Shown: positions 1 to 38,533 of the stretch, in pieces
Layout of the letters: the number at the start of each line of letters is the position of its first letter
How positions within the stretch are numbered: position 1 is the first letter of the stretch
Source of the DNA: a virus
Lineage: Duplodnaviria; Heunggongvirae; Uroviricota; Caudoviricetes
Strand: one strand, 5' to 3'
DNA: 38,533 nt
Virus record (IMG/VR): IMGVR_UViG_2531839666_000019
The notes under the pieces: generated by a model
Seen by the model: only the letters and a program-made list of their open reading frames with translations
What the model was told of the DNA's origin: nothing
Database searches by the model: none
Program-made: the position numbers and the translations under genes

Positions 1-405
1 TCATTGGTTTACTCCCACGTTAATTGCCGCCATTGCGCTTTGAGCAATATCCATGTCTTGTTCAACGCTACCGCCGCTGATGCCAAGCCCGCCAAGCAAT
101 TTTCCGTCACGCCAGAGGGGGAAGCCGCCACCAAAAGTGACGACTTTGCCTTGCATATGGCTTTCGAGCCCGTAAAGCGGCGCGCCGGGTTGCACGGTAT
201 CAGCAAGTTTGTGGGTTGCCGTTTTCATCGCCACGGCGGTCCAGGCTTTTTTCGGTGCCAGTTCACTGCTGACCAACAGGGCATCAGGCATCCGCCAGGT
301 AACACTTTCTGTTCCGTTGGCATCAACAATGCTGATGACAACGGGATGATGCGCCGCGCGATAAATGTACCAATTTCCGTGAGATAAATTACATCGCTGC
401 GGCAT
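1..405 (-). CDS. GlcG/DUF336-family (heme-binding-like) protein; flanking host gene or terminal cargo
   Basis: 134-aa ORF with motif FGGGFPLWRDGKLLGGLGISGGSVEQDMDIAQSA typical of GlcG/DUF336; stop codon is at bases 1-3 and ATG at 405. Confidence 0.55.
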   Translation of the reverse strand: MPQRCNLSHGNWYIYRAAHHPVVISIVDANGTESVTWRMPDALLVSSELAPKKAWTAVAMKTATHKLADTVQPGAPLYGLESHMQGKVVTFGGGFPLWRDGKLLGGLGISGGSVEQDMDIAQSAMAAINVGVNQ

Positions 406-424
406 TTCAATATCTGAAAAAGAA

Positions 425-997
425 TTACAACTTAGCTTGAGTTTGGAGTTCCTCTACAGGGTGATAACGATAAATCGTCGATATACCGATATCGTAAATA
501 ATTGCCAACTGTTTCCTGCTATAGCCATTTTTGATCAGCCTTGCTATTTGTTCATGTTGCTCTTTTGTCAGTTTCGGACGGCGTCCGCCAATACGCCCCT
601 GTGCACGTGCTGCCTCAAGTCCGGCCAGTGTTCGTTCAACTATTAATTCGCGCTCCATTTCCGCTAAAGCCCCCATGACGTGAAAAAAGAAACGTCCCAT
701 GGGTGTTGACGTATCAATGCTGTCTGTAAGACTACGGAAATTAACCCCTTTTCCCCGCAGTTCCTCAATAAGAGTGATAAGGTGTTTCATGCTTCTGCCC
801 AGCCTATCCAGCTTCCAGACAACGAGCGTATCTCCTTCTGATAACGTTCTGAGCAGCTTTTTCAATCCCGGTCGGGCTGACTTTGTTCCGCTGATTTTAT
901 CCTCAAAAATCAGTTCACATCCTGCGCAGTTCAGTGCGTTTCGTTGTAAATCTGTATTCTGGTCATTTGTTGACACACGAATGTAGCCAATTTGCAT
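425..997 (-). CDS. serine recombinase, DNA invertase of the Gin/Pin/Hin/Cin family
   Basis: Protein begins MQIGYIRVSTNDQNTDLQRNAL (catalytic Ser in the YIRVST motif), has a resolvase core and C-terminal HTH, and is very close in pattern to phage Mu Gin; start trimmed from ORF-track 1192 to the ATG at 997. Confidence 0.9.
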   Translation of the reverse strand: MQIGYIRVSTNDQNTDLQRNALNCAGCELIFEDKISGTKSARPGLKKLLRTLSEGDTLVVWKLDRLGRSMKHLITLIEELRGKGVNFRSLTDSIDTSTPMGRFFFHVMGALAEMERELIVERTLAGLEAARAQGRIGGRRPKLTKEQHEQIARLIKNGYSRKQLAIIYDIGISTIYRYHPVEELQTQAKL

Positions 998-1051
998 GAA
1001 AAATATCCTCTTTGTTTTGTTAAAAATACATAGCTGGTATAGGTGGGAGTT

Positions 1052-1079
1052 AAGACGAAAACGTTGGTTTGGGGGAAGG
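1052..1079 (+). other. gix/hix-like crossover site A (variable left half, TT core at 1064-1065, conserved right half GGTTTGGGGGAAGG)
   Basis: Sequence GACGAAAACG-TT-GGTTTGGGGGAAGG matches the AAACC-NN-GGTTT architecture of Gin/Hin sites; the same right half recurs at sites B, C and, inverted, D. Confidence 0.7.
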
Positions 1080-1530
1080 CTCTGCACTACCTGTTGGTGT
1101 GCCTGTTCCGTGGCCGTCAGCCACACCGCCAGCAGGGTGGCTGAAATGTAACGGCGCAGCATTTTCTTCTGAAATGTACCCCAGGCTGGCAAAGGCTTAT
1201 CCGACCAATAAATTACCGGATTTACGGGGCGAATTTATCCGTGGCTGGGATGACGGACGAGGTATTGATGCAGGACGAGAGATACTTTCATTTCAGGAAG
1301 GCACTATCGTCTCCGGTTTTGATGATAATGATACTGGGGATATCAGTTCACTCAGCTCAACACAATACGGATTTGGTGACACTTTAACCTCTAATCAATG
1401 GGGGGCCATAAATGGCAAAAAGTGGATATTTGATGCATCCAGTAAAGGTGCCCAAAAATATGACTGGTGGGCTTATGTATCAGCTCGTCCGCGTAATATT
1501 GCATTTAATTACATCGTAAGAGCGGCATAG
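1066..1530 (+). CDS. silent alternative tail-fibre C-terminal cassette A (no ATG start; expressed only after inversion)
   Basis: Begins GEGSALPVGVPVPWPSATPPAGWLKCNGAAF, the same sequence that follows site D in the expressed tail fibre; ends with conserved RPRNIAFNYIVRAA; ORF-track start is TTG inside the gix site. Confidence 0.75.
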   Translation, partial: GLGEGSALPVGVPVPWPSATPPAGWLKCNGAAFSSEMYPRLAKAYPTNKLPDLRGEFIRGWDDGRGIDAGREILSFQEGTIVSGFDDNDTGDISSLSSTQYGFGDTLTSNQWGAINGKKWIFDASSKGAQKYDWWAYVSARPRNIAFNYIVRAA

Positions 1531-1551
1531 AAACGTTGGTTTGGGGGAAGG
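1524..1551 (+). other. gix/hix-like crossover site B
   Basis: ATAGAAACG-TT-GGTTTGGGGGAAGG, core at 1536-1537, immediately after the stop codon of cassette A. Confidence 0.7.
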
Positions 1552-1969
1552 CTCTGCACTGCCCGTTGGTGTGCCTGTTCCGTGGCCCTCAGCCACACCG
1601 CCAACAGGCTGGCTGAAATGTAACGGTGCAGTATTTTCTGCTGGGAAGTACCCCAAACTGGCACAGGCTTACCCCACCAATAAATTACCGGATTTACGGG
1701 GCGAATTTATTCGTGGCTGGGATGATGGACGTGGAGTGGACAATGGGCGAGCATTATTAAGCAGGCAGGAGGCTACAAATTTTTCTTATTACGGAGGTAA
1801 TTTCGATATTGGGTCTGGTCATTCAATCAATAACTATGACCAAATCGTTGACAACCAACCTGGATTCTCCCGTTTTTCATTTGCAGGTCCTTCGCGAGGC
1901 GATGGGGTTAATTTTGTGACCATTCGTCCTCGTAATATTGCGTTTAATTACATCGTAAGGGCAGCATGA
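1538..1969 (+). CDS. silent alternative tail-fibre C-terminal cassette B
   Basis: Same conserved N-terminal block and C-terminal RPRNIAFNYIVRAA with a different central region; starts in gix site B. Confidence 0.75.
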   Translation, partial: GLGEGSALPVGVPVPWPSATPPTGWLKCNGAVFSAGKYPKLAQAYPTNKLPDLRGEFIRGWDDGRGVDNGRALLSRQEATNFSYYGGNFDIGSGHSINNYDQIVDNQPGFSRFSFAGPSRGDGVNFVTIRPRNIAFNYIVRAA

Positions 1970-1990
1970 AAACGTTGGTTTGGGGGAAGG
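1963..1990 (+). other. gix/hix-like crossover site C
   Basis: CATGAAAACG-TT-GGTTTGGGGGAAGG, core at 1975-1976, immediately after the stop codon of cassette B. Confidence 0.7.
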
Positions 1991-2483
1991 CTCTGCACTA
2001 CCTGTTGGTGTGCCTGTTCCGTGGCCGTCAGCCACACCGCCAGCAGGGTGGCTGAAATGTAACGGCGCAGCATTTTCTTCTGAAATGTACCCCTGGCTGG
2101 CAAAGGCTTATCCGACCAATAAATTACCGGATTTACGGGGCGAATTTATCCGTGGCTGGGATGACGGACGGGGAATTGATTCAGGGCGTTTCTTGCTTAA
2201 TGCACAACCACATTCGGTTATGGATCATACTCACTATATGGAGTTATGGACCGGTGAAGGGCTTGCTGCAAACAGCACCCGTGCAGGAACAAACCCTGGT
2301 ATACTGGCTACATACGGTGATGGCGGGATTGTTAAAACAGATGAGTCAGGTGTAAAAGTTCCATCTTCACTACGTGCTATTGGCACTCGTGGTGTTTATA
2401 GATTAGGTGCCAACGGAGGGAATACAGGAACGGAAAACCGCCCCCGTAATATTGCGTTTAACTATATTGTAAGGGCTACTTAA
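1977..2483 (+). CDS. silent alternative tail-fibre C-terminal cassette C
   Basis: Same conserved block (about 125 bp identical to the expressed copy) and C-terminal motif; stop overlaps the tfa start (TAATG at 2481-2485). Confidence 0.75.
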   Translation, partial: GLGEGSALPVGVPVPWPSATPPAGWLKCNGAAFSSEMYPWLAKAYPTNKLPDLRGEFIRGWDDGRGIDSGRFLLNAQPHSVMDHTHYMELWTGEGLAANSTRAGTNPGILATYGDGGIVKTDESGVKVPSSLRAIGTRGVYRLGANGGNTGTENRPRNIAFNYIVRAT

Positions 2484-3100
2484 TGAATAATGCTGCTGCA
2501 GTACTTGATCAGAATGGTATCGCTATAACTGCAGGCGATATTACCGTTTATAACTACGATGCTGAAAACCGTGAATATCTCTCTGCCACTGTTGAATATC
2601 TCGCTTATGGTGTTGGAATTCCGGCTCACTCATGCATTGACGCGCCACCAGAAAAACGCCCCGGCTTCGCTGTCTGTCGTGATACCGACCAGAACATCTG
2701 GAAATATGTTCCAGACCACAGAGGCGAAACGGTTTACAGCACAGAGAATGGTAACGCTGTGCAAATCACACAGCCGGGAGATTACCCTTCAGATACGACG
2801 GTGAAACAGCCAGCTACCATCTATGATGTCTGGGATGGTGAGACCTGGGTGACAGATACGAGACGACAGCACGCAGCAGAACTGGAAGCTGCCGGAGCGC
2901 ATCGTCAGCAACTTGAGGAACAGGCAATGGCATCTGTTGAGCTTATTAATCTCAAACTACGAGCCGGACGCCGATTGACGCCCCAGGAGACGGAAAAACT
3001 AAACGCCGTGCTTGATTTCATAGATGCGCTTAATGCGACTGACATCAGCACTGCACCGGATATCAACTGGCCGGAAATGCCTCTGGCAGCAGCCAGTTGA
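2483..3100 (+). CDS. tail fibre assembly protein (Tfa/U-like chaperone)
   Basis: 205-aa protein with the typical Tfa N-terminal region; lies directly downstream of cassette C and converges on the expressed tail fibre. Confidence 0.75.
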   Translation: MNNAAAVLDQNGIAITAGDITVYNYDAENREYLSATVEYLAYGVGIPAHSCIDAPPEKRPGFAVCRDTDQNIWKYVPDHRGETVYSTENGNAVQITQPGDYPSDTTVKQPATIYDVWDGETWVTDTRRQHAAELEAAGAHRQQLEEQAMASVELINLKLRAGRRLTPQETEKLNAVLDFIDALNATDISTAPDINWPEMPLAAAS

Positions 3101-3106
3101 GTATAA

Positions 3107-4075
3107 TTAAGCCGCCCTCACGATATAGTTAAATGCAATATTGCGGGGGCGAGTTTCACTACCACCAGTGTTACCAATACTTCCTCGTGAATGAAGCGTT
3201 GGTGATGGAATCAAACTCCCTCCTGTATTTGCAGCATCAAGTCCCCGGCCTTGTGAATATGTTTTTTTGAAAATTGTGGCCAACTCCCATTCATCCTTTG
3301 TGTCATACCCATCGTTAGCTACAACAATATGGCGGTGTTTTTCCAGCATCCCAGTTTGAAAGCTCAATAAAGCACGTCCTGCATCAATCCCTCGCCCGTC
3401 ATCCCAGCCACGGATAAATTCGCCCCGTAAATCCGGTAATTTATTGGTCGGATAAGCCTTTGCCAGCCAGGGGTACATTTCAGAAGAAAATGCTGCGCCG
3501 TTACATTTCAGCCACCCTGCTGGTGGTGTTGCTGAGGGCCACGGAACGGGCACACCAACGGGCAGCGCAGAGCCTTCCCCCAAACCAAGGTTTTTGACAA
3601 ACAGCGCAGGATCAGGAATATCTGCGCCGTTCTGGTCTTTAGCCAGCTTTTCCGCCAGCTTGTTCAGTACCGTAGTCGCAAAGTTTGGATCATTACCGAG
3701 AGCGTCAGCCAGCTCTTTAAGCGTATCCAGTGTCTCAGGGGCGCTGCCTGCAAGCGCCGCAAGTGCTTTGGCCACAAACTCCGTCGTCGCCAGCTTTTTG
3801 CTGTTATCGCCATTTGCAGGTGTAGGTGCTGTTGGTGTGCCGGTGAATGCCGGACTGGCTTTCGGTGCATACTGGGCATGCGGGTCTGCTGCCGCGATGT
3901 GTTTCGCAAGGTCAGCCCCGCCTTTTTCAACCTGTTGCTTCAGGTACAGCGTGCGGCTGGCCAGTTGTTTACCCTGACGGTTAGAAATTCCGTCAGGCCC
4001 GCCCAGAACGGGGTCAGAGACCTCAATCTGGTAGATGCCGTCTTCCCACTGTGGGGTTTCAGGTAGATTTGCCAT
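3107..4075 (-). CDS. tail fibre protein (constant N-terminal part plus currently expressed variable C-terminal cassette D, 3107-3586)
   Basis: 322-aa protein; N-terminal tail-fibre region followed after site D by the GEGSALPVGV block and the RPRNIAFNYIVRAA terminus. Confidence 0.85.
   Translation of the reverse strand: MANLPETPQWEDGIYQIEVSDPVLGGPDGISNRQGKQLASRTLYLKQQVEKGGADLAKHIAAADPHAQYAPKASPAFTGTPTAPTPANGDNSKKLATTEFVAKALAALAGSAPETLDTLKELADALGNDPNFATTVLNKLAEKLAKDQNGADIPDPALFVKNLGLGEGSALPVGVPVPWPSATPPAGWLKCNGAAFSSEMYPWLAKAYPTNKLPDLRGEFIRGWDDGRGIDAGRALLSFQTGMLEKHRHIVVANDGYDTKDEWELATIFKKTYSQGRGLDAANTGGSLIPSPTLHSRGSIGNTGGSETRPRNIAFNYIVRAA
3573..3600 (-). other. gix/hix-like crossover site D, inverted relative to A-C, inside the expressed tail-fibre gene
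   Basis: Plus strand reads CCTTCCCCCAAACC-AA-GGTTTTTGACAA, a near-palindrome resembling hixL; core at 3587-3588; encodes FVKNLGLGEG of the tail fibre. Confidence 0.75.
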
Positions 4076-4077
4076 AA

Positions 4078-4656
4078 TTAACTGCTCCCGTGGTTGTAAC
4101 TACCGTCATAACGGGTAGTACTGTTGTATCGAATGGCGACAGACTGATATTCCAGGCTTGCCAGATGGCAGCGAGCCGGAGCAAAGGCAGCGAGCGTCTG
4201 ACGTAACAGCGCTGCCTGATCATTAGTGATGGGCTGTTGAAGGATGACCCGATAGACTGCCCAGGCTTGTGCATCGCCATGGACGAAAAGTCCGTTGTAA
4301 CTGTGTTTACCGTCGTAGCCGATCTGCCCCGTACCTTCTATCAGCTCTACTTCGCCAAAGCCAAAACGGCGGATAATTTCCCGGATTGACCACGGCGTTC
4401 CTTTATAGCGGTGTAGCTCGATAGCGGATTTGATAAGCATGCGGCGTACATCGTCCGATTCCGCCAGTTCCCAGCCATCGCCGAACAACGAGAACTGCTC
4501 GCCCAGCCATGGCAGCGCGGAACTGTCGACGATATCGACGAGACAGACCATCAGTACGCTCAGGTCGATGTTATCCAGCCGTTCGGCCAGTCTTCCCAGC
4601 GTTTTGAGACTGATATCACCCTCAAGCGGTGGCGGTAGTCGTAGCGCCTCAGCCAT
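4078..4656 (-). CDS. tail/baseplate protein, Mu gp48-like (DUF2313/YmfQ-like)
   Basis: 192-aa ORF in the conserved position between baseplate J-like and tail fibre genes. Confidence 0.6.
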   Translation of the reverse strand: MAEALRLPPPLEGDISLKTLGRLAERLDNIDLSVLMVCLVDIVDSSALPWLGEQFSLFGDGWELAESDDVRRMLIKSAIELHRYKGTPWSIREIIRRFGFGEVELIEGTGQIGYDGKHSYNGLFVHGDAQAWAVYRVILQQPITNDQAALLRQTLAAFAPARCHLASLEYQSVAIRYNSTTRYDGSYNHGSS

Positions 4657-5752
4657 CGGACACCCCTGTCACGTTAAGAGTGATTGCCGTACAGTTTGCC
4701 CATTCGTTTTCTGCAACCACCCGCAGTGCCGGTGTCACCAGTTCAACCTGGTACACCCCGGAAACGGACAATGCACTGATAATCTGGCTGGGGACAATAT
4801 CGCGTCCCAGCGTGGCGGCACGTGATGCCACCCAGTTCTGTATGGCGCTGTTAGCGTTGTCCTTTACCGACATTGCATCCTGATCACGATAGATCGTAAT
4901 CCTGGCTTCAATGGTGTAATCCACCTGAACAGGTGTTTTAGCCCGCACGGTATCAGTGAGTGGTCTGACTTTTTCGTCAGAACAGAAACTCTCTACCAGA
5001 GTGAGGATACTGCTGTCTGGCAGACCAGTGCTGAGCAGTGGATACAGCTCGACAGTACCGGGAACGGGAGAAAGAACAGCGACGTCGACAATACTGGGAT
5101 GCGCCCCCATGGCATGAAAACGGTATGCACCACGGCTTCCGGCATTGGTGAATGACTCCGGGGCCAGCCTGATACGCTCCCGGAGTCGGTCATTGTCTTC
5201 CTGCTCTGAACCGCCAGTGCTGGCCGTCAGATTGGTCACCAGCAGGTCAACGTTATCAATCTCATCAAGCAGCTGACTGACCTGAGCCGGTTGCCAGCCG
5301 TTGCCAGAGGTACCCGGCTCAGTACAGGTGGCAGGGGCATTGACCAGTTGCAAACCGGCCTTCAGCACTACATCTGTATCGGTGGCAAAAATCACGCTGT
5401 CGGAAGCGCTGACGCGGGTGCCTGCCGGGATCAGCACATCAATGGCCAGTGCCTCATCCACAGAGAACTGAAGTGTGGTGGTGGCAGGCTGCGCGGGAAG
5501 GCGGTATACACCAACCAGTTCTCCGAGGTAATCAATCATCGGCTCCCGGGAAAAGGCGACCAGATTCAGCTTCGCCGCCTCCTGTACCGCCACCCTGACC
5601 AGCATTTCGCGATAGGCCCACAGATCTATTAGCAGACGTTCTGCCTGTGCCGGGTACAACGTTTTGCCGGTATCCGCTTCATATTTCGCAATCATTTCTG
5701 CCGTGATTTTATCGGCATCGAGTTCAATAAAATCGGGTTCTGTCAGCGCCAT
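4649..5752 (-). CDS. baseplate J-like protein (Mu gp47-like)
   Basis: 367-aa ORF, position and size typical of baseplate J family; overlaps neighbours by a few bases in operon fashion. Confidence 0.75.
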   Translation of the reverse strand: MALTEPDFIELDADKITAEMIAKYEADTGKTLYPAQAERLLIDLWAYREMLVRVAVQEAAKLNLVAFSREPMIDYLGELVGVYRLPAQPATTTLQFSVDEALAIDVLIPAGTRVSASDSVIFATDTDVVLKAGLQLVNAPATCTEPGTSGNGWQPAQVSQLLDEIDNVDLLVTNLTASTGGSEQEDNDRLRERIRLAPESFTNAGSRGAYRFHAMGAHPSIVDVAVLSPVPGTVELYPLLSTGLPDSSILTLVESFCSDEKVRPLTDTVRAKTPVQVDYTIEARITIYRDQDAMSVKDNANSAIQNWVASRAATLGRDIVPSQIISALSVSGVYQVELVTPALRVVAENEWANCTAITLNVTGVSDG

Positions 5753-6090
5753 AGCAGTTCCTGAGTACGGGGTTGTCCGTCTGAGCCTTTCCAGCTCACC
5801 CGGAGCGTAAGATGTTCGCCGTCGACGGCGGGTTTAACCGACATAAGCTGGCAGCGGGGTTCCCAGCGCCTGATGGCATCGACGGATTCGCGAACCACAT
5901 GCGGAATGGCCCGGTCGACAGGCCAGTCGATATAAAGGTGCAGATTGCTGCCGAACTCTGGGCGATGCGGGTCGCTGCCGCGGGGAGTCCGCAGGATGAT
6001 CTGGATGGACTGCTGGATATCATCCAGCCCCCGGACGATTTCGCCGGGAGCCTGCAGAGCCGGTTGCCAGAATACTGAGGTCGTTTTCAT
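5743..6090 (-). CDS. baseplate protein, GPW/gp25-like (Mu gp46-like)
   Basis: 115-aa ORF with typical size and position; N-terminus MKTTSVFWQPALQAPGEIVRGLDDIQQSI. Confidence 0.7.
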   Translation of the reverse strand: MKTTSVFWQPALQAPGEIVRGLDDIQQSIQIILRTPRGSDPHRPEFGSNLHLYIDWPVDRAIPHVVRESVDAIRRWEPRCQLMSVKPAVDGEHLTLRVSWKGSDGQPRTQELLWR

Positions 6091-6161
6091 GGGGGCAGTA
6101 TTGCCCCAGTAAGAAAAGAACGATATTAAAGGGATTTAAAAAGGAGTTATTGATACGTTTG

Positions 6162-7037
6162 TTAAATTACGAAAACCTTGACGATAAGTTCTCCGTCTTT
6201 AGAAACTCTCTTCCCCTCAAGATCAGATTTCAGCCCCTCAGAATTAGTAATAAGCTGGTTCGGATCGTAGATGACACACCAGAGATTTTTGCAATCAGAG
6301 TGCCGACGATAATGCTCTATATCGATAATAAGTTCATCGCCGATTTTCTTTGCATGAGAACGATCACGAACAATTTTGGTTTCCAGTACTAATTTATGCG
6401 CAGGTAACAAAAAATCCATTCGAGTACTTGAACCAGCGTAACTTGGAGTAAACTCTTCTGGGCGGATGTCCTGAACCCATGGTCTGAGCAATGCATGGAG
6501 AAGGTCTTGCACGTCATATTCATTGCTAAAAGATAATGACTGGCTTCCTTTTCGCCTATGAGTAAGTGGATGCATTGCTCGCTGTAAGCCTTTGACCAGC
6601 CTTTCCAGTAAGTTCTCAACTTTTTCTGGCATTACTGGCTGTTGATAAGTAATTATGGTCTCTGGGTAATCCATATTGTGTGACGGGATGTGGCCTTCAG
6701 GCAACACTCGACCAAAACGATAATATCTAAGTCCATTCTCTTGTAACACAGCTTCAATTCTGTCTCGTTTTTCCTTCCATTCTGCATATTCGGGAGTACC
6801 TTCTTTTGGAGGTAAATCCATAAACTCCTCAATTACTCCGCCCAGAACTGCCAGACTATCTGTATCTGGATCTTGCCCTGCAAGAAATAACCAGTCTTTC
6901 CATTTTGTACTATGAGATCCTGCCGGAGGGTTTCCTGGTGCTCCCGAAGTAAGAAATAACGTATCTAAAGCTGCATGAGAGCCTGAGTTAGCAATGACAT
7001 CGCCAACTACTTTACATAAGGATCTTGATAACCGCAT
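6162..7037 (-). CDS. inserted accessory gene in the baseplate block; candidate PD-(D/E)xK-fold nuclease-like protein
   Basis: 291-aa ORF, visibly AT-richer than flanking genes, flanked by 71-bp and 81-bp spacers; C-terminal region contains D-x11-E-x-K (MDFLLPAHKLVLETKIV). Confidence 0.5.
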   Translation of the reverse strand: MRLSRSLCKVVGDVIANSGSHAALDTLFLTSGAPGNPPAGSHSTKWKDWLFLAGQDPDTDSLAVLGGVIEEFMDLPPKEGTPEYAEWKEKRDRIEAVLQENGLRYYRFGRVLPEGHIPSHNMDYPETIITYQQPVMPEKVENLLERLVKGLQRAMHPLTHRRKGSQSLSFSNEYDVQDLLHALLRPWVQDIRPEEFTPSYAGSSTRMDFLLPAHKLVLETKIVRDRSHAKKIGDELIIDIEHYRRHSDCKNLWCVIYDPNQLITNSEGLKSDLEGKRVSKDGELIVKVFVI

Positions 7038-7118
7038 TTAAGTCCCCGCCAAATTAGTGTTAATTAAAAAATTCTATCATATCCGCGGGAGAGGAAATGG
7101 AGTCACATACTTGAAAAA

Positions 7119-7631
7119 TTAGTGAGAGTGATGATTGGAATTCTGTCCATCTGCAAATATGTTACCAGTCGCATGGGTACTCCCTTTGATTTCAAGATTG
7201 CCGTTCACCATGATAGTGTCAGCTGTCAAATCAATGGTTTTCCCTTTCAGACTAATACCCACTGCAACCTCGATCACCACATGCTCGATACCTCCTTTGA
7301 CCGTCAGCGTATGGGTCGCGCGGTCATAACTGAACTCCGCGCCATCAGCGTACTTCGTGCCCCGGACGTTTTTATCACCGAACGGCGGTTTATCGACGTC
7401 TGAGTACACCGCGCCCAGAATAACACCATCCTCGCCGTTGGCATCGAGCAGCACCTCAACCTGCTCCCCCACGTCAGGGAGCCAGTAATCCTTGTTATCC
7501 TGGGTATTGCGCTGCAGCACGTTAAGCCAGTTTGTGCGCAGATTATCGCATTCAGGCAGACGAACGCGGGCCTGAACCCTGTCGGCATCAACGGCACTGA
7601 CCGTACCGACCTGGCGGGTGACACCAGTCAT
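7119..7631 (-). CDS. baseplate spike/assembly protein V-like (Mu gp45-like)
   Basis: 170-aa ORF with typical size, position and small beta-rich sequence. Confidence 0.7.
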   Translation of the reverse strand: MTGVTRQVGTVSAVDADRVQARVRLPECDNLRTNWLNVLQRNTQDNKDYWLPDVGEQVEVLLDANGEDGVILGAVYSDVDKPPFGDKNVRGTKYADGAEFSYDRATHTLTVKGGIEHVVIEVAVGISLKGKTIDLTADTIMVNGNLEIKGSTHATGNIFADGQNSNHHSH

Positions 7632-8782
7632 TTTTTCTTCTCCTTAATCACCGTCGATGTACTGCCATCCGGGTGATAAACCGTGAGTTTCTGAGTTTTT
7701 TGTTTTTTCCCTCTTGTGACTGGCCCCCGTGCCACTTCCAGCTCTGTGGTGTAGCCGCTGTTACGCTCAAACGCATGGCGGGCAGTGATTATCAGCCATG
7801 GACCGGATAATTGTCCAAAGCCCACCAGTTCAATTTTGTTGCCTGCTGTCAGTTGAGGCGTTCCCGTCAGCGTCAGGGAGCCGTTCTGCTGGTATTCGTT
7901 ATGTCTGGCCAGTGCTGAATCCGCTTTAATCCGGGCACTGTCCGGGTCGCTGACGCGGCTGTTAACTTTAAGTGAGTCAGCGCTGGTAACCTTACCGCCT
8001 TTGAGCTTTTTGTCGCTTTCACGGGTACCACCATCAGCTTCGTAGACGATCAGTTTTTTACTGCTGCTTTTCTGGTGTTTTACCTTTGCAGATTTATAGA
8101 CCCGGTTGATGGTGTCACGCAGGGAAAAGTGGGCCACATCCTGCGGTTTTAACTGCCTGACCGGCTCCTGACTGCGCAATGTGGCCAGATGAGAAAAAAT
8201 CAACTGGTCACTGACCACTTTCACTGCATAACCATACTCGCTGGCCAGCCGGCGCAGAAAACCCACGTCGGTTTCAGCATACTGGGTCACCCGGTCGATT
8301 CTGATGGACTCAATGCTGCCCACCAGTTTCAGCCGGTGCTTTCTGGCAATCCGACCCGCAACAGCTGCCAGCGTGGTGTTCTCAAAACCACGGCTGGATT
8401 TAGTCCGCAGAGCACTGTTAACCGAGGTGGCCACCCCACGGATAGCGACAACGGACGCGGGCGAACTCACTTCGATCTCGTCTATTGAGAATGTACCGTA
8501 GGACAGCAGTTTCTCGCCCTGATAACCCATTTTCAGCGTCAGCGTGTCACCCTTGCCCGGATACCACTTATCCAGCCAGCGGCCATCGGTGTCGTCCAGC
8601 TCCACCTCAATGGTATCGGACTCATTTTTGATGTTATCGCTCCAGACCACACGGGTGACATAAGGCGCGATATCAGAGGTGATGTTTTTCTGCAAATACC
8701 ACAGAGTGAATACCGGCGTCAGCACATCGCTGACGCCGGTTAACGCTGATGTGGCTTGCGCAGTACTGTTTATCTCAGCCAT
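7628..8782 (-). CDS. tail protein, late control D-like/baseplate hub (Mu gp44-like)
   Basis: 384-aa ORF between DNA-circularisation-like and spike genes; lysine-rich C-terminus. Confidence 0.7.
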   Translation of the reverse strand: MAEINSTAQATSALTGVSDVLTPVFTLWYLQKNITSDIAPYVTRVVWSDNIKNESDTIEVELDDTDGRWLDKWYPGKGDTLTLKMGYQGEKLLSYGTFSIDEIEVSSPASVVAIRGVATSVNSALRTKSSRGFENTTLAAVAGRIARKHRLKLVGSIESIRIDRVTQYAETDVGFLRRLASEYGYAVKVVSDQLIFSHLATLRSQEPVRQLKPQDVAHFSLRDTINRVYKSAKVKHQKSSSKKLIVYEADGGTRESDKKLKGGKVTSADSLKVNSRVSDPDSARIKADSALARHNEYQQNGSLTLTGTPQLTAGNKIELVGFGQLSGPWLIITARHAFERNSGYTTELEVARGPVTRGKKQKTQKLTVYHPDGSTSTVIKEKKK

Positions 8783-8985
8783 GGGGCAATATCCTCTTCT
8801 GTACGGGCATCTTCAGCCTCAATAACCGGGATCAGTAACAACAACCCGGAGGGCAGCACTGGCGTAATGGCCACGTGCGGATTGGCTGCAATAATCCGGG
8901 GATAGCCCAGCGGGTCACCGTAGTACTGCCATGCCAGCGAATCCCAGCGCTCTCCGTCACGGGTAATATGTTCAAGAAACATCAC
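8770..8985 (-). CDS. small tail protein (tail protein X-like)
   Basis: 71-aa ORF translationally coupled to neighbours. Confidence 0.45.
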   Translation of the reverse strand: MMFLEHITRDGERWDSLAWQYYGDPLGYPRIIAANPHVAITPVLPSGLLLLIPVIEAEDARTEEDIAPWLR

Positions 8986-9866
8986 ACACTCCTCGTCAGT
9001 ATTCTGGCGGCCATTGCACTTAATCCCGGAGACATGCGGTTGAATGCTGTGCCGGCGGCGTTAAGCTGCCCGGAAACGGTATCCAGAGCACCTGCAATAT
9101 TTCTTTTGTCCACACCACTCAGCGCCGACTGCGCCTGCTGTACATACGTGGCTGCCTCACTGGCTGTTCTGGCCAGACTGATGGCATCGGGCATGGATTC
9201 AGAGAGTACATTAAACGCCGGAATACTTTTCCCCAGAGCGCCGGATATATTACCCAGTCCGCTCATCAGTCCCGGCACACGGGTCAGCGCGACAACGGGG
9301 TTACCCTTCATTTTCTGCGCCACCCGAACGGCACTGATGGTGGTCTGGAGTACAGACTGCGCCTGTTTCGCATAGTTGACGCCGTTACGGACGAACTGCG
9401 CCACCCCGGAAGGCGATGGAACAGCACCAGATATGGCCCCGGCACCGGGAACCTGCCTGCGTATTGCCGGCGGTTGCAGAGGATTTTTCGGGTCACCGGT
9501 GTATTCCCGGAGAGACACGGTGGCACTGACAGCCAGCACGTTACCGGTGCTGTCTGTCTGCTCGCTGGTTGCGGTCACATCGGTAATCACGAACCAGCCG
9601 CGATAGTCACCGTTGCCGAAGACCAGCGCCAGTGCCTGATGGGCCTTCATGGCAGTTCGCACTCTCGCCAGCTCCACGTCGGGCACACAATAATGCTGAT
9701 GGAAGACCAGGCTTATCTGGATTTCGTCCAGCCTGTCGCCGACGAACTGCAGGCCGGGTTTACCCTCGATGCGGGCATGCTCCGCATAATCGACGCCAAA
9801 CGTGGCCTCGAAGCCGTCCCAGTAGGTAATCAGTTCAAACTCAATATCACCCAGTACGGCAAACAT
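8982..9866 (-). CDS. tail protein, Mu gp43-like (DNA circularisation protein N-terminal family)
   Basis: 294-aa ORF directly downstream of the tape measure gene. Confidence 0.6.
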   Translation of the reverse strand: MFAVLGDIEFELITYWDGFEATFGVDYAEHARIEGKPGLQFVGDRLDEIQISLVFHQHYCVPDVELARVRTAMKAHQALALVFGNGDYRGWFVITDVTATSEQTDSTGNVLAVSATVSLREYTGDPKNPLQPPAIRRQVPGAGAISGAVPSPSGVAQFVRNGVNYAKQAQSVLQTTISAVRVAQKMKGNPVVALTRVPGLMSGLGNISGALGKSIPAFNVLSESMPDAISLARTASEAATYVQQAQSALSGVDKRNIAGALDTVSGQLNAAGTAFNRMSPGLSAMAARILTRSV

Positions 9867-12332
9867 CAGCTGTACTCCTTACGTTGTTTCTGAGCCAGCA
9901 GACGCTCCAGCATTTTTTCCAGCTCATGCAGGCTCATATTCAGGGCACCAGCCAGCCCGGCAGGCGCTGCGGTTTCCTTACCATTGAGGAAAAACTGAGG
10001 ATTAAAGCTGACCTGGATACCGCCAGACGCTCCACCGCCGGTTGCAGTTGCGCCACGGCCTGAATATCCGGCAGCCATGATTTCCGGCGACGGGATACGG
10101 GGAACATCCGGTGTCATTTCAGCGGCCAGGCGCTGCCCGGCCAGTGCAGCAAGCGGAGTGGTCCGTTGCAGGCCAATGGCGGCACCCTGCGCGATATTGT
10201 CACCAAAGCCTATAAACACGCGACTCGGTGAATGGATGCCCAGCTTTTCGCTGAACCAGTCACTGATGCTGTCACCCATTCCGGTTATGCTGGTTTTCAG
10301 TGACGCCCATTTGTTTCTGATGCCATTTATCAGCCCGTCAATAAGATGACCACCGAAGTCGGTGAATTTCGCCGGCAAATCAACGCCGAGATATTTCAGC
10401 GCAGCCGCAAAGGCTTTATAAAGCAGACCTGCCGGAGACCAGTTAACCAGCAGTTTACCAATTCCCGCGATGCCGCCGTTAAAGGCTTCCTGAATGTCAG
10501 CCCAGCGCTGTTTAAACCAGCTACTGACAGCGCCCCAGTTGCGGTAGATAAGGTAAGCTGCTGCCGCGACGGCGGTGATAACGAGACCGATGGGATTCAT
10601 CAGCAGCGCCCGGCCAATCCAGAGAACGGCACGCCCGGCGCTCATAATTCCGCGAACCAGCCCCCCTGAGAGCACCCCCCCACGTCGTTCTGGTTCCTCT
10701 GGCGACGGCACCAAAGCCTGTCACCAGCCAGCGGAGTTTACCGCCTTCCCCCAGTGCGAGCATCAGACGAAGCCAGTTGGCCCGAAGTAAAACAGCATTT
10801 TTCCAGACGCTTACAAAGGGGGAAATAAGGAGATTCAGCCCAAACTTGAGACCGATAGTGGCCATCCTGAAAGCGAGTAATGCGCCCACAACCTTTATGG
10901 TGCTGCTGACGAGCTGCGGATTTGCCGCTATCCATTTGCCGACGCTGTCCATTAAAGGAATAAATGTTTCACCCAACTGGAGCAAAGCCGGACGCAAGGA
11001 TTGCCCGATGCTGATAGCAGAATCATTAAAGCCGATCTGCATTCTGCGCCAGCGACCTTCAAGCGTATCATTCTGCTTTGCAGCATCCTTATCCAGGGTA
11101 GACATTGCAGCCGGAGCATTCATTTCCTGCTTACTGGAAAGGTATTTATCCCAGCCCTGTCGCATTGACAGTAAATGGTTGACAGTCTGAATATCGGTAA
11201 AGACCTCAGCCAGACCAAATGACTCCATGAGTTTCTGCTGACCTTCCTGATCGCCTCTTGCTCCTGCAGCTTTCCATTGCTGCAAAAACGCTTTGCCTTT
11301 ACTGTCGATAAAACGGTTGGCAATCATCAGTGAAGCTTCGTACTGCGAAAAACCCTGAGCGACGTAATTCTGCATTGACCCCTGGTAATCCACCCCGGCT
11401 TTAGCATATTTCTGGATGGTATCTCCGCGGCCCATTGCTGCCAGCCAGTTGGACATATTGGTGACCGCTTCCTCTGCAGAGCCACTACCTTTACCGACCT
11501 CCAGACTGGCAACAATCTGGGTAATCGCATCTTTTCCATAAATACCACGAGCAGCGAAGGCTTTCGCCATACCGGGTAATGCTTTTGCCATATCCTTCAG
11601 CTCAAATGACCCAAGTTTGGCTCCTGTTGCCGCAATGCCAAACGCCTGTTCAAGTTCTTTCGCATCAGTGATTCTGAGTGCATCGCTGAAGGCATAAGTC
11701 ATTTTGGCAAGGTCGGTCATATCGGCTTTGGTTGCTGTAGCGGTCTTTCCAAGCATCTCTGCAAACGTTGCTGCCCGTTCGGGGGCCATACCATCAGCAA
11801 CTAATTGTCCGACTCCCCCTAACAGAGACTCCTGCAGTTGGTTAACCTTCAGCGAGGCCTGTCTGATAGCCAGGCCAATTGCACGTTCCTGTTTTGCATC
11901 CAGGTCTCCTGTGACACTGATATCCCGCAACTGTGATTCAAACGAGGCATATTGTTTAACCGAGGCCATGACCGGTGCGCCCAGCGTTCTGCCAATAGCA
12001 TAGGTTTCTGCACCCTGACCATAGAGCGCCAGGCGGTTAGCCTTCAACGCATCACCGGTGGCTGATACTGCTGACAGACGGCGCTGCTGACGTTCAATTT
12101 GCTCCATGGTGCGGCTTACCCGCAGCAACTCGCTGTTGAGATGCTGCATCCGGGAAGAACCCAGTTGACCATAACGTTCTGTTGCCCGGGTTAAGGCATT
12201 CTGGCGTTCCTGCAGACGGCGGGAGGTATCACCAAGGGAATCAAGGGCGCGTCGGGTGCCACTGACGGCTGAGCGGAAGCTGCTCCCGACAATGCCGCCA
12301 ATAATGACGCCGACTGAAAATTCACTGGCCAC
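9866..12332 (-). CDS. tail tape measure protein, reading frame broken within 10661-10681 (two ORFs 10521-12332 and 9866-10714)
   Basis: 603-aa plus 282-aa overlapping ORFs; coiled-coil-rich N part and hydrophobic segment LVRGIMSAGRAVLWIGRALLMNPIGLVITAVAAAAYLIY; removing one G from the G7 run (or the adjacent G6 run) joins the frames. Confidence 0.8.
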
Positions 12333-12424
12333 GGTGGCTATCCTCTGAAAGCAAAAAAACGGAAGGGAAGTGTCTGAACCCCATGCAGAACAGCCGCGAC
12401 TGGCGGCTGTTAAGTGATACGTTG

Positions 12425-12848
12425 TTACTGATTGTCGCCGAACTCGCTTTTGATTTGCTCTTCAGCCTGCTCCAGCCACATCTCCAGATCGTCAGTATCG
12501 AGGGCATCAATCTCCCCCGGCTGAAACCTGAACCATCTCGCCAGCAGGCCCTGCGCCTGCATCAGTGTTTTTGTCGCTCTTGCCCAGCCCAGTGATTTTC
12601 TGAAATCGTTTCTGCAGCTCCATATAGTCGGCAAGATCCATGTTATCGAGGTCTTCCGGGAGGATACCGGTGCTACGGGCAATCAGTGGTTCGTCCCAGT
12701 CTGCCGGGTCTTTGTTGATTTTGCGCACCTGCTTCAGGTCTTTTACTGTCAGGCGTTTCAGTTCAATCTGTTCAATTCTGGTACCTGCAGCAGTGGTGAA
12801 AGGATAAGACAGCGTAAAAGTATCGGACTGGGTCTGTGACATGATCAT
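12425..12848 (-). CDS. tail assembly chaperone (113-aa product 12507-12848) with a +1-frame 27-codon extension to 12425
   Basis: Position between tube and tape measure genes; second frame has an acidic C-terminus EIDALDTDDLEMWLEQAEEQIKSEFGDNQ; frames meet at a G5 run (plus-strand C5 at 12514-12518). Confidence 0.6.
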
Positions 12849-12910
12849 ACTCCTTTGTAAATTCAGAGCAGTATGTCTGGCGGTGGACGTGACGGATATT
12901 AAAGGAGATT

Positions 12911-12932
12911 AAGAAGAAGGGGCCGGAGCCCC
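12911..12932 (-). terminator. putative intrinsic terminator inside the late operon
   Basis: On the minus strand, hairpin GGGGC-UCCG-GCCCC followed by UUCUUCUU, starting 8 nt after the stop of the 93-aa gene. Confidence 0.4.
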
Positions 12933-12939
12933 TGTGATG

Positions 12940-13221
12940 TCAGCAAGTGCGAAAACCCTTGCAGTTACGCAGGAAAGCGATGAGAAGCGCCTTTCCCTCA
13001 GATTTGCCGATGCCGGAGAACCAGTGGTCGGGCGGCTCCCATGCTTCAATCAAATCGGCCAGTTTGCGGGCCTTTGAACGTGTGCAGTCAATCGGGTCAT
13101 TGGTTTTACGGGTATTAAAAAGGGTTTCCACCCCCGGAATATCAAGGAGGGTAAACCACGTACCATTTGACATGCCCAGTGACGCACATCGCCCTCCTTT
13201 GTCAGTCAGTTCAACACTCAC
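12940..13221 (-). CDS. hypothetical small Cys-containing protein between tail tube and chaperone genes
   Basis: 93-aa ORF tightly packed after the tube gene; no recognisable motif. Confidence 0.45.
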   Translation of the reverse strand: MSVELTDKGGRCASLGMSNGTWFTLLDIPGVETLFNTRKTNDPIDCTRSKARKLADLIEAWEPPDHWFSGIGKSEGKALLIAFLRNCKGFRTC

Positions 13222-13223
13222 CG

Positions 13224-13745
13224 TCAGCCCCCGATATTGATCCGATAGTCAGTCAGTTGATCAACGCCACCGACGCGGAAGATGTTGGCCAGATAGTCCA
13301 GTTGCAGCAACTCTTCACCATCCAGTACCTGTCTGATATACGTGCAGGTGAAGCTACTGGAGAACTCGGCGTTCTCGTGCTGTTTAAACGTCCCCAGCGG
13401 GTTCTTCTTGAACATAATTGTCAGGAAGGTGACCAGCGGGATTTCGTCGATCAGCCCCTGCGAGCTGTAGCGCTGGACGCTGGAGCGACACTGCAGCGCC
13501 AGCGACTTGTACGGGTTCGCGGCAGACAGCATCGCATCGCGGTAAAAGCTGTTCCATTTGATTTCGCCTTCCAGTTTGTCAAAACCAGCCGGGAGTTCCA
13601 CCTTACCCACCATCCCCAGTGCCTTGTGTTCCTGCATAATCATGGAGACATCGGGGAGTTTAACCTCCTCAGCCCGTCCCAGCAGGTTAGTACCATCCAG
13701 ATAGATGTTGGCATTCGTGATTCGGTTTATCTCAATCTTTGACAT
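13224..13745 (-). CDS. tail tube protein (Mu gp40-like)
   Basis: 173-aa ORF immediately downstream of the sheath gene, typical size. Confidence 0.75.
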   Translation of the reverse strand: MSKIEINRITNANIYLDGTNLLGRAEEVKLPDVSMIMQEHKALGMVGKVELPAGFDKLEGEIKWNSFYRDAMLSAANPYKSLALQCRSSVQRYSSQGLIDEIPLVTFLTIMFKKNPLGTFKQHENAEFSSSFTCTYIRQVLDGEELLQLDYLANIFRVGGVDQLTDYRINIGG

Positions 13746-15172
13746 CAGTTGCCCCCTTTCAGGGTTAACAGGTATTCCGAGGTGATCTCAGTCTCAAACG
13801 TCAGTCGCTCCAGCGGCGGTGGTGGCGTATATTTGTAGCTCAGCAACAGGTGCCCGGCGGCCAGCTCCGTTTCCGGATTGCGGGCCGGATCAAACCAGCA
13901 ACGGAAGCCCAGTACCGCGCCATCACCAGTCATTTTGCGACCGTAGGCGTTGACCGACTCCGTCAGTGCATCAATCAGCGCCTGAGTAATCGGCATGTCG
14001 ATGTACTGCTGGCTGAAGTAACGAATGGACTCATTGATCACATCACCGGTGCGGCGAACGTTCTCAAAGTTACGCATATGGGTGACCGTTGGCCATGCTG
14101 CCGTCCGGTTACCCCACAGACGAAGGCCGCTGCCGTAACTGCTGAATACCGTGGTGATCCCCTGTTCGTTAAGCAGGTTCACCTCGCTCTGCGGATCGTC
14201 AATCATTGCCGACAGCTGGCGCTCCACGCCGGTGATCCCCAGAATTTCCTGATTTGAGGATGACCACCAGTACCCTTTGTCCAGGTCGACTTTGGCACGC
14301 AGGCCCGCCGCACGCTGGCTCAGTGGCTCCAGACGTTCCGTGTTCGTCACCGGGTCATATACCTTCACATGCGGGTAGCACAGGCGGACACGGTCAGAGC
14401 TGGTATTAAAGTTAATGGTGCCTTCCGGGCCTCGTCCCGCCAGAGCCTGCGCAAAAGTGGTACCAACCGGCGCATCAATATAGGTTACTGCTCCCAGTTT
14501 CTCAGCCATGGCGATAAGCTCAACCGAGACGCTGTTCTGGGTGCAGAATACCGGAGCAATCAGGATTTTGGCGAAGTAGCCAAACAGGTTAAAACTGTCG
14601 TTAAGCAGCTTCATGCCGGTACGGTTGCCTGCAGCGTTAACGGTACCGATGATATCAGCCGGGGTGACTTTGGTCGGATCAGCATAGTTATAGCTGGCCT
14701 TCACCGTTGCATCTGCAGCAATGCTTTTACCCAGGTTAGTAATCACCCCGGTCTGTGCATCAAGCGAGTAGTCCTGACCTTCAACATAAGGCTGACCGTC
14801 GCTGTCCGGTTTCAGTACCAGCTGCGCGACCACCGGATTAGCCAGCCGGGCTCTGCCTGTCGCCTTGTCGAACGACACATTCTCACTGACCACAGCGGTT
14901 TTATGCACAGACGGATCGAGTACGTTAATGACCAGAACGGTGCCTGCACCATGGTCATAAATCGCATCCAGCGCCTGTGGAATGGTAAAGCCGGTGAACT
15001 GGCTGCCAAATGCCGCAGCGTCTTTCTCAGACAGGCACTGTACCAGCGTATTGACATCCCCCATTGGTGCGGTACCAATCAGGCCAATAACGGCAGATTT
15101 CACCGTTTTAACCGGGCGGGCACCGTTTTCCACTTCAATGGTTTCCGGACCATGCAGATAGTTAGCTGACAT
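13745..15172 (-). CDS. contractile tail sheath protein (Mu gp39-like)
   Basis: 475-aa ORF, N-terminus MSANYLHGPETIEVENGARPVKTVKSAVIGLIGTAP typical of sheath proteins. Confidence 0.85.
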   Translation of the reverse strand: MSANYLHGPETIEVENGARPVKTVKSAVIGLIGTAPMGDVNTLVQCLSEKDAAAFGSQFTGFTIPQALDAIYDHGAGTVLVINVLDPSVHKTAVVSENVSFDKATGRARLANPVVAQLVLKPDSDGQPYVEGQDYSLDAQTGVITNLGKSIAADATVKASYNYADPTKVTPADIIGTVNAAGNRTGMKLLNDSFNLFGYFAKILIAPVFCTQNSVSVELIAMAEKLGAVTYIDAPVGTTFAQALAGRGPEGTINFNTSSDRVRLCYPHVKVYDPVTNTERLEPLSQRAAGLRAKVDLDKGYWWSSSNQEILGITGVERQLSAMIDDPQSEVNLLNEQGITTVFSSYGSGLRLWGNRTAAWPTVTHMRNFENVRRTGDVINESIRYFSQQYIDMPITQALIDALTESVNAYGRKMTGDGAVLGFRCWFDPARNPETELAAGHLLLSYKYTPPPPLERLTFETEITSEYLLTLKGGN

Positions 15173-15416
15173 GGGCGTCCTCCGTTTTCACCTCGCTGTC
15201 ACCGCCGTTCCTGCGCTTTGGTGACTGCACAGCCGGTGTGCCGGCGGGTTTAATTTCTTCAGATACCGGCGTCAGATGCTTCAGCGCCACCAGTACCTTC
15301 ACGTAGTCATGCTCCTCCGGCAGGGAAACAGTCTTCCCCGGCCAGAGCAGGATTTCGGTTCCGTCCGACAGCGTGACGCCGCTGGCCGGGCCGGAATAGC
15401 GGTATTCTTTCATCAC
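15162..15416 (-). CDS. hypothetical protein (Mu gp38-like position)
   Basis: 84-aa ORF coupled to neighbours. Confidence 0.45.
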   Translation of the reverse strand: MMKEYRYSGPASGVTLSDGTEILLWPGKTVSLPEEHDYVKVLVALKHLTPVSEEIKPAGTPAVQSPKRRNGGDSEVKTEDAHVS

Positions 15417-15877
15417 TCGCTTTCCTCATAGTTCACTTCAGTTAACAGCGGGCCGGACGGTAAATCGCTGTCTTCGATAAAGACGCTTTCAGTCGCGAAG
15501 TCGAGGGCGTACTGCCACAGCCCCCTGACTTCACCGATAAACACCTCGCGGGTCAGCCAGATACGGCGGCGGCACCCGGGCGGGGTGTAGCCACCAAGAA
15601 TGCGGCGGACAGCATCCAGGACATTAATCGCCCCTTTTTTACCGTTGAGCTGTCGGAAGACCACCGTGACGCAGAGCTGGATAGTCTGAGGCTGGATCAC
15701 CGCACCGGTATCATCCGGCCTGTCGAAACGCGATCCTGCATAGCTCAGCAGCAACGCCCCGACAGAATGATTGAGGCGGTATTCGGACGGCTTTTCCGGG
15801 AAGTACTCAACCTGCAGCTGAGGCAGCTTCTCGCGCAACCGGGCCAGCACCGCATCAAGGACGGGCAGAACATTCAT
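15413..15877 (-). CDS. head-tail joining/tail completion protein (Mu gp37-like)
   Basis: 154-aa ORF in the conserved position. Confidence 0.55.
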   Translation of the reverse strand: MNVLPVLDAVLARLREKLPQLQVEYFPEKPSEYRLNHSVGALLLSYAGSRFDRPDDTGAVIQPQTIQLCVTVVFRQLNGKKGAINVLDAVRRILGGYTPPGCRRRIWLTREVFIGEVRGLWQYALDFATESVFIEDSDLPSGPLLTEVNYEESE

Positions 15878-16323
15878 CAGTATTTCTCCAGTAAGCCGTC
15901 ACGACCGCCGAAAGTGGCCGGGCGGCTGCGTACACGAAACTCTCCTGGCTCAGGCATATCTTTCTGAGTGGACGGCAGCCCCAGCGTAAGCCTGTTATCA
16001 CGTAACTCCTTCAGTTGCCGCAGCGCTTCTTTGTGGTCATCCTTCACCGTATCCGGGAGGTCACCTTCCGGGCGGCGGGCGTAGAGCCGGTAACGGACCA
16101 GCGTGATGGCAATGTCCCGCAGAACGGTCGGTATCTCCGCCAGCGGCAGGATATAGCGTCCGCGCAGATGGGCATCAATCAGCTCGTCGGCATAGCGGAT
16201 ACAGCTCTCCACCACACGGGTATTCACTGTCGCAGGCGAGTCGAAGTCCATCTCTTCACTGGTGAGCTCGATCAGCGTTCGTTCCGGCACCTGCTCAAGC
16301 AAATCCTCCAGGGTGCAGTACAT
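15877..16323 (-). CDS. head-tail connector protein (Mu gp36-like, DUF1320-like)
   Basis: Start trimmed from 16485 to the ATG at 16323, which abuts the upstream gene stop at 16325; MYCTLEDLLEQVPERTLIELT N-terminus. Confidence 0.55.
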   Translation of the reverse strand: MYCTLEDLLEQVPERTLIELTSEEMDFDSPATVNTRVVESCIRYADELIDAHLRGRYILPLAEIPTVLRDIAITLVRYRLYARRPEGDLPDTVKDDHKEALRQLKELRDNRLTLGLPSTQKDMPEPGEFRVRSRPATFGGRDGLLEKY

Positions 16324-16324
16324 G

Positions 16325-16663
16325 TCACACCCCGCGCAGGATACGAATGACGTCGCCTTCACCCCCGGCTTCATCAAGTGCAATACCACAGGATTTACCG
16401 TCGCCGGACTGCGGCACGGCTCTGGCCTGAGCATCTGACTGAACAGCCACACCACGGCTGACCGCAGCACCGGCCTCAACAGCAATAATGCCCAGAACGC
16501 TCACCGGCGTGCTGTCGCCGGTAACAGCATCCACTTCGGCAACCCCGAGCGCTGCGGCACCGGCTTTACAGGGGGTATTATCTGCCCCGACAAAACGCTG
16601 CTGTGCCAGTTCTGCCCCTGCCGTTACGGTTGTAATCAGAATGACCTGCTGAGTGGTTCCCAT
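16325..16663 (-). CDS. small Ala/Gly-rich head protein (possible decoration or head-associated protein)
   Basis: 112-aa ORF directly downstream of the major capsid gene. Confidence 0.45.
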   Translation of the reverse strand: MGTTQQVILITTVTAGAELAQQRFVGADNTPCKAGAAALGVAEVDAVTGDSTPVSVLGIIAVEAGAAVSRGVAVQSDAQARAVPQSGDGKSCGIALDEAGGEGDVIRILRGV

Positions 16664-16672
16664 AACGCCTCC

Positions 16673-17626
16673 TTATTTACTGATACCGGTGATGAGATAC
16701 CCGGCATCGCCACCAACCACGGCGACTTTGTAGATATCGGTATAACGGCAGTACTTCACCTTGCCACCGGCACCGTCGTATTTGTCTGCAACAGGCATCC
16801 CCTTACGGCGCAGGGTGTAGCCGAAGGACGGCTCGTTCTCGTCCGCGCTGTCCGCCCCCGGCTGCGGCTTGCCGACGTAGTGCAGCATCAGGTTGTCTCC
16901 CCAGATATCCGCCGGCACGCTGTCCCTATCCATTGCCGCTTTCATGGATGGCAGGGAGACAGGGGCACCGATGACGATCTCTTCGATCTGAAAGAGGTCC
17001 TGCAGGATCTCCGTAGTGATGCGCTTGCGTTCGTTGGCTCCGATGGCAGCCTGAATCGCCGGGTGGAACTTCAGCAGCGCCATCACGCTGGCACCCATGG
17101 TCATCAGGTTAGGACGCAGCCCCGTGGCCGTACGGACCGCTTCCATACCGGCTTCAATCACCCCGATGGGGTCCCCCTTACCACCGGCCCAGCGATCACT
17201 GGCTGTCAGTTTTTTAACGTGCCCGGTACGGTAGACCTTTTCATCCTGAGCCAGACGGGCGGCGATAAGTTCACGGCGCAGATTCACGCCATTCGTGGCG
17301 CGACGGATGGCCTTGCTCTCCTCGTTAAACATGGACTCCGCCTGCTCGCGATAGTCCACCGGCGCAGCCAGATCGTGCTCACCCAGCACCAGATCAAGCG
17401 TGCCGGTTTTCTCACGGACCAGAACATTGCTGTCCGCCCCGACGGCACGCTCAGTGTCATATTCCACAAAGGCGGTTTTCCCGAAGGTCGGCACACGCAC
17501 GCCTTCCTTGTCCGTCAGCACGACGGGGAAAATACGTTCGCCAATGAATGCGGCATTTTTATAGCCTCGGGCGATACTGGTCAGTACCGGATCAACGACA
17601 CGTTTACCTTTTAAGTAATCAGACAT
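16673..17626 (-). CDS. major capsid protein (Mu T-like)
   Basis: 317-aa ORF after the protease/scaffold gene; size and order typical. Confidence 0.8.
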   Translation of the reverse strand: MSDYLKGKRVVDPVLTSIARGYKNAAFIGERIFPVVLTDKEGVRVPTFGKTAFVEYDTERAVGADSNVLVREKTGTLDLVLGEHDLAAPVDYREQAESMFNEESKAIRRATNGVNLRRELIAARLAQDEKVYRTGHVKKLTASDRWAGGKGDPIGVIEAGMEAVRTATGLRPNLMTMGASVMALLKFHPAIQAAIGANERKRITTEILQDLFQIEEIVIGAPVSLPSMKAAMDRDSVPADIWGDNLMLHYVGKPQPGADSADENEPSFGYTLRRKGMPVADKYDGAGGKVKYCRYTDIYKVAVVGGDAGYLITGISK

Positions 17627-17640
17627 GATTTCTCCTTAAA

Positions 17641-18756
17641 TTACAGGCAGCGTGCGACAGCAGCCTCATAGCTGATGCCTTCTTTTTTGGACAGGGCCAC
17701 TGCTTTCTGATGCAGGGCCAGACGCTCAGGATCGGCTTCCGCAAACTCCGCCACATCCACCTTCACCGTGTCGCCGACACGCTCCTTTGTGGCCTGTTCG
17801 GCGAAATTCATCACCGGCTCCCCGTCGGAGAGCAATGAACGGAAGGCGGTGGCCAGCGGCGTGCGGCTTTCCCCCTCAGCAAACTCCACCGGCTTGTCGC
17901 CACCGGCGACGGCATCCAGCAGGGCAACCACCACGGAGGAGGCGCGGGGAGCCAGACGCCCCTCTGCGACCAGTTTTTCTGCAAAGGCCACATTGTCCTT
18001 ATGCAGTTGCTCCTGTCTGGCCTGTGCATCACGCGCATCGCGATCAGCAGCCTGCTGCTTCAGGCGGCGGTTCTCCTCCTGAAGGGCTTCAATCTCTTCT
18101 TTTGTCATCGATGATTCCTCGTTACTTGCGGAAGACGGCACCTGGCCTGTCTCACTGAATTGTGCACCTGCTGCATCCTGCGACGGTGTGTCGCGGTACG
18201 CCTCTTCGCGCAGATTGTTGAGCTGCCATTCCGGCAGGACTTTTTCTGCTTCGTCCAGACTGAAGCGGGCGATCAGAAAATCGCGCAGCTTTCCCCACAG
18301 GGAGGCATTCGTGATGGCCTGCCAGTCGGCGAACTCCACCACACCTTCCTCCTGCTCACTGAAGGACACCTGTTTCAGCCCCTTGACGGAAGGTGGCTGT
18401 GCCCCGAGAAAGCCCACATGGCGCAGGTAGAGCACGCCGGGCTTCGGATTGGACGGTGAATCCGGGAGGTAGAAAGAGGCGGACACTTTTTTGAATCGTC
18501 CGTCGGTGACCATCTCAGCAAACTGCGGGTCCAACTGGGCAGGCTCTGCCATCAGATCGACGCCGCTGAGCGACAGGGCTTTCACCCAGCCCCACGCCGG
18601 GTCTTCCGTTCTGGGATGACCAATCACGAGTGGTGCTTCATGGACGGACGGGTCATAGGCTTTCACGCAGGCGGCAAGATCGTCTGGCGTGAACGGCAGT
18701 TTTTTGCCGTGCATATCGGTATGAGTACCGGCTTTAAAAATGTGAATGGCTGACAT
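17641..18756 (-). CDS. head protease/scaffold protein (Mu I-like)
   Basis: 371-aa ORF, N-terminus MSAIHIFKAGTHTDMHGKKLPF, charged coiled-coil C-terminal half. Confidence 0.75.
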   Translation of the reverse strand: MSAIHIFKAGTHTDMHGKKLPFTPDDLAACVKAYDPSVHEAPLVIGHPRTEDPAWGWVKALSLSGVDLMAEPAQLDPQFAEMVTDGRFKKVSASFYLPDSPSNPKPGVLYLRHVGFLGAQPPSVKGLKQVSFSEQEEGVVEFADWQAITNASLWGKLRDFLIARFSLDEAEKVLPEWQLNNLREEAYRDTPSQDAAGAQFSETGQVPSSASNEESSMTKEEIEALQEENRRLKQQAADRDARDAQARQEQLHKDNVAFAEKLVAEGRLAPRASSVVVALLDAVAGGDKPVEFAEGESRTPLATAFRSLLSDGEPVMNFAEQATKERVGDTVKVDVAEFAEADPERLALHQKAVALSKKEGISYEAAVARCL

Positions 18757-18880
18757 TTTGCTGTCCCGCGTTATGTTGTCGGAGACAGTTTGTGAGAAAT
18801 GCAGGCCCGGCGATTTTAATCTGCTTTAGAAAACATCAGGGGAGAAGGACAGGGAAAGCAATGCGGTGAACCGGAAGCGG

Positions 18881-18924
18881 TTATAAAACAGAGGCTGTAA
18901 AGCCTTTATAAAGGTAATACAGCC
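18881..18924 (-). terminator. dyad-symmetry element, possible terminator or regulatory site between G-like and I-like genes
   Basis: GGCTGTA...TACAGCC 7-bp stem enclosing the perfect palindrome CCTTTATAAAGG, followed on the minus strand by UCUGUUUUAUAA. Confidence 0.3.
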
Positions 18925-18970
18925 CCTCATTCGCTGGCAATGATAAATCACCCGCCTGAAGAGAGAAAAC

Positions 18971-19429
18971 TCAGCGACGGGCCGCTGATTCAAGATGGCG
19001 GACAATGGTATCGAGGATGGGGATTACCACTTCAGGCTGTAGTTCTCCATCCCCCGTCACCGGCAGGAACGGGCGGGCCGGAAGTTCAACAGACTCATTA
19101 CGCCCCGTTTTACCCCCGAACTGGTGAATGGCACCGTAAACAACGTTGGTCCCCACAACAGCCTGCCGGTCGTCATGGTCGGTTGATACTGACCCCATCA
19201 GACGCCCGGTATCCTGCAGTGTCTGCCCGTCACGTTCTTCCGCTGCCAGCGAGGGCATCCACCCCGGACGCCCCTCATCAAGAAAGTTAAACTGTGTTTC
19301 CGCCAGCAGGGTTCCGGCGATTTTGCGCATCGCGGGCTCCAGGTCTGTGGCAGCAAGATCCAGCGCACGGAGGCTCCGGCGCAGGGATTTATCGTTAATG
19401 GTGATACTGACTAGGTTATCGGAAGCCAT
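18971..19429 (-). CDS. virion morphogenesis protein (Mu G/gp31-like)
   Basis: 152-aa ORF immediately downstream of the F-like gene. Confidence 0.65.
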   Translation of the reverse strand: MASDNLVSITINDKSLRRSLRALDLAATDLEPAMRKIAGTLLAETQFNFLDEGRPGWMPSLAAEERDGQTLQDTGRLMGSVSTDHDDRQAVVGTNVVYGAIHQFGGKTGRNESVELPARPFLPVTGDGELQPEVVIPILDTIVRHLESAARR

Positions 19430-19431
19430 TG

Positions 19432-20220
19432 TTATCCTCTCAGTTCCTGTTGTGCCAGTGGCTGAAACGTACCCTGATAGCGGGCCAGGTCGGGACGGTA
19501 TGCTGCCCCCGGTGCATAAGACCAGCCGACGTCGGTGGTCACCTTCGTGGTGCCGGTATTAAAGGTGGCCACGTTCCGCATTTCGCCGGTTTTCTCTGAG
19601 ACCAGTTTCAGTTCCTGGCCCATGACAGAGCCGGAGCTGATAACCTTCAGGCCACGGGCACGTACATCCGCCGCACTCAGGGCAATCACACTACAGCGGC
19701 AGCGCCAGCCGTTCGGCGGGTAAAATGCCTGCCAGAACGGGTCATCCCAGCGCAGCACCAGACCATGCAGCGCCAGATGGCTCCTGCGGGTATGGCTGTC
19801 GTTGATGCCGGTATACATCCAGTACGGCCTGTCGTCGACGTTTTCCATCTGCTCCGCCCAACGACCGGCGCTGTAGAGTACGGACATATTGGTGCGAAAG
19901 ATGGTATCGAGCCGCCACGGACTGCCCTGCTGAATGGTGACCGGCTCACCCGTTACCGGGTCAGTCGTGTCACGTGGTCCCCACCATCCCTTACGCTTCA
20001 GCACCGGCTCCAGCGCCTGCCGGAACCAGCGATCGGTTTTTCCTTCATCGACAGCCTGCTGCAGTGCCCCGCGAATATCTTCCAGGATATCCAGGCGGGT
20101 CACTTTAGCGACGGTAAAGGCGCGGGCATGGGCTTCCTGCCACATCTCCTCCCAGTCCCAGGTAATCTGATACCCTTTGGACTTCAGGTAGCTGACTGCC
20201 CGCTTCGGGGGAAGCGTCAT
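19432..20220 (-). CDS. head morphogenesis protein (Mu F/gp30-like)
   Basis: Start trimmed to the ATG at 20220 (MTLPPKRAVSYLKSKGY), 13 bp after the portal stop. Confidence 0.75.
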   Translation of the reverse strand: MTLPPKRAVSYLKSKGYQITWDWEEMWQEAHARAFTVAKVTRLDILEDIRGALQQAVDEGKTDRWFRQALEPVLKRKGWWGPRDTTDPVTGEPVTIQQGSPWRLDTIFRTNMSVLYSAGRWAEQMENVDDRPYWMYTGINDSHTRRSHLALHGLVLRWDDPFWQAFYPPNGWRCRCSVIALSAADVRARGLKVISSGSVMGQELKLVSEKTGEMRNVATFNTGTTKVTTDVGWSYAPGAAYRPDLARYQGTFQPLAQQELRG

Positions 20221-20233
20221 GCAGTACGCCAGT

Positions 20234-21727
20234 TCAGCCGTTGTCACGCTCATGCAGACGCCCCCAGATATTTGCCACAAAGAGAATGCGGGCCAGCCGC
20301 TCCTGCAGATCGTCCGTGTTCATCTGAGGGTAGAGCTCCGCCAGTTCGCCCAGCAGCTCAGACGGGTTAACCCCGTTTTCGACCCGCCTGAACAGAGGTG
20401 CCAGGACGGGTTCCAGCGTGCCATTTAACACACCTCCGTTCATCAGAATGTCCAGCGCGTCGTCAAGCTGCTGTTGTGCATCATGATCGGCGCTTATCGC
20501 CTCGGCAAACTCCGCAGGCACTGCCCCGTCCGCAACCGGTGCATCAGAGAGGTCAATATCCCCCTCCTGCAGCTGGTACTCCCGCATGAAGTACTGCGGG
20601 GTCAGGCGTAGTCCCGCGCGGGTGAGTTTTTCGTCGCGGGTGGCACGGGTGTCATCAATGGCCTCCTGTTCCCACATGGCCCAGACCGGACACGGCACAT
20701 CGCCGAAGTTCAGGGTGACCACCGTTCTGATGACCTGATTCACTGCCGCCTGAATGATGTCCGCATCCGCATCGCGGATATCAGCCGTCACCTCCAGCCC
20801 GGCCTGTGCAGAGGCCTTGTTACTGTTCGCTTCCGTGGTCTGATTCTGACCGAGTAATGCAATGGAGATCTCACTGCGTGACAGCGTGATCAGCTCGCGG
20901 AATACCTCGCTGCTGTCCGCCTTGCCATCCGCGGCTTTGAGTTCAATGCTGCTGTCATCGGGGATGGCGGCCACAGCGTCCTCCACCATCTGCTCCATGG
21001 AGTCCAGCAGTTTTTCAATCTCTGCATCATTTGCACCCCTCGGGTGCTTACCGATCACCCACGGGGAGCCAAACTTTTCGGCAAAGCGGAGCCAGAATTT
21101 CATCCCGCCTTTCTTGAAGGCGACCGGCCAGAAGCACATGGACAGGTCCGGGAAACCGTAAGGATTGTCATACGAGGCATCCTGTGCCGGCACCACGAAT
21201 TTTGACGGTGACAGCAGCTCACCCTCCACACCCGCATCACGCGCCCGGAAGCGCAGGCAGTTGTCCGTATCAAACTGAAACCACTCAGGCGGTTTGCCGA
21301 CAATATCCGTCACCGCCCACGCCCTGACCGAACGGCCCCACATGATTTCACAGGGCTGATACCCGTAGAGCACGGCATCGCTCATCTCACCGATGATGCG
21401 GGACAGATCCAGATCGTCGAGCATGTCGCGGATGAAACGGAAGACCCGGGCAGAAGCGTGACCGCGCTCCAGTCCACGCTCCAGCGATTTGAGCGCTGCT
21501 TTACGTCTGCGGATACAGCCTCCGACCAGCGGGTCGGTGCGCAGTTCGCGGTAGATACGGATATCCCGTCCCTGAGCCTTGAGAATGGGATCAGGATTGG
21601 GCAGATACATGCCCAGTCCGTAAAAGTCGATCGCGCGGCTGCGGGAGGCAATCTGCGCGGTCAGTGATTTCTGAGGCTCAGAAAAAGCAACAAATTCATC
21701 GGGTGAAACCCAGATACCCCTCGCCAT
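20234..21727 (-). CDS. portal protein (Mu gp29-like, DUF935-like)
   Basis: 497-aa ORF directly after the terminase large subunit, typical size. Confidence 0.8.
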   Translation of the reverse strand: MARGIWVSPDEFVAFSEPQKSLTAQIASRSRAIDFYGLGMYLPNPDPILKAQGRDIRIYRELRTDPLVGGCIRRRKAALKSLERGLERGHASARVFRFIRDMLDDLDLSRIIGEMSDAVLYGYQPCEIMWGRSVRAWAVTDIVGKPPEWFQFDTDNCLRFRARDAGVEGELLSPSKFVVPAQDASYDNPYGFPDLSMCFWPVAFKKGGMKFWLRFAEKFGSPWVIGKHPRGANDAEIEKLLDSMEQMVEDAVAAIPDDSSIELKAADGKADSSEVFRELITLSRSEISIALLGQNQTTEANSNKASAQAGLEVTADIRDADADIIQAAVNQVIRTVVTLNFGDVPCPVWAMWEQEAIDDTRATRDEKLTRAGLRLTPQYFMREYQLQEGDIDLSDAPVADGAVPAEFAEAISADHDAQQQLDDALDILMNGGVLNGTLEPVLAPLFRRVENGVNPSELLGELAELYPQMNTDDLQERLARILFVANIWGRLHERDNG

Positions 21728-23321
21728 CAGAATCCCTCCAGCATACGGGCCGCCTGACGACGACGGCGTGAGCTTGCCTTCACCGGCCCTTTGTTAATTT
21801 CACGGCTGGCGAAATACGCCAGCGCCAGTGCGATGGCTGAATCCCCGTGGCGTTTACCACCGTCAGCCTTTGCTTTTGAGCGTTGCTCCGGTACGCGGGG
21901 GACACCGTTCACCACCTGAACGGCCCGCAGGTCATCCAGTGTGTCTTCATCCTTTGGTAAGTCCACCAGGTTACCGTCTTCCAGTGCAGCTTTGACCGGA
22001 GGCATATGCTCCCTGTACCAGCCTTCGGTTGGCATCACCTGCTGAATCCGGCTGGAGCCGTAGCGCTGCATGGCGTATTCAGCCAGATAGGCACCATTAC
22101 CACGGGCATCAAACGCTGCACCCAGCAGACCGGGCAGGCCATCCATCAGATACCAGGTGATTTGCTCCTGCTGTCTGAACGGCACGTTACGCAGCTCCAG
22201 TACGAATGGCACGCGTCGTACCAGGTTCTTCTCCTGCAGCAGGGGATAGTCCACCGACAAATCACCGCTACGGCCAAAGTCGCGCCCCAGGAAAGAGCGG
22301 GCATCAGTGGGGAGTGCCTCCAGCAATGGTTTCAGATACTCATCAAGCCAGTCCTGCGTCTCGCGGAAGCGAACCTCATCAGACAGCAGTTCATAACCTT
22401 CCTTGCAGGTCAGACGCAATACCGGCGTATCAGCGGACATGCGGGACTCTATCAGGGCACGGGACAGCCAGGCACCGCCACCGTTGGCCGGAATACAGTC
22501 AAGCTCTTCGGATGCGCCGGCACCGTAGAATTTGTACACCGATGCCATCCAGGCCTGCTCGGAGGCCTCCGACCATTCCTTCCCGGTGCGCAGACAGACG
22601 CGCCGGAACAGCCCCTCAGATACGGCTTCCCGGAAAGTGATGCGATGTATGCTGCCTCCCTGACGTCCGGCACGGATATCCCCGATAAGCGTATTGAACG
22701 GATTGTCGTCACCGTTATGGGTGGAGATAACGTGTACCTTCCCCCCCAGATAAGCATCGCCAGCGCCGCTTTCAGCAGTTCGTCCAGTTGCTCATGGAAC
22801 GCCGCTTCGTCGATAACAATAATACCCTGACGGCCACGCAGGTTAGACGGGCGGCTGGAGAGCGCAACAATACGAAAGCCGGAGTCAGGAAATTTGATGG
22901 TGTAAGTCCTGATGTGTTTGTCGTCGTCGTCCTCTTCCCAGAATCCTTCTTCAATTTCACTGGCCGCATAGTTGAATGCCCGTGCCCACATCGCACACGC
23001 CTGAATGTATTCGACGGTCATGTCTTGGTTATAAGCGATGTAATACACATTCATCCCGCCTGCTGGCGCAGAAGAGGCGGCGGTCAGTACGTTATCGGAT
23101 GCCTCAGCCCATGTAATACCGGTACGACGGCTCTTTTCTATCACCTTAAGCGGAGAGGTGTCTGCCACCCAGCGCTGCTGGTAAGGCAACAGAACGGGAG
23201 GGGCATCCAGCGCCGAGGTATCAGGCAAAACGGGAGCAAGGTTATTCCTCCCGTCCATGGGACTCATCCCTTCGGGGCCGCCGCCAGCGGCGTTTAAAAT
23301 CACTCCGGATGATTTTGTCAT
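21727..23321 (-). CDS. terminase large subunit (Mu gp28-like), frame broken at a G7 run (plus-strand C7 at 22741-22747)
   Basis: Two overlapping ORFs (22452-23321 and 21727-22548); adding one G to the run gives a continuous protein of about 531 aa through WGGKVHVISTHNGDDNPFNTLIGDIRAGRQGGSIHRITF. Confidence 0.8.
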
Positions 23322-23863
23322 GTGGCAATCCCCAGAATCTCGCGACGAAGCGCCTGTACTGCGTCGCTTGACAGTCCGCCCTTACGGGCAATTTTCTCTG
23401 CGTTGCTGGCTGCCTGCTGCGCTCTGGCCCGCACTTCAGACTGGAACTTTTTGAGGTTGACGGACGCGCGTGACAGCGTAGCCACATTCTTCGCCACCTT
23501 CGACAGCAGGGCCACGCGTTCTTTAGGATCGACTTCGCCTTCTTCCGCCTCCTGCAACTGGACAATACTCTCGAACAGCTCGGTCTGAATAAGGGCTATC
23601 ACAGCCTCCGAACGCGCATCCTGATCGTCTGCTGCGCCTTCGGTCAGCATGCGGGCCGCTTCTGTCGCCGCACGGATAGCACCATAGCGGCGCTCAATCT
23701 TCTGTCCATAGCGATGGATAGCGGATTTGCTGATGACGTATCCCCGCTCACGCAGCAGGGACTCCAGCTCGTTATACCCGCTGAAGCCGGATTCAGTCAG
23801 CGCCCGTTCAAGCCAGCGGCGCACGTCTTCCGGCAGCTTTTCTATTGTGCTGCGTCTGGCCAT
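23318..23863 (-). CDS. terminase small subunit-like protein (Mu gp27-like, DUF3486-like)
   Basis: 181-aa ORF immediately upstream of the large subunit, with a 4-bp overlap. Confidence 0.6.
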   Translation of the reverse strand: MARRSTIEKLPEDVRRWLERALTESGFSGYNELESLLRERGYVISKSAIHRYGQKIERRYGAIRAATEAARMLTEGAADDQDARSEAVIALIQTELFESIVQLQEAEEGEVDPKERVALLSKVAKNVATLSRASVNLKKFQSEVRARAQQAASNAEKIARKGGLSSDAVQALRREILGIAT

Positions 23864-24174
23864 TATTCACTCCAGTACTTTTCCGGGCGGGCAATACCCG
23901 GACCACATTCCACGGTGTATTCCACCAGGTCTACGCCGAGGCGGGTCAGGTCAGCAAACCAGTCACCAGAAGGTTTTTTCTCCAGCTCAACCATTTTTCG
24001 GTCAGCCAGATAATCCAGTTCGCGGCGCAGCTCCAGCGGTGTGGTGTCCGGGTAGATGGCACGGGACACATCCAGCAGCAGCGTCTCGCTGGCGGTGTAA
24101 GGGCGGGTCTTGTTCAGGGCAACCAGCAGACTCCAGCGCAGGGATTCGCGGCGTACTCGGGTAATATCGACCAT
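23863..24174 (-). CDS. hypothetical protein (Mu gp26-like position)
   Basis: 103-aa ORF in the operon. Confidence 0.45.
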   Translation of the reverse strand: MVDITRVRRESLRWSLLVALNKTRPYTASETLLLDVSRAIYPDTTPLELRRELDYLADRKMVELEKKPSGDWFADLTRLGVDLVEYTVECGPGIARPEKYWSE

Positions 24175-24500
24175 TATTGACCTCCGGTATTGCGGTACTG
24201 CTGTACCACTTCCAGTTTGTTATAAAGCGCGTCCAGTTTGGCCTCAATGACTGTCTGGCCACGGATATAATCCTCTCGACGGACATAATTCAGCGGTAAA
24301 TCCGCTTTAAATCGCATAAATTCTTTTTCCAGCTCGCCCCAGTTGGAGGCGGATTGTTGCAGGGCCTGTTCAAGGGAGGCGAATCGTGCCGCCTGGCGTT
24401 CTTCTGTTTTACTGAACAACCATTTGGCGAGCCCTCCCACAAACCCCATGAAGGTGAGCAGAAAACTCACCACCGTCCAGAATTCAACCTGCAGTGTCAT
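24174..24500 (-). CDS. small membrane protein with N-terminal transmembrane helix (lysis-associated position)
   Basis: 108-aa ORF; hydrophobic stretch FWTVVSFLLTFMGFVGGLA. Confidence 0.5.
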   Translation of the reverse strand: MTLQVEFWTVVSFLLTFMGFVGGLAKWLFSKTEERQAARFASLEQALQQSASNWGELEKEFMRFKADLPLNYVRREDYIRGQTVIEAKLDALYNKLEVVQQYRNTGGQ

Positions 24501-25147
24501 TTCTGTAATCCTTCCCGTTCATCCAGCAGCGCGTTTATCTGGTTCCGCCAGCGACGACATTGCCATGCGTTGTCGATGATGTTGGCGAGAACGTCACGCT
24601 GGGAGACACCCGAATCGCGTAACCGGGTGTCAGTGGTTTCAGGTTGCCCGGTCGCTGTGCCAGAGCGGGTGCCAGTGGCGGCAACTGAGTCTGAATGACC
24701 GGTGTCGACGGATGCGTTGTCATATCCGAGTGCGGCGTTGTACTGGCGCACGAAACCGCGAGTAAACACGCACTCAATGGGATGACTCTTACCTTTTTCA
24801 TCAATCCAGCGCTGTGTGACATCGTTAATTTGCCCCTGTAGTTGTTTGTTCCGGCTCTCCAGTTGAGCAATCTGCTCAAGATAACCGGCTTCAGCCCGCT
24901 GCCCGGCGGCCACCTGCTCCTGATACCGTCTGGCCCAAGCCCGCAGCGCAGCATTCTCAAGCGTTGCCTGCGCCGTTTTGTACGCGTCAAATGCTGACTG
25001 CAACTGACTGAGCGCGGTATTACCGTCACGCTTTGCAGAGTCATGACCACTTCTGTATCCCATGGCATACAGGCCGATCAGAAAGGCATTGATAAGAATG
25101 GCCAGCAGAATGCCGCGCCACGGCAGCTTTTTAACCAGATGCCACAC
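24497..25147 (-). CDS. i-spanin (Rz-like); start uncertain
   Basis: N-terminal TM helix ILLAILINAFLIGLYAMGY followed by a coiled-coil periplasmic domain; proposed GTG start at 25147, the ORF-track start 25249 would overlap the endolysin by about 120 bp. Confidence 0.6.
   Translation of the reverse strand: MWHLVKKLPWRGILLAILINAFLIGLYAMGYRSGHDSAKRDGNTALSQLQSAFDAYKTAQATLENAALRAWARRYQEQVAAGQRAEAGYLEQIAQLESRNKQLQGQINDVTQRWIDEKGKSHPIECVFTRGFVRQYNAALGYDNASVDTGHSDSVAATGTRSGTATGQPETTDTRLRDSGVSQRDVLANIIDNAWQCRRWRNQINALLDEREGLQK
24535..24801 (-). CDS. o-spanin (Rz1-like lipoprotein) embedded in the +1 frame of the i-spanin gene
   Basis: MKKVRVIPLSACLLAVSCAS lipobox-type signal followed by a Pro-rich segment; fully nested within the i-spanin gene. 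Confidence 0.65.
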   Translation of the reverse strand: MKKVRVIPLSACLLAVSCASTTPHSDMTTHPSTPVIQTQLPPLAPALAQRPGNLKPLTPGYAIRVSPSVTFSPTSSTTHGNVVAGGTR

Positions 25148-25865
25148 AACTGCTGCCTCCCCATGTGAGATATCGCGGTGCCAGTTCGCGCAGGATGCGC
25201 TGCGGATAATGGCGGTTCTCCCGCCAGCTGGCCGCATTGCGTCCGGCATTCACCGTGGCGACATGTCCGAACCAGCGGGTGCTGTCCAGACCTTTCTGTG
25301 ATGCAAGCCGCCTGTCCCGTTGTACCCAGCCCAGACCACCGTTATAGCCTGACAGTGTCATGGCCATACGCTCGCAGTCGTTGGCGGCGCTGACGCGCTG
25401 CCACAGCCAGCGGTCATAGCTGACCAGCGCCCGGATGGCCCATGCCGGATTAAACGGCTCACGGCTGTTAAGTCCCGGCATCAGCTGACTTATCCAGTCG
25501 GCAGTGGCAGGCATGAACTGCGCCAGTCCCTGAGCACCAGCCGGCGAGACCGCATCAGGTCGCCAGCCGCTTTCCTGATGCAGTTGCGCGGCGAAATCTG
25601 CCACCGGCGCAGACAGTCCCCATTCAAGCCGGGCATTACGGATCACATCATCGCGATACTGCAGCGCAGCCTGCGGAGGCTGCGCTGCGCGGGCCTGACT
25701 GAAGAAGCCACCACACCAGAGCAGCCAGACAATCACCAGGTTGCCAGCAAGCTGCCACCAGAAGCTGTATTTATCGTTACGTGGTTCGCCGTGTCTGATG
25801 GCGGTTACGCCCAGACCAAAGGCGAACAGAATAATGAGGGTGATTTGAGGCCAGTTCATGGTCAC
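25131..25865 (-). CDS. endolysin, lytic transglycosylase (SLT domain) with N-terminal signal-anchor-like helix
   Basis: Motif AQLHQESGWRPDAVSPAGAQGLAQFMP (catalytic Glu-Ser); N-terminal hydrophobic ITLIILFAFGLGVTAI. Confidence 0.8.
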   Translation of the reverse strand: MTMNWPQITLIILFAFGLGVTAIRHGEPRNDKYSFWWQLAGNLVIVWLLWCGGFFSQARAAQPPQAALQYRDDVIRNARLEWGLSAPVADFAAQLHQESGWRPDAVSPAGAQGLAQFMPATADWISQLMPGLNSREPFNPAWAIRALVSYDRWLWQRVSAANDCERMAMTLSGYNGGLGWVQRDRRLASQKGLDSTRWFGHVATVNAGRNAASWRENRHYPQRILRELAPRYLTWGGSSCVASG

Positions 25866-26212
25866 AGTCCTGTTGCCACAGCCAGACAGACCGCTGCAAC
25901 AATCAGTGCACGGCGGATTAACGCAGCAGAAAATACAAGGTGAAGGCCGGTCTGCACAGGGAAACGCCCTTCAGCCATCAGCCTGTCTTCATGTTTCAGG
26001 TACTGACCGGGACGGGCTTTGGGGAAGAGCGAACGGTCAAGCCAGTAACCCAGCACTGCTGCCAGCGTGATGAGTGCCAGCTTGTAGATCACAACAGGCA
26101 ACTGCTGTGGCGAGACCAGAGCGATGGTGCCCAGCAACAGCACTGAGGTCAGCAGCCAGCCGCTGAGGCGAGGTTTTTTAACAGGGGGAATGAATTTTTT
26201 CAGGCTTTTCAT
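25862..26212 (-). CDS. holin-like membrane protein
   Basis: Three predicted TM helices; start trimmed to the ATG at 26212, which is preceded by AAGGAGA; ATGA overlap with the endolysin start. Confidence 0.6.
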   Translation of the reverse strand: MKSLKKFIPPVKKPRLSGWLLTSVLLLGTIALVSPQQLPVVIYKLALITLAAVLGYWLDRSLFPKARPGQYLKHEDRLMAEGRFPVQTGLHLVFSAALIRRALIVAAVCLAVATGL

Positions 26213-26342
26213 GTGTGTCTCCTTGTTTGGTGGAGACAGCATCACAAATGTGGCGGGATACGGATTTTAAAGCGCGTTATAAGTGTTCGCAGAGGGAAGC
26301 GACCAGAATGGTCGCACACAAAACATAGGGGAGGCAAGCACA

Positions 26343-26666
26343 ATGACTGAACCGAAACAGTCTGGTATTAAAAAAGGGTTCCTCTTTGGGAGCAGAATCG
26401 GAGAGCAGAATAAAACTTACACGCTAAGCTTGGATGCATGTTGTCCAACCGAAGCGATTATAGAGCTGAAAAACGTTCTGGTTGCACTTGAAGAGAGAAG
26501 AAGTCATTTCGCCAGCGGAGAAAACAACGTCATGCTAATTGGCGATGTGGCGGCGACATCACGATATAAAACCGCACCTAATCCTGCGATTCAGTTATCC
26601 TTCGACCAACGAATACTGGAAGCGGAATCAGCAGTTCCCAGAACGGTTCGTCCTCACCAGTCTTAA
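26343..26666 (+). CDS. hypothetical protein
   Basis: 107-aa ORF from the ATG at 26343, preceded by GGGGAGG; divergent from the late operon; overlaps the 3' end of the 26578-27153 gene, so one of the two may be shorter or spurious. Confidence 0.35.
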   Translation: MTEPKQSGIKKGFLFGSRIGEQNKTYTLSLDACCPTEAIIELKNVLVALEERRSHFASGENNVMLIGDVAATSRYKTAPNPAIQLSFDQRILEAESAVPRTVRPHQS

Positions 26667-27153
26667 CTGGGGCTGCTTCACCCGACCAGTAAAGCCAAGC
26701 ACGGTGATACAGTTCCAGCACCGGGCAATCACTGTTCAATAACCTCATATCTCCGCGATGCACCTGCTCATTTGTGATGACTTCATATATCGGTGCCGTT
26801 CTTATTTCGTCTTCGCCTCTCTCATCAGCCAGTAATTCCCTGAACTTCCTGACTTCACTCAGATGCTGACAGGCAAACAGTGACTGATAGCGGGAAGGTT
26901 TATCAGGAAAATGGCTACGGCGAACTAACTCAAACACCAGACCGACCAGCAGACTTCTGCTGATTCCACTGTCATCTTCCATTTTAGGGCCGGGGTTATA
27001 GAGATAGTTATACCCGTGACTCGAAAGGCCATTGGGATACATCTGATGAAGAAAAGCGGCCAGTTCTGGCATTTCAGGCTCGTATTTTCCGGTAATTACA
27101 TGACAAGGCGAAGGCAGACGACTAGCGGAATCAAGTGTGTAATACGTTCCCAT
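26578..27153 (-). CDS. hypothetical protein (accessory/cargo)
   Basis: 191-aa ORF with AAGGA upstream of the ATG; no recognisable motif. Confidence 0.45.
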   Translation of the reverse strand: MGTYYTLDSASRLPSPCHVITGKYEPEMPELAAFLHQMYPNGLSSHGYNYLYNPGPKMEDDSGISRSLLVGLVFELVRRSHFPDKPSRYQSLFACQHLSEVRKFRELLADERGEDEIRTAPIYEVITNEQVHRGDMRLLNSDCPVLELYHRAWLYWSGEAAPVKTGEDEPFWELLIPLPVFVGRRITESQD

Positions 27154-27561
27154 TCAGAAAACAATCCTTATCGAACAAACACTGCACGTAGGTAATGCAT
27201 CCAGTAAATCGCGTTAATAGAAATCATGTATCTCAAAACTTCACTCTGAACTCTGACAGTGAAAGAACGACCAGCCCGGTACCCGAACTCCGGGCTGGTC
27301 ATCGCCCCACAGGAATGCACTGTGAGCCGACCGAGGTTCAGTCAGTCTCGCGAGACCAGACTAGCCTGCCATATTTTTATAATTATAAAAGGGTTACAGA
27401 TTATGAAAATGCAGACATTCCCCATCGCTCCATGGATTGGTTGTAAACGCCGCCATGCCAGACATATTCTGGCCGATGTTTCCTAGCACGCACGAATATG
27501 AGGCAACTGACGAGAATAAATGATGCGTCAGAATGAACCGTCGACACCGTGATTTCAGGTT

Positions 27562-28173
27562 TCAAAAATCTGGAGAAGGTATATCTATCTGACCGACGTT
27601 TCGTAACCACATCTCTTGCTTTGTTTCTTTATTGGTTCGGGCGATATCATTAGCATTGTATCTGCATGTTTTAACCGCAACCTCACGAACTCGTGCTATA
27701 GGAGTATTTGTGTAGAATTTAAGATCTTCCTCTACCGCTCGTATGGCGATAAGCCCTCCACTCTGAAAACCGCTGGTTACTTTTAAAAGATCAACTCCTT
27801 GGTTATAAACGGCATTACATACGTTAGGGAACTCATCTTCTACAGTTTTGGGGATCATCAGCATATCAGGAAGACCCTGTAACACGTTATCTTCCTTTGG
27901 CCTCCATGCCCTTCCCAAAAAAGCTGTTATAGGTTGTGGTGTAGAAAGAAATGCCAATTCTATATAAAACAAACCACTGTAGTGATCGCGTAACGAATAG
28001 ACTAGTAAATGATCTTTTCCAGTTTTACTTGCATTGCTAAGTTTTATATCAAATGGTTTTTTCTGGTACTTAAGCAATCCATCAACTCCCGCATAATAAT
28101 GCTTTGAAACAGCAACAGAAAGTTGATGTACTTGGTTCGGATAATCTGTTCTATATCGTTTAATTAGCCCCAT
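27562..28173 (-). CDS. hypothetical protein, AT-rich cargo gene
   Basis: 203-aa ORF, visibly AT-richer than the phage backbone; no recognisable motif. Confidence 0.5.
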   Translation of the reverse strand: MGLIKRYRTDYPNQVHQLSVAVSKHYYAGVDGLLKYQKKPFDIKLSNASKTGKDHLLVYSLRDHYSGLFYIELAFLSTPQPITAFLGRAWRPKEDNVLQGLPDMLMIPKTVEDEFPNVCNAVYNQGVDLLKVTSGFQSGGLIAIRAVEEDLKFYTNTPIARVREVAVKTCRYNANDIARTNKETKQEMWLRNVGQIDIPSPDF

Positions 28174-28232
28174 AATAGCCTCGCAGTTATTTTCTATTTC
28201 AAAATATAACGATATTTACTATCTGGAGTGTT

Positions 28233-28269
28233 TTGTTGGTCAAGTAATAGAGCTCTACATGGGGCGGTC
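28233..28269. repeat. 37-bp direct repeat, left copy flanking IS1
   Basis: TTGTTGGTCAAGTAATAGAGCTCTACATGGGGCGGTC, identical to 29038-29074. Confidence 0.9.
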
Positions 28270-28284
28270 GGTAATGACTCCAAC

Positions 28285-28788
28285 TTATTGATAGTGTTTT
28301 ATGTTCAGATAATGCCCGATGACTTTGTCATGCAGCTCCACCGATTTTGAGAACGACAGCGACTTCCGTCCCAGCCGTGCCAGGTGCTGCCTCAGATTCA
28401 GGTTATGCCGCTCAATTCGCTGCGTATATCGCTTGCTGATTACGTGCAGCTTTCCCTTCAGGCGGGATTCATACAGCGGCCAGCCATCCGTCATCCATAT
28501 CACCACGTCAAAGGGTGACAGCAGGCTCATAAGACGCCCCAGCGTCGCCATAGTGCGTTCACCGAATACGTGCGCAACAACCGTCTTCCGGAGCCTGTCA
28601 TACGCGTAAAACAGCCAGCGCTGGCGCGATTTAGCCCCGACATAGCCCCACTGTTCGTCCATTTCAGCGCAGACAATCACATCACTGCCCGGCTGTATGC
28701 GCGAAGTTACCGACTGCGGCCTGAGTTTTTTAAGTGACGTAAAGTCGTGTTGAGGCCAACGCCCATAATGCGGGCTGTTGCCCGGCAT
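28285..28788 (-). CDS. insB: IS1 InsB (transposase reading frame, normally expressed as InsAB by frameshift)
   Basis: 167-aa ORF matching IS1 InsB. Confidence 0.9.
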
Positions 28789-28982
28789 CCAACGCCATTC
28801 ATGGCCATATCAATGATTTTCTGGTACGTACCGGGTTGAGAAGCGGTGTAAGTGAACTGCAGTTGCCATGTTTTACGGCAGTGAGAGCAGAGATAGCGCT
28901 GATGTCCGGCGGTGCTTTTGCCGTTACGCACCACCCCGTCAGTAGCTGAACAGGAGGGACAGCTGATAGAAACAGAAGCCAC
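28707..28982 (-). CDS. insA: IS1 InsA
   Basis: 91-aa protein [40 protein letters not shown]. Confidence 0.95.
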
Positions 28983-29010
28983 TGGAGCACCTCAAAAACA
29001 CCATCATACA

Positions 29011-29985
29011 CTAAATCAGTAAGTTGGCAGCATCACCTTGTTGGTCAAGTAATAGAGCTCTACATGGGGCGGTCAAAACACGGGCATAACGACCATCGGG
29101 GTTTATGTTGATGTAACAAGTTTTCCCTTTAACACCATAAGATTCAGGTATTATTGCCTGTGTAGACACCGTGAATTTAAGGGTATGCCAGCCCGATTTT
29201 TGCTTGTAGCTTGAAACCGAATGGAAATCATCTGAGTACTTATTTAACCCTGGAAACATGCTGCGTAATGCTGGGATGGAATCTTCTATTATTTTGTCGT
29301 TGGTTTTAATGTTAAAAACGCTGGTTTCAGTAGATGCTACTGCTTTAGCATTTCCCCATTTACCAGCGAACACAATCATTCCCACGAAAAATATTGCGAC
29401 AAGAACTAACGCTCCCCCCAACACTACTACATGAGGCTTCCGGCTTCTGGTTGGTACAGTCGCGACTGATTTTGCCCCGCTGTCCGATGGAGGTGATAGA
29501 GTTTTACTCTCATCACGAATATTCAGCAGATCATCAAAATAACCAAACACAGCCTGCAACTGCTCTTTGTCCAGGCCTTTAAGATGGGTTGTACCGAAAT
29601 GCTTCAGACAGTATCTGTCACGGTCAAGACGATACCTAGGGTCAGTAAGCACCATTATTTTGCTGACCAGAAGATTACAGTCCTTCATATTCTGGATCTG
29701 TTGTGCATATCTCTGGAGGATCTCAACCGCACCATGATAATCAGCCGCAGTCATTTCATTAACTGTTTTGGTATTAAGTTTCGTGTGGATCGTCATCCAT
29801 AGTTCGCGCTTACTTTCCCCCAGATCAACCAATTCATCCATCAATCTGTGTAAATCGCGTTTTTGCAGCAACGAAATTGGTTGCTGGGCAGAGGGAAGTA
29901 TGTCAGCAGAATAGTTATGAATGGTAACATCACCGCTGACAACGTTACCCACATCTCCGTTAACTGTTTGCTTCTCTTTACTCAT
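29011..29985 (-). CDS. single-pass membrane protein co-transcribed with the repressor; 3' end replaced by IS1 sequence
   Basis: 324-aa ORF; N-terminal GDVGNVVSGDVTIHNY motif, TM helix VVVLGGALVLVAIFFVGMIVFAG; last 8 codons and stop lie inside IS1; without IS1 the frame would continue leftward to a stop near 28194. Confidence 0.6.
   Translation of the reverse strand: MSKEKQTVNGDVGNVVSGDVTIHNYSADILPSAQQPISLLQKRDLHRLMDELVDLGESKRELWMTIHTKLNTKTVNEMTAADYHGAVEILQRYAQQIQNMKDCNLLVSKIMVLTDPRYRLDRDRYCLKHFGTTHLKGLDKEQLQAVFGYFDDLLNIRDESKTLSPPSDSGAKSVATVPTRSRKPHVVVLGGALVLVAIFFVGMIVFAGKWGNAKAVASTETSVFNIKTNDKIIEDSIPALRSMFPGLNKYSDDFHSVSSYKQKSGWHTLKFTVSTQAIIPESYGVKGKTCYININPDGRYARVLTAPCRALLLDQQGDAANLLI
29038..29074. 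repeat. 37-bp direct repeat, right copy flanking IS1
   Basis: Identical to 28233-28269. Confidence 0.9.
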
Positions 29986-30443
29986 TTTCTCTTTGTATTT
30001 TTGTTCATTATTCCACCTGTTCCTATGGTTACGTTACCTTTGATAACATTCCCCAGAACATCTCCATGAATAACCTGTTCCGCCCGTTCTCTGGAGGAGC
30101 CAGTCGTCAATGCCGACAAAACTGAACCTTTGACTTGTAACGGTGCTTGCCGGTAGTGCTGAAGTAACTCCATTTCATCACGTGATAAAGTTATACCTGA
30201 TGATTCCCCAGTAAGAATGAACTGTACGTTGGCCCCAATTCTTGCAAAGGCTGCAAGTAACTCACCTCCGGGAACTGCAACCCCTCGTTCATATTTCCCC
30301 CACATTTCTCTTGAAACGCCACAAAGGGCTGCTACTTCAGCCTGCTTGAGTGATAACCGCGAACGCTCAGCTTTGAACCGCGACGCGCAAAGAGAATCAA
30401 AATTCACATAAACCTCATTGACAATGAGAACAATAGTTCTCAT
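29982..30443 (-). CDS. XRE-family HTH repressor (CI-like, functional analogue of Mu c)
   Basis: HTH segment LSLKQAEVAALCGVSREMWGKYERGVAVPGGELLAAFARIGANVQFILTG; divergent from the Ner-like gene. Confidence 0.75.
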   Translation of the reverse strand: MRTIVLIVNEVYVNFDSLCASRFKAERSRLSLKQAEVAALCGVSREMWGKYERGVAVPGGELLAAFARIGANVQFILTGESSGITLSRDEMELLQHYRQAPLQVKGSVLSALTTGSSRERAEQVIHGDVLGNVIKGNVTIGTGGIMNKNTKRK

Positions 30444-30493
30444 AATCTATCACATATAAAACAAACATCATTGCATCAACAAAGGAGACAACA

Positions 30494-30682
30494 ATGACTT
30501 CCGAACAAGTTAAAACTCTCTTCCGTCAGCGTGGTATCACGTTTACCCGCTGGGCCGAAGAACACGGCTACAGCCGCAATGAGGTCTATCGTGTTCTCAA
30601 TGGACAGACCAAAGCTCGTTACGGCAAAGCCCATGAAATTGCCGTAAAGCTGGGATTAAAACCCACGTCAAATGCGGCATAA
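30494..30682 (+). CDS. Ner-like/Cro-like small DNA-binding protein
   Basis: 62-aa protein with the GY...L.G....G..IA..LGL pattern resembling Ner-family regulators; first gene of the rightward early operon. Confidence 0.6.
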   Translation: MTSEQVKTLFRQRGITFTRWAEEHGYSRNEVYRVLNGQTKARYGKAHEIAVKLGLKPTSNAA

Positions 30683-30734
30683 ATTTTCCATATATGCAAC
30701 AGGTTATCACATATTGCAAAAATGGAAATGTGAC

Positions 30735-31043
30735 ATGAGTAAAGTAAATATCTCCAGTTCCGGGACCCGCATCCTACGTGTACTCAAAGCTCTACGCGGT
30801 CACTCTCTGAACGGTGTTTCTAACGGTGAACTGGCATCAGCCCTAGATGAGTCCCCGGCGAACATCAATCGAGCACTCAATACCCTTATCGAAGAGGGAC
30901 TAGCCCTGAAACTGGAAAACGGGCGTTTCGCACCAGGCATCCAGTTGCTGCAGATCGCCATGGCCCACAGTAACGAGATGGCACGTGCACAGGATCGCAT
31001 TAACGAAATCAACCAACGTGTTATTTCAGGTAGTCGTTTGTAA
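30735..31043 (+). CDS. winged-helix/HTH DNA-binding protein
   Basis: Segment GVSNGELASALDESPANINRALNTLIEEGLA; start chosen at the ATG at 30735 (the ORF-track alternative 30672 overlaps the Ner-like gene). Confidence 0.5.
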   Translation: MSKVNISSSGTRILRVLKALRGHSLNGVSNGELASALDESPANINRALNTLIEEGLALKLENGRFAPGIQLLQIAMAHSNEMARAQDRINEINQRVISGSRL

Positions 31044-31053
31044 GGAGTAATCA

Positions 31054-31965
31054 ATGGGACGCACCAAATCACCGGTTAGCACTGAACTGAACGTCGAGGT
31101 ACCGCTGTCGGATGATCTCAATGTCAGTCTAAACGCCATGACACAGCATCGCATGGAAATCATGCAACAGTTCGGCGATGGTCTGCCCTATGAGCGCGAT
31201 CGTGTTGTCCATGAGGCACGCTTTTATATGGCACAGAGCGCTGAGGCCATGCTGGAGGCAGGTAAGCGGCTGATAATCCTTAAGGAAAATGAACCACACG
31301 GGGAGTTTATAAAGATTCTTGAAAGTGAGTTGGGGCTGGCATACCGGACATCTGTGAGAATGATGCAAGCATCGACAAAATACTTATCCCCGGCGCTGAA
31401 ACCAAATGTGCCAACGTTGGCACATTTGGGAAAAGCCAAACTTTTCGAATTAATGACAGAAGACGACGAAGAGCTTGCCGAACTGGCCGACGGCGGCACA
31501 GTTGCCGGCATGACGCTTGACGATGTTGATCGCATGTCAGTACGTGAATTGCGTCAGGCCCTGCGTGAAGCGCGCGAAACCAACGCAGCACAACAGCGTG
31601 TTCTCGCCGATAAAAATGAAAAAATAGACTCACTCTCCACCAGACTGGAGAAGAAATCCCGTATTCAGCCACCTGAGCCTGATGAAGAGGTGAAGAAACT
31701 GCGGGCGGAAGTGACCGCGTTAGCGGTTGAGGCGGAATCTGCCATCGCCGTTCGACTGTCCAGCGCTTTTGAGACACTGTGCGCATATTGTGCTGAAAAC
31801 ATGATTGATACCCCCAGAGACTTCATGGCAGGCCTGGTCTGTCAACTGGAAAGCACAGCGCGTAGCCTGCGCTCCACATTTGACCTGCCGGACGAGCCAA
31901 CAGGCGATGTCGCGCCTTCATGGCTGACTGAGCCGACGCCACAGATTAACGGGCTGGAGGCATAA
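31054..31965 (+). CDS. hypothetical early protein with central coiled coil
   Basis: 303-aa ORF immediately upstream of the transposase gene. Confidence 0.45.
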   Translation: MGRTKSPVSTELNVEVPLSDDLNVSLNAMTQHRMEIMQQFGDGLPYERDRVVHEARFYMAQSAEAMLEAGKRLIILKENEPHGEFIKILESELGLAYRTSVRMMQASTKYLSPALKPNVPTLAHLGKAKLFELMTEDDEELAELADGGTVAGMTLDDVDRMSVRELRQALREARETNAAQQRVLADKNEKIDSLSTRLEKKSRIQPPEPDEEVKKLRAEVTALAVEAESAIAVRLSSAFETLCAYCAENMIDTPRDFMAGLVCQLESTARSLRSTFDLPDEPTGDVAPSWLTEPTPQINGLEA

Positions 31966-31968
31966 CCA

Positions 31969-33738
31969 ATGAATGCTGCCCTGACTGAACGACTGGTTTA
32001 TGTCGCCCGCGCGGCACGTGACGCGGGGCATGGTAAACGCGGTGCAATATACGACGCTGCCTGTGCTGAACTTGGCATGTCCCGCGCCACTCTGCTGCGC
32101 AGGCTGAAGGAGGTATCTGTGACTGATAAACGCAAAAAACGCGCCGATGCCGGGCGCAGCGCCCTGACCCGCGACGAAGCCGCGCTGATATCTGCCACAC
32201 TGCGTGAGGCCACCCGCAAGAACGGTAAGCGTCTCTATTCCATCGCAGATGCAGTGGAAACCCTGCGGGCTAACGGCTTTATCTCCGCAGGCAGAACAGA
32301 TGAAACCACCGGTGAGTTTTTCCCGTTGTCCGAAGATGCCATCAGTCGTGCCTTGCGTAACTATGGCCTGCACCCGGAACAACTGGATGCCCCTGCGCCG
32401 CATACCGAAGTGGCCAGTCTGCATCCCAATCACGTCTGGCAGATTGATGCCTCGCTCTGCACGCTTTACTACCTGAGCAATGGACACAAAGGGCTGCAGG
32501 TGATGGACAGCGCGAAGTTCTACAAGAATAAACCCGCTAACCTTGCCCGTATCGCCAGTGACCGCGTGTGGAGTTACGAGATTACCGACCATGCCAGCGG
32601 CTGGATTTACGTTGAGTATGTGACGGGTGCGGAATCCGGTGAGAACCTGTGTTCTGTGCTTATCAACGCCATGCAGGAGCGTGGCGGCGCAGACGTGCTG
32701 CACGGCGTGCCGAAAATACTCTATCTCGACCCCGGCTCGGCAAACACCGCGGGTATGACGAAAAACATGTGCCGCTCACTGGGCATCGACCTGATAGCGC
32801 ACAAGCCGCATAACGCCCGCGCCACCGGACAGGTGGAAAAGGCGCGTGACATTATCGAACGCAAGCTGGAGCCGGGTCTGAAATTCCGGCCGGTTCACAG
32901 TCTGGAAGAACTCAACGCGCTGGCCGCGAAATGGCGTAGCCACTTTAACGCAACAGCTGTTCACAGCCGCCACGGTAAAACCCGCACGGATATCTGGCTG
33001 AAGATTACTGCTGAGCAGCTGAAAAAAGCGCCTTCCGTTGAGGTATGCCGTGAACTGGCTGTGGCGACACCAGAACTCCGCAAAGTCACGCCAAAACTTC
33101 GTGTCTCGTTCCGGGGCACTGAATTTGACGTATCAACGGTACCGGGCGTACTGGTTGGTGAAAAACTGATGATTACCCGTAACCCATGGCGCAGCGATGT
33201 GGCACAGGTGGTTCTGACCGGTGAGGACGGCCACGAGACGTTCTTCCTGGTCGAAGAGGTCAGAAAGAACGAGTTTGGCTTTGCTGAAGGCGCGGCGGTA
33301 TTTGGCGAAAGTTACAAAGCCCTGCCGGAAACACCGGCACAGACGGCGGCAAAAGAAACCGAAGCGCTGGTCACCGGTACAGACAACGCCGCAGATGCAG
33401 CTGCCGCACGCAAGGCGAAGGCGCTGCCGTTCGGCGGGCGGCTTGACCCGTATAAACATATTGATGACGCCACACTTCCGGCCTGTATACCGAAGCGCGG
33501 TCAGGTCTCTGATGTACGCAGACCGCGCACTGAACAACGTCCCATGACTCATGTGGAGGCCGCGAAAGCCCTGCGCGATAAGTTCAGCGCCGACGGCCTT
33601 ACCTGGACGCCGGAACATTACCGCCAGTTAACGGCACAGTACCCGGACGGCGTACCGGAAGCCGCACTGGATGAAGTAATGGCCACGCTGACCACGCCGG
33701 CCCGCAGCAGCGTTATCAGCATTGTTAACGGCAACTGA
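31969..33738 (+). CDS. DDE transposase (Mu A-like, integrase-core family)
   Basis: 589-aa protein with DDE-type residues in HVWQIDAS and YLDPGSAN; followed by an overlapping AAA+ partner gene. Confidence 0.8.
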   Translation: MNAALTERLVYVARAARDAGHGKRGAIYDAACAELGMSRATLLRRLKEVSVTDKRKKRADAGRSALTRDEAALISATLREATRKNGKRLYSIADAVETLRANGFISAGRTDETTGEFFPLSEDAISRALRNYGLHPEQLDAPAPHTEVASLHPNHVWQIDASLCTLYYLSNGHKGLQVMDSAKFYKNKPANLARIASDRVWSYEITDHASGWIYVEYVTGAESGENLCSVLINAMQERGGADVLHGVPKILYLDPGSANTAGMTKNMCRSLGIDLIAHKPHNARATGQVEKARDIIERKLEPGLKFRPVHSLEELNALAAKWRSHFNATAVHSRHGKTRTDIWLKITAEQLKKAPSVEVCRELAVATPELRKVTPKLRVSFRGTEFDVSTVPGVLVGEKLMITRNPWRSDVAQVVLTGEDGHETFFLVEEVRKNEFGFAEGAAVFGESYKALPETPAQTAAKETEALVTGTDNAADAAAARKAKALPFGGRLDPYKHIDDATLPACIPKRGQVSDVRRPRTEQRPMTHVEAAKALRDKFSADGLTWTPEHYRQLTAQYPDGVPEAALDEVMATLTTPARSSVISIVNGN

Positions 33739-34915
33739 GGAGGGAAACATGCTGGTACTGAAGCAGCAACTGAAAGAGGCCCGTATTCCACAGGCGGTGG
33801 TGGCGAGAGCTGTCGATGTTTCTGAGGCCACGCTGGCCCAGATTGTGAATCATAACGCGTGGCCCCGCACCAGCCCCGGAGAAGTGCGCCGGCGTCTTGC
33901 GTCCTGGCTGGAAAGTCAGGGGATTGATACAGCGAAGAGTTTTGATGCTGTACAGGGCGCGGCCACTCCCCGTACAGCGGGTACCACAGATAAAACGAGC
34001 CTCAGTGAGGAAGAGAATATGTTACTCAAAAAACAGGTGTTATTCCCGGCAACCAAAAAAGCGTTTGGTCTTTTCCGTGACCCGTTCGCCGACGAAGCCA
34101 TGCAGGGTTCTGATGATGTGTTCACCACCCCGGACATTCGCTACGTGCGTGAGGCGTTGTACCAGACAGCCCGTCATGGTGGGTTTATGGCCGTCATCGG
34201 TGAGTCCGGTGCGGGTAAATCCACGCTGCGCCGCGACCTGACTGAACGTATCAACCGCGAGAATGCGCCGGTAATTGTTATCGAGCCATACATCATCGCT
34301 ATGGAAGACAACGATGTGAAAGGGAAAACCCTGAAGGCAGCAGCTATTGCCGAAGCCATTATCAGTACCATCGCACCACTGGAAAGCATCAGACGCAGTC
34401 AGGACGCCCGCTTTCGCCAGTTGCATCGCGTCCTGAAAGACAGCAGCCAGGCGGGGTTCAGCCACGTTCTGGTGATTGAGGAGGCCCACAGTCTGCCCAT
34501 TCCGACACTGAAACACCTCAAACGCTTTTTTGAGCTGGAGTCCGGTTTCAAAAAACTGCTGTCCATCGTGCTGATTGGCCAGCCGGAACTGGCGACAAAA
34601 CTGTCTGAACGCAATATGGAAGTCCGTGAAGTCGTTCAGCGCTGTGAGGTGGTCGAACTTCTGCCTCTGGACAATAACCTTGAAGAGTTTCTGACGTTCA
34701 AACTGCAACGGGCAGGTAAACAACTGACGGACATTATGGACGCCAGTGCAGTGGATGCCATACGTGCCCGCCTGAGCAATCCGGGAAGTCATCGTAAAAA
34801 TATGGTCAGCCTGTTGTATCCGCTGGCCGTCAGTAACCTGGTGATAGCCGCCATGAATCTGGCCGCTGAAATCGGGGTTCCACAGGTCAACGCTGACGTT
34901 GTCAAAGGGGTTTAA
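33722..34915 (+). CDS. transposition ATPase (Mu B/TniB-like AAA+)
   Basis: Walker A VIGESGAGKST and Walker B HVLVIEEAH; N-terminal HTH. Confidence 0.8.
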   Translation: MLTATEEGNMLVLKQQLKEARIPQAVVARAVDVSEATLAQIVNHNAWPRTSPGEVRRRLASWLESQGIDTAKSFDAVQGAATPRTAGTTDKTSLSEEENMLLKKQVLFPATKKAFGLFRDPFADEAMQGSDDVFTTPDIRYVREALYQTARHGGFMAVIGESGAGKSTLRRDLTERINRENAPVIVIEPYIIAMEDNDVKGKTLKAAAIAEAIISTIAPLESIRRSQDARFRQLHRVLKDSSQAGFSHVLVIEEAHSLPIPTLKHLKRFFELESGFKKLLSIVLIGQPELATKLSERNMEVREVVQRCEVVELLPLDNNLEEFLTFKLQRAGKQLTDIMDASAVDAIRARLSNPGSHRKNMVSLLYPLAVSNLVIAAMNLAAEIGVPQVNADVVKGV

Positions 34916-34917
34916 TA

Positions 34918-35187
34918 ATGAAATCCACCACAGGTATCAACCAGCAAATCAGCAAAGTGCAGTCAGCCATTATGGCGCTTAAGGCGACGAACACGGATGT
35001 ACAAAGCATCACCATCAGGGGTAACAAACCTGTCATCCGCGTTTCCCGGAGTGCGCATTGCATGCGCATGCTTGAGCAGGGAAAGGCCTGTTATCTGTAT
35101 ACCGGACATGACCACAGGGGATATTTCCGTCAGGGCGTTTTCGAACTGCACGGCTGTCGCGTCGTGTGGCCGGAATCTTTGTGGTAA
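34918..35187 (+). CDS. hypothetical early protein
   Basis: 89-aa ORF, tightly packed after the B-like gene. Confidence 0.4.
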   Translation: MKSTTGINQQISKVQSAIMALKATNTDVQSITIRGNKPVIRVSRSAHCMRMLEQGKACYLYTGHDHRGYFRQGVFELHGCRVVWPESLW

Positions 35188-35214
35188 TCAGCACAACTGG
35201 AGAAATCATAAGAT

Positions 35215-35745
35215 ATGGCAAAAAGTACAAAAGGGGCAAAACGTATCAAGTCCGCAGCGGCACTCTGGGTACCGGGGACACGCGAAGAGGTCATTGAGGG
35301 AATCAGACTGCTCGGTGACGCACAACGTGAACTGGTCAGGGCTGAAACAGAAATGAATGACGCCATTGGCGATATCACCGCACGTTATGCCCCGCTCACC
35401 GAGAGCCTAAAAAAACGCATGGCCGAACTGCAGTCCGGTATTCAGACATGGTGTGAGGCACACCGTGATGAACTGACCGGCAACGGGAAGGTGAAGTTCG
35501 CTAACCTCACCACCGGCGAGGTGCAGTGGCGAAACCGTCCGCCATCAGTCAGTATCCGTGGAGCGGATAATGTTATTGAACTACTGAGACGTCTGGGGCT
35601 TGAGCGCTTTATTCGTGTAAAAGAGGAAATAAATAAAGATGCCATTCTGAATGAAAAAGAGGCCGTGAAAAATATTCCCGGTATTACCATAAAAAGTGAT
35701 ATTGAGGATTTTTCAATAATTCCTTTTGAGCAGGATGTGCAGTAA
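35215..35745 (+). CDS. gam: Gam-like host-nuclease inhibitor protein (Mu Gam family)
   Basis: 176-aa protein with N-terminal coiled coil and overall pattern of the Mu Gam family. Confidence 0.65.
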   Translation: MAKSTKGAKRIKSAAALWVPGTREEVIEGIRLLGDAQRELVRAETEMNDAIGDITARYAPLTESLKKRMAELQSGIQTWCEAHRDELTGNGKVKFANLTTGEVQWRNRPPSVSIRGADNVIELLRRLGLERFIRVKEEINKDAILNEKEAVKNIPGITIKSDIEDFSIIPFEQDVQ

Positions 35746-35842
35746 ACACACCACGTTAATTATTTAATAAAAACATTTTCTTTTTTATTCCGGCGTCAGC
35801 GCCGTGGGCTTCTGCACGCCGGAAACAGAGGAGAATTAAATT

Positions 35843-36037
35843 ATGATATTTAAATGTATTCAGTGCGAGAGGGATATAACAGCCCTGCGTTTTCACAGCG
35901 CCATCGCCGTGATGTCCGGTAAGTACCACGTACCTGCAGTACGTGTCACCCTGGTCTGTCCGTACTGCAGCCAGCATTTTTCGGCGGACGTGCCCGTCAT
36001 GGAATTCTTCCGCCCTGACAGGGAGGACGCGCAATGA
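35843..36037 (+). CDS. small zinc-ribbon protein
   Basis: 64 aa with two CxxC pairs (CIQC ... CPYC). Confidence 0.45.
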   Translation: MIFKCIQCERDITALRFHSAIAVMSGKYHVPAVRVTLVCPYCSQHFSADVPVMEFFRPDREDAQ

Positions 36038-36306
36038 TTACCCCACAGGACGCAGAAAAACGGACCCGCGAAATTGTCGCGGAATATATCCGTGAATGTG
36101 GTTGTAAAACCCCCAACCATATCCGGCTGGTATTAACCAAATTAATCAGCATGGCCGCGCAGGCTATTGTGGCGACCAACGGAAAGGAGGCTGCCCTGCA
36201 GGTACTGGTGAACACACTCACCCACACGGCAGAGCATGAGGTGCCGTACCGGATGGAAACTACTGCAGAAGGCGGCCTGCACATCACCGTCGACCGGAAG
36301 CACTGA
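36034..36306 (+). CDS. hypothetical early protein
   Basis: 90-aa ORF, translationally coupled. Confidence 0.4.
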   Translation: MITPQDAEKRTREIVAEYIRECGCKTPNHIRLVLTKLISMAAQAIVATNGKEAALQVLVNTLTHTAEHEVPYRMETTAEGGLHITVDRKH

Positions 36307-36315
36307 GGGCGCGAC

Positions 36316-36621
36316 ATGACACGAAACACCGAACTCACCCGCACCGCCCTCTACCGTCTGGCTCTGCAGCGTTTCGGGCCGGATGCACAGGCCCTGAAAC
36401 TGACAGAAGAGGCCGCCGAACTGGCGGCCAGTGCCGCCCGCAACCTGAACGGACAGGGCAGCGAAAGTGACCTCGCGGCAGAGCTGGCAGACGTGGAAAT
36501 CATGACAGAGCAGCTGCGCCTTCAGGGGATGGACCGGCTGATTGACTTCCACAAACAGAAAAAACTGGAACGCCTTGCCGCACGGCTGGGTGTCATGTAC
36601 ACCGGAGATACTGAACAATGA
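36316..36621 (+). CDS. hypothetical early protein
   Basis: 101-aa ORF, translationally coupled. Confidence 0.4.
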   Translation: MTRNTELTRTALYRLALQRFGPDAQALKLTEEAAELAASAARNLNGQGSESDLAAELADVEIMTEQLRLQGMDRLIDFHKQKKLERLAARLGVMYTGDTEQ

Positions 36622-37298
36622 CAGACCAGGATAAACACATTGAGAAACTGAAAAAGTTGCTGGCGCTGGCCGCATCCGGCAACCCTCACGAGGCCGCTCT
36701 GGCACTGCGCCGTGCCCGTAAACTGATGGATGTTCACGGCATCACACATTCCGACATCGCCATGAGTGATATTGATGAAACCATCAGTCACTACTGGCCG
36801 ACAGGCAGCCTCCGTCCACCGCGCTACATGCTGGGCCTGATGAACATCATCCGCGAGGCATTTGGTGTTAACTCCATCATTCACCCCGGCACATATCCGG
36901 GTGTGGGGTTCTACGGCAACCGGGAACGGGCTGCACTGGCTGCGTACACCTGGGAAGTGCTGGCCCGCCAGCTGAAAAAGGCGCGTCAGCAATATATCAG
37001 CGCACAGAACAAAAGAATAAAAACTGCCACCCGTACCAGCCGTGGTGACCAGTTTGCTGAAGGCTGGGTGCTGGCCGTTATCAGTGAAATACAGTCCTTC
37101 GCCCTGACCGATGACGAACGTGAACTGATGCAGCAGTGGCTGGAACATAAATACCCGCAAACGCAAACCACCAGGGCGCGTAAAGGAAGAAGCCGCAATG
37201 GCGGCGCCTCGCGCTATGCGGGGTTTCGTGAAGGGCAGAACGTCAGACTGCACCGCCCGGTCAGTGGGCAGGAACAACAGAAACTGGAGGCCAGATGA
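36618..37298 (+). CDS. phage early protein (DUF2786-like N-terminus)
   Basis: N-terminus KHIEKLKKLLALAASGNPHEAALALRRARKLMDVHGI. Confidence 0.5.
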   Translation: MTDQDKHIEKLKKLLALAASGNPHEAALALRRARKLMDVHGITHSDIAMSDIDETISHYWPTGSLRPPRYMLGLMNIIREAFGVNSIIHPGTYPGVGFYGNRERAALAAYTWEVLARQLKKARQQYISAQNKRIKTATRTSRGDQFAEGWVLAVISEIQSFALTDDERELMQQWLEHKYPQTQTTRARKGRSRNGGASRYAGFREGQNVRLHRPVSGQEQQKLEAR

Positions 37299-37525
37299 TT
37301 ACGCTATCAGGTAACAGCCGGAAATTAAAAGCCTGCCGAATATCTGCCAGATACCTTTTTGCCCGCGCCTTTTTTAAGAACGTCAGGCCGGGGATCACAA
37401 TTGGTGTTATTGCCGGACGCGAACAGGTTGAAAAATACATGTCAGGTGCATGGTGGAATAACGACCCTGTCATTGCTGCCCGTAATATTCATATCAGTTG
37501 GGGGGATATTCAGAATGACTGCTGA
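37295..37525 (+). CDS. hypothetical small protein
   Basis: 76-aa ORF overlapping the previous stop. Confidence 0.35.
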   Translation: MITLSGNSRKLKACRISARYLFARAFFKNVRPGITIGVIAGREQVEKYMSGAWWNNDPVIAARNIHISWGDIQNDC

Positions 37526-37719
37526 ATCTGTTGTATGTGCCATGTTCTGGTATTGTTTTGTCGGTTAGTGTACTGCTGAACTGCACCGCCGTTCAGGGTT
37601 TTATTCACGTTACAGTGGTGCCGGCTACTGGATTAGCTGGTCGGTGATGTTCCTGTGCTGGCCTGTGGCGCTTCCTTTATATGTCGATTATATCGGTGGC
37701 GCAGGTAAAAGGAGCAACG

Positions 37720-38172
37720 ATGATGACTAAACAACGTCTTATCCAGCTCATTCATATTGCCCGTAATGAACTGGGTATGGATGAAGACACCTACCGCCAG
37801 ATGTTACAGGGGCTGACCGGTAAAGCCTCAACCAAAGGAATGGATACCACACAACTAAACTGCGTGCTGGAATCCATGAAAAGGAAAGGCTTTCGCGTTA
37901 AGCCTGCCGGAAAAGCCAGCTCCGGTTTACCGCTGGATAACCATCCGCAGTCCAGGAAAATCCGTGCGCTATGGATTGAAATGGCTGCTGCCGGCATTGT
38001 TCGTGACCGTTCAGAAAATGCATTAGCGCGGTGGATCAAGCGGGAAACGGGCATCAGCGCCCTGCGCTGGCTCAATACTGAACAGGCAAGCAGTGTTATT
38101 GAGAAACTGAAGAAGTGGCAGCGCAGAGCTGCGGGAGTAAAACATGAGCGACCTGAATCAGTTTCGAAGTAA
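37720..38172 (+). CDS. gemA: GemA-like regulatory protein (DUF1018 family)
   Basis: MMTKQRLIQLIHIARNELGMDEDTYRQML pattern; start set at the ATG at 37720, preceded by AAAGGAG. Confidence 0.6.
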   Translation: MMTKQRLIQLIHIARNELGMDEDTYRQMLQGLTGKASTKGMDTTQLNCVLESMKRKGFRVKPAGKASSGLPLDNHPQSRKIRALWIEMAAAGIVRDRSENALARWIKRETGISALRWLNTEQASSVIEKLKKWQRRAAGVKHERPESVSK

Positions 38173-38533
38173 AGGGCCGGAACTCCTGGTGGAACTGGCA
38201 CAGCATACCTCTGAGACCGTTCGCGAGATTATTGATATTGAGCCCGCAATTGCCGACCAGATTGGTCAGGCTGTCGCGAACCGAATGATGCAGGTCTGGG
38301 GCGGGCAAAACGTTTATTTCCCAATGGGCATGGTATGGAAGGTCAGTCAGCGCGACCGGGAAATCTTCAGGGAGTTTAACGGACGCAACCACCACGAACT
38401 GGCCCGCAAATTTGGTGTTTCGCTTCAGTGGGTCTACAGCGTGGTTAAGCGGGTAAGAAAAGAAGAACTGGATCGGATGCAGGGCAAGCTATTTGCTGAT
38501 GAACCCGATGCAGATACGGAGAAAAAAGAGTAA
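38144..38533 (+). CDS. mor: Mor/C-family transcription activator
   Basis: 129-aa protein with C-terminal HTH ELARKFGVSLQWVYSVVKR; stop at the last three bases of the window. Confidence 0.7.
   Translation: MSDLNQFRSKGPELLVELAQHTSETVREIIDIEPAIADQIGQAVANRMMQVWGGQNVYFPMGMVWKVSQRDREIFREFNGRNHHELARKFGVSLQWVYSVVKRVRKEELDRMQGKLFADEPDADTEKKE

What the first reader, a model, noticed from the sequence alone, without database searches (positions are those of the whole stretch)
10661..22747. All three frame disruptions in essential genes occur at G/C homopolymers
The breaks in terminase (C7), tape measure (C6/C7) and chaperone (C5) all lie in homopolymer tracts. Two need a deleted base and one an added base to restore the frame. 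This pattern is typical of homopolymer errors in some sequencing chemistries. If real, it would mean the prophage is defective while its accessory genes remain intact.
Basis: inference. Interest (0 to 1): 0.4.

Follow-up and report, generated by a model that had tools for sequence, protein, structure and literature searches.

The report
Sequencing errors plus one programmed frameshift
Of three apparent gene breaks in this Mu-like E. coli prophage, one is almost certainly and one probably a homopolymer error of flow-based sequencing, and the third is the normal programmed frameshift of phage tail chaperone genes, so nothing shows the prophage is defective.

Summary
The three frame changes are in the sequence, in a Mu-like (Bcepmuvirus-like) prophage of E. 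coli O128:H2 strain 9.0111.

- **Tape measure (very likely artefact).** Relatives read CCCCCCCCAGTGTTCT. The window reads CCCCCCCACGTCGTTCT. A 454 flow simulation (order TACG) reproduces this exactly: the C8 run called as C7, plus a spurious C in each of the two nearest empty C flows. All 25 complete E. coli genomes carrying this segment are in frame.
- **Terminase (probably an under-call).** The window has G7. The nearest relatives, 1-3 SNPs away over 36 kb, and 28 complete genomes have G8. A real mutation cannot be excluded, because a more distant clade (an NCTC assembly and a Logan contig) also has G7. In the sister lineage 11 of 532 complete genomes are frameshifted at the same tract.
- **Chaperone (no defect).** This is the conserved programmed frameshift of tail assembly chaperones, verified as a -2 shift in phage Mu. 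Comparison with 78 relatives shows the +1 frame is under selection from at least 35 nt upstream of the G5. The homopolymer there is coincidental.

Verdict: ordinary, low interest.

The parts
21727..23321 (-). Terminase large subunit gene (Mu gp28-like). It is read as two ORFs: 23321..22452 (289 aa) and 22548..21727.
   Evidence: With one G added, the 531-aa protein matches phrog_2 'terminase large subunit' over residues 41-519 (E = 2e-38). PhiKM annotates its homologue as terminase large subunit, Mup28.
22741..22747 (-). C7 (G7 on the coding strand) where the terminase frame breaks. The intact reading is W-G-G-K-V.
   Evidence: L001, L003, L004, L012 and 28 RefSeq complete genomes have G8. No RefSeq genome has the exact G7 context. 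G7 also occurs in L005 (same strain), L006 and L007.
9866..12332 (-). Tail tape measure protein gene. It is read as two ORFs: 12332..10521 (603 aa) and 10714..9866.
   Evidence: The intact 821-aa homologue in L001 matches phrog_28 over residues 1-821 (E = 8.5e-119) and PF10145.
10661..10686 (-). TMP lesion: C6 (10661-10666), C7 (10675-10681), and two extra C's at 10683 and 10686, compared with relatives.
   Evidence: The flow simulations reproduce the window sequence exactly from the relatives' sequence. None of 25 complete genomes has this form.
12507..12842 (-). Tail assembly chaperone ORF (gpE / Mu gp41-like, 111 aa), zero frame.
   Evidence: PF10109 Phage_TAC_7, E = 1.4e-22. It lies between the tail tube gene and the TMP gene.
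12425..12608 (-). +1/-2-frame extension of the chaperone (E'-like). The shift zone is inferred at about 12608-12560 and the extension stops at 12425.
   Evidence: Codon-position and synonymous/non-synonymous analysis of 44 unique relatives. phrog_8286, E = 4e-31. Weak, sub-threshold PF06528 GpE hit. Mu precedent.
12514..12518 (-). G5 (C5 on the + strand) next to the zero-frame stop of the chaperone. It encodes Pro-Gly-Glu in the +1 frame and is not the shift site.
   Evidence: The run is G4 in 5 relatives and absent in 2. At least 35 of 78 relatives end the zero frame at a TAG 21 nt upstream of it.
27374..27378 (.). Intergenic T5 private to this assembly. Relatives have T6.
   Evidence: L006, L007 and L012 have T6. 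None of 177 complete genomes has the window's exact form, and the best hits span one more base.

Best explanation
The window is a Mu-like prophage of E. coli O128:H2 9.0111 (WGS AEZZ, JCVI). Its assembly was built from indel-prone, flow-based (454-type) reads. The reading below is a compound of three separate explanations.

- **TMP: artefact.** The true sequence is most likely the relatives' in-frame ...AACACT-G8-TGC.... The G8 run was under-called by one. Out-of-phase incorporation (carry-forward or incomplete extension) added a spurious G in each of the two nearest empty G flows, giving AAC[G]AC[G]T-G7.
- **Terminase: probable under-call.** The G8 run was most likely under-called to G7 in the same way.
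- **Chaperone: normal biology.** A fraction of ribosomes shift into the +1 frame (by -2 or +1) well upstream of the G5. They make a chaperone-E' fusion, as in Mu gp41/gp56, P2 E/E+E' and lambda G/GT.

On this reading the prophage is probably intact in these three genes.

Shown here: the sequence differences, their uniqueness among relatives, the exact fit to the flow model, and the conservation of the chaperone's two-frame architecture. Inferred: the sequencing platform, and the true tract lengths in the strain.
For: **Source of the window.** The truncated products are identical to EII24492.1 and EII23942.1 of E. coli 9.0111. The strain is listed under WGS AEZZ, JCVI, in PMC3359367. The Logan assembly of run SRR063742 (L005) has 0 SNPs against the window over 21 kb. 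It has three further 1-nt homopolymer deletions, so it is the same strain sequenced with indel-prone reads.

**TMP.**
- Simulation with flow order TACG turns the relatives' sequence into the window's sequence exactly. This works as incomplete extension on the + strand or as carry-forward on the coding strand.
- Only 2 of the 6 possible cyclic flow orders reproduce it. A random-placement null does so in 27 of 200,000 trials.
- Huse 2007 gives GACTGGG to GACGTGGG as the typical 454 carry-forward error (PMC2323236).
- All 25 RefSeq complete genomes with this segment span 84 nt, which is in frame. None has the window's 85-nt form.
- KP12 and Phi06_2974B read T-L-G-G-V-L-S-G-G in frame.

**Terminase.**
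- The window is 1-3 SNPs from the G8 genomes L001 and L012 over 15.6-36 kb.
- 28 RefSeq genomes have the exact G8 context and none the G7 context.

**Wider error pattern.**
- A third assembly-private contraction, T6 to T5, lies in intergenic DNA. None of 177 genomes shares it.
- Runs of 6-7 bases are all called like the relatives.

**Chaperone.**
- Mu has a verified -2 shift.
- Mu shows the same +1-frame geometry.
- The 3' end of the gene is identical in PhiKM, KP12 and all close relatives.
- The +1 frame shows purely synonymous variation from at least 35 nt upstream of the G5. The zero frame there shows non-synonymous changes and stops.
Against: - No reads or platform metadata could be inspected. 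The 454 attribution rests on the error profile alone.
- L005 also shows G7 and T5, but it comes from the same reads and is not independent.
- G7 in the terminase is shared with two other strains, NCTC UGAM01000005 and Logan SRR28250663. Real G8-to-G7 slippage therefore happens in this lineage.
- 11 of 532 complete genomes of the sister lineage carry a -1 frameshift at the same tract, annotated by PGAP as 'frameshifted'.
- TMP G7 alleles also occur in nature: L009 has 0 SNPs against L001, and L011 has G7 too. The strain's true TMP tract could therefore be G7, with only the two spurious bases being artefacts.
- The terminase site has no spurious-base signature, so nothing marks it specifically as an error.
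Confidence: 0.7

Rival explanations
1. Genuine prophage decay. The strain really carries G7 in the terminase, and possibly G7 in the TMP underneath the two spurious bases. The prophage then cannot package DNA or build tails, while its other genes persist.
For: G/C 8-mers are slippage hot spots. G7 terminase alleles occur in two other, independently sequenced strains. 11 of 532 complete genomes carry G6 in place of G7 and are annotated as frameshifted pseudogenes. TMP G7 alleles occur in Logan assemblies that are otherwise identical to intact relatives. More than 150 contigs in public data encode 289-aa truncated terminases.
Against: The window groups with G8 genomes, not with the G7 clade: the six SNPs shared by L006 and L007 are absent from it. 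Its TMP sequence carries an exact flow-artefact signature, showing that the assembly mis--mers. A neutral intergenic T-run is also contracted only in this assembly. No relative shares the TMP form.
Confidence: 0.2
2. The two poly-G tracts act as reversible on/off (contingency) switches of prophage productivity. Alternatively, the G7 alleles are rescued at low level by transcriptional or ribosomal slippage.
For: Tract length differs among near-identical prophages at both genes.
Against: The tracts are not conserved. KP12 and Phi06_2974B interrupt both of them (TGGGGCGGTAAAG; CTGGGTGGTGTG...CAGGTGGG) while keeping the same amino acids. Frameshifted alleles are rare, about 2%. No recoding signal is evident, and the window's own lesion is explained by an artefact.
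Confidence: 0.04

Closest known systems
454/Ion-type homopolymer under-call with carry-forward / incomplete-extension (CAFIE) insertions
   Same: A long G/C run is shortened by one. Extra copies of the same base sit 1-4 nt from the run, exactly at empty flows of that base. This matches the published example GACTGGG to GACGTGGG (PMC2323236).
   Different: The error is present in an assembly consensus, not just in single reads. Two spurious bases are present rather than one. The platform of the run could not be verified here.
Programmed frameshift of tail assembly chaperones: Mu gp41/gp56 (-2), P2 E/E+E' (-1), lambda G/GT (-1)
   Same: The ORF pair sits between the tail tube gene and the tape measure gene. 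The upstream ORF belongs to PF10109. The extension lies in the +1/-2 frame, as in Mu.
   Different: Mu shifts on CGG GGG CGA. Here the G5 near the stop is not the site, and the frame switch lies about 45-95 nt upstream of it. The slippery sequence is not identified. AAA CGA UUU CA is invariant and is only a candidate.
Frameshift pseudogenes at poly-G tracts in resident Mu-like prophages of E. coli
   Same: The same terminase tract is shortened by one base in 11 RefSeq complete genomes and annotated 'frameshifted'. It is also shortened in NCTC UGAM01000005.
   Different: In the window the lesion is not inherited from the nearest relatives, and it co-occurs with an artefact signature in the same assembly.

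Membership tests
Flow-sequencing (454-type) homopolymer/CAFIE artefact | The indel lies in a long homopolymer, usually as an under-call of the longest runs | tested here: met
   C8 to C7 at both 8-mers and T6 to T5. Runs of 6-7 bases agree with relatives.
Flow-sequencing (454-type) homopolymer/CAFIE artefact | Spurious insertions of the same base at empty flows next to the run, as predicted by flow order TACG | tested here: met
   The window's TMP sequence is reproduced exactly. 2 of 6 cyclic flow orders do so. The random null succeeds in 27 of 200,000 trials. There is no such signature at the terminase site.
Flow-sequencing (454-type) homopolymer/CAFIE artefact | The variant is private to the assembly and absent from independent sequences of near-identical DNA | tested here: inconclusive
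   Met for the TMP (0 of 25 genomes) and the T5 (0 of 177). Not met for terminase G7, which L006 and L007 share.
Flow-sequencing (454-type) homopolymer/CAFIE artefact | The run was made on a flow-based platform, and reads disagree in tract length | not testable with these tools
   Indirect evidence only. The Logan assembly of SRR063742 has 0 SNPs and 3 homopolymer deletions against the window. By my arithmetic from the coordinates reported, its contig ends about 36 nt from the TMP site.
Tail assembly chaperone programmed frameshift (G/GT, E/E+E', Mu gp41/gp56) | Two overlapping ORFs between the tail tube gene and the tape measure gene, the first being a chaperone-family protein | tested here: met
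   PF10109, E = 1.4e-22. Gene order.
Tail assembly chaperone programmed frameshift (G/GT, E/E+E', Mu gp41/gp56) | The second frame encodes a conserved extension under purifying selection | tested here: met
   Variation in the +1 frame is synonymous only from window position ~12553 downstream along the gene, across 44 unique relatives. phrog_8286, E = 4e-31. The PF06528 hit is below threshold, E = 0.006-0.025.
Tail assembly chaperone programmed frameshift (G/GT, E/E+E', Mu gp41/gp56) | An identifiable slippery sequence at the frame junction | tested here: inconclusive
   The G5 is excluded. The invariant CGA UUU CAG at 12608-12600 is only a candidate.
Tail assembly chaperone programmed frameshift (G/GT, E/E+E', Mu gp41/gp56) | The frameshift product is demonstrated experimentally | not testable with these tools
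   It is verified only for Mu itself (note in AF083977; PMC5009743).
Prophage decay by frameshift pseudogenisation | The lesion is confirmed in the organism and inherited within a clade | tested here: not met
   The nearest relatives are intact. The TMP form is unique to this assembly. Terminase G7 is polyphyletic. Whether the lesions exist in the strain itself could not be tested.
Simple-sequence contingency (phase-variable) locus | The tract is maintained by selection across relatives | tested here: not met
   Both tracts are interrupted by synonymous changes in KP12 and Phi06_2974B.

The most novel reading that the evidence does not exclude
The two Gly-codon G8 tracts in the terminase and tape measure genes of this widespread E. 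coli Mu-like prophage are naturally hypermutable. They repeatedly toggle the prophage between productive and defective states. G7/G8 polymorphism among near-identical prophages, and about 2% frameshifted alleles in complete genomes, would then reflect this toggling. The window's terminase G7 would be one such real off-state.
Probability: 0.06. Interest if true: 0.45.

Novelty: not a real feature. Interest (0 to 1): 0.12.

Why it matters
The main value is as a caution. Automatic annotation of this draft genome deposited truncated terminase and tape measure proteins (EII24492.1, EII23942.1). A scan could read these as evidence of a domesticated or defective prophage.

The flow-order test used here turns a suspected homopolymer error into a specific, checkable signature. 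It needs only the consensus sequence and a close relative.

The chaperone analysis also shows that where a zero-frame ORF stops is a poor guide to where a programmed frameshift occurs.

Tried and rejected
1. **Exact-pattern scan of IMG/VR for the terminase tract**. It gave only two loci, both G8, which is too few for statistics.

2. **G5 as a Mu-type -2 slippery site.** I first took the chaperone G5 to be the shift site, because Mu shifts on CGG GGG CGA. I rejected this after comparing 78 relatives. The zero-frame stop moves upstream of the G5 in most of them, the G5 is not conserved, and +1-frame selection begins well upstream.

3. **The G4 at CAGGGGCTG as the shift site.** It is absent from the window's own group and from L045 and L051.

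4. **T6 at 35781-35786 as another assembly error.** I rejected this because 93 complete genomes share the window's form.

5. **Searches for strain or platform information**. They gave the strain identity (AEZZ, JCVI) but not the sequencing platform.

6. **Reaching the TMP site in the same-strain Logan contig.** This was not possible: the flank limit stops short, and by coordinate arithmetic the contig ends about 36 nt before the site.
Full report
**What the window is**

The window is a Mu-like prophage of E. coli. The late genes lie on the minus strand from about 3100 to 30400, and the early genes on the plus strand from about 30670 to 37300.

The 13.6-kb structural block matches 647 of 5426 complete E. 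coli genomes, at up to 100.0% (rounded) identity. It also matches Escherichia phage PhiKM (classified in Bcepmuvirus, 94.7%) and Klebsiella phage KP12 (84.8%).

The truncated proteins encoded in the window are identical to EII24492.1 and EII23942.1 of E. coli 9.0111. That strain is an O128:H2 Stx2 strain, WGS project AEZZ, from JCVI (PMC3359367). The prophage sits in the pdu operon, at the same place as in NZ_CM143724.

**Checking the observation**

All three frame changes are present, with the stated polarity.

- **Terminase (23321..21727).** The frame changes at G7 on the coding strand, which is C7 at 22741-22747. One added G gives a 531-aa protein. It matches phrog_2 'terminase large subunit' across the break.
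- **Tape measure gene (12332..9866).** The frame changes in the stretch holding C7 (10675-10681) and C6 (10661-10666). One net base must be removed.
- **Chaperone ORF (12842..12507).** It stops just after a G5 (12514-12518). Its continuation is in the +1/-2 frame and runs to 12425.

The two C7 runs are the only G/C runs of 7 or more in the 38.5-kb window. Their coincidence with two breaks is therefore not chance. The chaperone's C5 is one of 46 such runs, so its position carries no weight.

**Tape measure gene**

On the plus strand, relatives L001 and L012 read CCCCCCCCAGTGTTCT. The window reads CCCCCCCACGTCGTTCT. This is not a plain tract-length change. The run is one base shorter, and two extra C's appear 1 and 4 bases beyond it.

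I simulated pyrosequencing flows with the cyclic order T-A-C-G. That order is taken from my own knowledge of the 454 chemistry.

- Under-calling the 8-mer by one, and placing a spurious C in each of the next two empty C flows, converts the relatives' sequence into the window's sequence exactly.
- Read on the coding strand, the same result arises as carry-forward: AACACT-G8 becomes AAC[G]AC[G]T-G7.
- Only 2 of the 6 possible cyclic flow orders reproduce the sequence. Random placement of two insertions does so in 27 of 200,000 trials.
- Huse et al. 2007 describe this class of error with the example GACTGGG to GACGTGGG (PMC2323236). Balzer et al. 2011 describe the same error class, CAFIE (PMC3117331).

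All 25 complete E. coli genomes that carry this segment span 84 nt, which is in frame. None has the window's 85-nt form. KP12 and Phi06_2974B read T-L-G-G-V-L-S-G-G in frame, with interrupted tracts.

The Logan assembly of run SRR063742 (L005) has 0 SNPs against the window over 21 kb. It carries three more 1-nt homopolymer deletions, so the underlying reads are from the same strain and are indel-prone. By my arithmetic from the coordinates, that contig ends about 36 nt from the TMP site. This is suggestive only.

I conclude that the TMP break is an artefact, with probability about 0.9. One caveat remains. TMP G7 alleles do exist in other datasets: L009 has 0 SNPs against L001, and L011 has G7 too. 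The true tract could therefore be G7, with only the spurious bases being false.

**Terminase**

The window has G7. G8 is found in L001, L012, two IMG/VR contigs and 28 complete genomes with exactly identical flanks. No complete genome has the exact G7 context.

Over 36 kb the window differs from L012 at only a few places outside the invertible tail-fibre region:

- 3 SNPs;
- the TMP lesion;
- the terminase tract;
- an intergenic T5 where L012 has T6;
- a T6 where L012 has T4;
- one IS1.

The T5 is private to this assembly: none of 177 complete genomes shares it. The T6 is a common natural allele, shared by 93 genomes.

The assembly's private differences are therefore dominated by contractions of its longest runs. 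That pattern fits sequencing error.

G7 is not unique, however. NCTC assembly UGAM01000005 (L006) and Logan SRR28250663 (L007) also carry it. These two share six SNPs that the window lacks and differ from each other, so they form a separate clade in which G7 is probably real.

In the PhiKM-like sister lineage the intact tract is G7 followed by AAA. There, 521 complete genomes are intact and 11 have G6, annotated by PGAP as 'frameshifted'. More than 150 public contigs encode 289-aa truncated versions.

The tract is thus a genuine slippage hot spot, and a real mutation in 9.0111 cannot be excluded. I weighed three things: a frameshift frequency of about 2-5% in good genomes, a demonstrated 8-mer mis-call in the same assembly, and the window's position among G8 genomes. 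My judgement from these is a probability of error of about 0.75.

**Chaperone**

The 111-aa ORF belongs to PF10109 (E = 1.4e-22). It lies between the tail tube gene and the tape measure gene.

Phage Mu has the same arrangement, with an experimentally verified -2 frameshift (AF083977 annotation; PMC5009743). Mu's extension is likewise in the +1 frame. The 3' end of the gene is identical in PhiKM, KP12, Phi06_2974B and all close relatives. This is therefore not a lesion.

I compared 78 relatives from IMG/VR. Three results follow.

- **The zero-frame stop moves.** It is a TGA after the G5 in some relatives. It is a TAG 21 nt upstream of the G5 in at least 35 loci, and lies further upstream in two.
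- **The G5 is not conserved.** It is G4 in five relatives and absent in two.
- **The +1 frame is selected well upstream of the G5.** Variable positions switch from third positions of frame 0 to third positions of the +1 frame about 45-95 nt upstream of the G5. From window position ~12553 downstream along the gene, the +1 frame shows only synonymous change. The zero frame there shows amino-acid changes and stops.

The programmed shift therefore occurs upstream, in roughly 12608-12560. The homopolymer only encodes Pro-Gly-Glu of the extension.

The invariant AAA CGA UUU CA shows no synonymous change in 52 unique sequences. It is a candidate shift signal, but this is inference. The extension matches phrog_8286 (E = 4e-31) and, below threshold, PF06528 GpE.

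**Comparison with known systems, and verdict**

Two of the three 'disruptions' match flow-sequencing homopolymer/CAFIE errors. One match is demonstrated by signature and one is probable. The third belongs to the well-known family of tail-chaperone programmed frameshifts, of the Mu type in geometry.

Neither poly-G tract is conserved at the nucleotide level in more distant relatives. There is therefore no sign of a selected switch.

The 'defective prophage' alternative is unsupported but not excluded for the terminase.

Nothing here is new biology, and interest is low. The residual novel reading is that these tracts act as natural on/off switches of prophage productivity. I give it a probability of about 0.06.

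Noticed in passing
window 28270-29037 (flanking repeats 28233-28269 and 29038-29074): A 768-bp IS1 copy (InsA/InsB ORFs on the minus strand) is flanked by a perfect 37-bp direct repeat. That is far longer than IS1's usual target duplication of about 9 bp. The IS1 is absent from the same-strain Logan contig L005, from L006 and L012, and from every complete E. coli genome at this junction. It may be a mis-assembly or a sub-population insertion. It truncates the last codons of the 328-aa gene next to the repressor region.
   Followed up: partly
window 12611-12560, minus strand: The chaperone's frame switch lies about 45-95 nt upstream of its stop codon. AAA CGA UUU CA is invariant, with no synonymous change, in 52 unique relatives. 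It is a candidate signal for a +1 or -2 shift and differs from Mu's CGG GGG CGA.
   Followed up: partly
L006, L007 (terminase); L008-L011 (TMP); RefSeq hits H213-H223: Both Gly-codon G8 tracts vary in length among near-identical prophages in independent datasets. In the sister lineage, 11 of 532 complete genomes carry a -1 frameshift at the terminase tract, annotated 'frameshifted'. These are real mutational hot spots in resident Mu-like prophages.
   Followed up: partly
window 27374-27378: An intergenic T5 where L006, L007, L012 and the best-matching complete genomes have T6. None of 177 genomes matches the window exactly. It is probably a third homopolymer under-call in this assembly.
   Followed up: yes
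window 1-1259 and 425-3100: The left end carries a recombinase (invertase-like) gene and alternative tail-fibre segments on the opposite strand, resembling Mu's invertible G segment. SNPs against L012 cluster at 1930-1969 in this region. The prophage is inserted in the pdu operon (pduO split), as in NZ_CM143724.
   Followed up: no
window 6162-7037, minus strand: A 291-aa PD-(D/E)XK / DpnII-MboI-like nuclease gene sits among the baseplate genes. It is an accessory (moron-like) gene inside the tail module and is conserved in relatives.
   Followed up: no

Follow-up and report, generated by a model that had tools for sequence, protein, structure and literature searches.

A candidate conserved +1 frameshift cassette, CGA_UUU_C, in the tail assembly chaperone gene of BcepMu-like prophages

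The window, by which we mean the whole 38,533-nt stretch of viral DNA that was analysed (IMG/VR record IMGVR_UViG_2531839666_000019), is a BcepMu-like E. coli prophage with a Mu-like head and a P2-like tail. The structural genes in the part of the window that holds the tail assembly chaperone are all encoded on the minus strand, with the following genes and features around the chaperone:

13745-15172, minus strand: tail sheath gene
13224-13745, minus strand: tail tube gene
12940-13221, minus strand: ORF of 93 amino acids between the tube gene and the chaperone
12850-12855, minus strand: Shine-Dalgarno motif AAGGAG, read from the sequence, 7 nt 5' of the ATG at 12842
12507-12842, minus strand: frame-0 gpE-like tail assembly chaperone, 111 amino acids and a TGA stop, with an alternative ATG at 12848
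from GTG 12332, minus strand: tape measure gene, the next gene after the chaperone

The tape measure gene carries a variant at 10675-10681 that is common to no complete E. coli genome (best match 98.5%).

The chaperone ORF matches the Pfam family PF10109 (Phage_TAC_7, described there as 'Phage tail assembly chaperone proteins, E, or 41 or 14') with 80.3 bits against a cut-off of 25 bits (E=1.1e-22), and it is flanked by the tube gene (13224-13745) and the tape measure gene (from 12332), the position of a tail chaperone. Domain match and position thus bear out a sequence-only reading of this DNA, which had called the ORF a tail chaperone. The length of 113 amino acids given there needs correction: the second ATG, at 12842, which follows the AAGGAG motif, is likely to be the start and would give a product of 111 amino acids. 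PGAP calls the same start and the same CDS in E. coli 503025, which is 100% identical here.

Frame 0 ends in ...GTT TCA GCC GGG GGA GAT TGA, with its stop at 12509-12507 (minus strand), and the +1 frame continues around the same run of five G's (G5) as ...TTT CAG CCG GGG GAG ATT GAT GCC... to a TAA at 12427-12425, encoding EIDALDTDDLEMWLEQAEEQIKSEFGDNQ. The run at 12514-12518, the nearby frame-0 stop and the open +1 frame had all been noticed in the sequence-only reading and are confirmed on the minus strand; the acidic tail that it had put at 27 codons is 29 residues long in its own listing. From 12682, which is 55 codons upstream of the first codon encoded by the run, the +1 frame runs for 85 codons without a stop, and the +1 ORF overlaps the frame-0 gene by 58 codons. 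With an overlap of this length, the two frames need not be joined at the G5 run. GGGGG has 54 matches in the window (both strands) against 94 expected from shuffled sequences, so that such a run is in itself nothing unusual. The features of the overlap are:

12425-12601, minus strand: +1-frame segment that would be read only after a shift, 58 codons (RKSLGWARATKTLMQAQGLLARWFRFQPGEIDALDTDDLEMWLEQAEEQIKSEFGDNQ) and the TAA at 12427-12425
12507-12601, minus strand: frame-0 C-terminal tail of the short product (QKITGLGKSDKNTDAGAGPAGEMVQVSAGGD), weakly conserved and of varying length among orthologues
12446-12544, minus strand, +1 frame: P2 E'-like domain (LARWFRFQPGEIDALDTDDLEMWLEQAEEQIKS), with weak PF06528 and BLASTP matches
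12514-12518, minus strand: G5 run within the E'-like domain, extending over the Pro-Gly codons (CCG GGG) into the Glu codon (GAG), of which it takes the first base

The E'-like domain scores 16.5 bits against PF06528 (Phage_P2_GpE), below the 23-bit cut-off (E=0.006, profile positions 4-36 of 37), and aligns by BLASTP with residues 107-133 of P2 E+E' (E=0.022). PGAP labels the equivalent ORF in E. coli 571 as a 'GpE family phage tail protein', and searches with the NCBIfam models gave no matches for E or E'.

We compared 184 related loci, drawn from annotated phage and E. coli records, species-representative genomes, IMG/VR viral contigs and metagenome contigs. The E'-like peptide lies in the +1 frame at 181 of them, an arrangement that spans Enterobacterales, Burkholderia and Pseudomonas, BcepMu included. 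One P2-like Pasteurella phage is an exception, with E' in the −1 frame and an A_AAG_GGA heptamer; at two loci (L020 and L097) E' is in frame, each time through a private 1-nt deletion. Among complete E. coli genomes, the 601-nt chaperone region was found in 637 of 5426, with 28 matching at ≥99%, and it is 100% identical to complete chromosomes such as that of strain 503025. On this comparative evidence, the second frame is very probably a real coding sequence that is reached by recoding into the +1 frame, and not the product of a homopolymer indel.

The position of the frame change can be bounded by the stop codons that the orthologues carry in each frame, with codon indices counted from a conserved ED motif. 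The latest stop in the +1 frame falls at index 13 (L182 and the Pseudomonas group), and the earliest stops in frame 0 fall at index 26 (L181) and then at 28 and 34 (L182), with these two loci known from one metagenome contig each and of uncertain viability. Stop positions in both frames therefore place a shared shift site, if there is one, within codons 14-26, a stretch of 13 codons (QKRFQKITGLGKS). The pattern of variation, analysed in 110 unique, indel-free and phylogenetically related sequences, changes frame in the same part of the gene. Position 3 of frame 0 accounts for 0.57-0.63 of the variation upstream, a share that drops to 0.23 and then to 0.11 downstream. Position 1, where the +1 frame has its wobble, accounts for 48% in codons 26-41 and 67% in codons 42-49; the move to the +1 wobble begins at about codon 20-26. 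Upstream, distinct synonymous/non-synonymous variants number 121/169 when read in frame 0 and 58/230 when read in frame +1, and in codons 26-41 the figures are 9/53 and 28/34, respectively. Given the mixed periodicity of codons 19-25, the selection analysis fixes the switch only to about ±5 codons.

Within these bounds lies a strictly conserved sequence, some 90 bases 5' of the G5 run:

12602-12608, minus strand: candidate +1 frameshift cassette CGA_UUU_C (R79 CGA 12608-12606, F80 UUU 12605-12603, C 12602)

CGA TTT CA (codons 16 and 17 and the start of codon 18) has an entropy of zero throughout (n=110), in sequences whose relatedness means that the counts of invariance are not independent events. 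TTT_C occurs in 109/109 unique orthologues and CGA_TTT_C in 106/109. As controls, another conserved Phe is encoded by TTC in 81 sequences and by TTT in 27, and another conserved Arg uses four codons, against TTT in 110/110 and CGA in 110/110 for the Phe and Arg of the cassette; in the prophage's own structural genes, CGA accounts for 9 of 146 Arg codons. The Burkholderia and Pseudomonas relatives, BcepMu and phiE255 among them, have a GC content of 57-67%, and in their long ORFs only 12% of Phe is encoded by TTT. TTT_CG[CGT] is nevertheless found in all of the roughly 20 unique GC-rich sequences, preceded by a codon that varies (TCC, GCC, TCT, GTG, CGC), and the site in BcepMu reads TCC TTT CGC. 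The overlap thus holds a conserved, shift-prone sequence, although this is no classical X_XXY_YYZ heptamer: an in-frame UUU is followed by a pyrimidine, so that re-pairing on UUC is possible (TTT_C, 12605-12602). UUU_C tetranucleotides are common in ordinary genes, and the motif alone is therefore no signal; part of the invariance of the cassette could also reflect constraint on the Arg-Phe amino acids together with chance fixation of codons. The stop bounds and the variation pattern are two independent lines of comparative evidence, and they converge on CGA_UUU_C as the candidate site. We put the probability of a conserved programmed +1 frameshift at CGA_UUU_C (12608-12602) at roughly 70%, and regard recoding of one kind or another into the +1 frame as having a high probability, near to certainty without reaching it.

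Two explanations would do without recoding. A sequencing or assembly indel, or a pseudogene, would mean that the chaperone is truly one continuous ORF and that the window carries a homopolymer error, the third such indel in the wording of the sequence-only reading. The window does differ in homopolymer length from the near-identical prophage of E. coli 503025 at 10675-10681, where a G-run difference splits the tape measure gene, and at 22741-22747, where a 513-aa gene is split; within the chaperone region itself, however, the two do not differ, and the identity with complete genomes and the two-frame layout at 181 of 184 loci both speak against an indel. The few continuous chaperone proteins that exist in databases would favour one uninterrupted gene, but their junctions are scattered over an A5 run, a G3 run and the G5 run, and they come mostly from short contigs, many of which have further homopolymer deletions. 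Those continuous across the G5 run have four G's in place of five in all 15 contigs examined, which are short Logan assemblies and in many cases carry other homopolymer deletions within 1.6 kb. We therefore reject the continuous 138-aa database proteins as evidence of an in-frame gene and regard them as artefacts, and the in-frame loci L020 and L097 owe their continuity to their private deletions. The comparison with orthologues that the sequence-only reading had proposed accordingly finds the extension kept in the +1 frame, and an error at this locus is scarcely credible. The other explanation, that the +1 ORF (E') is translated alone from an internal start, as in the 45-aa 'GpE family phage tail protein' of PGAP, strikes us as improbable. 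In its favour are an in-frame ATG in the window (MQAQGLL...), PGAP's call of such an ORF in E. coli 571 and the annotation of BcepMu gp42 as a free-standing ORF. Against this, the internal ATG is ACG or ATT in relatives, no Shine-Dalgarno motif was read before it, and in the Pseudomonas group no ATG, GTG or TTG was read in the +1 ORF before the conserved domain, so that the second ORF overlaps the first without a conserved start or ribosome-binding site of its own. Selection in the +1 frame also reaches about 10-15 codons upstream of the internal ATG, and the E' of P2 has no ribosome-binding site (PMC3931495), its reading frame being annotated in GenBank as a −1 frameshift extension of gpE.

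If the frame is changed by recoding, the question is where. The sequence-only reading had placed a possible +1 shift at the G5 run (12514-12518), where the slip could be +1 on GGG_G or, as in Mu, −2 on G_GGG_GA; a shift here, two codons before the frame-0 stop, would append only the acidic tail of 27-29 residues. Both re-pairings are formally possible at the run, which together with the next ~100 nt is identical in four phage relatives, and in Mu, a member of the same Pfam family, the +1-frame ORF opens at CGG GGG CGA, likewise a G5 run, with the shift reported as −2 (PMC5009743). The run is missing, however, in 39 of the 109 unique orthologues with the +1 arrangement and present in 70, its variants (CCT GGG, CCA GGG, CCG GGT, CCG AGT and CCC AGT) encoding Pro-Gly or Pro-Ser in the +1 frame, in which the substitutions are synonymous or conservative. 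Frame 0 gets as far as the position of the run in only 28/109 and stops earlier in 81/109, most commonly at GTT TAG five codons upstream; frame-0 stops fall at codon indices 26, 28, 34, 42, 44, 47, 49 and 53 after the ED motif. Substitutions near the run are silent when read in +1, but in frame 0 they change an amino acid or create a stop; TGG TTT AGA, TGG TTC AGG and TGG TTC CGG, for example, all encode WFR in +1. Joining the frames at the run would remove the conserved LLARWFRFQP half of the E'-like domain, and the database ORFs joined there are the four-G contigs described above. Since the +1 frame is already under selection at least 20 codons upstream, the extension would be about 58 residues long, not 27. 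The counts for the run and for frame 0, with the selection upstream, argue in the same way against a Mu-type −2 shift, which would call for a G_GGG_GCG_A that is both reached and conserved. The recoding into the +1 frame that the sequence-only reading suspected thus stands, its placement at the G5 run does not, and a shift there is very improbable. In the light of the orthologues, the stop codon adjoining the run is a lineage-specific accident, and the run merely encodes Pro-Gly in the E'-like domain, with the recoding site elsewhere. It is unlikely, if less so, that the +1 shift occurs at another place in the 13-codon interval, that sites depend on the lineage, for instance GGG_G in GCA GGG GCT, or that transcriptional slippage is responsible. 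From the selection analysis, the switch can be placed no more closely than about codons 16-25, and GGG GCT occurs further downstream in many orthologues. We reject GGG_G in GCA GGG GCT as the site because the window's own lineage does not keep it (GGG_C in the window, GGG_A in L016) and because it lies downstream of codons already under +1-frame constraint; no other motif in the interval is conserved in the aligned sequences across the enteric and GC-rich groups. Nor does the interval hold a homopolymer long enough for polymerase slippage: the longest in the window's copy is AAAA (CAG AAA ATC, 12600-12597), and it is not conserved. CGA_UUU_C is therefore the reading that we follow from here on.

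We looked for elements that might stimulate a shift at the cassette. RNAalifold on 19 diverse sequences gave a downstream structure of −4.3 kcal/mol with no covarying pair, and RNA structure is rejected as a stimulator on this result; no Rfam families were found in 12250-12950, and no conserved Shine-Dalgarno-like motif was read upstream of the cassette in the aligned sequences. The GGAG in ATG GAG (codons 11-12), a possible Shine-Dalgarno-like stimulator, is not conserved. A slip on AAA_C with CGA as a hungry A-site codon was discarded because codon 15 varies (AAA, CGT, GAC, AAC, ACC, ACA, CAG). In the enteric group, the frame-0 codon after UUU is CAG, a common codon and not a 'hungry' one. 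With no structure, Rfam element or Shine-Dalgarno-like motif, the level of shifting would be low, as a chaperone system needs.

In the mechanism that we propose, most ribosomes would read frame 0 from 12842 to 12507 and make the 111-aa gpE-like chaperone, and a minority would shift by +1 at CGA_UUU_C (12608-12602). Peptidyl-tRNA-Phe (anticodon GAA) on the UUU of F80 would re-pair with the overlapping UUC, after which AGA AAA TCA... would be read in the +1 frame to the TAA at 12427-12425. The long product would be a 138-aa E+E' protein, made up of chaperone residues 1-80 followed by RKSLGW...GDNQ, its last 58 residues holding the E'-like domain. The invariant, rare CGA (I:A wobble) 5' of UUU may help as a weakly paired E-site codon; alternatively, in a Ty3-like manner, CGA would occupy the P site and Phe-tRNA would bind UUC out of frame, with the same protein resulting either way. 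CGA is plausibly part of the shift signal, a role that we infer because weak E-site pairing favours +1 shifting and CGA is among the few codons that can stand in for GCG at the Ty3 site of yeast (PMC5009743). If the two proteins work like lambda G/GT and P2 E/E+E', both would coat the tape measure protein, and recruitment of the tube protein would fall to the extension. The analysis itself shows the identity of the gene, the conservation of the +1 layout, the limits on where the shift can lie, the unvarying cassette and the change of selected frame there; we infer the ribosomal nature of the shift, its exact codon, its efficiency and the function of both proteins.

Tail chaperone frameshifting is among the most conserved recoding events in phages. 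We lean, if only slightly, towards the view that BcepMu-like phages use a minimal +1 cassette, without RNA structure and with the invariant CGA as stimulator, to make the E and E+E' chaperones, and to the same modest degree towards a cassette that would take the form CGA_UUU_C in enteric hosts and NCC/GUG_UUU_CGN in Burkholderia and Pseudomonas. BcepMu-like phages occur in about 12% of complete E. coli genomes. If the proposal is true, the family PF10109 uses three types of shift (−1 in P2, −2 in Mu and +1 in BcepMu-like phages), with the P2 and BcepMu-like shifts at essentially the same protein position; CGA could act as in Ty3, a mode not documented for bacteria; and the phages would offer a natural bacterial example of functional UUU_Y +1 shifting and a simple system for studying how the 5' codon tunes it. 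It would also mean a revision of the GenBank annotation of BcepMu gp41-43 and a correct annotation for hundreds of prophage genes in E. coli, Salmonella, Burkholderia and Pseudomonas. Annotation pipelines still miss cases that lack a heptamer, and PGAP, the GenBank phage records and the BcepMu reference separate or mispair the two ORFs: PGAP annotates two separate ORFs, and phage records give only the first. A lesson of this locus is that a homopolymer next to a stop codon resembled a signal, yet was incidental. The interest is mainly for specialists in recoding and in phage annotation.

Frameshifting in tail chaperone genes is well known, with −1 as the rule, −2 in Mu and +1 proposed for a haloarchaeal virus, and in lambda the ratio of G to GT is about 30:1 (PMC5009743). 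The literature searched describes no frameshift site in the chaperones of BcepMu-like phages, a group that the supplement of Xu et al. 2004 may list, and it contains no report of a shifted protein for them; on this subject it offers only the general framework of Xu et al. and the KS10 paper, which found no frameshift site in a related phage. In the BcepMu record itself (NC_005882), gp41, gp42 and gp43 include orthologues of the prophage genes and the same +1-frame ORF, with gp42 corresponding to E'. In the record, however, the part of lambda G is given to gp42, with gp43 as the product of its slippage, and gp41 is not joined to gp42, whereas our comparative data point to gp41 and gp42 as the probable recoded pair.

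Among the closest likenesses are P2 gpE and gpE+E', which share with the prophage the PF10109 family, the position between the tube and tape measure genes and a similar short E' domain. Product sizes are similar (91 and 142 amino acids in P2, 111 and 138 in the prophage), and the P2 shift, like the one proposed here, falls on a Phe codon where the E domain comes to its C-terminal end. The level of frameshifting in P2 is said to be about 10%, a figure ascribed to Christie et al. 2002. In contrast to the prophage, P2 shifts by −1 at T6G (GGT TTT TTG) into an E' in the −1 frame; the prophage has its E' in +1 and no heptamer, and its frameshift is putative, whereas that of P2 is recorded in GenBank. 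Mu gp41 is also listed in the PF10109 description, comes from a Mu-like type of genome and has a second ORF in the +1/−2 frame, with a CGA codon where that ORF opens (CGG GGG CGA); its −2 frameshift was reported by Xu, Hendrix & Duda 2004, as cited in PMC5009743. Mu, though, needs its G5 for −2 re-pairing, whereas in the prophage the G5 forms part of the E'-like domain and is not kept among orthologues, and the Mu extension has no obvious similarity, by reading, to that of the prophage.

Among +1 systems, UUU_Ynn sites are especially prone to shift in bacteria, even without an adjoining stop codon, and such a site appears to be that of Yersinia YopN-TyeA; influenza A PA-X uses UCC_UUU_CGU (PMC5009743). 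The sites in E. coli argI, YopN-TyeA and PA-X share with the prophage the same tetranucleotide, on which tRNA-Phe re-pairs perfectly with UUC, and they require no RNA structure and depend on the 5' codon (PMC5009743). They lie in unrelated genes. The enteric phages have a 5' CGA and a 3' CAG or CAA; we found no description of this combination at UUU. The E. coli prfB (RF2) site, CUU_UGA with an upstream Shine-Dalgarno sequence, resembles the prophage site in its +1 direction and P-site re-pairing, but the prophage site has neither an in-frame stop after the shift codon nor a Shine-Dalgarno-like stimulator: the next frame-0 codon is a sense codon at both candidate sites (CAG, GAT), no conserved Shine-Dalgarno-like motif was read, and the stop near the G5 run adjoins no slip codon and is not conserved. 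The arrangement in the prophage would be the P2 device re-engineered for another frame, and as such a modestly novel variant of a known phage recoding theme.

The extension E' of the gpE-like chaperone gene lies in the +1 frame, and two of the related loci collected join it to the chaperone in a single frame through private 1-nt deletions. At Apirhabdus apintestini CP138906 (L020) the deletion lies five codons upstream of TTT_C, the core of the proposed shift site, and yields a constitutive E+E'-like ORF; at IMG/VR UViG 2734481909_000003 (L097) it adjoins the G5 run, and the WFRFQP motif is lost. These deletions may be errors or marks of decaying prophages. Among four phages, the E' coding stretch (columns 335-430 of alignment A1, window ~12435-12530) is nearly 100% identical, and the upstream part of the chaperone gene diverges by 8-14% in the same four. 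Either strong constraint on E' or a recent exchange of the segment by recombination could account for this near-identity.

The features around the chaperone gene, together with a gene disrupted elsewhere in the window, are as follows.

9866-12332, minus strand: tape measure gene, present as two ORFs of 603 aa and 282 aa
12391-12409, minus strand: stem-loop CAGCCGC-cagtc-GCGGCTG
12918-12933, minus strand: terminator-like hairpin AGGGGC-tccg-GCCCCT, followed by TCTTCTT
12940-13221, minus strand: conserved 93-aa ORF, flanked by the tube gene and the chaperone gene
21727-22548 and 22452-23321, minus strand: overlapping ORFs from the split of a 513-aa gene

The stem-loop at 12391-12409 sits in the 92 nt that separate the tape measure start (12332) from the E' stop (12425); it lacks a convincing U tract, and its stem is conserved with an altered loop in the phage relatives KP12, PhiKM and Phi06_2974B. 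On the other side, the terminator-like hairpin separates the chaperone gene from the 93-aa ORF, and falls within what is expected to be a single late tail operon. The 93-aa ORF is kept in all close relatives, and its sole match, to DUF7739, is sub-threshold (25.7 bits against a cut-off of 27 bits).

The tape measure gene is a single ORF of 2466 nt in E. coli 503025, which carries a near-identical prophage, whereas in the window it is split because of a small, complex variant beside a G run (10675-10686, minus strand), where the window reads GACGT followed by G7 instead of ACACT followed by G8 and is 1 nt longer. The window's version was found in no complete E. coli genome, the top match reaching 98.5%, and reflects either an error in sequencing or assembly or a mutation that inactivates the gene. 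A second homopolymer-length difference from E. coli 503025 lies at 22741-22747 (plus strand), where the window has one base fewer (C7 versus C8). There E. coli 503025 encodes one 513-aa "hypothetical protein" (CXX03_RS01495) upstream of a DUF935 portal-like gene; neither of the two overlapping ORFs in the window has a Pfam match. The window also differs from this prophage near 27373 (T5 versus T6) and contains about 800 additional nucleotides from near 28233.

Compared with known systems, P2 has no counterpart of the 93-aa ORF between its tube and chaperone genes. For BcepMu (NC_005882; L185, 603-1364), the reference annotation gives gp42 as the analogue of lambda G and gp43 as the slippage product of gp42. 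BcepMu gp42 is the +1-frame E' ORF, and comparison among relatives suggests that the recoded pair would be gp41->gp42, with a candidate site, TCC TTT CGC, that matches the influenza PA-X cassette UCC_UUU_CGN.

Follow-up and report, generated by a model that had tools for sequence, protein, structure and literature searches.

The gene for the terminase large subunit of a Mu-like Escherichia coli prophage is written in two overlapping frames, and the question that this locus raises is whether the split reflects a misread base, a genuine inactivating deletion or a site at which the frame is recoded. The window, i.e., the whole stretch of DNA that was analyzed, is 38,533 nt long.

Frame break and identity of the gene

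The gene lies on the minus strand at 21727..23321 and was assigned as Mu gp28/FluMu gp28-like from its reading frames and a match to the phrog_2 profile. It is 1595 nt long in the window and 1596 nt in intact relatives. Direct translation bore out the original prediction that the terminase occupies two overlapping frames, and the break is located exactly where it had been placed, at a run of seven Gs on the coding strand (plus-strand C7, 22741..22747), where the nearest relatives have eight. The codons at the break are ATC TGG GGG GGA AGG. The upstream ORF (22452..23321, minus strand, 289 aa) comprises 194 native residues (M1-G194) followed by 95 out-of-frame residues, and it holds the Walker A-like motif KSRRTGIT and the Walker B motif IIVIDEAAF. 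The downstream frame (21727..22740, minus strand) encodes K195-F531, including the motif VISTHNG (198-204) and the C-terminal half, and continues in the -1 frame as far as the stop at 21727; its first in-frame start is found only at M259, and the mechanical ORF covers 21727-22548 (273 aa). Restoring an eighth G had been expected to give a protein of about 531 aa; insertion of one G gave a continuous protein of exactly 531 aa, with 100% identity to the intact form in the nearest relatives (P0032, on 557 contigs).

The proposed identity as a terminase large subunit was confirmed by the phrog_2 profile match, which runs through both fragments, and by the position of the gene between Mu gp27-like and Mu portal genes. 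The restored protein matched PHROG phrog_2 ('terminase large subunit') with an E-value of 2.3e-38 over residues 41-519, and the separate fragments matched it with 4.6e-23 (N fragment, residues 40-197 only) and 1.6e-06 (C fragment); the downstream fragment also matched phrog_11208. Pfam Terminase_6N was found at 19.7 bits against a gathering cut-off of 22 (E = 7.4e-4) over residues 61-290, which span the break, and the Pfam search with each fragment alone gave no match. No significant match to a solved structure was obtained in a PDB sequence search with the restored protein. The ATPase motifs, as read from the sequence, follow the usual order: KSRRTGIT (63-70), a deviant Walker A-like motif without the usual lysine, IIVIDEAAF (167-175) and VISTHNG. 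In its profile match over the whole restored protein and in the succession of Walker A-like, Walker B and S-T motifs, the gene resembles the Mu gp28/FluMu gp28 terminases, from which it differs by the missing base and the resulting split between two frames.

The upstream neighbor (23318..23863, minus strand) encodes a Mu gp27-like protein (DUF3486), assigned from a match to PF11985 Phage_Mu_Gp27 in L006-L008, where the gene is identical. The stop codon of this gene and the start codon of the terminase gene overlap in ATGA, and in phage PhiKM the protein is annotated as the terminase small subunit. Downstream, a Mu-type portal protein of 497 aa (DUF935, PF06074 Portal_Mu) is encoded at 20234..21727 on the minus strand. 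Mu-like transposable phages have the same gene order, gp27-like/terminase/Mu-type portal/Mu F-like. The terminase counterpart in the phage isolate PhiKM has 99.4% nucleotide identity and is annotated 'terminase large subunit, Mup28', and the RefSeq label of the intact relatives is only 'hypothetical protein'. When the gene region was scanned for promoters and terminators, nothing exceeded the shuffle expectation.

Since the break sits inside the ATPase domain, between Walker B and VISTHNG, it is a reasonable inference that a phage with the G7 allele as written would be unable to package its DNA.

The G run among relatives, recoding and phase variation

At the position of the run, the nearest relatives carry G8 (TGG GGG GGG AAG), and the majority E. 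coli form has G7 followed by AAA (TGG GGG GGA AAG), with the same heptamer in the same phase and the gene intact. In the distant relatives KP12 and Phi06_2974 B, the run is broken by synonymous codons (TGG GGC GGT). The gene spans 1596 nt in 59 of the 60 E. coli matches listed and 1593 nt in the remaining one. Queries of 81 and 83 nt for the exact G7 or G9 context found neither in 599 complete E. coli genomes, and in an evenly spaced sample from these genomes all 59 full-length rows spanned the in-frame 82 nt. The in-frame length was likewise found in 40/40 viral and metagenome matches; the 37 scorable copies among viral and metagenome sequences were all G7-AAA or G8-AA, with the G8 haplotype in three, and three phage records, including that of the isolated phage PhiKM, are intact. 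On these sequences, an intact terminase is the rule among relatives. In one sub-lineage, the tract was extended to G8 by a synonymous change of GGA to GGG, and variants of this G8 tract by plus or minus one base then recur in public assemblies.

The sequence G-GGG-GGA had been noted to fit formally a -1 slippery heptamer, and it does stand in the X_XXY_YYZ phase. Full-length terminase might then be made from the G7 allele, in a programmed or leaky manner, by -1 frameshifting on G_GGG_GGA or by an RNA polymerase that adds a G. With the heptamer in the correct phase, a -1 slip would yield the exact wild-type W-G-G-K, and small amounts of product might matter if, as is to be expected of a terminase, the enzyme acts catalytically. 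The fit is, however, automatic for any run of at least six identical bases in that phase, and since the same heptamer is also in phase within the intact majority allele, it is a by-product of coding W-G-G. In E. coli, GGGGGGA is at background without a stimulator, giving 0.037% unaided against a background of 0.055%; the IS911 stimulators raise this to 0.22% and the IS3 pseudoknot to 1.07% (PMC4066793 Table S3). As for stimulators at the terminase site, the downstream 101 nt fold no better than shuffled sequences (z = +0.46, with 133/200 shuffles as good), and no SD-like element was found in the 30 nt upstream of the run. Nor is the split conserved, the relatives having single ORFs and the distant ones breaking the run by synonymous codons. 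On these three grounds (an unconserved split, a heptamer at 0.037% unaided and the lack of stimulators), the earlier judgement that a sequencing indel or an inactivating mutation is likelier than -1 recoding holds, and recoding of either kind is considered extremely improbable.

The formal geometry X_XXY_YYZ is common to the terminase site and to the -1 sites of IS1 insAB', IS911, IS3 and dnaX, but those have A- or U-rich A-site codons, stimulators and conserved two-frame genes, none of which is present here. A programmed -1 site was accordingly rejected as a candidate: the slippery heptamer is there, but it is not shift-prone, it is without stimulators and the two-frame layout is not conserved. 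Transcriptional slippage on G7 was set aside as well, since efficient slippage by bacterial RNA polymerase has been documented on runs of 9 A or T and not on G7 (PMC5009743). A literature search for published frameshifts in Mu-like terminases found nothing specific. A real -1 frameshift site does occur elsewhere in the same window, namely the IS1 A6C site at 28723-28733.

Leaky compensation on seven Gs has a precedent in herpes simplex thymidine kinase mutants, where a one-G indel in a 7-G run likewise disrupts a viral gene and a slip restores the frame (PMC5009743). That case differs in involving eukaryotic ribosomes, drug selection and demonstrated residual activity (PMC5009743), while the window gives no sign of selection and its heptamer is at background in E. 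coli.

The tract might also be viewed as a phase-variable contingency tract, i.e., a selected and reversible on/off switch that controls packaging of the prophage. Lengths from G6 to G9 are found on near-identical haplotypes and change faster than point substitutions accumulate, and in the contingency loci of Neisseria, Haemophilus and Campylobacter, too, poly-G tracts lie within ORFs and differ in length from one close relative to the next. Unlike those loci, the tract is not conserved as a homopolymer, being GGC GGT in KP12 and Phi06_2974 B, mostly G7-AAA and only in a minority G8 (3/37), and no off state was detected among finished genomes (599 complete E. coli genomes, by exact contexts and sampled rows). 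Much of the G6-G9 polymorphism is, moreover, confounded with sequencing error, and it is not evident how a switch would benefit either phage or host. As a further difference from the Neisseria, Haemophilus and Campylobacter loci, mismatch repair is intact in E. coli. A selected switch was therefore regarded as the least probable of the explanations weighed. A broader reading, considered very unlikely, is that G7 is real and that the tract either acts as a hypermutable reversible switch or, like that of the herpes simplex thymidine kinase mutants, leaks by occasional slipping on the Gs. In that event, a prophage that annotation marks as packaging-dead would still be able to form infectious particles, at a low level or after reversion, and the G6, G7 and G9 alleles that recur in public assemblies would be biology and not noise.

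Comparison with near-identical prophages

The window is 99.95% identical to the intact prophages L004 and L005. With the invertible tail-fibre segment left out of the count, it differs from each of them by two substitutions, five single-base indel events at three homopolymer sites and one IS1. By these counts, the ratio of indels to substitutions is the reverse of normal divergence. The backbone substitution at 9654 is synonymous. The intact relatives have exactly two 8-base homopolymers in the whole prophage, both of them plus-strand C8, and both are C7 in the window, where all 7-base runs are unchanged. One of the two is the terminase run. At the other (10675..10686, minus strand), comparison with relatives showed C7 followed by ACGTCG where they have C8 followed by AGTG, a net gain of one base that puts the tape measure gene (9866-12332) out of frame. 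The third difference is intergenic (27373..27377), with T5 in the window and T6 in L004, L005, L007-L009 and L011.

The pattern at these sites is the one expected of flow-based reads. As in 454 or Ion Torrent under-calling, the three indel sites of the window are all homopolymers and all run contractions, and the two longest runs are both hit. Simulation with cyclic TACG flows, in which C8 is under-called and the two empty C flows that follow each add one spurious C, reproduced the tape measure sequence of the window, C7-A-C-G-T-C-G, exactly from the C8-A-G-T-G of the relatives, this sequence being one of 862 possible double insertions. The spurious bases thus match the nucleotide of the run and fall at the next two empty TACG flows, as in incomplete extension or carry-over in 454 or Ion Torrent reads. 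For the terminase site, the same flow model predicts a clean change from G8 to G7. Neither of the two tape measure fragments of the window is on record among about 15 billion proteins, so the tape measure allele is private to the source assembly. The tape measure cluster also creates a short palindrome, ACGACGT on the coding strand, which leaves a templated natural mutation as a remote possibility for its origin.

L006 is a separate assembly, of read set SRR063742; over 20.9 kb it shows no substitution relative to the window, and it shares both G7 and T5. Another three single bases are deleted from its short runs T6, G3 and T2, a pattern typical of flow reads. L006 would not be an independent confirmation if it came from the same reads as the window. 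The exact 289-aa product of the upstream ORF was found on four contigs and equals STG03096.1 and EII24492.1, the latter a protein of E. coli 9.0111 from a JCVI draft of about 2011 (WGS project AEZZ, PMC3359367).

Taken together, the frame break is probably a miscall of homopolymer length, G8 having been read as G7 in an assembly from flow-based reads of the 454 or Ion Torrent type. The points that speak for it are the excess of indels over substitutions, the shortening of both 8-base runs, the flow pattern at the tape measure gene and its private allele, the short-run deletions of L006, the match of the 289-aa product in the JCVI draft and the intact state as the rule. The source assembly would thus have used flow chemistry, in which the terminase G8 would be under-called as G7 by the same process as at the tape measure gene. 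The real prophage would then carry an intact 531-aa terminase of the Mu gp28 type, as in hundreds of near-identical prophages.

Against a miscall, G7 was also found in two other assemblies on different haplotypes, the NCTC chromosome UGAM01000005 (L007), with 15 substitutions from the window, and L008 (SRR28250663), with 16, both otherwise free of indels in the compared region. In addition, G9 occurs in clean assemblies on the haplotype of the window itself (L011 and L014), and the 202-aa product of G9 was found on 22 and 16 contigs. Since G7 and G9 occur in otherwise clean assemblies, real slippage mutations at the terminase tract probably exist.

A genuine change from G8 to G7 would have arisen by replication slippage at a mutational hot spot, inactivating the terminase of an already decaying prophage; the lysogen could express other phage functions, without DNA packaging. 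Run length does vary on near-identical haplotypes, with G7 in L007 and L008, G8 in L004, L005 and L009 and G9 in L011-L014, and a G6 allele of the major G7-AAA haplotype is found on about 100 contigs (P0003 on 57, P0004 on 42). Several carriers of variant run lengths are otherwise clean assemblies. Since the IS1 insertion was confirmed in an independent draft, GCA_005045715.1, whose contig ends in IS1, some decay of the prophage lineage is evidently genuine, as a true deletion in an already decaying prophage would have it. Judging from established terminase biology, a true G7 allele would be null, with the break inside the ATPase domain. In contrast, the same window holds an artefact-like change at the one remaining 8-base run and is contracted at a third homopolymer, and no frameshifted allele was detected in the 599 complete RefSeq genomes (exact contexts and sampled rows) or in the 40 viral and metagenome contigs. 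Several carriers of G6 and G6-type alleles (L010, L020, L021, L025 and L026) are assemblies in which many more genes are broken, so the apparent polymorphism in run length is in part error. A genuine deletion is the main rival but less likely, and the miscall remains the preferred reading.

Consequences for prophage annotation and decay

Faulty base calling in a long run of a single nucleotide is thus the most likely source of the frame break, with a plain inactivating mutation as the alternative, and either is preferred over programmed recoding. Where a draft assembly shows the terminase gene split at a homopolymer, neither a defective prophage nor recoding should be concluded before the length of the run is confirmed, a caution that is relevant to tools scoring prophage intactness. 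An internal test for flow-sequencing error is to compare each long run with near-identical genomes and to look for carry-over bases. If the G7 allele is real, it would represent a first step of prophage decay, taken at the site where an essential late gene is most prone to slippage.

The terminase gene and its prophage

An ordinary terminase of the Mu gp28 type is encoded at 21727-23321 (minus strand), with a Mu gp27-like gene (PF11985) on one side and a Mu-type portal gene (PF06074) on the other. The restored product matched PHROG phrog_2 'terminase large subunit' (E=2.3e-38, residues 41-519) through both fragments, the Pfam Terminase_6N match also spanned the break at a score slightly under the cut-off, and in the 99.4% identical phage isolate PhiKM the gene is annotated as terminase large subunit Mup28. 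The coding strand at the break reads ATC TGG GGG GGA AGG, and its run of seven G (G7) is the plus-strand C7 at 22741-22747. Past the break, the zero frame reads 95 wrong codons to give a 289-aa ORF (22452-23321), while native terminase sequence picks up at K195 in the -1 frame, reaching the stop at 21727. Translation of both frames confirmed the original prediction of a gene split at this run. An eighth G had been expected to restore about 531 aa; it gave exactly 531 aa, with 100% identity to the intact protein of one of the nearest relatives, the prophage of E. coli JNEC-KY202 (L004). The intact 531-aa form is on record in 557 contigs, and a 513-aa form with a later start in 702. The break lies within the ATPase domain, between the Walker B motif IIVIDEAAF (167-175) and VISTHNG (198-204).

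The window is a transposable Mu-like prophage, of the E. coli type, and its layout resembles that of BcepMu. The transposase (rve), an AAA+ B-like gene, Gam and Mor are on the plus strand, the lysis, head and tail genes are on the minus strand, and a Gin-like invertase and an invertible tail-fibre segment are at the left end. It is 99.95% identical to the prophages of E. coli JNEC-KY202 and CFIAFB20190167 (L005), where pduO of the propanediol-utilisation operon is interrupted by the prophage; the window starts in a pduO remnant (1-345) and ends at the stop of Mor. The tail-fibre segment (~1057-3594) contains internal inverted repeats and adjoins the Gin-like recombinase. Since 1924-3594 is inverted relative to L004 and collinear with L005, the segment was caught in different orientations across genomes. 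In both relatives, RefSeq marks a small gene of hypothetical product, upstream of gp16/Mor (L004 39417-39632, L005 39320-39535; equivalent to window ~37515-37730), as a pseudogene carrying an internal stop. The tail assembly chaperone gene (PF10109 family, 12507-12848, minus strand) is overlapped by an ORF in the +1 frame (12425-12682, minus), directly upstream of the tape measure gene. In tailed phages, a conserved programmed frameshift is usual at this place; no slippery site was identified.

Homopolymer differences from intact relatives

The window was compared base by base with L004 and L005, leaving out the invertible segment. Against each, it showed 2 substitutions, 5 single-base indel events at 3 homopolymer sites, and one IS1. 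The intact relatives contain exactly two 8-base homopolymers per prophage, both plus-strand C8; both are C7 in the window, with all 7-base runs unaltered. The second affected run (10675-10686) is in the minus-strand tape measure gene (9866-12332), with C7-ACGTCG in place of the relatives' C8-AGTG. At this site, the window's only other C7 run, the tape measure gene is frameshifted, and two ORFs (603 aa and 282 aa) take the place of the 821-aa one. A simulated sequencer with cyclic TACG flows, in which C8 is under-called and the two empty C flows that follow add one spurious C apiece, yielded the window's tape measure sequence exactly (1 outcome among 862 possible double insertions). For the terminase run, this model predicts that G8 turns cleanly into G7. 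Neither tape measure fragment had a record among ~15 billion proteins.

A third homopolymer contraction, intergenic, is found at 27373-27377 (T5, vs T6 in L004, L005, L007-L009 and L011). T5 is shared only by L006, a separate assembly of read set SRR063742 with 0 substitutions vs the window over 20.9 kb, which also has G7 and lacks one further base at each of three short runs. L006 looks like a flow-chemistry assembly of the window's own strain. The 289-aa product is identical to EII24492.1 of E. coli 9.0111, a JCVI draft of ~2011 (PMC3359367).

In every testable respect, the terminase break resembles known flow-sequencing artefacts. Given the indel excess, the two shortened C8 runs, the simulation, the private tape measure fragments, L006 and the EII24492.1 draft, the break was probably caused by a homopolymer miscall, G8 being under-called as G7 in reads from a platform that we infer to be flow-based. 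Most probably, the break is not real in the organism.

Conservation of the G run and recoding

Among the 60 best complete-genome rows, the terminase span is 1596 nt in 59 and 1593 nt in one, vs 1595 nt in the window. Neither the window's 81-nt context nor its G9 version had an exact match in 599 complete genomes (650 copies), and an evenly spaced sample of complete-genome matches had the in-frame 82-nt span in 59/59 full-length rows. A search of IMG/VR and metagenomes with a pattern permitting G6-G9 gave only in-frame lengths (27/27 and 13/13 matches, respectively); the scorable copies were G7-AAA (34/37) or G8-AA (3/37). A synonymous GGA to GGG change gave G8 in the minority haplotype, on which window-type G7 and G9 variants occur. 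In the more distant KP12 and Phi06_2974 B, W-G-G-K is coded as TGG GGC GGT AAA, which breaks the run.

The original prediction, which had ranked a sequencing indel or an inactivating mutation ahead of -1 recoding, was borne out. Recoding at the run was rejected, as the split is not conserved, the heptamer is at background, and neither a fold nor a Shine–Dalgarno-like (SD-like) element accompanies it. Since the majority intact allele (TGG GGG GGA AAG) also carries G_GGG_GGA, with its phase unchanged, the heptamer is a by-product of coding Trp-Gly-Gly. In E. coli, GGGGGGA gave 0.037% frameshifting unstimulated vs a background of 0.055%, 0.22% with IS911 stimulators and 1.07% with the IS3 pseudoknot (Sharma et al., PMC4066793). 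The 101 nt downstream of the run folded no better than shuffles (z = +0.46), and no SD-like element was found upstream. The A6C motif of the window's IS1 (28723-28733, minus strand), a genuine programmed -1 site, shows what the terminase site is without.

A further point against recoding is that efficient slippage by RNA polymerase in bacteria has been described at runs of 9 A or T (PMC5009743). For a non-trivial reading, the closest parallel in biology comes from G-run mutants of herpes simplex thymidine kinase, where frameshifting at the run, though at a very low level, yields some product (PMC5009743). There is no sign here that the terminase run is leaky in this way or that such leakiness is under selection, and a packaging switch based on a reversible or leaky G tract is highly improbable.

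Run-length variants and the IS1 insertion

The main competing explanation for the break is that slippage truly mutated the run, in a prophage which also gained a real IS1. This is less likely but plausible, and several observations speak for it. Two other haplotypes also have G7, L007 (an NCTC chromosome) and L008, and in the compared region neither shows any other indel. G9 is present in L011-L014, its 202-aa product being on 22 + 16 contigs, and G6 on ~100 contigs within the G7-AAA haplotype. Essentially one haplotype carries G7 (window), G8 (L004, L005) and G9 (L011, L014), so the run changes faster than point substitutions accumulate. Part of the variant-run carriers are clean assemblies, whereas L010, L020, L021, L025 and L026 are error-prone, with many broken genes.

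The IS1 is complete (768 bp, 28270-29037, with InsA and InsB Pfam matches), and it is real, as its right junction recurs in the separate draft GCA_005045715.1 (100% identity over 9,575 nt). It is inserted in a 328-aa gene, close to the 3' end; this gene adjoins a repressor-like HTH gene, and the insertion creates a 324-aa fusion ORF (29011-29985). The flanking direct duplication is 37 bp (28233-28269 and 29038-29074), while roughly 9 bp is usual for IS1. The left copy could be an assembly artefact, the draft's confirmation covering the right junction.

Since the break falls inside the ATPase domain, a true G7 allele should, from established terminase biology, be null; if real, the terminase break would be a routine inactivating indel.

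Follow-up and report, generated by a model that had tools for sequence, protein, structure and literature searches.

A transposase-core paralogue without the DDE triad beside the repressor-coupled membrane protein of a BcepMu-like Escherichia coli prophage

The window (the whole stretch of DNA analysed, 38,533 nucleotides) is a BcepMu-like transposable prophage of Escherichia coli. The holin gene (25862–26212, minus strand; Pfam Holin_2-3, E = 1.5e-40, and phrog_1528) is the first gene of the late/lysis operon, and its ATG at 26212, as placed in an earlier sequence-only reading, agrees with the 351-bp RefSeq annotation of identical prophages. The gene for the HTH (HTH_31/HTH_3) repressor is at 29982–30443 on the minus strand. 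Divergent from it is the early operon, in which the first gene (30494–30682, plus strand) encodes a small DNA-binding protein of the BcepMu gp16 family (NCBIfam TIGR04111, E = 4e-27). The plus strand also carries, at 31969–33738, the gene for TnpA, the 589-aa DDE transposase of the phage itself, labelled ‘integrase catalytic domain-containing protein’ in RefSeq. Downstream of the repressor, as the sequence-only reading had it, are minus-strand ORFs at 29011–29985 (324 aa), 27562–28173 (203 aa) and 26578–27153 (191 aa), together with a complete IS1. That gene list missed a conserved plus-strand ORF (26343–26666) and the remnant of a dam gene (27403–27480). All three proteins, the first of them 328 aa long when intact, have conserved homologues, and the genes are thus real.

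The interval had been described as compositionally distinct cargo, co-oriented with the repressor. Its G+C content is low (0.389 in the 203-aa gene, 0.432 in the membrane-protein gene and 0.484 in the 191-aa gene, against 0.566 in the late operon), but that of the repressor is low as well (0.448), so that the block runs on through the repressor and is not only cargo. The late operon lies on the same strand as the repressor, and co-orientation alone therefore ties no distal gene to it. A consensus scan for promoter- and terminator-like sites gave no excess over shuffled sequence.

The IS1 (28270–29037, minus strand) has all the parts of a 768-bp element: terminal inverted repeats, insA (28707–28982) and insB (28285–28788). 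It is 98–99% identical to other IS1 copies, with Pfam matches to InsA and DDE_Tnp_IS1. The target-site duplication of IS1 is usually 9 bp; here no short duplication was found, and the flanking direct repeat is 37 bp (28233–28269 and 29038–29074; read directly and recovered by a repeat search). None of the 27 E. coli prophages that otherwise match the window identically has the element. In IS1-free prophages the membrane protein has 328 residues, of which the first 316 are those of the 324-aa ORF in the window; the latter carries 8 IS1-encoded residues in place of the last 12 and stops inside the element. The ORF at 29011–29985 (minus strand) that had been read as a membrane-protein gene is thus present but is an IS1-made chimera. 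The displaced 3’ end of the gene, with its stop, its final 12 codons and one copy (the left) of the 37-bp repeat, was placed at 28194–28269 on the minus strand by alignment to an IS1-free locus (L001). The insertion has enlarged the distance between the operon and the 203-aa gene by 805 bp and probably uncouples this gene from the repressor promoter in the window.

The repressor gene and the membrane-protein gene share 4 nt, at the stop of the former and the start of the latter, and the repressor and the 328-aa gene are paired in 127 of 128 E. coli genomes and also in relatives from Salmonella, Serratia and Morganella. Because it overlaps and accompanies the repressor in this way, the 328-aa gene is part of the immunity module and not the cargo it had been taken for. 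The intact protein (phrog_10002) has one hydrophobic segment (about residues 186–206) followed by a domain of about 120 aa with two invariant cysteines; a homologue of this domain is a 177-aa lipoprotein whose gene follows that of the KP12 repressor (blastp, E = 2e-17). The N-terminal region resembles Flk (Fluke/RflH), which in Salmonella and E. coli regulates the secretion switch of the flagellum: residues 19–147 align with positions 14–143 of NCBIfam PRK10715 (E = 1.6e-11). This likeness is restricted to these residues and reaches 44 bits against a curated cut-off of 353; the 328-aa protein is therefore no Flk orthologue. Both proteins have a cytoplasmic N-terminal part and a single membrane segment as anchor (PMC13344023), but Flk is tail-anchored, whereas the 328-aa protein runs on into the external domain, which is also found as a stand-alone lipoprotein in KP12-type prophages. 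The repressor would thus form an immunity operon with a translationally coupled, single-pass membrane protein, whose predicted topology places the Flk-like region in the cytoplasm and the two-cysteine domain outside, on either side of one membrane segment. Such a protein may act at the cell envelope, for example in the exclusion of incoming phages or in the sensing of a signal.

The sequence-only reading had asked whether the interval is a variable hotspot across related prophages. Variability is found from 26246 to about 28190 and does not extend to the conserved repressor-coupled membrane gene; the exchangeable hotspot is confined to the stretch between the 328-aa gene and the holin gene, which forms its left edge. 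Alternative cargo includes a P-loop protein with a 193-aa membrane protein, a 2TM-effector-like protein, a 134/146-aa family and dam. Window-type cargo is present in 27 E. coli genomes, with the complete gene set 99.8–100% conserved, and the P-loop and 193-aa genes in 96. Given this conservation, a shared strand with the repressor and a common location between repressor and lysis genes, the membrane, 203-aa and 191-aa proteins might constitute one multi-gene exclusion or defence system expressed from the repressor promoter, much as the sequence-only reading treated them as a single locus. We give this very little credence, as the genes assort independently. The 203-aa gene occurs without that of the 191-aa protein (a DUF2441 protein, see below) in Salmonella Java, next to a 329-aa gene; DUF2441 occurs without the 203-aa gene in KP12-type prophages, which have a different repressor; Serratia has 327-, 206- and 146-aa genes; and the 96 E. 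coli prophages with other cargo retain the same repressor and 328-aa pair. The two cargo genes of the window are also separated by 409 bp that contain a recombination junction and the dam 5’ remnant (27403–27480, plus strand; about 25 codons). Residues 1–23 of KP12 Dam match 27403–27471 (tblastn), nucleotide homology to KP12 ends at 27480, and about 500 E. coli genomes have a dam region ~88% identical to 27260–27480. The junction thus lies at the end of the KP12-like sequence.

The 191-aa protein (26578–27153, minus strand) carries DUF2441 (PF10386, 31.8 bits against a cut-off of 25, E = 1.7e-7), which is present in 27 of 27 homologues; together with the Flk-like N-terminus of the membrane protein and the homology of the 203-aa protein to TnpA, this overturns the earlier view that no motif could be assigned. 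Its fold is ADP-ribosyltransferase (ART)-like. In NAD+-using ART enzymes the catalytic motif has R or H on beta-1, S or Y on beta-2 and E on beta-5. Alignment and strand prediction for DUF2441 show invariant R88 and E173 and an almost invariant Y123, all on or beside predicted strands. The protein may be an enzyme. The nearest known proteins are DUF2441 itself (PDB 2aua, BC2332) and the ART-fold enzymes DarT, RES toxins, Arr and AcrF11. A constant antitoxin neighbour, as in DarTG, RES-Xre and MbcTA, was not found, and the neighbours of DUF2441 genes differ: BcepMu-like prophages have a convergent 107/109-aa ORF, a lambdoid prophage has a 70-aa ORF unrelated to it, and Limnobaculum has genes for 146 and 113 aa. 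In the window the convergent neighbour is an unannotated 107-aa ORF (MTEPKQ...; 26343–26666, plus strand) that diverges from the holin gene and overlaps the 3’ end of the DUF2441 gene by 89 nt. It is open, with 60–80% protein identity, wherever DUF2441 fills the slot (L005, KP12 and L015), and two of three comparisons show an excess of changes at third codon positions. Its ATG lies 131 bp from that of the holin, where the P-loop gene begins in other prophages. It has no match in Pfam, and PADLOC returned none for the 328-, 203-, 191- or 107-aa proteins.

T4 Alt and Mod ADP-ribosylate host proteins during infection, and DUF2441, possibly with other genes of the interval, might likewise modify host proteins early or late in the lytic cycle and not in the lysogen. 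The gene adjoins the holin gene on the same strand, a lambdoid prophage has another DUF2441 gene between its lysis and its terminase genes, and the fold is ART-like. We nevertheless regard a lytic role as improbable: the lambdoid gene is on the strand opposite to the late genes, DUF2441 has its own upstream region of about 250–400 bp in both KP12-type and window-type prophages, and, of at least 585 E. coli genomes that have such prophages, only 33 possess it, so that it is no core lytic function. DUF2441 is an independent accessory gene, probably under its own regulation, acquired separately as part of a KP12-like segment by the holin gene that also brought its upstream region, the 107-aa ORF and the dam remnant.

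The 203-aa gene (27562–28173, minus strand) encodes a stand-alone RNase H-like (rve-type) catalytic core, with a compact and confidently predicted fold (AF2 pLDDT 91.2). The protein is homologous to residues 148–361 of the TnpA of the window (hhalign probability 96.4%, E = 1.2e-9; local HMM search, E = 1.2e-11; blastp, E = 4.9e-11), so that the earlier statement that the interval matches no Mu-like function no longer holds. In a tblastn search of 50,697 phage records it matched solely transposase A genes of transposable phages, and the family profile retrieves full-length transposases of 563–569 aa at 1e-18 to 1e-21; Pfam rve itself gave no match at E ≤ 0.1. TnpA residues D160, D254 and E290 correspond to position 19, P108 and G139/G140 of the 203-aa protein. 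None of about 190 relatives has an acidic residue at these positions, which are occupied by L/I/S/V/M, P and G/A/S, respectively, while the surrounding motifs are kept; three full-length transposases found with the same profile retain D at the first two triad positions. Judged by these residues, the 203-aa protein is a catalytically dead paralogue of the phage’s own transposase core. The match to TnpA is limited to the core, with no flanking DNA-binding or multimerisation domains, and in the contexts examined no transposon ends or partner transposition genes lie near family members beyond those of the resident phage. This sets the protein apart from the cores of BcepMu/B3-type TnpA, MuA, TnsB, IstA and retroviral integrases: it lacks the DDE triad as well as N-terminal DNA-binding and C-terminal domains, and is the product of a small, separate gene in a repressor operon or island with no transposon ends nearby.

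The window copy is damaged, with an IS1, a frameshifted terminase large-subunit gene and a dam remnant, and it could be argued that these genes are functionless, decaying leftovers of a defective prophage, the 203-aa ORF being a transposase fragment left by recombination. This is very improbable. The 203-aa family comprises 549 clusters at 50% identity, of uniform length (~200 aa) and with invariant residues in addition to the confident fold. DUF2441 and the 328-aa protein are conserved down to 32–45% identity, and 27 genomes have intact, IS1-free copies.

In the IS1-free copies the 203-aa gene starts 20 bp after the 328-aa gene, and a gene of this type occupies the same position behind a 328-aa-type gene in Salmonella and Serratia. 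In a more distant BcepMu-like element (L028), the dead-core gene overlaps the repressor stop by 11 nt. These arrangements fit expression in the lysogen. Many relatives are found outside transposable phages, which fits a broader role for which transposition is not required. Proteins with 36–55% identity are encoded beside ParE, RelB/YafQ and SymE toxin-antitoxin genes, a HEPN protein and an Eco57I/MmeI-like restriction enzyme, and also beside RhuM, HNH, integrase fragments and ParB/RepB genes; plasmid-like genes are further neighbours of relatives. Some members are fused to TPR repeats, and new invariant residues (S23, Q37, K39, R62 and S134-G135-F136) line the former active site; this remodelled pocket could carry a different activity. 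The family may thus be a general protein of defence or accessory islands, in which the RNase H-like scaffold serves as a nucleic-acid- or protein-binding sensor or adaptor with no link to transposition, and for which the position behind a repressor is merely a convenient lysogen-expressed slot. We consider this account possible, if on the unlikely side. Against it, no relatives closer than the transposases of transposable phages could be detected, at least two diverged BcepMu-like lineages have the gene in their repressor operon, and no conserved partner gene or known effector domain was seen.

Our preferred reading is an immunity region built of independent pieces in which the dead core would have an anti-transposition role. 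The slot behind the 328-aa gene would hold a transposase-core paralogue stripped of the DDE triad and of all flanking domains and transcribed with the repressor in lysogens. The protein would hinder Mu-type transposition as a poison subunit or a decoy that joins transposase complexes or titrates them, through a hypothetical heteromer with TnpA; its targets would be incoming related phages or leaky resident transposase. Against this reading, identity to the core of the resident transposase is low (~23%), so that the family is old and the protein no recent copy; the relatives outside transposable phages, the remodelled pocket, the lack of PADLOC matches and the consensus scan without an excess of sites also count against it. 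To this statement as a whole we assign a probability of roughly 0.4, whereas the anatomical part, taken alone, is highly secure. A wider proposal, that the family is a widespread set of dead Mu/BcepMu-type cores providing anti-transposition immunity by poisoning the transpososome of incoming or awakening transposable phages, is unlikely; its members would be expressed from the repressor operons of transposable prophages and elsewhere from defence islands.

Transposase-derived inhibitors of transposition are known, namely Inh of Tn5 and the KP repressor of the P element, both made from the very gene that encodes the transposase and differing little from that enzyme. The 203-aa protein resembles them in sharing transposase domains without completing the reaction, and by analogy a poisoning or titration of the active enzyme is conceivable; the N-terminal DNA-binding part is absent, as it is from Inh. 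It differs in being a distant paralogue with its own gene, reduced to the core, with its catalytic residues replaced, and in belonging to a family also found outside transposable elements. An Inh-type inhibition may operate here, on two grounds: the logic of the domains and the placement of the gene within the repressor operon. In lambda, rexAB are exclusion genes in the prophage repressor operon. The same location, directly downstream of the repressor and coupled to it, is found at the present locus. In the olg1/gene 10 region of the Pseudomonas transposable phage Fc02, exclusion genes are likewise transcribed with the repressor (PMC9936078). The likeness to both lies in the repressor-adjacent position and likely co-transcription in the lysogen, with Fc02 also being a transposable phage (PMC9936078). 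Neither in sequence nor in fold do the proteins resemble RexA or RexB; one crosses the membrane once and the other is a dead transposase core. Annotation sources and full-text literature searches yielded no description of a separate, ancient family of DDE-less cores in prophage immunity regions or defence-type islands.

The locus offers a view of cargo exchange between related prophages, with the dam remnant and junction still visible, and an example of an IS insertion able to disconnect cargo from a repressor promoter. Transposable phages replicate only via their transposase, and a mimic of its core made with the repressor would therefore be a second layer of immunity or exclusion, acting at the replication step. 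If this idea holds, it offers a simple, testable pair, one 203-aa protein against one phage enzyme, and would provide a function for several hundred unannotated protein clusters. The underlying principle of defence and immunity would then be molecular mimicry of the invader’s replication enzyme.

In the window lies a transposable prophage resembling BcepMu. Its late genes run leftward from about 26245 on the minus strand and encode a holin (Pfam Holin_2-3) and an SLT endolysin together with head and tail proteins of Mu type. Its early genes run rightward from 30494 on the plus strand; their products are a small DNA-binding protein related to gp16 of BcepMu, an HTH protein resembling IclR, a DUF3102 protein and the DDE transposase TnpA (589 aa). 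The gene tables of KS10 and BcepMu have an equivalent order, with the repressor (gp17) followed by a few same-strand hypothetical genes and then the holin (PMC2628397). The sequence-only reading treated 26213-29985 as compositionally distinct cargo, co-oriented with the repressor, in a position typical of lysogen-expressed exclusion or defence functions, and named it the most likely place in the window for an undescribed system. All of the ORFs that it listed are present, and the compositional difference is confirmed, with a G+C content of 0.389 for the 203-aa gene (27562-28173, minus strand), 0.484 for the DUF2441 gene (26578-27153, minus strand) and 0.432 for the membrane-protein gene (29011-29985, minus strand), versus 0.566 for the late operon; the value for the repressor is 0.448. 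Excluding its IS1, this 4.1-kb region is 99.8-100% identical in 27 complete E. coli genomes (e.g., B7A and 503025).

Elsewhere in the prophage, additional low-G+C patches (0.43-0.45) at 6001-7000 and 35501-36000 are possibly other cargo or tail-fibre regions. A frameshift, caused by a 1-nt deletion at about 22737-22746 relative to KP12, divides the terminase large-subunit gene (21727-23321, minus strand) into two overlapping ORFs, and strain 503025 has a single intact 1542-bp gene annotated there; the window’s prophage copy may be defective, or else the frameshift may be a sequencing error. The KP12 record itself (OM835952.1, ‘Klebsiella phage KP12 clone KP12_2’) is filed under Vequintavirinae, yet its sequence, which includes a Mu-type transposase, portal and holin, is that of a transposable phage of the BcepMu kind, and the taxonomy line probably belongs to a different clone in the same submission. 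Rfam identified no RNA families in the window, and a promoter and terminator scan gave results no better than those for shuffled sequence.

Variation among related prophages is confined to the stretch between the holin and the gene encoding the repressor-coupled membrane protein, which is 328 aa long when intact. The same repressor and membrane-protein pair is accompanied by the window’s cargo in 27 E. coli genomes and by a plus-strand P-loop gene and a 193-aa membrane protein in 96 others. Further alternatives include a 247-aa P-loop protein with 134-aa and 71-aa genes in other prophages, a 182-aa protein behind the 328-aa gene in E. coli A24 (L003 2999-3547, minus strand; weak match to the PADLOC ‘2TM effector’, E 3.7e-5), the 203-aa gene only in Salmonella Java, a 206-aa homologue of the 203-aa protein with a 146-aa gene in Serratia, and DUF2441 with dam, alongside another immunity module, in KP12-type prophages. 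From the holin to 27480 the window is about 90% identical to KP12; this similarity ends at a remnant of the dam methylase gene (first ~25 codons, 27403-27480, plus strand), beyond which lies the 203-aa gene. The window’s arrangement is thus a mosaic, with 27403-27480 marking a recombination junction within the hotspot. A family of 134-146-aa proteins follows the 206-aa homologue in Serratia (L007 6391-6831), adjoins the DUF2441 gene in a Limnobaculum island (L018 4501-4941; 68% identical) and occurs in diverged form (28%) in the hotspot of another E. coli prophage (L002 3263-3667), so that one small pool of cargo genes is apparently being reshuffled.

The interval is a variable hotspot, a possibility that the sequence-only reading raised, except that the 328-aa gene itself is conserved. 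It is paired with the repressor (29982-30443, minus strand) in 127 of 128 matching E. coli genomes, and the pairing extends to relatives in Salmonella, Serratia, Morganella and Yersinia, down to 44% identity. The 328-aa protein is conserved equipment of the immunity module and not cargo, contrary to the initial assignment. It has a single strongly hydrophobic segment (about residues 186-206), and towards the N-terminus it is similar to roughly the first 140 residues of Flk, although the NCBIfam match (E 1.6e-11) scores 44 bits where the cut-off is 353. The C-terminal domain (~120 residues, two invariant cysteines) has a homologue in KP12-type prophages, a predicted lipoprotein of 177 aa (blastp E 2e-17) that is encoded directly after a different repressor. 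Since this non-cytoplasmic domain always follows a repressor, we infer a putative envelope function such as exclusion. The C-terminus of the repressor (VIHGDVLGNVIKGNVTI, 30040-29985) and the N-terminus of the membrane protein (TVNGDVGNVVSGDVTI, 29985-29920) resemble each other in a GDVGNV..G.VTI-like motif, and the resemblance recurs in the diverged Serratia pair (L007). The alignment scores (60 and 40) did not exceed the maxima of shuffled controls (72 and 57), and the likeness may be due to chance or may mark an interaction tag.

In the window, this gene is damaged. The IS1 recognized in the sequence-only reading is a complete element of 768 bp (28270-29037), but it sits within the 3’ end of the repressor-coupled gene, making the 324-aa ORF a chimera of residues 1-316 of the intact protein and eight IS1-encoded residues. 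The final 12 codons and the stop codon have been displaced to 28194-28232. On either side of the element (28233-28269 and 29038-29074) is a perfect 37-bp direct repeat (TTGTTGGTCAAGTAATAGAGCTCTACATGGGGCGGTC), which is present as a single copy in IS1-free prophages; it is unusually long for IS1, which usually duplicates about 9 bp of its target. None of the complete E. coli genomes compared has this insertion; B7A, 503025 and TW10573 are IS1-free lysogens. The membrane-protein copy in the window may be impaired, because the insertion removes the conserved C-terminal motif KYRF/YILK. It also separates the 203-aa gene from the operon by 805 bp (the 768-bp IS1 and the 37-bp repeat) and, as IS1 insertions are polar, probably lowers expression of that gene from the repressor promoter. 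At about 27373 the window has one T fewer in an intergenic run than strain 503025 (L001, one of the 27 near-identical copies), the sole difference between the two across the 2.47 kb left of the IS1.

The DUF2441 gene moves independently of the other hotspot genes and occurs in KP12-type prophages, in a Limnobaculum island and in a lambdoid prophage, where it is on the opposite strand, with the lysis genes to one side and the terminase genes to the other. Across these contexts it has no conserved antitoxin-like partner. The product is most likely a putative NAD+-using modifying enzyme, encoded by an accessory gene. In BcepMu-like prophages DUF2441 is always found with a convergent, overlapping ORF of 107-109 aa (26343-26666 on the plus strand in the window; 107 aa), which stays open at 60-80% protein identity, has no family match and is unannotated in RefSeq copies. 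Its reading as a remnant of the P-loop gene, which begins at this point in other prophages, was rejected, because the two products show no relationship and conservation of the ORF is limited to loci with DUF2441 alongside. A two-gene module of the 203-aa and DUF2441 genes, suggested by their presence on one 9.3-kb contig, was ruled out by further contexts. The two genes are found apart in Salmonella Java and in KP12-type prophages, which argues against one undescribed system. The original observation is largely right and its interpretation partly so: the region contains a lysogen-side variable hotspot of uncharacterised genes, but they do not form one system, one gene of the region is conserved with the immunity module, and IS1 has damaged this copy.

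The statement that the region matches no conserved Mu-like function does not hold for the 203-aa protein, which is homologous to TnpA residues 148-361. Direct searches of Pfam, PHROGs, NCBIfam, PADLOC and PDB sequences gave no match, and only structure prediction and profile comparison revealed its identity. The family profile aligns with TnpA residues 148-361 (hhalign 96.4%, E 1.2e-9), the two proteins match in plain blastp at E 4.9e-11, and in a local HMM search across every ORF of the window the only matches are the 203-aa protein itself and TnpA. By tblastn against 50,697 phage records, the only matches are transposase A genes of transposable phages (PhiKM, KP12, B3, Ps59 and Fc22). TnpA is encoded at 31969-33738 (plus strand), with an ExeA-like AAA+ protein gene next to it (33722-34915). 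Its catalytic residues, D160 (WQID), D254 (YLDP) and E290 (GQVE), align with position 19 (L/I/S/V/M), P108 and G139/G140 of the 203-aa protein, and all three sites are non-acidic throughout about 190 relatives. The same profile also recovered three full-length transposases, which retain D at the first two positions, the only ones scored. The motifs around the triad are common to the relatives and the transposases, and the equivalent positions fall where expected in the predicted fold (beta-1, the end of beta-4 and the start of the next long helix). New invariant residues (S23, Q37, K39, R62 and S134-G135-F136) surround the former triad; hence the pocket is remodelled and conserved, not decayed. 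Among 1.84 billion representative proteins the family comprises 549 clusters (97 at E ≤ 1e-30), mostly about 200 aa long. Some relatives (P0115, P0153, P0179 and P0182) have C-terminal TPR repeats; such proteins are 490-740 aa long, and one of 1184 aa has GLUG motifs as well. Loci of the family are rare: scans found 4 in IMG/VR and 6 in species-representative genomes (one per species), too few for gene-context statistics.

In IS1-free E. coli copies the 203-aa gene begins 20 bp after the 328-aa gene, and its position is equivalent in Salmonella, Serratia and one metagenomic relative. A more distant element of the BcepMu type (transposase 46% and DUF3102-like protein 33% identical to those of the window) has the gene overlapping the repressor stop codon by 11 nt. 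The core-only architecture, lost catalysis with a kept scaffold, kinship to transposases of transposable phages and repressor-operon position suggest that the protein would be produced in the lysogen and would act as a decoy or poison subunit that interferes with Mu-type transposition, a tentative reading to which we assign a probability of roughly 0.35-0.4. Tn5 Inh and the P-element KP repressor operate as decoy or poison-subunit inhibitors, the same working principle. This mechanism is weakened by the low identity to the resident transposase (only 23%) and by the many relatives found outside phages. More distant relatives reside in accessory islands, with ParE, RelB/YafQ and SymE modules, a HEPN protein, an Eco57I/MmeI-like enzyme, RhuM, HNH, integrase fragments and plasmid partition genes as neighbours. 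A defence or adaptor role independent of transposition is the alternative, which we consider only slightly less probable. As a precedent for the decoy reading, a Pseudomonas transposable phage is documented to transcribe exclusion genes together with its repressor (PMC9936078). Literature searches turned up no account of a catalytically dead transposase core in the immunity regions of prophages, and it is this core that deserves follow-up at the locus.

What the first reader, a model, noticed from the sequence alone, without database searches (positions are those of the whole stretch)
26343..27153. Convergent gene pair overlapping by 89 bp beside the late promoter
A 107-aa plus-strand ORF (26343-26666, with a good ribosome-binding site) and a 191-aa minus-strand ORF (26578-27153) overlap at their 3' ends over 26578-26666. 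If both are real, their transcripts are mutually antisense over 89 bp, which could couple their expression. Otherwise one ORF is spurious or shorter than called.
Basis: seen in the sequence. Interest (0 to 1): 0.4.

Follow-up and report, generated by a model that had tools for sequence, protein, structure and literature searches.

The report
Two real genes overlapping tail-to-tail
Both overlapping reading frames are real genes of a small accessory cassette in a Mu-like prophage, one an ADP-ribosyltransferase-fold protein and one a small, mostly unannotated partner; the 89-bp overlap looks like an accidental run-on of the small gene, not a designed dual-coding segment.

Summary
ORF 26343-26666 (+, 107 aa, GGGGAGG ribosome-binding site) and ORF 26578-27153 (-, 191 aa) share 89 bp at their 3' ends.

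Both are real genes. The minus gene is a DUF2441/BC2332-like ADP-ribosyltransferase-fold protein under strong purifying selection. The plus gene has a conserved core of about 76 residues. It lies convergent to DUF2441 in many enterobacterial Mu-like prophages, and its third-codon-position divergence is typical of coding sequence. It is mostly left unannotated.

The two genes form a 968-bp cassette (about 26286-27253) that sister prophages lack. It sits next to the conserved region upstream of the holin gene.

The overlap itself is a by-product. In other lineages the small gene stops 4-20 nt before DUF2441 or overlaps it by only 7-11 nt. Here it has no stop after the core (...SRYK) and reads 31 more codons antisense through the conserved C-terminal strand of DUF2441, which carries invariant Glu173. 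That tail shows no constraint of its own: pN/pS is 3.7 in its frame and 0.11 in the DUF2441 frame. An open antisense frame of this length is common in DUF2441 genes.

No terminator separates the genes in any lineage. Antisense or transcriptional-interference coupling is therefore plausible but untested. The function of the pair is unknown. Interest is modest.

The parts
26286..27253 (.). Accessory (moron-like) cassette that carries both genes. It is absent from an otherwise collinear prophage, where about 24 unrelated bp stand in its place.
   Evidence: A BLAST of the FAM21845 prophage (L006) against the window shows homology ending at 26285 and resuming at 27254. Many E. coli prophages match only the flanks of the query.
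26343..26666 (+). Small partner gene (107 aa). The conserved core is codons 1-76 (26343-26570), the non-conserved run-on tail is codons 77-107 (26571-26663), and the stop TAA is at 26664-26666.
   Evidence: The ORF appears. There are 16 homologs and 19 cluster representatives among 1.84 billion proteins. A convergent homolog lies next to DUF2441 in many loci. In the core, differences between lineages fall mostly on third codon positions, e.g. 15/14/44, with pN/pS 0.24-0.34. PGAP annotates it in E. coli 730V1 as WP_024160641.1.
26328..26334 (+). Shine-Dalgarno sequence GGGGAGG of the small gene, 8 nt upstream of the ATG.
   Evidence: Read directly from the sequence. It is invariant in the variants, and SD-like motifs precede the start in nearly all lineages.
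26578..27153 (-). DUF2441 / BC2332-like ADP-ribosyltransferase-fold protein (191 aa).
26578..26666 (.). The 89-bp shared segment. It holds DUF2441 codons 163-191 plus the stop (C-terminal beta-strands with the PFWELLIPLP motif) and small-gene codons 79-107 plus the stop.
   Evidence: pN/pS is 0.11 in the DUF2441 frame and 3.7 in the small-gene frame. Third-position variability of DUF2441 is not reduced here (5/29 vs 40/162, p=0.48).
26635..26637 (-). Codon of invariant Glu173 of DUF2441, the candidate catalytic glutamate of the ART fold. It lies inside the overlap.
   Evidence: Glu173 is invariant in a 25-sequence alignment that reaches down to 33% identity. It sits in strand 172-177 of the model. 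Its catalytic role is inferred, not shown.
26596..26598 (-). Ile186 codon ATA of DUF2441. The synonymous codons ATT or ATC would create TAA or TGA at codon 85 of the small gene and cut the overlap to 20 nt.
   Evidence: In synonymous resampling, 83% of resamples stop the plus frame at this point.
26299..26315 (.). Perfect 7-bp inverted repeat GCGACCA-gaa-TGGTCGC at the left edge of the cassette, in the 5' leader of the small gene. On the minus strand it is a possible end point for DUF2441 transcripts.
   Evidence: RNA folding gives -11.1 to -11.8 kcal/mol, z -3.2 and -2.7. The repeat is imperfect in the 91%-identical variants. Its function is not established.
27269..27300 (.). Strong 11-bp GC-rich hairpin in the phage backbone just right of the cassette. 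It is also present at the empty site.
   Evidence: Folding gives -25 kcal/mol (plus strand) and -33 kcal/mol (minus strand), z -4.3 and -4.6. The scan flags it as terminator-like on the minus strand. It is conserved in L006 next to the junction.
26213..26285 (.). Conserved backbone region between the holin start and the cassette, presumed to hold the late (lysis/head operon) promoter and possibly a rightward promoter.
   Evidence: It is nearly invariant in five prophages with different cargo. No sigma-70 consensus was detected. The promoter assignment is inferred.
25862..26212 (-). Holin gene, the first gene of the leftward lysis and morphogenesis operon (context).
   Evidence: Pfam Holin_2-3 at 1.5e-40. 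PGAP coordinates in B7A.

Best explanation
The two ORFs are both real genes of a 968-bp accessory cassette in a BcepMu-like transposable prophage of E. coli. The cassette sits between the conserved region upstream of the holin/late operon and the immunity region.

The minus-strand gene encodes a DUF2441 (BC2332-like) ADP-ribosyltransferase-fold protein. The plus-strand gene encodes a small protein whose conserved part is about 76 residues long: a beta-hairpin, a helix and the motif FAEGENNVMxIGxVAATSRYK.

The tail-to-tail arrangement is conserved across enterobacterial prophages, but the junction is flexible. It ranges from a 20-nt gap to a 107-nt overlap. In this lineage the small gene has no stop after its core. 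It therefore runs on for 31 codons, 29 of them antisense to the DUF2441 segment that encodes the conserved C-terminal strands (PFWELLIPLP, invariant Glu173). It ends at a TAA formed opposite the Val163-Lys164 codons.

The overlapped DNA evolves under the DUF2441 constraint only, so the ORF overlap is a passive by-product and not a selected dual-coding device.

The following points are inferred, not shown. No terminator lies between the genes in any lineage, so the two mRNAs must be complementary at their 3' ends or their polymerases must collide. That would give mutually antagonistic, excludon-like expression. The DUF2441 protein is probably an NAD-dependent modifying enzyme, and the small protein probably acts as its partner or regulator.
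For: Both ORFs and the 89-bp overlap are present.

DUF2441 gene:
- It passes the Pfam cut-off and matches phrog_5663 over its full length.
- The family is placed in the ART clan or superfamily in the literature (PMC7955679; PMC3000352; PMC3024214).
- pN/pS is 0.13 outside the overlap and 0.11 inside it.
- The C-terminal motif, including E173, L175 and P177-P179, is invariant.

Small gene:
- Homologs at 46-99% identity are found.
- A convergent homolog lies next to DUF2441 in lineages whose DUF2441 is only 35-68% identical, including a different Mu-like context directly after mor.
- In the core, differences concentrate on third codon positions (15/14/44, 17/11/40). pN/pS is 0.24-0.34, and amino-acid identity exceeds nucleotide identity.
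- Shine-Dalgarno motifs are conserved.

Run-on nature of the tail:
- Homologs end at ...SRYKLHQ* with a 4-nt gap, or with 8- or 20-nt gaps, or with 7-11-nt overlaps.
- P0011 and P0016 stop at residues 82-83.
- pN/pS is 3.7 in the tail frame.
- DUF2441 third-position variability is not reduced in the overlap (p=0.48).
- The tail is disordered in the AF2 model.
- The same antisense frame is open for at least 77 nt in about 21 of 31 unique DUF2441 genes, including most whose partner never enters it.

Cassette status: an empty site exists in L006.

No terminator or significant structure lies between or just after the stops.
Against: - Within the closest clade the core of the small gene is only weakly constrained. 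pN/pS is 0.45, the lowest of the six frames but not by much.
- Its AF2 model is poor (pLDDT 54), and no library or fold search gives it a family.
- In the window clade the frame stays open only because DUF2441 uses the rare Ile codon ATA. Resampling gives P=0.12-0.13 for an overlap this long, and the tail persists in three diverged lineages. Weak selection to keep the tail open cannot be excluded.
- No transcript, translation or activity data exist for either gene. The antisense coupling and any enzyme/partner relationship are inference only.
- DUF2441 occurs without this partner in Gordonia and Streptococcus phages. The partner occurs next to an unrelated 258-aa gene in Enterobacter. The functional link between the two is therefore not obligatory.
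Confidence: 0.75

Rival explanations
1. The pair is a toxin-antidote or anti-phage defence (or counter-defence) module. DUF2441 would be an ADP-ribosylating toxin or effector, and the small protein its inhibitor or regulator. Convergent transcription would set the ratio of the two, as antisense RNAs do in type I toxin-antitoxin systems. This reading is compatible with the best explanation for the overlap but makes a stronger claim about function.
For: - The structural neighbours of the ART fold are dominated by toxin-antitoxin and polymorphic toxins: DarT, MbcT, Res, ParT, TreX, plus the anti-CRISPR AcrF11.
- H46 and E173 are invariant.
- The cassette sits at a variable cargo spot of the prophage where other phages carry Dam methylase, an HSDR_N protein and other cargo.
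- The small convergent partner is conserved and broadly co-diverges with DUF2441.
- A lambdoid prophage pairs a 37%-identical DUF2441 with an unrelated 70-aa convergent gene at zero gap, which resembles antidote swapping.
Against: - There is no PADLOC or NCBIfam hit for either protein.
- The genes are convergent, not a bicistronic operon.
- The partner has no known antitoxin domain.
- DUF2441 is solitary in Gordonia and Streptococcus phages.
- The partner survives without DUF2441 in L007.
- No toxicity or defence data exist.
Confidence: 0.2
2. The overlap is adaptive. Either the 29-31-residue tail of the small protein is itself functional, for example by contacting DUF2441, or the shared 89 bp are maintained to force RNA-RNA pairing of the two coding regions.
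For: - The tail is kept in three lineages whose DUF2441 proteins are only 64-68% identical to the window's.
- In the window clade it depends on a rare ATA codon, and the resampling probability of an overlap this long is 0.12-0.13.
Against: - pN/pS is 3.7 in the tail frame, and synonymous divergence of DUF2441 is not depressed in the overlap.
- The apparent conservation of the tail (AVPRTV) is the reverse complement of the invariant PFWEL motif of DUF2441.
- Many lineages lack the tail entirely.
- The resampling probability is about 0.5 in the two other tail-bearing lineages, and the frame is open in most tail-less lineages too.
- The tail is predicted to be disordered.
Confidence: 0.1
3. The plus-strand ORF is not a gene. 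In this view the 332 bp between the holin and DUF2441 genes are a regulatory or untranslated region, and the ORF is a chance open frame.
For: - PGAP leaves it unannotated in almost all E. coli genomes shown, and the KP12 record does the same.
- No HMM library recognises it.
- The window is rich in spurious long ORFs.
- Constraint is weak within the closest clade.
Against: - An intact homologous ORF with a conserved start and Shine-Dalgarno motif is present in about 20 unique loci whose DNA is only 58-69% identical.
- Third-position-biased divergence gives pN/pS 0.24-0.34.
- Domain fusions contain the same core (P0046, P0058, P0060).
- PGAP and other pipelines do call it in some genomes.
Confidence: 0.04

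Closest known systems
Excludons and noncontiguous operons (overlapping transcription of convergent genes without an intervening terminator; Toledo-Arana & Lasa 2020, PMC7154746; ExcludonFinder 2025, PMC12288877)
   Same: The genes are convergent with no terminator between them, so each mRNA must extend antisense into the other. In the KP12/CFSAN-type prophages the order is small gene (+), DUF2441 (-), dam (+). That resembles a noncontiguous operon with an interspersed opposite-strand gene.
   Different: Excludons are defined by measured overlapping transcripts and reciprocal expression, and neither was measurable here. In classical cases the overlap lies in UTRs. Here the coding regions themselves overlap in this lineage.
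DUF2441 / BC2332-like family of the ADP-ribosyltransferase superfamily (Pfam PF10386; PDB 2aua; SCOP d.166.1.6)
   Different: No member of the family has a demonstrated activity or target. The enterobacterial prophage subgroup has its own conserved C-terminal PFWELLIPLP strand and a convergent small partner. The Gordonia and Streptococcus phage homologs examined here lack that partner. The partner status of Bacillus BC2332 was not checked.
C-terminal overprinting: extension of one gene into its convergent neighbour after loss of its stop codon
   Same: One reading frame (DUF2441) is ancient and constrained. The other frame in the shared segment is young, unconstrained, predicted to be disordered and lineage-specific.
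   Different: There is no sign that the overprinted tail has acquired a function. It appears to be a neutral run-on whose length is set by where the first antisense stop happens to fall.
ART-type toxin-antitoxin systems (DarTG, ParST/RES-Xre, MbcTA) and type I toxin-antitoxin systems with 3'-overlapping antisense RNAs
   Same: An ART-fold protein is paired with a small adjacent gene on a mobile element, and the partners converge at their 3' ends as in txpA/RatA-type loci. The latter comparison rests on my own knowledge, and only fold similarity was tested.
   Different: The pair is not a co-directional operon. The partner has no macro, Xre or other known antitoxin domain. DUF2441 is a 191-aa soluble protein, not a small membrane peptide. 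Co-occurrence is not obligatory.

Membership tests
Convergent overlapping protein-coding gene pair | Two ORFs on opposite strands share nucleotides at their 3' ends | tested here: met
   The ORFs 26343-26666 (+) and 26578-27153 (-) share 89 bp.
Convergent overlapping protein-coding gene pair | Both ORFs are conserved as proteins | tested here: met
   DUF2441 has pN/pS 0.13 and homologs down to 33% identity. The small-gene core has pN/pS 0.24-0.34 with third-position-biased divergence across lineages.
Convergent overlapping protein-coding gene pair | Both frames are under selection inside the shared segment (true dual coding) | tested here: not met
   In the overlap, pN/pS is 0.11 for DUF2441 and 3.7 for the small gene. 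DUF2441 third positions are not more conserved there (p=0.48). Many homologs lack the tail.
DUF2441 / BC2332-like ART-fold family (PF10386) | Sequence match above the Pfam gathering score | tested here: met
   31.8 bits against a cut-off of 25, E=1.7e-7. A profile hit to 2aua gives E=1e-11.
DUF2441 / BC2332-like ART-fold family (PF10386) | Same fold as the solved member 2aua | tested here: met
DUF2441 / BC2332-like ART-fold family (PF10386) | Conserved catalytic-type residues of ADP-ribosyltransferases (H-Y-E or R-S-E) in the NAD pocket | tested here: inconclusive
   H46 (SxHG), R88, Y155 and E173 are invariant, and ProFunc matched 2aua to the diphtheria-toxin active site (PMC3024214). I did not map these residues onto an NAD pocket.
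DUF2441 / BC2332-like ART-fold family (PF10386) | NAD-dependent ADP-ribosyl transfer activity | not testable with these tools
   No biochemical data were found for any family member.
Excludon / overlapping-transcription unit | Convergent genes without a transcriptional terminator between them | tested here: met
   The ORFs overlap. No terminator-like site or significant hairpin lies after either stop until 26299-26315 (minus strand) or 27269-27300. Gaps are 20 nt or less in the related lineages.
Excludon / overlapping-transcription unit | Experimentally observed overlapping transcripts with reciprocal expression | not testable with these tools
   No RNA data are available for this prophage.
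Type II toxin-antitoxin system with ART toxin (DarTG, RES-Xre, MbcTA) | Co-directional two-gene operon | tested here: not met
   The genes are convergent in every locus examined.
Type II toxin-antitoxin system with ART toxin (DarTG, RES-Xre, MbcTA) | Partner carries a recognised antitoxin domain | tested here: not met
Type II toxin-antitoxin system with ART toxin (DarTG, RES-Xre, MbcTA) | Obligatory co-occurrence of the two genes | tested here: not met
   DUF2441 occurs without this partner in Gordonia and Streptococcus phages and with unrelated small genes in L062 and L064. The partner occurs next to an unrelated 258-aa gene in L007.
Phage moron / accessory cassette | Presence/absence polymorphism at a fixed position of otherwise collinear phage genomes | tested here: met
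   An empty site exists in L006 and other cargo occupies the position in L005 and L007.
Phage moron / accessory cassette | Own promoter and terminator | tested here: inconclusive
   No sigma-70 consensus lies inside the cassette. Hairpins sit at 26299-26315 and 27269-27300, but neither has a canonical U-tract.

The most novel reading that the evidence does not exclude
The DUF2441 ADP-ribosyltransferase-fold protein and its small convergent partner form a previously undescribed two-gene effector/regulator module of temperate phages, acting in defence, counter-defence or host modification. Its expression would be balanced by head-on transcription rather than by an operon. The small, mostly unannotated protein would be the cognate inhibitor or specificity factor.
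Probability: 0.2. Interest if true: 0.6.

Novelty: new member of a known kind. Interest (0 to 1): 0.3.

Why it matters
The practical result is an annotation correction. A conserved small gene next to DUF2441 is missing from most public annotations of these prophages, including the phage KP12 record and nearly all the E. coli RefSeq genomes examined.

The locus is also a clean natural example of how a coding overlap arises passively. A gene loses its stop codon, and the antisense frame of its neighbour happens to be open. A single synonymous codon (Ile186 ATA) decides the length of the overlap.

If the pair proves to be a functional module, it would give a first biological handle on DUF2441/BC2332-like ART-fold proteins, which have had a solved structure since 2005 but no known activity. 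It would also be a compact test case for regulation by convergent transcription in a prophage.

Tried and rejected
- HMM libraries: Pfam, PHROGs, PADLOC and NCBIfam gave nothing for the small protein, and nothing beyond DUF2441/phrog_5663 for the large one.
- Rfam scan of 25800-27700: the only hit is a sub-threshold snoRNA match, which is chance.
- Promoter and terminator scan: the counts equal the shuffle expectation, and nothing lies between the genes.
- 258-aa convergent gene in Enterobacter (L007): I tested whether it is a hidden DUF2441 relative. It is not (BLASTP E=0.97, HMM score -1.5 bits).
- Representative search with the small-protein profile: it found only 19 clusters and no link to a named family. 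The fusion proteins had no informative Pfam domains.
- Literature searches for DUF2441, BC2332 and PF10386: they returned only fold-classification mentions and no functional work.
- Selection on the overlap: I considered that the rare ATA codon and the persistence of the tail in three lineages indicate selection for the overlap. I rejected this as the main reading after seeing that the same antisense frame is open in most DUF2441 genes whose partner never uses it.

Full report
**Observation.** One search lists a plus-strand ORF 26283-26666. Its ATG at 26343 gives 107 aa. One search also lists a minus-strand ORF 26578-27153 of 191 aa. They share 26578-26666, which is 89 bp. The plus ORF has a GGGGAGG Shine-Dalgarno sequence at 26328-26334, 8 nt before the ATG. 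The description is accurate.

**Context.**
- The window is a Mu-like, BcepMu-type transposable prophage of E. coli.
- Segment 26200-27300 is 100% identical to the chromosomes of strain B7A and many other strains. It is 91% identical to Klebsiella phage KP12 and to some other E. coli strains.
- To the left, on the minus strand, lie holin (25862-26212), an SLT lysin, spanin-like genes, terminase, and portal and head genes.
- To the right lie a repressor-like HTH gene, then the plus-strand early genes: ner-like, a DDE transposase and an ExeA-type ATPase.

**The minus-strand gene is real.**
- It passes the Pfam cut-off for DUF2441 (31.8 vs 25 bits) and matches phrog_5663 end to end (2e-65).
- PGAP annotates it in every E. 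coli hit.
- Twenty-seven homologs cover 96-99% of it in all but a few truncated sequences.
- The alignment shows invariant Y4, D8, S44, H46, G47, E75, R78, R88, D135, Y155, W156, E173, L175 and P177-P179.
- AlphaFold gives pLDDT 89.
- The literature places DUF2441/BC2332 in the ART clan or superfamily and reports a ProFunc active-site match to diphtheria toxin (PMC7955679; PMC3000352; PMC3024214). No activity has been shown for any member.

**The plus-strand gene is also real.**
- It has 16 homologs. Most are 107-109 aa at 72-99% identity. Two divergent ones come from Symbiopectobacterium (56%) and Enterobacter (50%).
- A profile search of 1.84 billion representatives finds only 19 clusters, so the family is small.
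- PGAP calls it in E. coli 730V1 as WP_024160641.1. It does not call it in the other E. coli genomes listed, and the KP12 record lacks it too.
- I collected DUF2441 loci from genomes and viral contigs and scripted a search for convergent ORFs at the DUF2441 3' end. A homologous small ORF sits tail-to-tail with DUF2441 in lineages whose DUF2441 is 35-100% identical to the window's. One of these is a different Mu-like phage, where the small ORF directly follows mor.
- The conserved core is G(F)LFGI..GEKNKxYTLSV.A....EAI.ELK.AL.ALE...S.FAEGENNVM.IG.VAATSRYK.
- In the 66-codon core, differences between lineages fall mainly on third positions. Window vs L055 gives 15/14/44, and window vs L028 gives 17/11/40. 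pN/pS is 0.24-0.34, and amino-acid identity can exceed nucleotide identity.
- SD-like motifs precede the start in nearly all lineages.
- Within the closest clade the constraint is weaker. pN/pS is 0.45, still the lowest of the six frames.

**What the overlap is.** The tail-to-tail junction varies between lineages.

| Lineage | Junction |
|---|---|
| Window clade | 89-nt overlap |
| KP12/CFSAN type (DUF2441 stops 9 nt earlier) | 80-nt overlap |
| L010, L014 | 77-nt overlap |
| L028, L060 | 107-nt overlap |
| L019-L021 | 7-11-nt overlap |
| L053-L057 (the protein ends ...SRYKLHQ*) | 4-nt gap |
| L029 | 8-nt gap |
| L015 type | 20-nt gap |
| Lambdoid prophage L062 (unrelated small convergent gene) | 0-nt gap |
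| L064 (different small gene) | 68-nt gap |

- In the window the conserved core ends at K76 (26568-26570). There is no stop there, so the frame continues for 31 codons to TAA at 26664-26666. That stop lies opposite DUF2441 codons V163 (GTT) and K164 (AAG), in a variable, lower-confidence loop.
- The tail therefore runs antisense through the DUF2441 C-terminal strands, including the invariant E173 codon (26635-26637).
- The apparent conservation of the tail (AVPRTV) is simply the reverse complement of the invariant PFWEL motif.
- In the overlap, pN/pS is 0.11 in the DUF2441 frame and 3.7 in the small-gene frame.
- DUF2441 third positions vary as often inside the overlap (5/29) as outside it (40/162), Fisher p=0.48.
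- The tail is disordered in the model.
- Two homologs stop at residues 82-83.

**Is the overlap more than chance?**
- Under synonymous resampling of DUF2441, 83% of resamples stop the plus frame 20 nt into the overlap. Ile186-Thr187 encoded as ATT/ATC-ACN creates TAA or TGA on the other strand. The gene uses the rare ATA codon, and P(overlap of 89 nt or more) is 0.12.
- This could hint at selection. But the probability is about 0.5 in the other two tail-bearing lineages.
- The same antisense frame is open for at least 77 nt in about 21 of 31 unique DUF2441 genes, including most whose partner stops before entering.
- I therefore read the overlap as a passive run-on. I give about 10% to the alternative that it is maintained by selection.

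**The cassette.**
- Aligning prophages with other cargo shows the backbone is nearly invariant from the holin start to 26285 and then diverges.
- In E. coli FAM21845 (L006), homology stops at 26285 and resumes at 27254. Both genes therefore sit in a 968-bp insertion/deletion cassette.
- The cassette begins about 57 nt before the small gene's ATG. Its left part holds a perfect inverted repeat at 26299-26315 (about -11 kcal/mol, z about -3).
- Just outside its right end lies a strong backbone hairpin at 27269-27300 (-25/-33 kcal/mol, z below -4), which is also present at the empty site.
- No terminator-like site lies between the genes or immediately after either stop.
- In KP12-type phages the order is small gene (+), DUF2441 (-), dam (+). 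DUF2441 is thus embedded head-on between two rightward-oriented genes.

**How it most likely works.**
- Shown: there are two conserved genes in a conserved convergent arrangement, with no intervening terminator, and the overlap is unconstrained in the small gene's frame.
- Inferred: each mRNA extends antisense into the other gene, so expression is mutually antagonistic through polymerase collision or RNase III cleavage of the duplex. This is the excludon or noncontiguous-operon model (PMC7154746; PMC12288877).
- Also inferred: the DUF2441 protein is an NAD-utilising modifying enzyme, and the small protein is its partner or regulator.
- A toxin-antidote or defence role is possible (about 20%). 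Several points argue against it: the lack of PADLOC hits, the convergent layout, solitary DUF2441 genes in Gordonia and Streptococcus phages, and a partner gene that persists next to an unrelated 258-aa gene in Enterobacter.

**Verdict.**
- Both genes are real, and the small one is an under-annotated gene.
- The 89-bp coding overlap is an evolutionary by-product.
- Antisense coupling is plausible but untested.
- This is a new member of known kinds (convergent gene overlap; DUF2441 family) and is of modest interest. It has some upside if the pair proves to be a functional ART-based module.

Noticed in passing
window 27404-27483 (+): Only the first ~27 codons of a DNA adenine methylase (dam) gene remain (MKMQTFPIAPWIGCKRRHARHIL...). 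Homology to the KP12/CFSAN-type prophages, which carry a full 256-aa dam here, ends at 27483. Different cargo follows, starting with a 203-aa gene on the minus strand.
   Followed up: partly
window 28270-29037: An insertion of about 768 bp relative to the otherwise 99.9%-identical B7A prophage. It carries IS1 insB-like and insA-like ORFs (28285-28788, 28707-28982) and interrupts the 3' part of a 328-aa hypothetical gene.
   Followed up: partly
window 27562-28173 (-): A 203-aa ORF, annotated as hypothetical in B7A, has no hit in Pfam, PHROGs, PADLOC or NCBIfam. It is another uncharacterised cargo gene between the cassette and the repressor.
   Followed up: partly
window 27269-27300: A strong 11-bp GC-rich hairpin in the phage backbone lies at the right border of the cassette and is also present at the empty site of L006. 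It sits between divergent genes in KP12-type phages, so it is not an obvious terminator. It may mark a recombination or regulatory site.
   Followed up: partly
L007 4001-4252 (+) and 4255-5031 (-): In an Enterobacter cloacae prophage the small gene is a chimera. Its first 30 codons are identical to the KP12 type and the rest is of the L015 type, with the switch at the conserved YTLSV motif. It converges at a 2-nt gap on an unrelated 258-aa gene with no family.
   Followed up: partly
P0058, P0060, P0046 (proteins): The core of the small protein also occurs fused to other sequence. It forms the C-terminal domain of 230-243-aa proteins whose N-terminus matches the 98-aa convergent gene of L064. 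It also forms the N-terminal domain of a 189-aa protein with an unrelated C-terminal extension.
   Followed up: no
L001 (GenBank OM835952.1, Klebsiella phage KP12 clone KP12_2): The record is classified under Vequintavirinae, but its gene content is Mu-like: transposase, Mu gp29-like and Mu-type virion morphogenesis genes. It is collinear with this prophage, so it is probably a co-purified transposable prophage and not part of a Vequintavirus.
   Followed up: no
L062 5001-5729: In a lambdoid Enterobacter hormaechei prophage, between the small terminase subunit gene and the lysis cassette, a 37%-identical DUF2441 gene abuts an unrelated 70-aa convergent gene with zero gap. The same small-gene type occurs in L040 and L041. 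Small convergent partners of different families may be a general feature of enterobacterial DUF2441 genes.
   Followed up: partly

Follow-up and report, generated by a model that had tools for sequence, protein, structure and literature searches.

A stand-alone Mu-type transposase core without its catalytic triad, encoded on the repressor side of a BcepMu-like prophage of Escherichia coli

Transposase-derived pseudoenzymes are well known in eukaryotes; those known from bacteria are mainly truncated products of transposase genes. Tn5 Inh and the P-element KP repressor are truncated or inactive, transposase-derived inhibitors of transposition. Both are made from the transposase gene itself, are near-identical to the transposase and keep its multimerisation surfaces, and Inh also retains the active site. 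The prophage gene described here, orf203, resembles them in being transposase-related, in missing part of the enzyme and in being predicted non-catalytic, and its product is a candidate poison of an active transposition complex. Unlike them, it belongs to an ancient, separate family, 23% identical to the transposase and also found far from transposons, and inhibition by it is only hypothesised.

Compared with the core of Mu-/BcepMu-type transposase A (the equivalent of domain II-alpha; retroviral-integrase superfamily, with MuA, TnsB and IstA), orf203 has the D, D and E residues all replaced. It is moreover a separate gene of 203 codons, without the N-terminal end-binding domains and the C-terminal beta-barrel and partner-ATPase-binding domains of the enzyme. 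The principle of an inactive RNase H-fold binder is shared with the RNase H-like domain of Prp8 and with the PIWI domain of short prokaryotic Argonautes (SPARDA/SPARTA), but these are different families within the fold and have known partners or effectors, whereas none is evident for orf203. As regards genomic position, two exclusion genes that Pseudomonas phage Fc02 expresses in the lysogen, olg1 and gene 10, are likewise accessory and co-transcribed with, or adjacent to, the c repressor (PMC9936078). The Fc02 proteins are, however, small (7.9 kDa), are not transposase-derived and have no sequence or structure relation to orf203.

The stretch of DNA analysed (the window, 38,533 nucleotides) is a transposable E. 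coli prophage, BcepMu-like (Bcepmuvirus-type), with a transposase that shares 98% identity with the one of Escherichia phage PhiKM. The genes on the minus strand run in the order c repressor, orf328, IS1, orf203, DUF2441 gene, holin, SLT lysin and late genes; transposase A and a MuB-like AAA_22 ATPase (33749..34915) occupy 31969..34915. The features on which the analysis turns are the following.

27562..28173, minus strand: orf203, 203 aa, stand-alone Mu-type DDE transposase core of RNase H-like fold, predicted to be catalytically dead.
28179..28182, minus strand: GAGG Shine-Dalgarno of orf203, 5 nt before the ATG (28173), read from the sequence.
29982..30443, minus strand: c-type HTH repressor (HTH_31/HTH_3), at the head of the presumed c-orf328-orf203 operon.
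29011..29985, minus strand: orf328, 324 aa here (truncated), membrane protein, phrog_10002, Flk-like N-terminal domain.
31969..33738, plus strand: resident BcepMu-type transposase A, 589 aa, Pfam rve match, DDE triad intact (D160, D254, E290).
26578..27153, minus strand: DUF2441 cargo gene (phrog_5663), Pfam/PHROG match, with its own promoter-like site at 27409..27382.
27273..27289, minus strand: terminator-like hairpin downstream of orf203, from a consensus scan only.

A first-pass annotation had described a 203-aa ORF at 27562..28173, AT-richer than the prophage backbone and without a recognisable motif. The ORF and its composition are confirmed: a GC content of 38.9% compares with 53.5% in the window as a whole and 0.53-0.61 in the structural-gene backbone. 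This low GC is common to the entire repressor-side block from 26 to 30.5 kb, and orf203 is not alone in it. The lack of a motif holds for library HMMs. Searches of Pfam, NCBIfam and PADLOC gave no match to orf203 at E<=1, neither to rve (PF00665), which the resident transposase matches, nor to its relatives; PHROG gave a noise-level match only, and a profile search of PDB sequences returned noise (SUI1 and Spc24 at E>0.5). For homology the statement fails: a clear relation to the transposase catalytic core emerges, though only from tblastn against phages, from pairwise BLASTP and hhalign, and from the comparison of folds.

A tblastn search of 50,697 phage records gave 20 matches to orf203, all within transposase A genes of Mu-like phages (PhiKM, BcepMu, phiE255 and B3), with 21-23% identity over ~90% of the query. 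Within the window, BLASTP aligns residues 11-191 of orf203 to residues 152-345 of the resident transposase (E 5e-11, 23% identity). When a 42-member family profile was compared with a profile of seven Mu-type transposases, hhalign paired residues 6-203 of orf203 with transposase residues 147-360 (of 589 aa) over 198 columns, with a probability of 99.7% and an E-value of 3e-26. The AlphaFold (AF2) model of orf203 (pLDDT 91.7, pTM 0.88) has the RNase H-like alpha/beta fold and superposes on integrase and transposase cores. The fold-comparison score is highest for ShCAST TnsB (16.0 over 175 residues, 2.5 A), followed by IstA (14.9), Tn7 TnsB (14.6), retroviral integrases (12-14) and MuA (11.6). 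The orf203 product is, on its own, the catalytic core of Mu-type transposases, and its fold is RNase H-like. It is not a functional Mu-type transposase A: only the core is present, the N-terminal end/enhancer DNA-binding domains and the C-terminal domains of the transposase are missing, and the MuB-type ATPase adjoins the true transposase instead. By its sequence, the resident transposase A is the active paralogue of orf203.

The catalytic residues D160, D254 and E290 are invariant in 7/7 full-length transposases and align to the D, D-35-E of a retroviral integrase. In orf203, S19 takes the place of D160 and P108 that of D254, and the equivalent of E290 is Q137, G139 or I142 across three aligners; residues 133-145 (TSGFQSGGLIAIR) include no Asp or Glu. 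The same loss is seen across the family, in which acidic residues are found in 0/173 and 0/186 sequences at the two Asp columns (among 198 family sequences). The first of these columns holds L, I, S or V, the second is Pro in 83%, and the Glu column is occupied by R (57%), H (12%) or I (9%). Membership of orf203 among DDE enzymes fails, as it has no triad, no rve match and no flanking domains. At the level of sequence, the retained scaffold and the lost DDE carboxylates identify its product as a pseudoenzyme, in which the scaffold is kept, the catalytic centre is remodelled and the three metal-binding carboxylates are gone.

Conservation within the family follows two patterns. Fifteen columns are invariant, and nearly all of the invariant residues are common to full-length Mu-type transposases. 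The shared signature comprises PN13, VHQL, D63-H64-x-S66-G67, G-x-P102, R/K145, E148 and K185...W189, and a basic residue of the active-site helix is R/K in 85% of the family and R in 6/7 transposases. Conserved in the family only are S23, H25, Q37, K39, P108, S134-G135-F136 and G140. Of these, S23/H25, P108, S134-F136 and G140 map to the strand, loop and helix that formerly bore the DDE residues, and on the predicted fold they appear to cluster around the former active site.

The gene is real, intact, accessory and under purifying selection. It has a ribosome-binding site, and its orthologues in Salmonella (82% identity) and Serratia (57%) have the same length. The dN/dS between the E. coli and Salmonella orthologues is 0.067, at a dS near saturation. 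Proteins identical to the orf203 product are found on at least 1000 public contigs, every one of them named 'hypothetical protein'. A reading as a functionless remnant of a second transposase, whether decaying fragment or pseudogene, would account for homology to only the core part of a transposase and for the loss of the catalytic residues, but members from different phyla keep start, stop and a length of ~200 aa, 15 columns are invariant, the AF2 model is very confident, and the gene has its own Shine-Dalgarno and the low dN/dS given above. We consider this reading hardly credible, and the conservation data effectively exclude it.

A presence/absence survey, as proposed in the first-pass annotation, bore out the variable occurrence of the gene: the locus is present in 27/5426 complete E. 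coli genomes and is replaced by other cargo in relatives. PhiKM, in spite of its 98% identical transposase and shared repressor and holin flanks, lacks orf203, and so do THO-015-type E. coli prophages with the same repressor/holin flanks. The sister cargo in this slot consists of a DNA adenine methylase (Dam) and three or four small hypothetical genes, and alternative cargo is seen in PhiKM (29732..32185 of locus L036) and in E. coli THO-015 (H47). The differing cargo of sister prophages therefore marks the slot between repressor and holin as a cargo hotspot of E. coli BcepMu-like phages. Since these relatives do without orf203, the gene is not needed for phage transposition or growth, and this dispensability favours a moron-type function over a core regulatory one. 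Variable presence at a fixed slot and a deviant base composition are both features of a moron. The first-pass annotation had described orf203 as AT-rich, directly beside IS1 and typical, in composition and location, of horizontally acquired morons. Its accessory nature and deviant GC are upheld; the proximity to IS1 is incidental, and the protein is not motif-free. The annotation had also held that clear homology to a structural or housekeeping phage protein would speak against cargo. Such homology, to a core phage protein, was formally found, but it does not overturn the cargo status because the orf203 family is diverged (23% identity), dispensable and separately distributed.

In the intact allele, represented by locus L002 of E. 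coli 503025 (orf328 CDS 6896..7882), c, orf328 and orf203 look like one operon, given that orf328 overlaps the repressor stop codon by 4 nt and is separated from orf203 by 20 nt. From its position in the c-repressor gene string, orf203 would be expected to be expressed in the lysogen. The orf328 protein has one central transmembrane helix and an N-terminal cytoplasmic domain that matches the Flk N-terminus; its match to NCBIfam PRK10715 (Flk, a flagellar regulator) has an E-value of 1.7e-11, below the cut-off. The repressor operon may end at the hairpin at 27273..27289. Terminators and promoters were called by consensus match, and the numbers of such sites are at or below shuffle expectation. 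Both the hairpin and the DUF2441 promoter-like site are located in the 408-bp spacer between orf203 and the DUF2441 gene, which has a single-base deletion at ~27374 relative to E. coli 503025. An Rfam search of 26000..30800 gave no family match.

The DUF2441 family is placed by Pfam in the ADP-ribosyltransferase clan (PMC7955679), and because of this membership the protein may be a toxin-like or defence effector. Its gene is not consistently linked to orf203: it is absent beside the Salmonella orthologue, and in Serratia an unrelated 146-aa gene is found in its place.

The IS1 insertion between orf328 and orf203 comprises the following features.

28270..29037, minus strand: IS1 copy, with insA at 28707..28982 and insB at 28285..28788; Pfam DDE_Tnp_IS1 and InsA matches.
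28194..28269, minus strand: orphaned 3' end of orf328, by comparison with the IS-free allele of E. coli 503025 (L002).
28233..28269, no strand assigned: left copy of a 37-bp direct duplication flanking IS1, from two BLAST HSPs that overlap at L002 6935..6971.
29038..29074, no strand assigned: right copy of the 37-bp direct duplication, from the same HSP overlap.

The adjacency noted in the first-pass annotation is correct, as the right end of IS1 at 28270 is 96 bp upstream of the orf203 ATG (28173). As a meaningful link between IS1 and orf203 it was rejected: IS1 is found at this site in 0/27 E. coli genomes with the locus (the best cover, 85%, corresponds to the query minus IS1). The IS1 copy is a later, strain-private insertion outside the cargo module. 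The comparison with E. coli 503025 gave 99.93% identity, with no difference at all in orf203 itself. IS1 sits within the last codons of orf328 and cuts off its 3' end, so that the truncated gene ends in 8 codons from the IS1 inverted repeat (GDAANLLI, then stop). The natural TAG stop of orf328 lies at 28194..28196, 20 nt before the orf203 ATG. A consensus scan found no promoter-like site between IS1 and the orf203 ATG, and IS1 probably uncoupled orf203 from the repressor promoter in the present strain. Insertion of IS1 usually duplicates ~9 bp of its target, and the duplication seen here is unusually long. It is perfect (ttgttggtcaagtaatagagctctacatggggcggtc) and present as a single copy in the IS-free allele.

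A further difference from E. coli 503025 was observed at ~22741, where a run of C is shortened from 8 to 7 (within 21727..23321, minus strand). This splits a 513-aa terminase-large-like gene into two overlapping ORFs, and is either a homopolymer sequencing error or an inactivating or phase-variable frameshift. Unless it is a sequencing error, the frameshift plus IS1 would render this copy of the prophage defective.

In an exhaustive profile search of sequences clustered at 50% identity, 550 representatives matched the orf203 family at E<=1e-3, of which 98 reached E<=1e-30. Among the 150 best listed of the ~550 representatives, most are ~200-230 aa and ~20 are longer. A C-terminal TPR/ST7-like domain was found in 8/10 of the longer relatives scanned, and 1 of these 8 also has GLUG repeats. 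In the fused relatives (P0062, P0102, P0114, P0117, P0128, P0129, P0131 and P0134) the core is N-terminal in proteins of 485-734 aa; the GLUG-bearing protein has 1184 aa. Such fusions suggest a wider role, in binding or sensing. A separate TPR gene beside stand-alone members, as a Rosetta-stone relationship would have it, was not seen in the ten immediate neighbours. There is no model of the family in Pfam, NCBIfam, PHROG or PADLOC, and literature searches (family accessions, inactive transposases in Mu-like prophages, transposase-derived defence genes) returned nothing; we thus found no description of the family in curated libraries or the searchable literature.

Close relatives (at least 49% identity) come from Salmonella, Serratia and the loci L039 and L038. 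Those in the BcepMu-like prophages of Salmonella and Serratia occupy the same slot, in the order repressor, 327-329-aa gene, orf203 homologue. In a metagenomic Mu-like element (L039), the homologue overlaps the 3' end of the repressor and is divergent from a Ner-like gene. The lysogen-side position downstream of the c repressor is common to four contexts, namely those of E. coli, Salmonella, Serratia and L039. At another locus (L038), the homologue adjoins ParB/RepB and serine recombinase genes. IMG/VR contains only four family loci, two of them from the E. coli prophage described here. A non-Mu phage contig from IMG/VR encodes a homologue next to the terminase, with no Mu-like genes within 8 kb.

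The distant members were studied at 29 genome loci, from Gammaproteobacteria, Bacteroidota, Desulfobacterota, Acidobacteriota, Chlamydiota, Ignavibacteriota and WOR-3, among others. At 27/29 of these loci no Mu-like genes lie within 8 kb, and at the other two the match itself is a full-length transposase. Taken with the non-Mu phage contig, this means that the function of the family is not tied to a resident Mu-like element. All-against-all BLASTP of the neighbours at 34 loci gave no conserved partner gene outside Enterobacterales, and a 382-aa upstream gene at L006 is unrelated to orf328. The neighbours include genes for XhoI endonuclease, AbiEii, type IIG RM, MADS, SoFic/Fic, PDC-S04/S24, ParE, a CoiA-like nuclease and a HATPase_c_3 protein. 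The neighbourhoods are rich in conflict genes, an association that is qualitative and uncontrolled for background. Strings of small co-directional ORFs had brought to mind a polymorphic-toxin immunity array, which was rejected, as the Pfam summary of the neighbours contains no Imm families and is dominated by RM, Abi and Fic.

At three loci from Desulfobacterales or proteobacteria, the same pair of genes precedes the orf203 homologue (L027 4281..7975, L028 4257..7960 and L033 3393..6791). The pair encodes proteins of ~995 aa and ~235 aa with no Pfam match, and the gene set may be a local multi-gene system. In two of the three loci, a frameshift splits the orf203 homologue.

Our preferred reading, held tentatively and a little short of an even chance, is that orf203 encodes a non-catalytic binder that acts in conflict between phages or mobile elements, including by mimicry of the DDE core. 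The orf203 core would take up DNA substrates, transposition intermediates or subunit interfaces needed by the active core, the candidate sites being DNA ends, target DNA, strand-transfer intermediates and subunit interfaces, and would carry out no chemistry. It could still occupy these sites because the structural signature and the basic helix residue are kept, and because the family proteins are mildly basic (pI 8.6-9.7). Made in the lysogen, orf203 would impede superinfecting transposable phages, or other DDE elements, in their replicative transposition. The lysogen-side position and the conflict genes that adjoin family members elsewhere speak for this reading. Truncated transposase inhibitors such as Tn5 Inh offer a precedent for the mechanism. 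A precedent for the position comes from transposable Pseudomonas phage Fc02, in which genes co-transcribed with the repressor mediate superinfection exclusion (PMC9936078).

Mimicry of the DDE transposase core, taken alone, is doubtful. The identity to the resident transposase is only 23%, and co-assembly is not assured. The partner ATPases of the MuB and TnsC type contact the C-terminus of the transposase (MuA, TnsB), not the core domain. Mimicry by the core is weakened as a result, since the core is not known as a docking site of these ATPases. Further points against it are the distance of most family members from any Mu-like element and the TPR fusions, with the wider binding role that they suggest. 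The wider proposal, that the family represents unrecognised single-gene immunity factors, inert 'decoy' Mu-type transposase cores spread across bacterial phyla, is speculative and on balance unlikely. Such decoys, in prophages and in defence islands, would sit on the substrates or subunit interfaces of the active enzyme and block transposable phages in their replicative transposition, or other DDE elements in their integration; in TPR-fused versions, detection would be tied to a sensor that binds protein.

The main alternative to the binder reading has nothing to do with transposition: orf203 would be a general module of defence islands or of sensing, in which the dead RNase H-like scaffold, alone or TPR-fused, binds nucleic acid or protein and which the prophage carries as an anti-phage or host-benefit moron. 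It is possible, though on the unlikely side. Family members are solitary genes in many phyla, adjoined by genes of the RM, Abi, Fic, MADS and ParE types and away from Mu-like genes, one is in a non-Mu phage contig, some relatives have the C-terminal TPR/ST7-like domain, and residues conserved only in the family appear to cluster where the active site was remodelled. On the other hand, a single-gene system of 200 aa shows no evident effector activity or partner, and PADLOC (PADLOC-DB v2) gave no match at E<=1. Nearly all invariant residues, moreover, are inherited from Mu-type transposases, which fits retained ancestral interaction surfaces no less than a new function. The same family-specific polar residues, placed where the DDE residues used to be, could instead mean that orf203 is still an enzyme, with a new catalytic set at the remodelled site (e.g., S23/H25, K109, S134 and Q137). 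We regard this as very improbable: no acidic metal ligands are left, no known catalytic motif matches, and Pro at the second Asp position with Arg, His or Ile at the Glu position is typical of a filled, inactive site.

Two other alternatives start from the prophage itself, and both are improbable. In one, orf203 is made with the repressor, regulates the transposition of its own prophage by damping leaky transposase and so stabilises lysogeny, consistent with its homology to the resident transposase core and its place in the c-repressor gene string of four Mu-like contexts. However, PhiKM and the E. coli prophages with the same flanks lack orf203, which is hence dispensable for the phage life cycle, and most family members are outside Mu-like elements. 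The other takes orf328 and orf203 as a two-gene module, with the membrane protein orf328 as sensor or effector and orf203 as its cytoplasmic partner; the pair, with a gap of 11-20 nt, is kept in E. coli, Salmonella and Serratia. Against it, the homologue in L039 directly follows the repressor with no orf328 in between, no homologue of orf328 occurs at L038 or at any of the 29 genome loci, and phrog_10002 is present in phage genomes, whereas the phage records searched contain no orf203 homologue (transposase A matches only).

What is new here is an old and widespread bacterial family made only of a dead Mu-type core and unnamed in curated libraries, whose members turn up repeatedly in the immunity operons of transposable prophages and beside genes for restriction and abortive infection. 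If the non-catalytic binder does interfere with DDE elements, it would represent a new route by which cells and prophages exclude transposable phages, and a new tool for inhibiting MuA- or TnsB-type enzymes. Even otherwise, the 'hypothetical protein' of at least 1000 public E. coli contigs gains a fold, an ancestry and testable hypotheses.

Follow-up and report, generated by a model that had tools for sequence, protein, structure and literature searches.

IS1 usually leaves a short duplication of its target on either side of the inserted copy, which makes it an unexpected find between perfect direct repeats of 37 bp. The published duplication length for this element is 8 or 9 bp (PMC12903888) or, in another account, 8-10 bp (PMC3031569). 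Such an arrangement, in a stretch of 38,533 nucleotides from a tailed-phage record (IMG/VR IMGVR_UViG_2531839666_000019; the whole stretch is referred to below as the window), raises two questions: whether the 37-bp repeat is a real product of the insertion, and if so, how an element with a short and well-known duplication length could have made it. An earlier note on this DNA, made from the sequence alone, had named atypical transposition, insertion into a pre-existing duplication and an assembly artefact as candidate explanations.

The element, the interrupted gene and the prophage

A complete 768-bp IS1 occupies positions 28270-29037 between identical 37-bp copies, and the earlier note was correct on this point in both coordinates and description. 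The 37-mer, TTGTTGGTCAAGTAATAGAGCTCTACATGGGGCGGTC, forms a perfect direct repeat at 28233-28269 and 29038-29074. No third copy was found in the window even when 3 mismatches were allowed (0 expected by chance). The intact ends of IS1, which read GGTAATGACTCC... on the left (IRR) and GGTGATGCTGCC... on the right (IRL, minus strand), adjoin both 37-mers exactly, with no ambiguity at the boundaries. The features of the locus are as follows.

27562-28173, minus strand: 203-aa gene downstream; IS1 stands between it and the repressor operon, perhaps with a polar effect
28233-28269, no strand: left copy of the 37-bp duplication; perfect match to 29038-29074; single in the empty-site alleles read at base level
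28248-28257, second copy 29053-29062, no strand: 10-bp palindrome TAGAGCTCTA, its centre 1.5 bp from that of the 37-mer
28270-29037, genes on the minus strand: complete IS1 (IS1A type), 768 bp; IRR end at 28270, IRL end at 29037; 99.7% identity to IS1A copies
28270-28292, plus strand: IRR, IS1 terminal inverted repeat GGTAATGACTCCAACTTATTGAT; matches IRL at 18 of 23 positions
28285-28788, minus strand: insB' frame, 167-aa ORF; the -1 frameshift at A6C (28725-28731) fuses insA to it, giving InsAB'
28707-28982, minus strand: insA, 91 aa, with the private substitution I80T (nucleotide 28744)
29011-29985, minus strand: disrupted gene, encoding a 324-aa chimera (316 native residues, 8 from IS1); 328 aa in the wild type, WP_000031885.1
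29015-29037, minus strand: IRL, IS1 terminal inverted repeat, GGTGATGCTGCCAACTTACTGAT on the minus strand; matches IRR at 18 of 23 positions
29038-29074, no strand: right copy of the 37-bp duplication; junction also in the independent draft contig RRFJ01000037.1
29982-30443, minus strand: HTH repressor-like gene of the prophage, directly upstream of the disrupted gene

In all its structural features the element is a canonical IS1 (IS1A, with the InsAB' DDE transposase): it is about 768 bp long, it has imperfect inverted repeats of about 23 bp, its insA and insB' frames are joined at an A6C frameshift, and its nucleotide identity to known copies is high. The best matches among 5,426 complete E. 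coli genomes, found in UTI89, NU14 and others, are annotated as the IS1A family and are 99.7% identical (2 mismatches). The reconstructed InsAB' protein has 232 aa, with A6C at IS1 position 307, and I80T is its sole difference from the NU14 copy. The two nucleotide substitutions are private to the window copy, as all 54 of the 54 distinct variants compared differ from it at those same two positions, and the exact InsA sequence with I80T is not on record in any collection searched. Where the copy does depart from the family is in its target duplication, which is 37 bp instead of the usual 8-9 (up to 10) bp. The length is a property of the insertion event and not of the element, which is still IS1.

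Annotations and Pfam matches identify the window as a Mu-like transposable prophage of E. coli. It encodes an HTH repressor, a Ner-like protein, a DDE transposase, a MuB-like ExeA/AAA protein, Gam and Mor, together with P2-like tail genes and an invertible tail-fibre segment. The 3' portion of E. coli pduO occupies window positions 1-346, and the 5' portion of that gene lies just past the right window end; the prophage termini have the form TG...CA, and the host duplication comprises 6-8 bp of pduO (CAACGGGA). Other strains carry the same prophage at other chromosomal sites. All the traits that define a Mu-like transposable prophage are therefore present, including a short host duplication at a non-specific site.

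The gene interrupted by IS1 overlaps the stop of the repressor gene, and its wild-type product (WP_000031885.1) has a predicted transmembrane segment. The earlier note put the change at the C terminus as a replacement of 11 or so codons by 8 IS1-encoded ones; the 8 codons (GDAANLLI) are right, and the native codons lost number 12 (NTPDSKYRYILK), so that the protein is shortened from 328 to 324 aa. Neither Pfam nor PADLOC gave any match for the 328-aa gene or for the 203-aa gene downstream; across this gene and those around it, Pfam matched DUF2441 and the repressor HTH alone, and PADLOC returned 0. The disrupted gene is probably dispensable, because in other lineages it is cut at about residue 190 (P0005, 34 contigs). 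Since the 203-aa and DUF2441 genes downstream share the transcriptional direction of IS1, polarity on these two genes may be partial. The biological effect of the insertion on the prophage is probably small, namely the loss of 12 C-terminal residues and perhaps polarity on the two downstream genes.

The empty site and the support for the junctions

The empty site was reconstructed by deleting IS1 and one 37-mer from the window, and it was compared with complete E. coli chromosomes. The reconstructed site is 100% identical over 1,096 bp to about two dozen of them. The 37-mer is single-copy in strain 503025 (L001), in a second allele (L002) and in six further draft-assembly alleles (6 of 6); thus, the comparison with an IS1-free allele that the earlier note had proposed as a check gave a single 37-mer for each of the alleles read at base level. 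The closest comparison is offered by two complete genomes, JNEC-KY202 and CFIAFB20190167, which carry the prophage at the identical position in pduO. Without IS1 and one 37-mer, the window is 99.96% identical to these two over 34-36 kb, and the remaining differences are the invertible tail-fibre segment and a handful of substitutions and single-base indels. Outside the invertible segment, IS1 plus 37 bp is the sole structural change relative to the sister prophages.

These comparisons refute insertion into a pre-existing duplication, as all empty sites are single-copy, including those of the two sister prophages at the same site. That IS1 inserted exactly between tandem 37-bp copies already present in the immediate ancestor has formal possibility on its side and nothing else: against it stand the single copy in every IS1-free allele read at base level, same-site sisters included, and the need for a duplication-less insertion exactly at the repeat boundary. 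We give this origin practically no credence. An immediate ancestor with one 37-mer means that the repeat is a real target duplication made with the insertion. The locus also has the arrangement by which an IS-centred duplication is recognized, that is, a new IS located exactly between direct copies of an ancestrally single-copy segment.

How well the 37-bp length itself is supported depends on the junctions. In the window, the left junction reads GGGGCGGTC followed by GGTAATG, i.e., ...CATGGGGCGGTC and then GGTAATGACTCC; a 9-bp duplication would instead give TTGTTGGTC followed by GGTAATG, i.e., ...GTTTTGTTGGTC and then GGTAATGACTCC. The right junction is also expected from a 9-bp insertion at TTGTTGGTC. 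It is the left junction alone, then, that separates 37 bp from 9 bp.

For the right junction, there is support outside the window. Among 153 billion gene positions, the 324-aa chimera was found on one contig, RRFJ01000037.1 (GCA_005045715.1), which matches the window at 9,575 of 9,575 bases, a stretch that covers the right junction and 9.5 kb of flank, and ends 79 bp inside IS1. Because the contig stops at that point, IS1 must be repeated in the GCA_005045715.1 genome. The chimeric protein is also deposited under a second, older GenBank accession (EII24331.1), and the two accessions imply that the right junction was assembled at least twice. For the left junction, the searches were negative: its 31-mer was absent from genome_contigs and viral_contigs, a degenerate pattern of it was absent, together with the right junction, from metagenome_contigs, and the 40-aa ORF that spans it is not on record. 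The right junction was likewise absent from viral_contigs, and the filled site occurs in no complete E. coli genome (n = 5,426) and in no phage record. The ORF at the junction of the prophage with pduO was found in 405 blocks of the collection and the 203-aa neighbour gene in 2,855 blocks, as against one contig for the IS1 chimera; the IS1 event is recent, rare and confined to one lineage.

This distribution bears on the suggestion that the repeat is an assembly artefact, in which the true duplication would span 9 bp and a further 28 bp would have been added at the left junction by an assembler or finisher in bridging a repeated IS1. The suggestion is weakened by the right junction in the independent draft assembly, and it keeps some force from a left junction seen in the window alone. 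At C and T homopolymers the window carries single-base indels that are private to it and that interrupt the tape-measure and terminase-like genes, a pattern typical of error-prone read chemistry. Two substitutions in its IS1 occur in no other copy, and the independent contig breaks 79 bp into IS1, as expected where the element is repeated. The consensus quality of the window is imperfect, as judged from these private indels and from the two IS1 substitutions seen nowhere else. However, the extra 28 bp stop precisely where IRR begins, and reads with that junction must exist; neither homopolymer errors nor repeat collapse make a perfect templated insertion of 28 bp. Errors of De Bruijn or overlap assembly would be expected to duplicate contig-end k-mers side by side and not astride a repeat. 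The right junction and its 9.5-kb flank recur base for base in a second assembly, and the chimera stands under two independent GenBank accessions. On balance, an artefact is unlikely.

Origin of the long duplication

To place the 37-bp repeat among other IS1 insertions, IS1-bearing loci were collected from the viral and genome collections, and the repeat abutting each complete copy was measured at 76 distinct sites. The abutting repeat was 8 bp at 8 sites, 9 bp at 19 sites and 10 bp at 2 sites; 4 sites had repeats of 3-5 bp, which are probably due to chance, 43 had none, and no site (0 of 76) had a repeat of at least 11 bp. Repeats of 8-10 bp were thus seen at 29 of the 76 surveyed sites. Neither of the two closest isoform copies of the window IS1 has a flanking repeat, which makes them uninformative on this point.

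Longer duplications have been reported on occasion. Several hundred IS1 insertions were trapped in cas genes by Sheng et al. 2023 (PMC10359306), whose Table S7 includes duplication lengths of 7, 11 and 23 bp; the 23-bp duplication was found in three samples from one plate, and the trap hosts were DH10B and MG1655-delta-recA. The 37 bp seen here is four times the norm and exceeds the longest IS1 case that we found in print, which is 23 bp. The lengths 9, 23 and 37 bp are spaced by 14, which with two intervals is no more than numerology at present. DH10B carries the recA1 allele; both trap hosts are therefore RecA-deficient, and a long IS1 duplication is possible without homologous recombination. 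A 14-bp IS1 duplication was reportedly described by Iida et al. in 1985. A duplication of 37 bp is thus of a kind seen before, and it is at best a rare outcome.

The reading that we favour, with somewhat more confidence than doubt, is a single aberrant IS1 transposition with its two strand transfers 37 bp apart. Of the candidates named earlier it corresponds to atypical transposition, and it is supported by the single-copy empty site and by the 23-bp precedent. In such an event, an IS1A-type copy would insert into the 3' end of the prophage gene, its two 3' ends joining opposite target strands 37 bp apart and not 8-10 bp, and host repair synthesis would fill the two 37-nt single-stranded gaps to leave a perfect 37-bp direct repeat. 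The mechanism that we prefer for the long stagger is that of uncoupled or loosely coupled strand transfers: the first end would nick and join, leaving the target flexible at the nick, and the second end would then attack the other strand at a non-canonical distance. The stagger may thus represent the extreme tail of the known variable duplication length of IS1 (7-11 bp and 23 bp). Both the one-step origin and its mechanism are inferred, as a single sequence does not discriminate between an origin in one step and one in several.

The multi-step origin that we weighed is an explanation absent from the earlier note: two ordinary IS1 insertions, alike in orientation and separated by 28 bp, one in each of two homologous copies of the locus, followed by homologous recombination inside the element, so that a single IS1 remained with its left flank from one insertion and its right flank from the other. 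The arithmetic is exact, as 9-bp duplications of TTGTTGGTC (site A) and GGGGCGGTC (site B) would combine to 28 + 9 = 37 bp, and GGTC closes both putative 9-mers. That recombination between IS copies can alter flanking repeats is well documented (PMC11708052), and the right junction in the independent draft contig would fit a 9-bp site-A allele equally well. On the other hand, the chimeric proteins expected from site B (in 8-, 9- and 10-bp versions) are absent among about 15 billion proteins, where the wild type and the real chimera were both found, and none of the 5,426 complete E. coli genomes has IS1 in this 1.9-kb region. The pathway needs two rare insertions within 28 bp and an exchange between different molecules. 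The sister genomes have about 3 and 0 chromosomal IS1 matches and a single copy of the prophage; with so few IS1 copies in the lineage, two independent insertions 28 bp apart are improbable. In addition, the 23-bp IS1 duplication arose in RecA-deficient hosts (PMC10359306). The IS1 is no mosaic of known isoforms, which is weak evidence, as recombination between identical copies would leave no trace. Taken together, these points make a two-step origin unlikely.

The element was also considered in its own right as a recombinant mosaic, and this was rejected: both of its differences from the nearest isoform are private to the window copy.

In a further alternative, a staggered break already present, or a replication fork, would have captured IS1, or its ends would have joined sister duplexes offset by 37 bp. 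The 37-bp stagger would then not have been chosen by the transposase, and the locus would be a small-scale case of a duplication centred on an IS. A new IS copy between the copies of a large duplication was found by Ngan et al. 2024 (PMC11708052), who proposed insertion into existing breaks, and the topology is the same here: duplicated segment, IS, duplicated segment. However, their cases concern IS481 and IS5 in kilobase-scale rearrangements with no target duplication, and the window sequence has no mark of a break or a fork. The sequence by itself cannot tell such a capture from a single aberrant transposition. We regard capture as improbable.

The target was examined for features that might account for the long stagger. 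The earlier note had pointed to a palindrome inside the 37-mer, and TAGAGCTCTA is indeed found at positions 16-25. Such palindromes occur in 2.2% of the 37-bp segments of the prophage, and only in 0.3% are they centred within 2 bp. Around the palindrome there is also an inverted repeat of 8 bp, GTGTTTTG...CAAAACAC, which lies astride the two cut sites. The symmetry of the target was noticed post hoc and is a lead only. It is doubtful, and in our view rather unlikely, that an IS1 transpososome in nature joins strands several helical turns apart in one step at a two-fold symmetric target. If it did, the locus would be a natural intermediate on a continuum that leads from 9-bp duplications to IS-centred duplications of kilobases. 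A further possibility, of the same low standing, is that I80T, the private substitution within the DNA-recognition helix of InsA/InsAB', makes the geometry less strict.

Several roles for the target sequence were tried and discarded. The palindrome is not a recurring operator, as the motif occurs nowhere else in the window. A hairpin or cruciform in the target finds no backing, since the fold is no better than that of shuffled sequences (z = -0.48). An IHF-induced U-turn that would bring the cut sites together was likewise rejected: the 37-mer has no IHF-like site, and its flanks have 2 weak matches versus 3.7 expected.

Some observations run against a single step. No structural model is available for one transpososome that reaches phosphates 37 bp apart; the target offers no IHF-type bending site and no unusual fold; and repeats of at least 11 bp number 0 of 76 in the survey.

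Comparison with known systems and implications

The contrast with canonical IS1 lies in the duplication: 8-10 bp is usual, and the window copy has 37 bp. Long and variable target duplications are known from other mobile units. [quoted passage not shown] However, their transposase belongs to a different, IS4-related family, to which the IS1 InsAB' of the window is unrelated. Moreover, long variable repeats are the rule in that family, whereas in IS1 they are a rare exception, other copies having 8-10 bp or none.

The case described by Ngan et al. 2024 (PMC11708052), in which IS481 in P. fluorescens SBW25 is associated with 61,222 bp of extra DNA, has the same topology as the window and apparently arose in a single event. 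It differs in scale, in the lack of a conventional target duplication and in the IS family involved, the duplicated segment in the window being 37 bp. Restriction-modification gene units known for 'insertion with long target duplication' (Nobusato et al. 2000; Furuta et al. 2010) resemble the locus in having long variable target duplications that were inferred from the empty site. These units, described from Helicobacter and Neisseria, have no transposase or terminal inverted repeats, and their presumed mechanism differs.

If real, the repeat is the longest IS1 target duplication that we found documented, and it comes from a natural isolate and not from a laboratory trap. It would support the view that the spacing of the two IS1 strand transfers is not rigid, and it bears on how IS elements reach the centre of larger duplications. 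Flanking repeats of 37 bp should also raise the frequency of precise excision compared with 9 bp, because deletion frequency depends on repeat length, so the insertion may be more reversible than usual. Finally, surveys that look for repeats of 8 or 9 bp only, such as the natural-insertion screen of PMC10359306, will misclassify copies of this kind as having no duplication.

Private substitutions in IS1 and symmetry of its target

The IS1 copy in the window carries two private substitutions: across 5426 E. coli genomes, none of the approximately 74,900 IS1 places has them, nor does any of the 54 variants compared. In IRL-to-IRR numbering, these are:
28744: T294C, giving I80T in InsA/InsAB'
28705: C333T, silent in InsAB', 2 nt past the insA stop

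The I80T replacement falls within the recognition helix of the InsA/InsAB' HTH (GLNT[I>T]LRHLK), and the A6C frameshift motif is found 13 nt downstream of T294C. No record of the exact InsA sequence encoded by this copy was found anywhere. The two substitutions could be genuine or could reflect consensus error; if genuine, they are conceivably relevant to the odd 37-bp duplication that flanks the element.

The target itself is quasi-symmetric: an 8-bp inverted repeat, GTGTTTTG...CAAAACAC (28228-28235 and 29074-29081), which in the empty site spans both IS1 cut sites, is nearly concentric with the palindrome TAGAGCTCTA. The predicted fold of the target region had no significance (z = -0.48).

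Other alleles of the disrupted gene

A divergent allele of the gene whose 3' end was hit by IS1, P0013 (WP_269412752.1), is a partial protein cut short by the end of its contig; its final residues, ...RVLTAP, correspond precisely to the GGGGCGGTC end of the 37-mer. A second partial protein, P0011, ends 11 codons before it. In a different prophage variant, the 37-mer spot could thus coincide with the boundary of a repeat or mosaic. A form of the gene shortened to 192 aa (P0005, ...VVLGEC) is found on 34 contigs from other E. coli lineages, for example at 495-1073 of locus L004 (GCA_949813105.1). The existence of this truncated form suggests that the lysogen can do without the gene.

The prophage in pduO and its variable regions

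The host site of this Mu-like prophage is pduO of the propanediol-utilisation operon (window 1-352; locus L252, 37890-37897), where the termini TG...CA are flanked by the 6-8-bp host duplication CAACGGGA. The prophage-pduO junction ORF (1-405, minus strand) is present in 405 blocks of the collection, and the pduO lysogen lineage is therefore common; other strains carry the same prophage at different chromosomal sites.

Compared with both sister prophages at the identical pduO position (JNEC-KY202 and CFIAFB20190167), the window shows single-base indels of its own in homopolymer runs of C and T, near 10682, 22740, and 27373. The first splits the tape-measure gene into ORFs 9866-10714 and 10521-12332, and that at 22740 splits a terminase-like gene into ORFs 21727-22548 and 22452-23321. 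Such indels represent either sequencing-chemistry error or real prophage decay.

Two further regions of the prophage comprise the following features:
425-3600: invertible tail-fibre region, including a tail-fibre assembly gene
425-997, minus strand: Gin-like serine recombinase, within this region
1069-1530, 1541-1969, and 1980-2483: three alternative tail-fibre C-terminal cassettes
6162-7037, minus strand: gene with a PD-(D/E)XK nuclease domain (a related contig gives Pfam DpnII-MboI)

The orientation of the invertible segment differs between JNEC-KY202 and the window, and contigs break at this region in many draft assemblies. The nuclease-domain gene is embedded in the tail module, with baseplate genes on either side, and may represent a moron or defence-type cargo.
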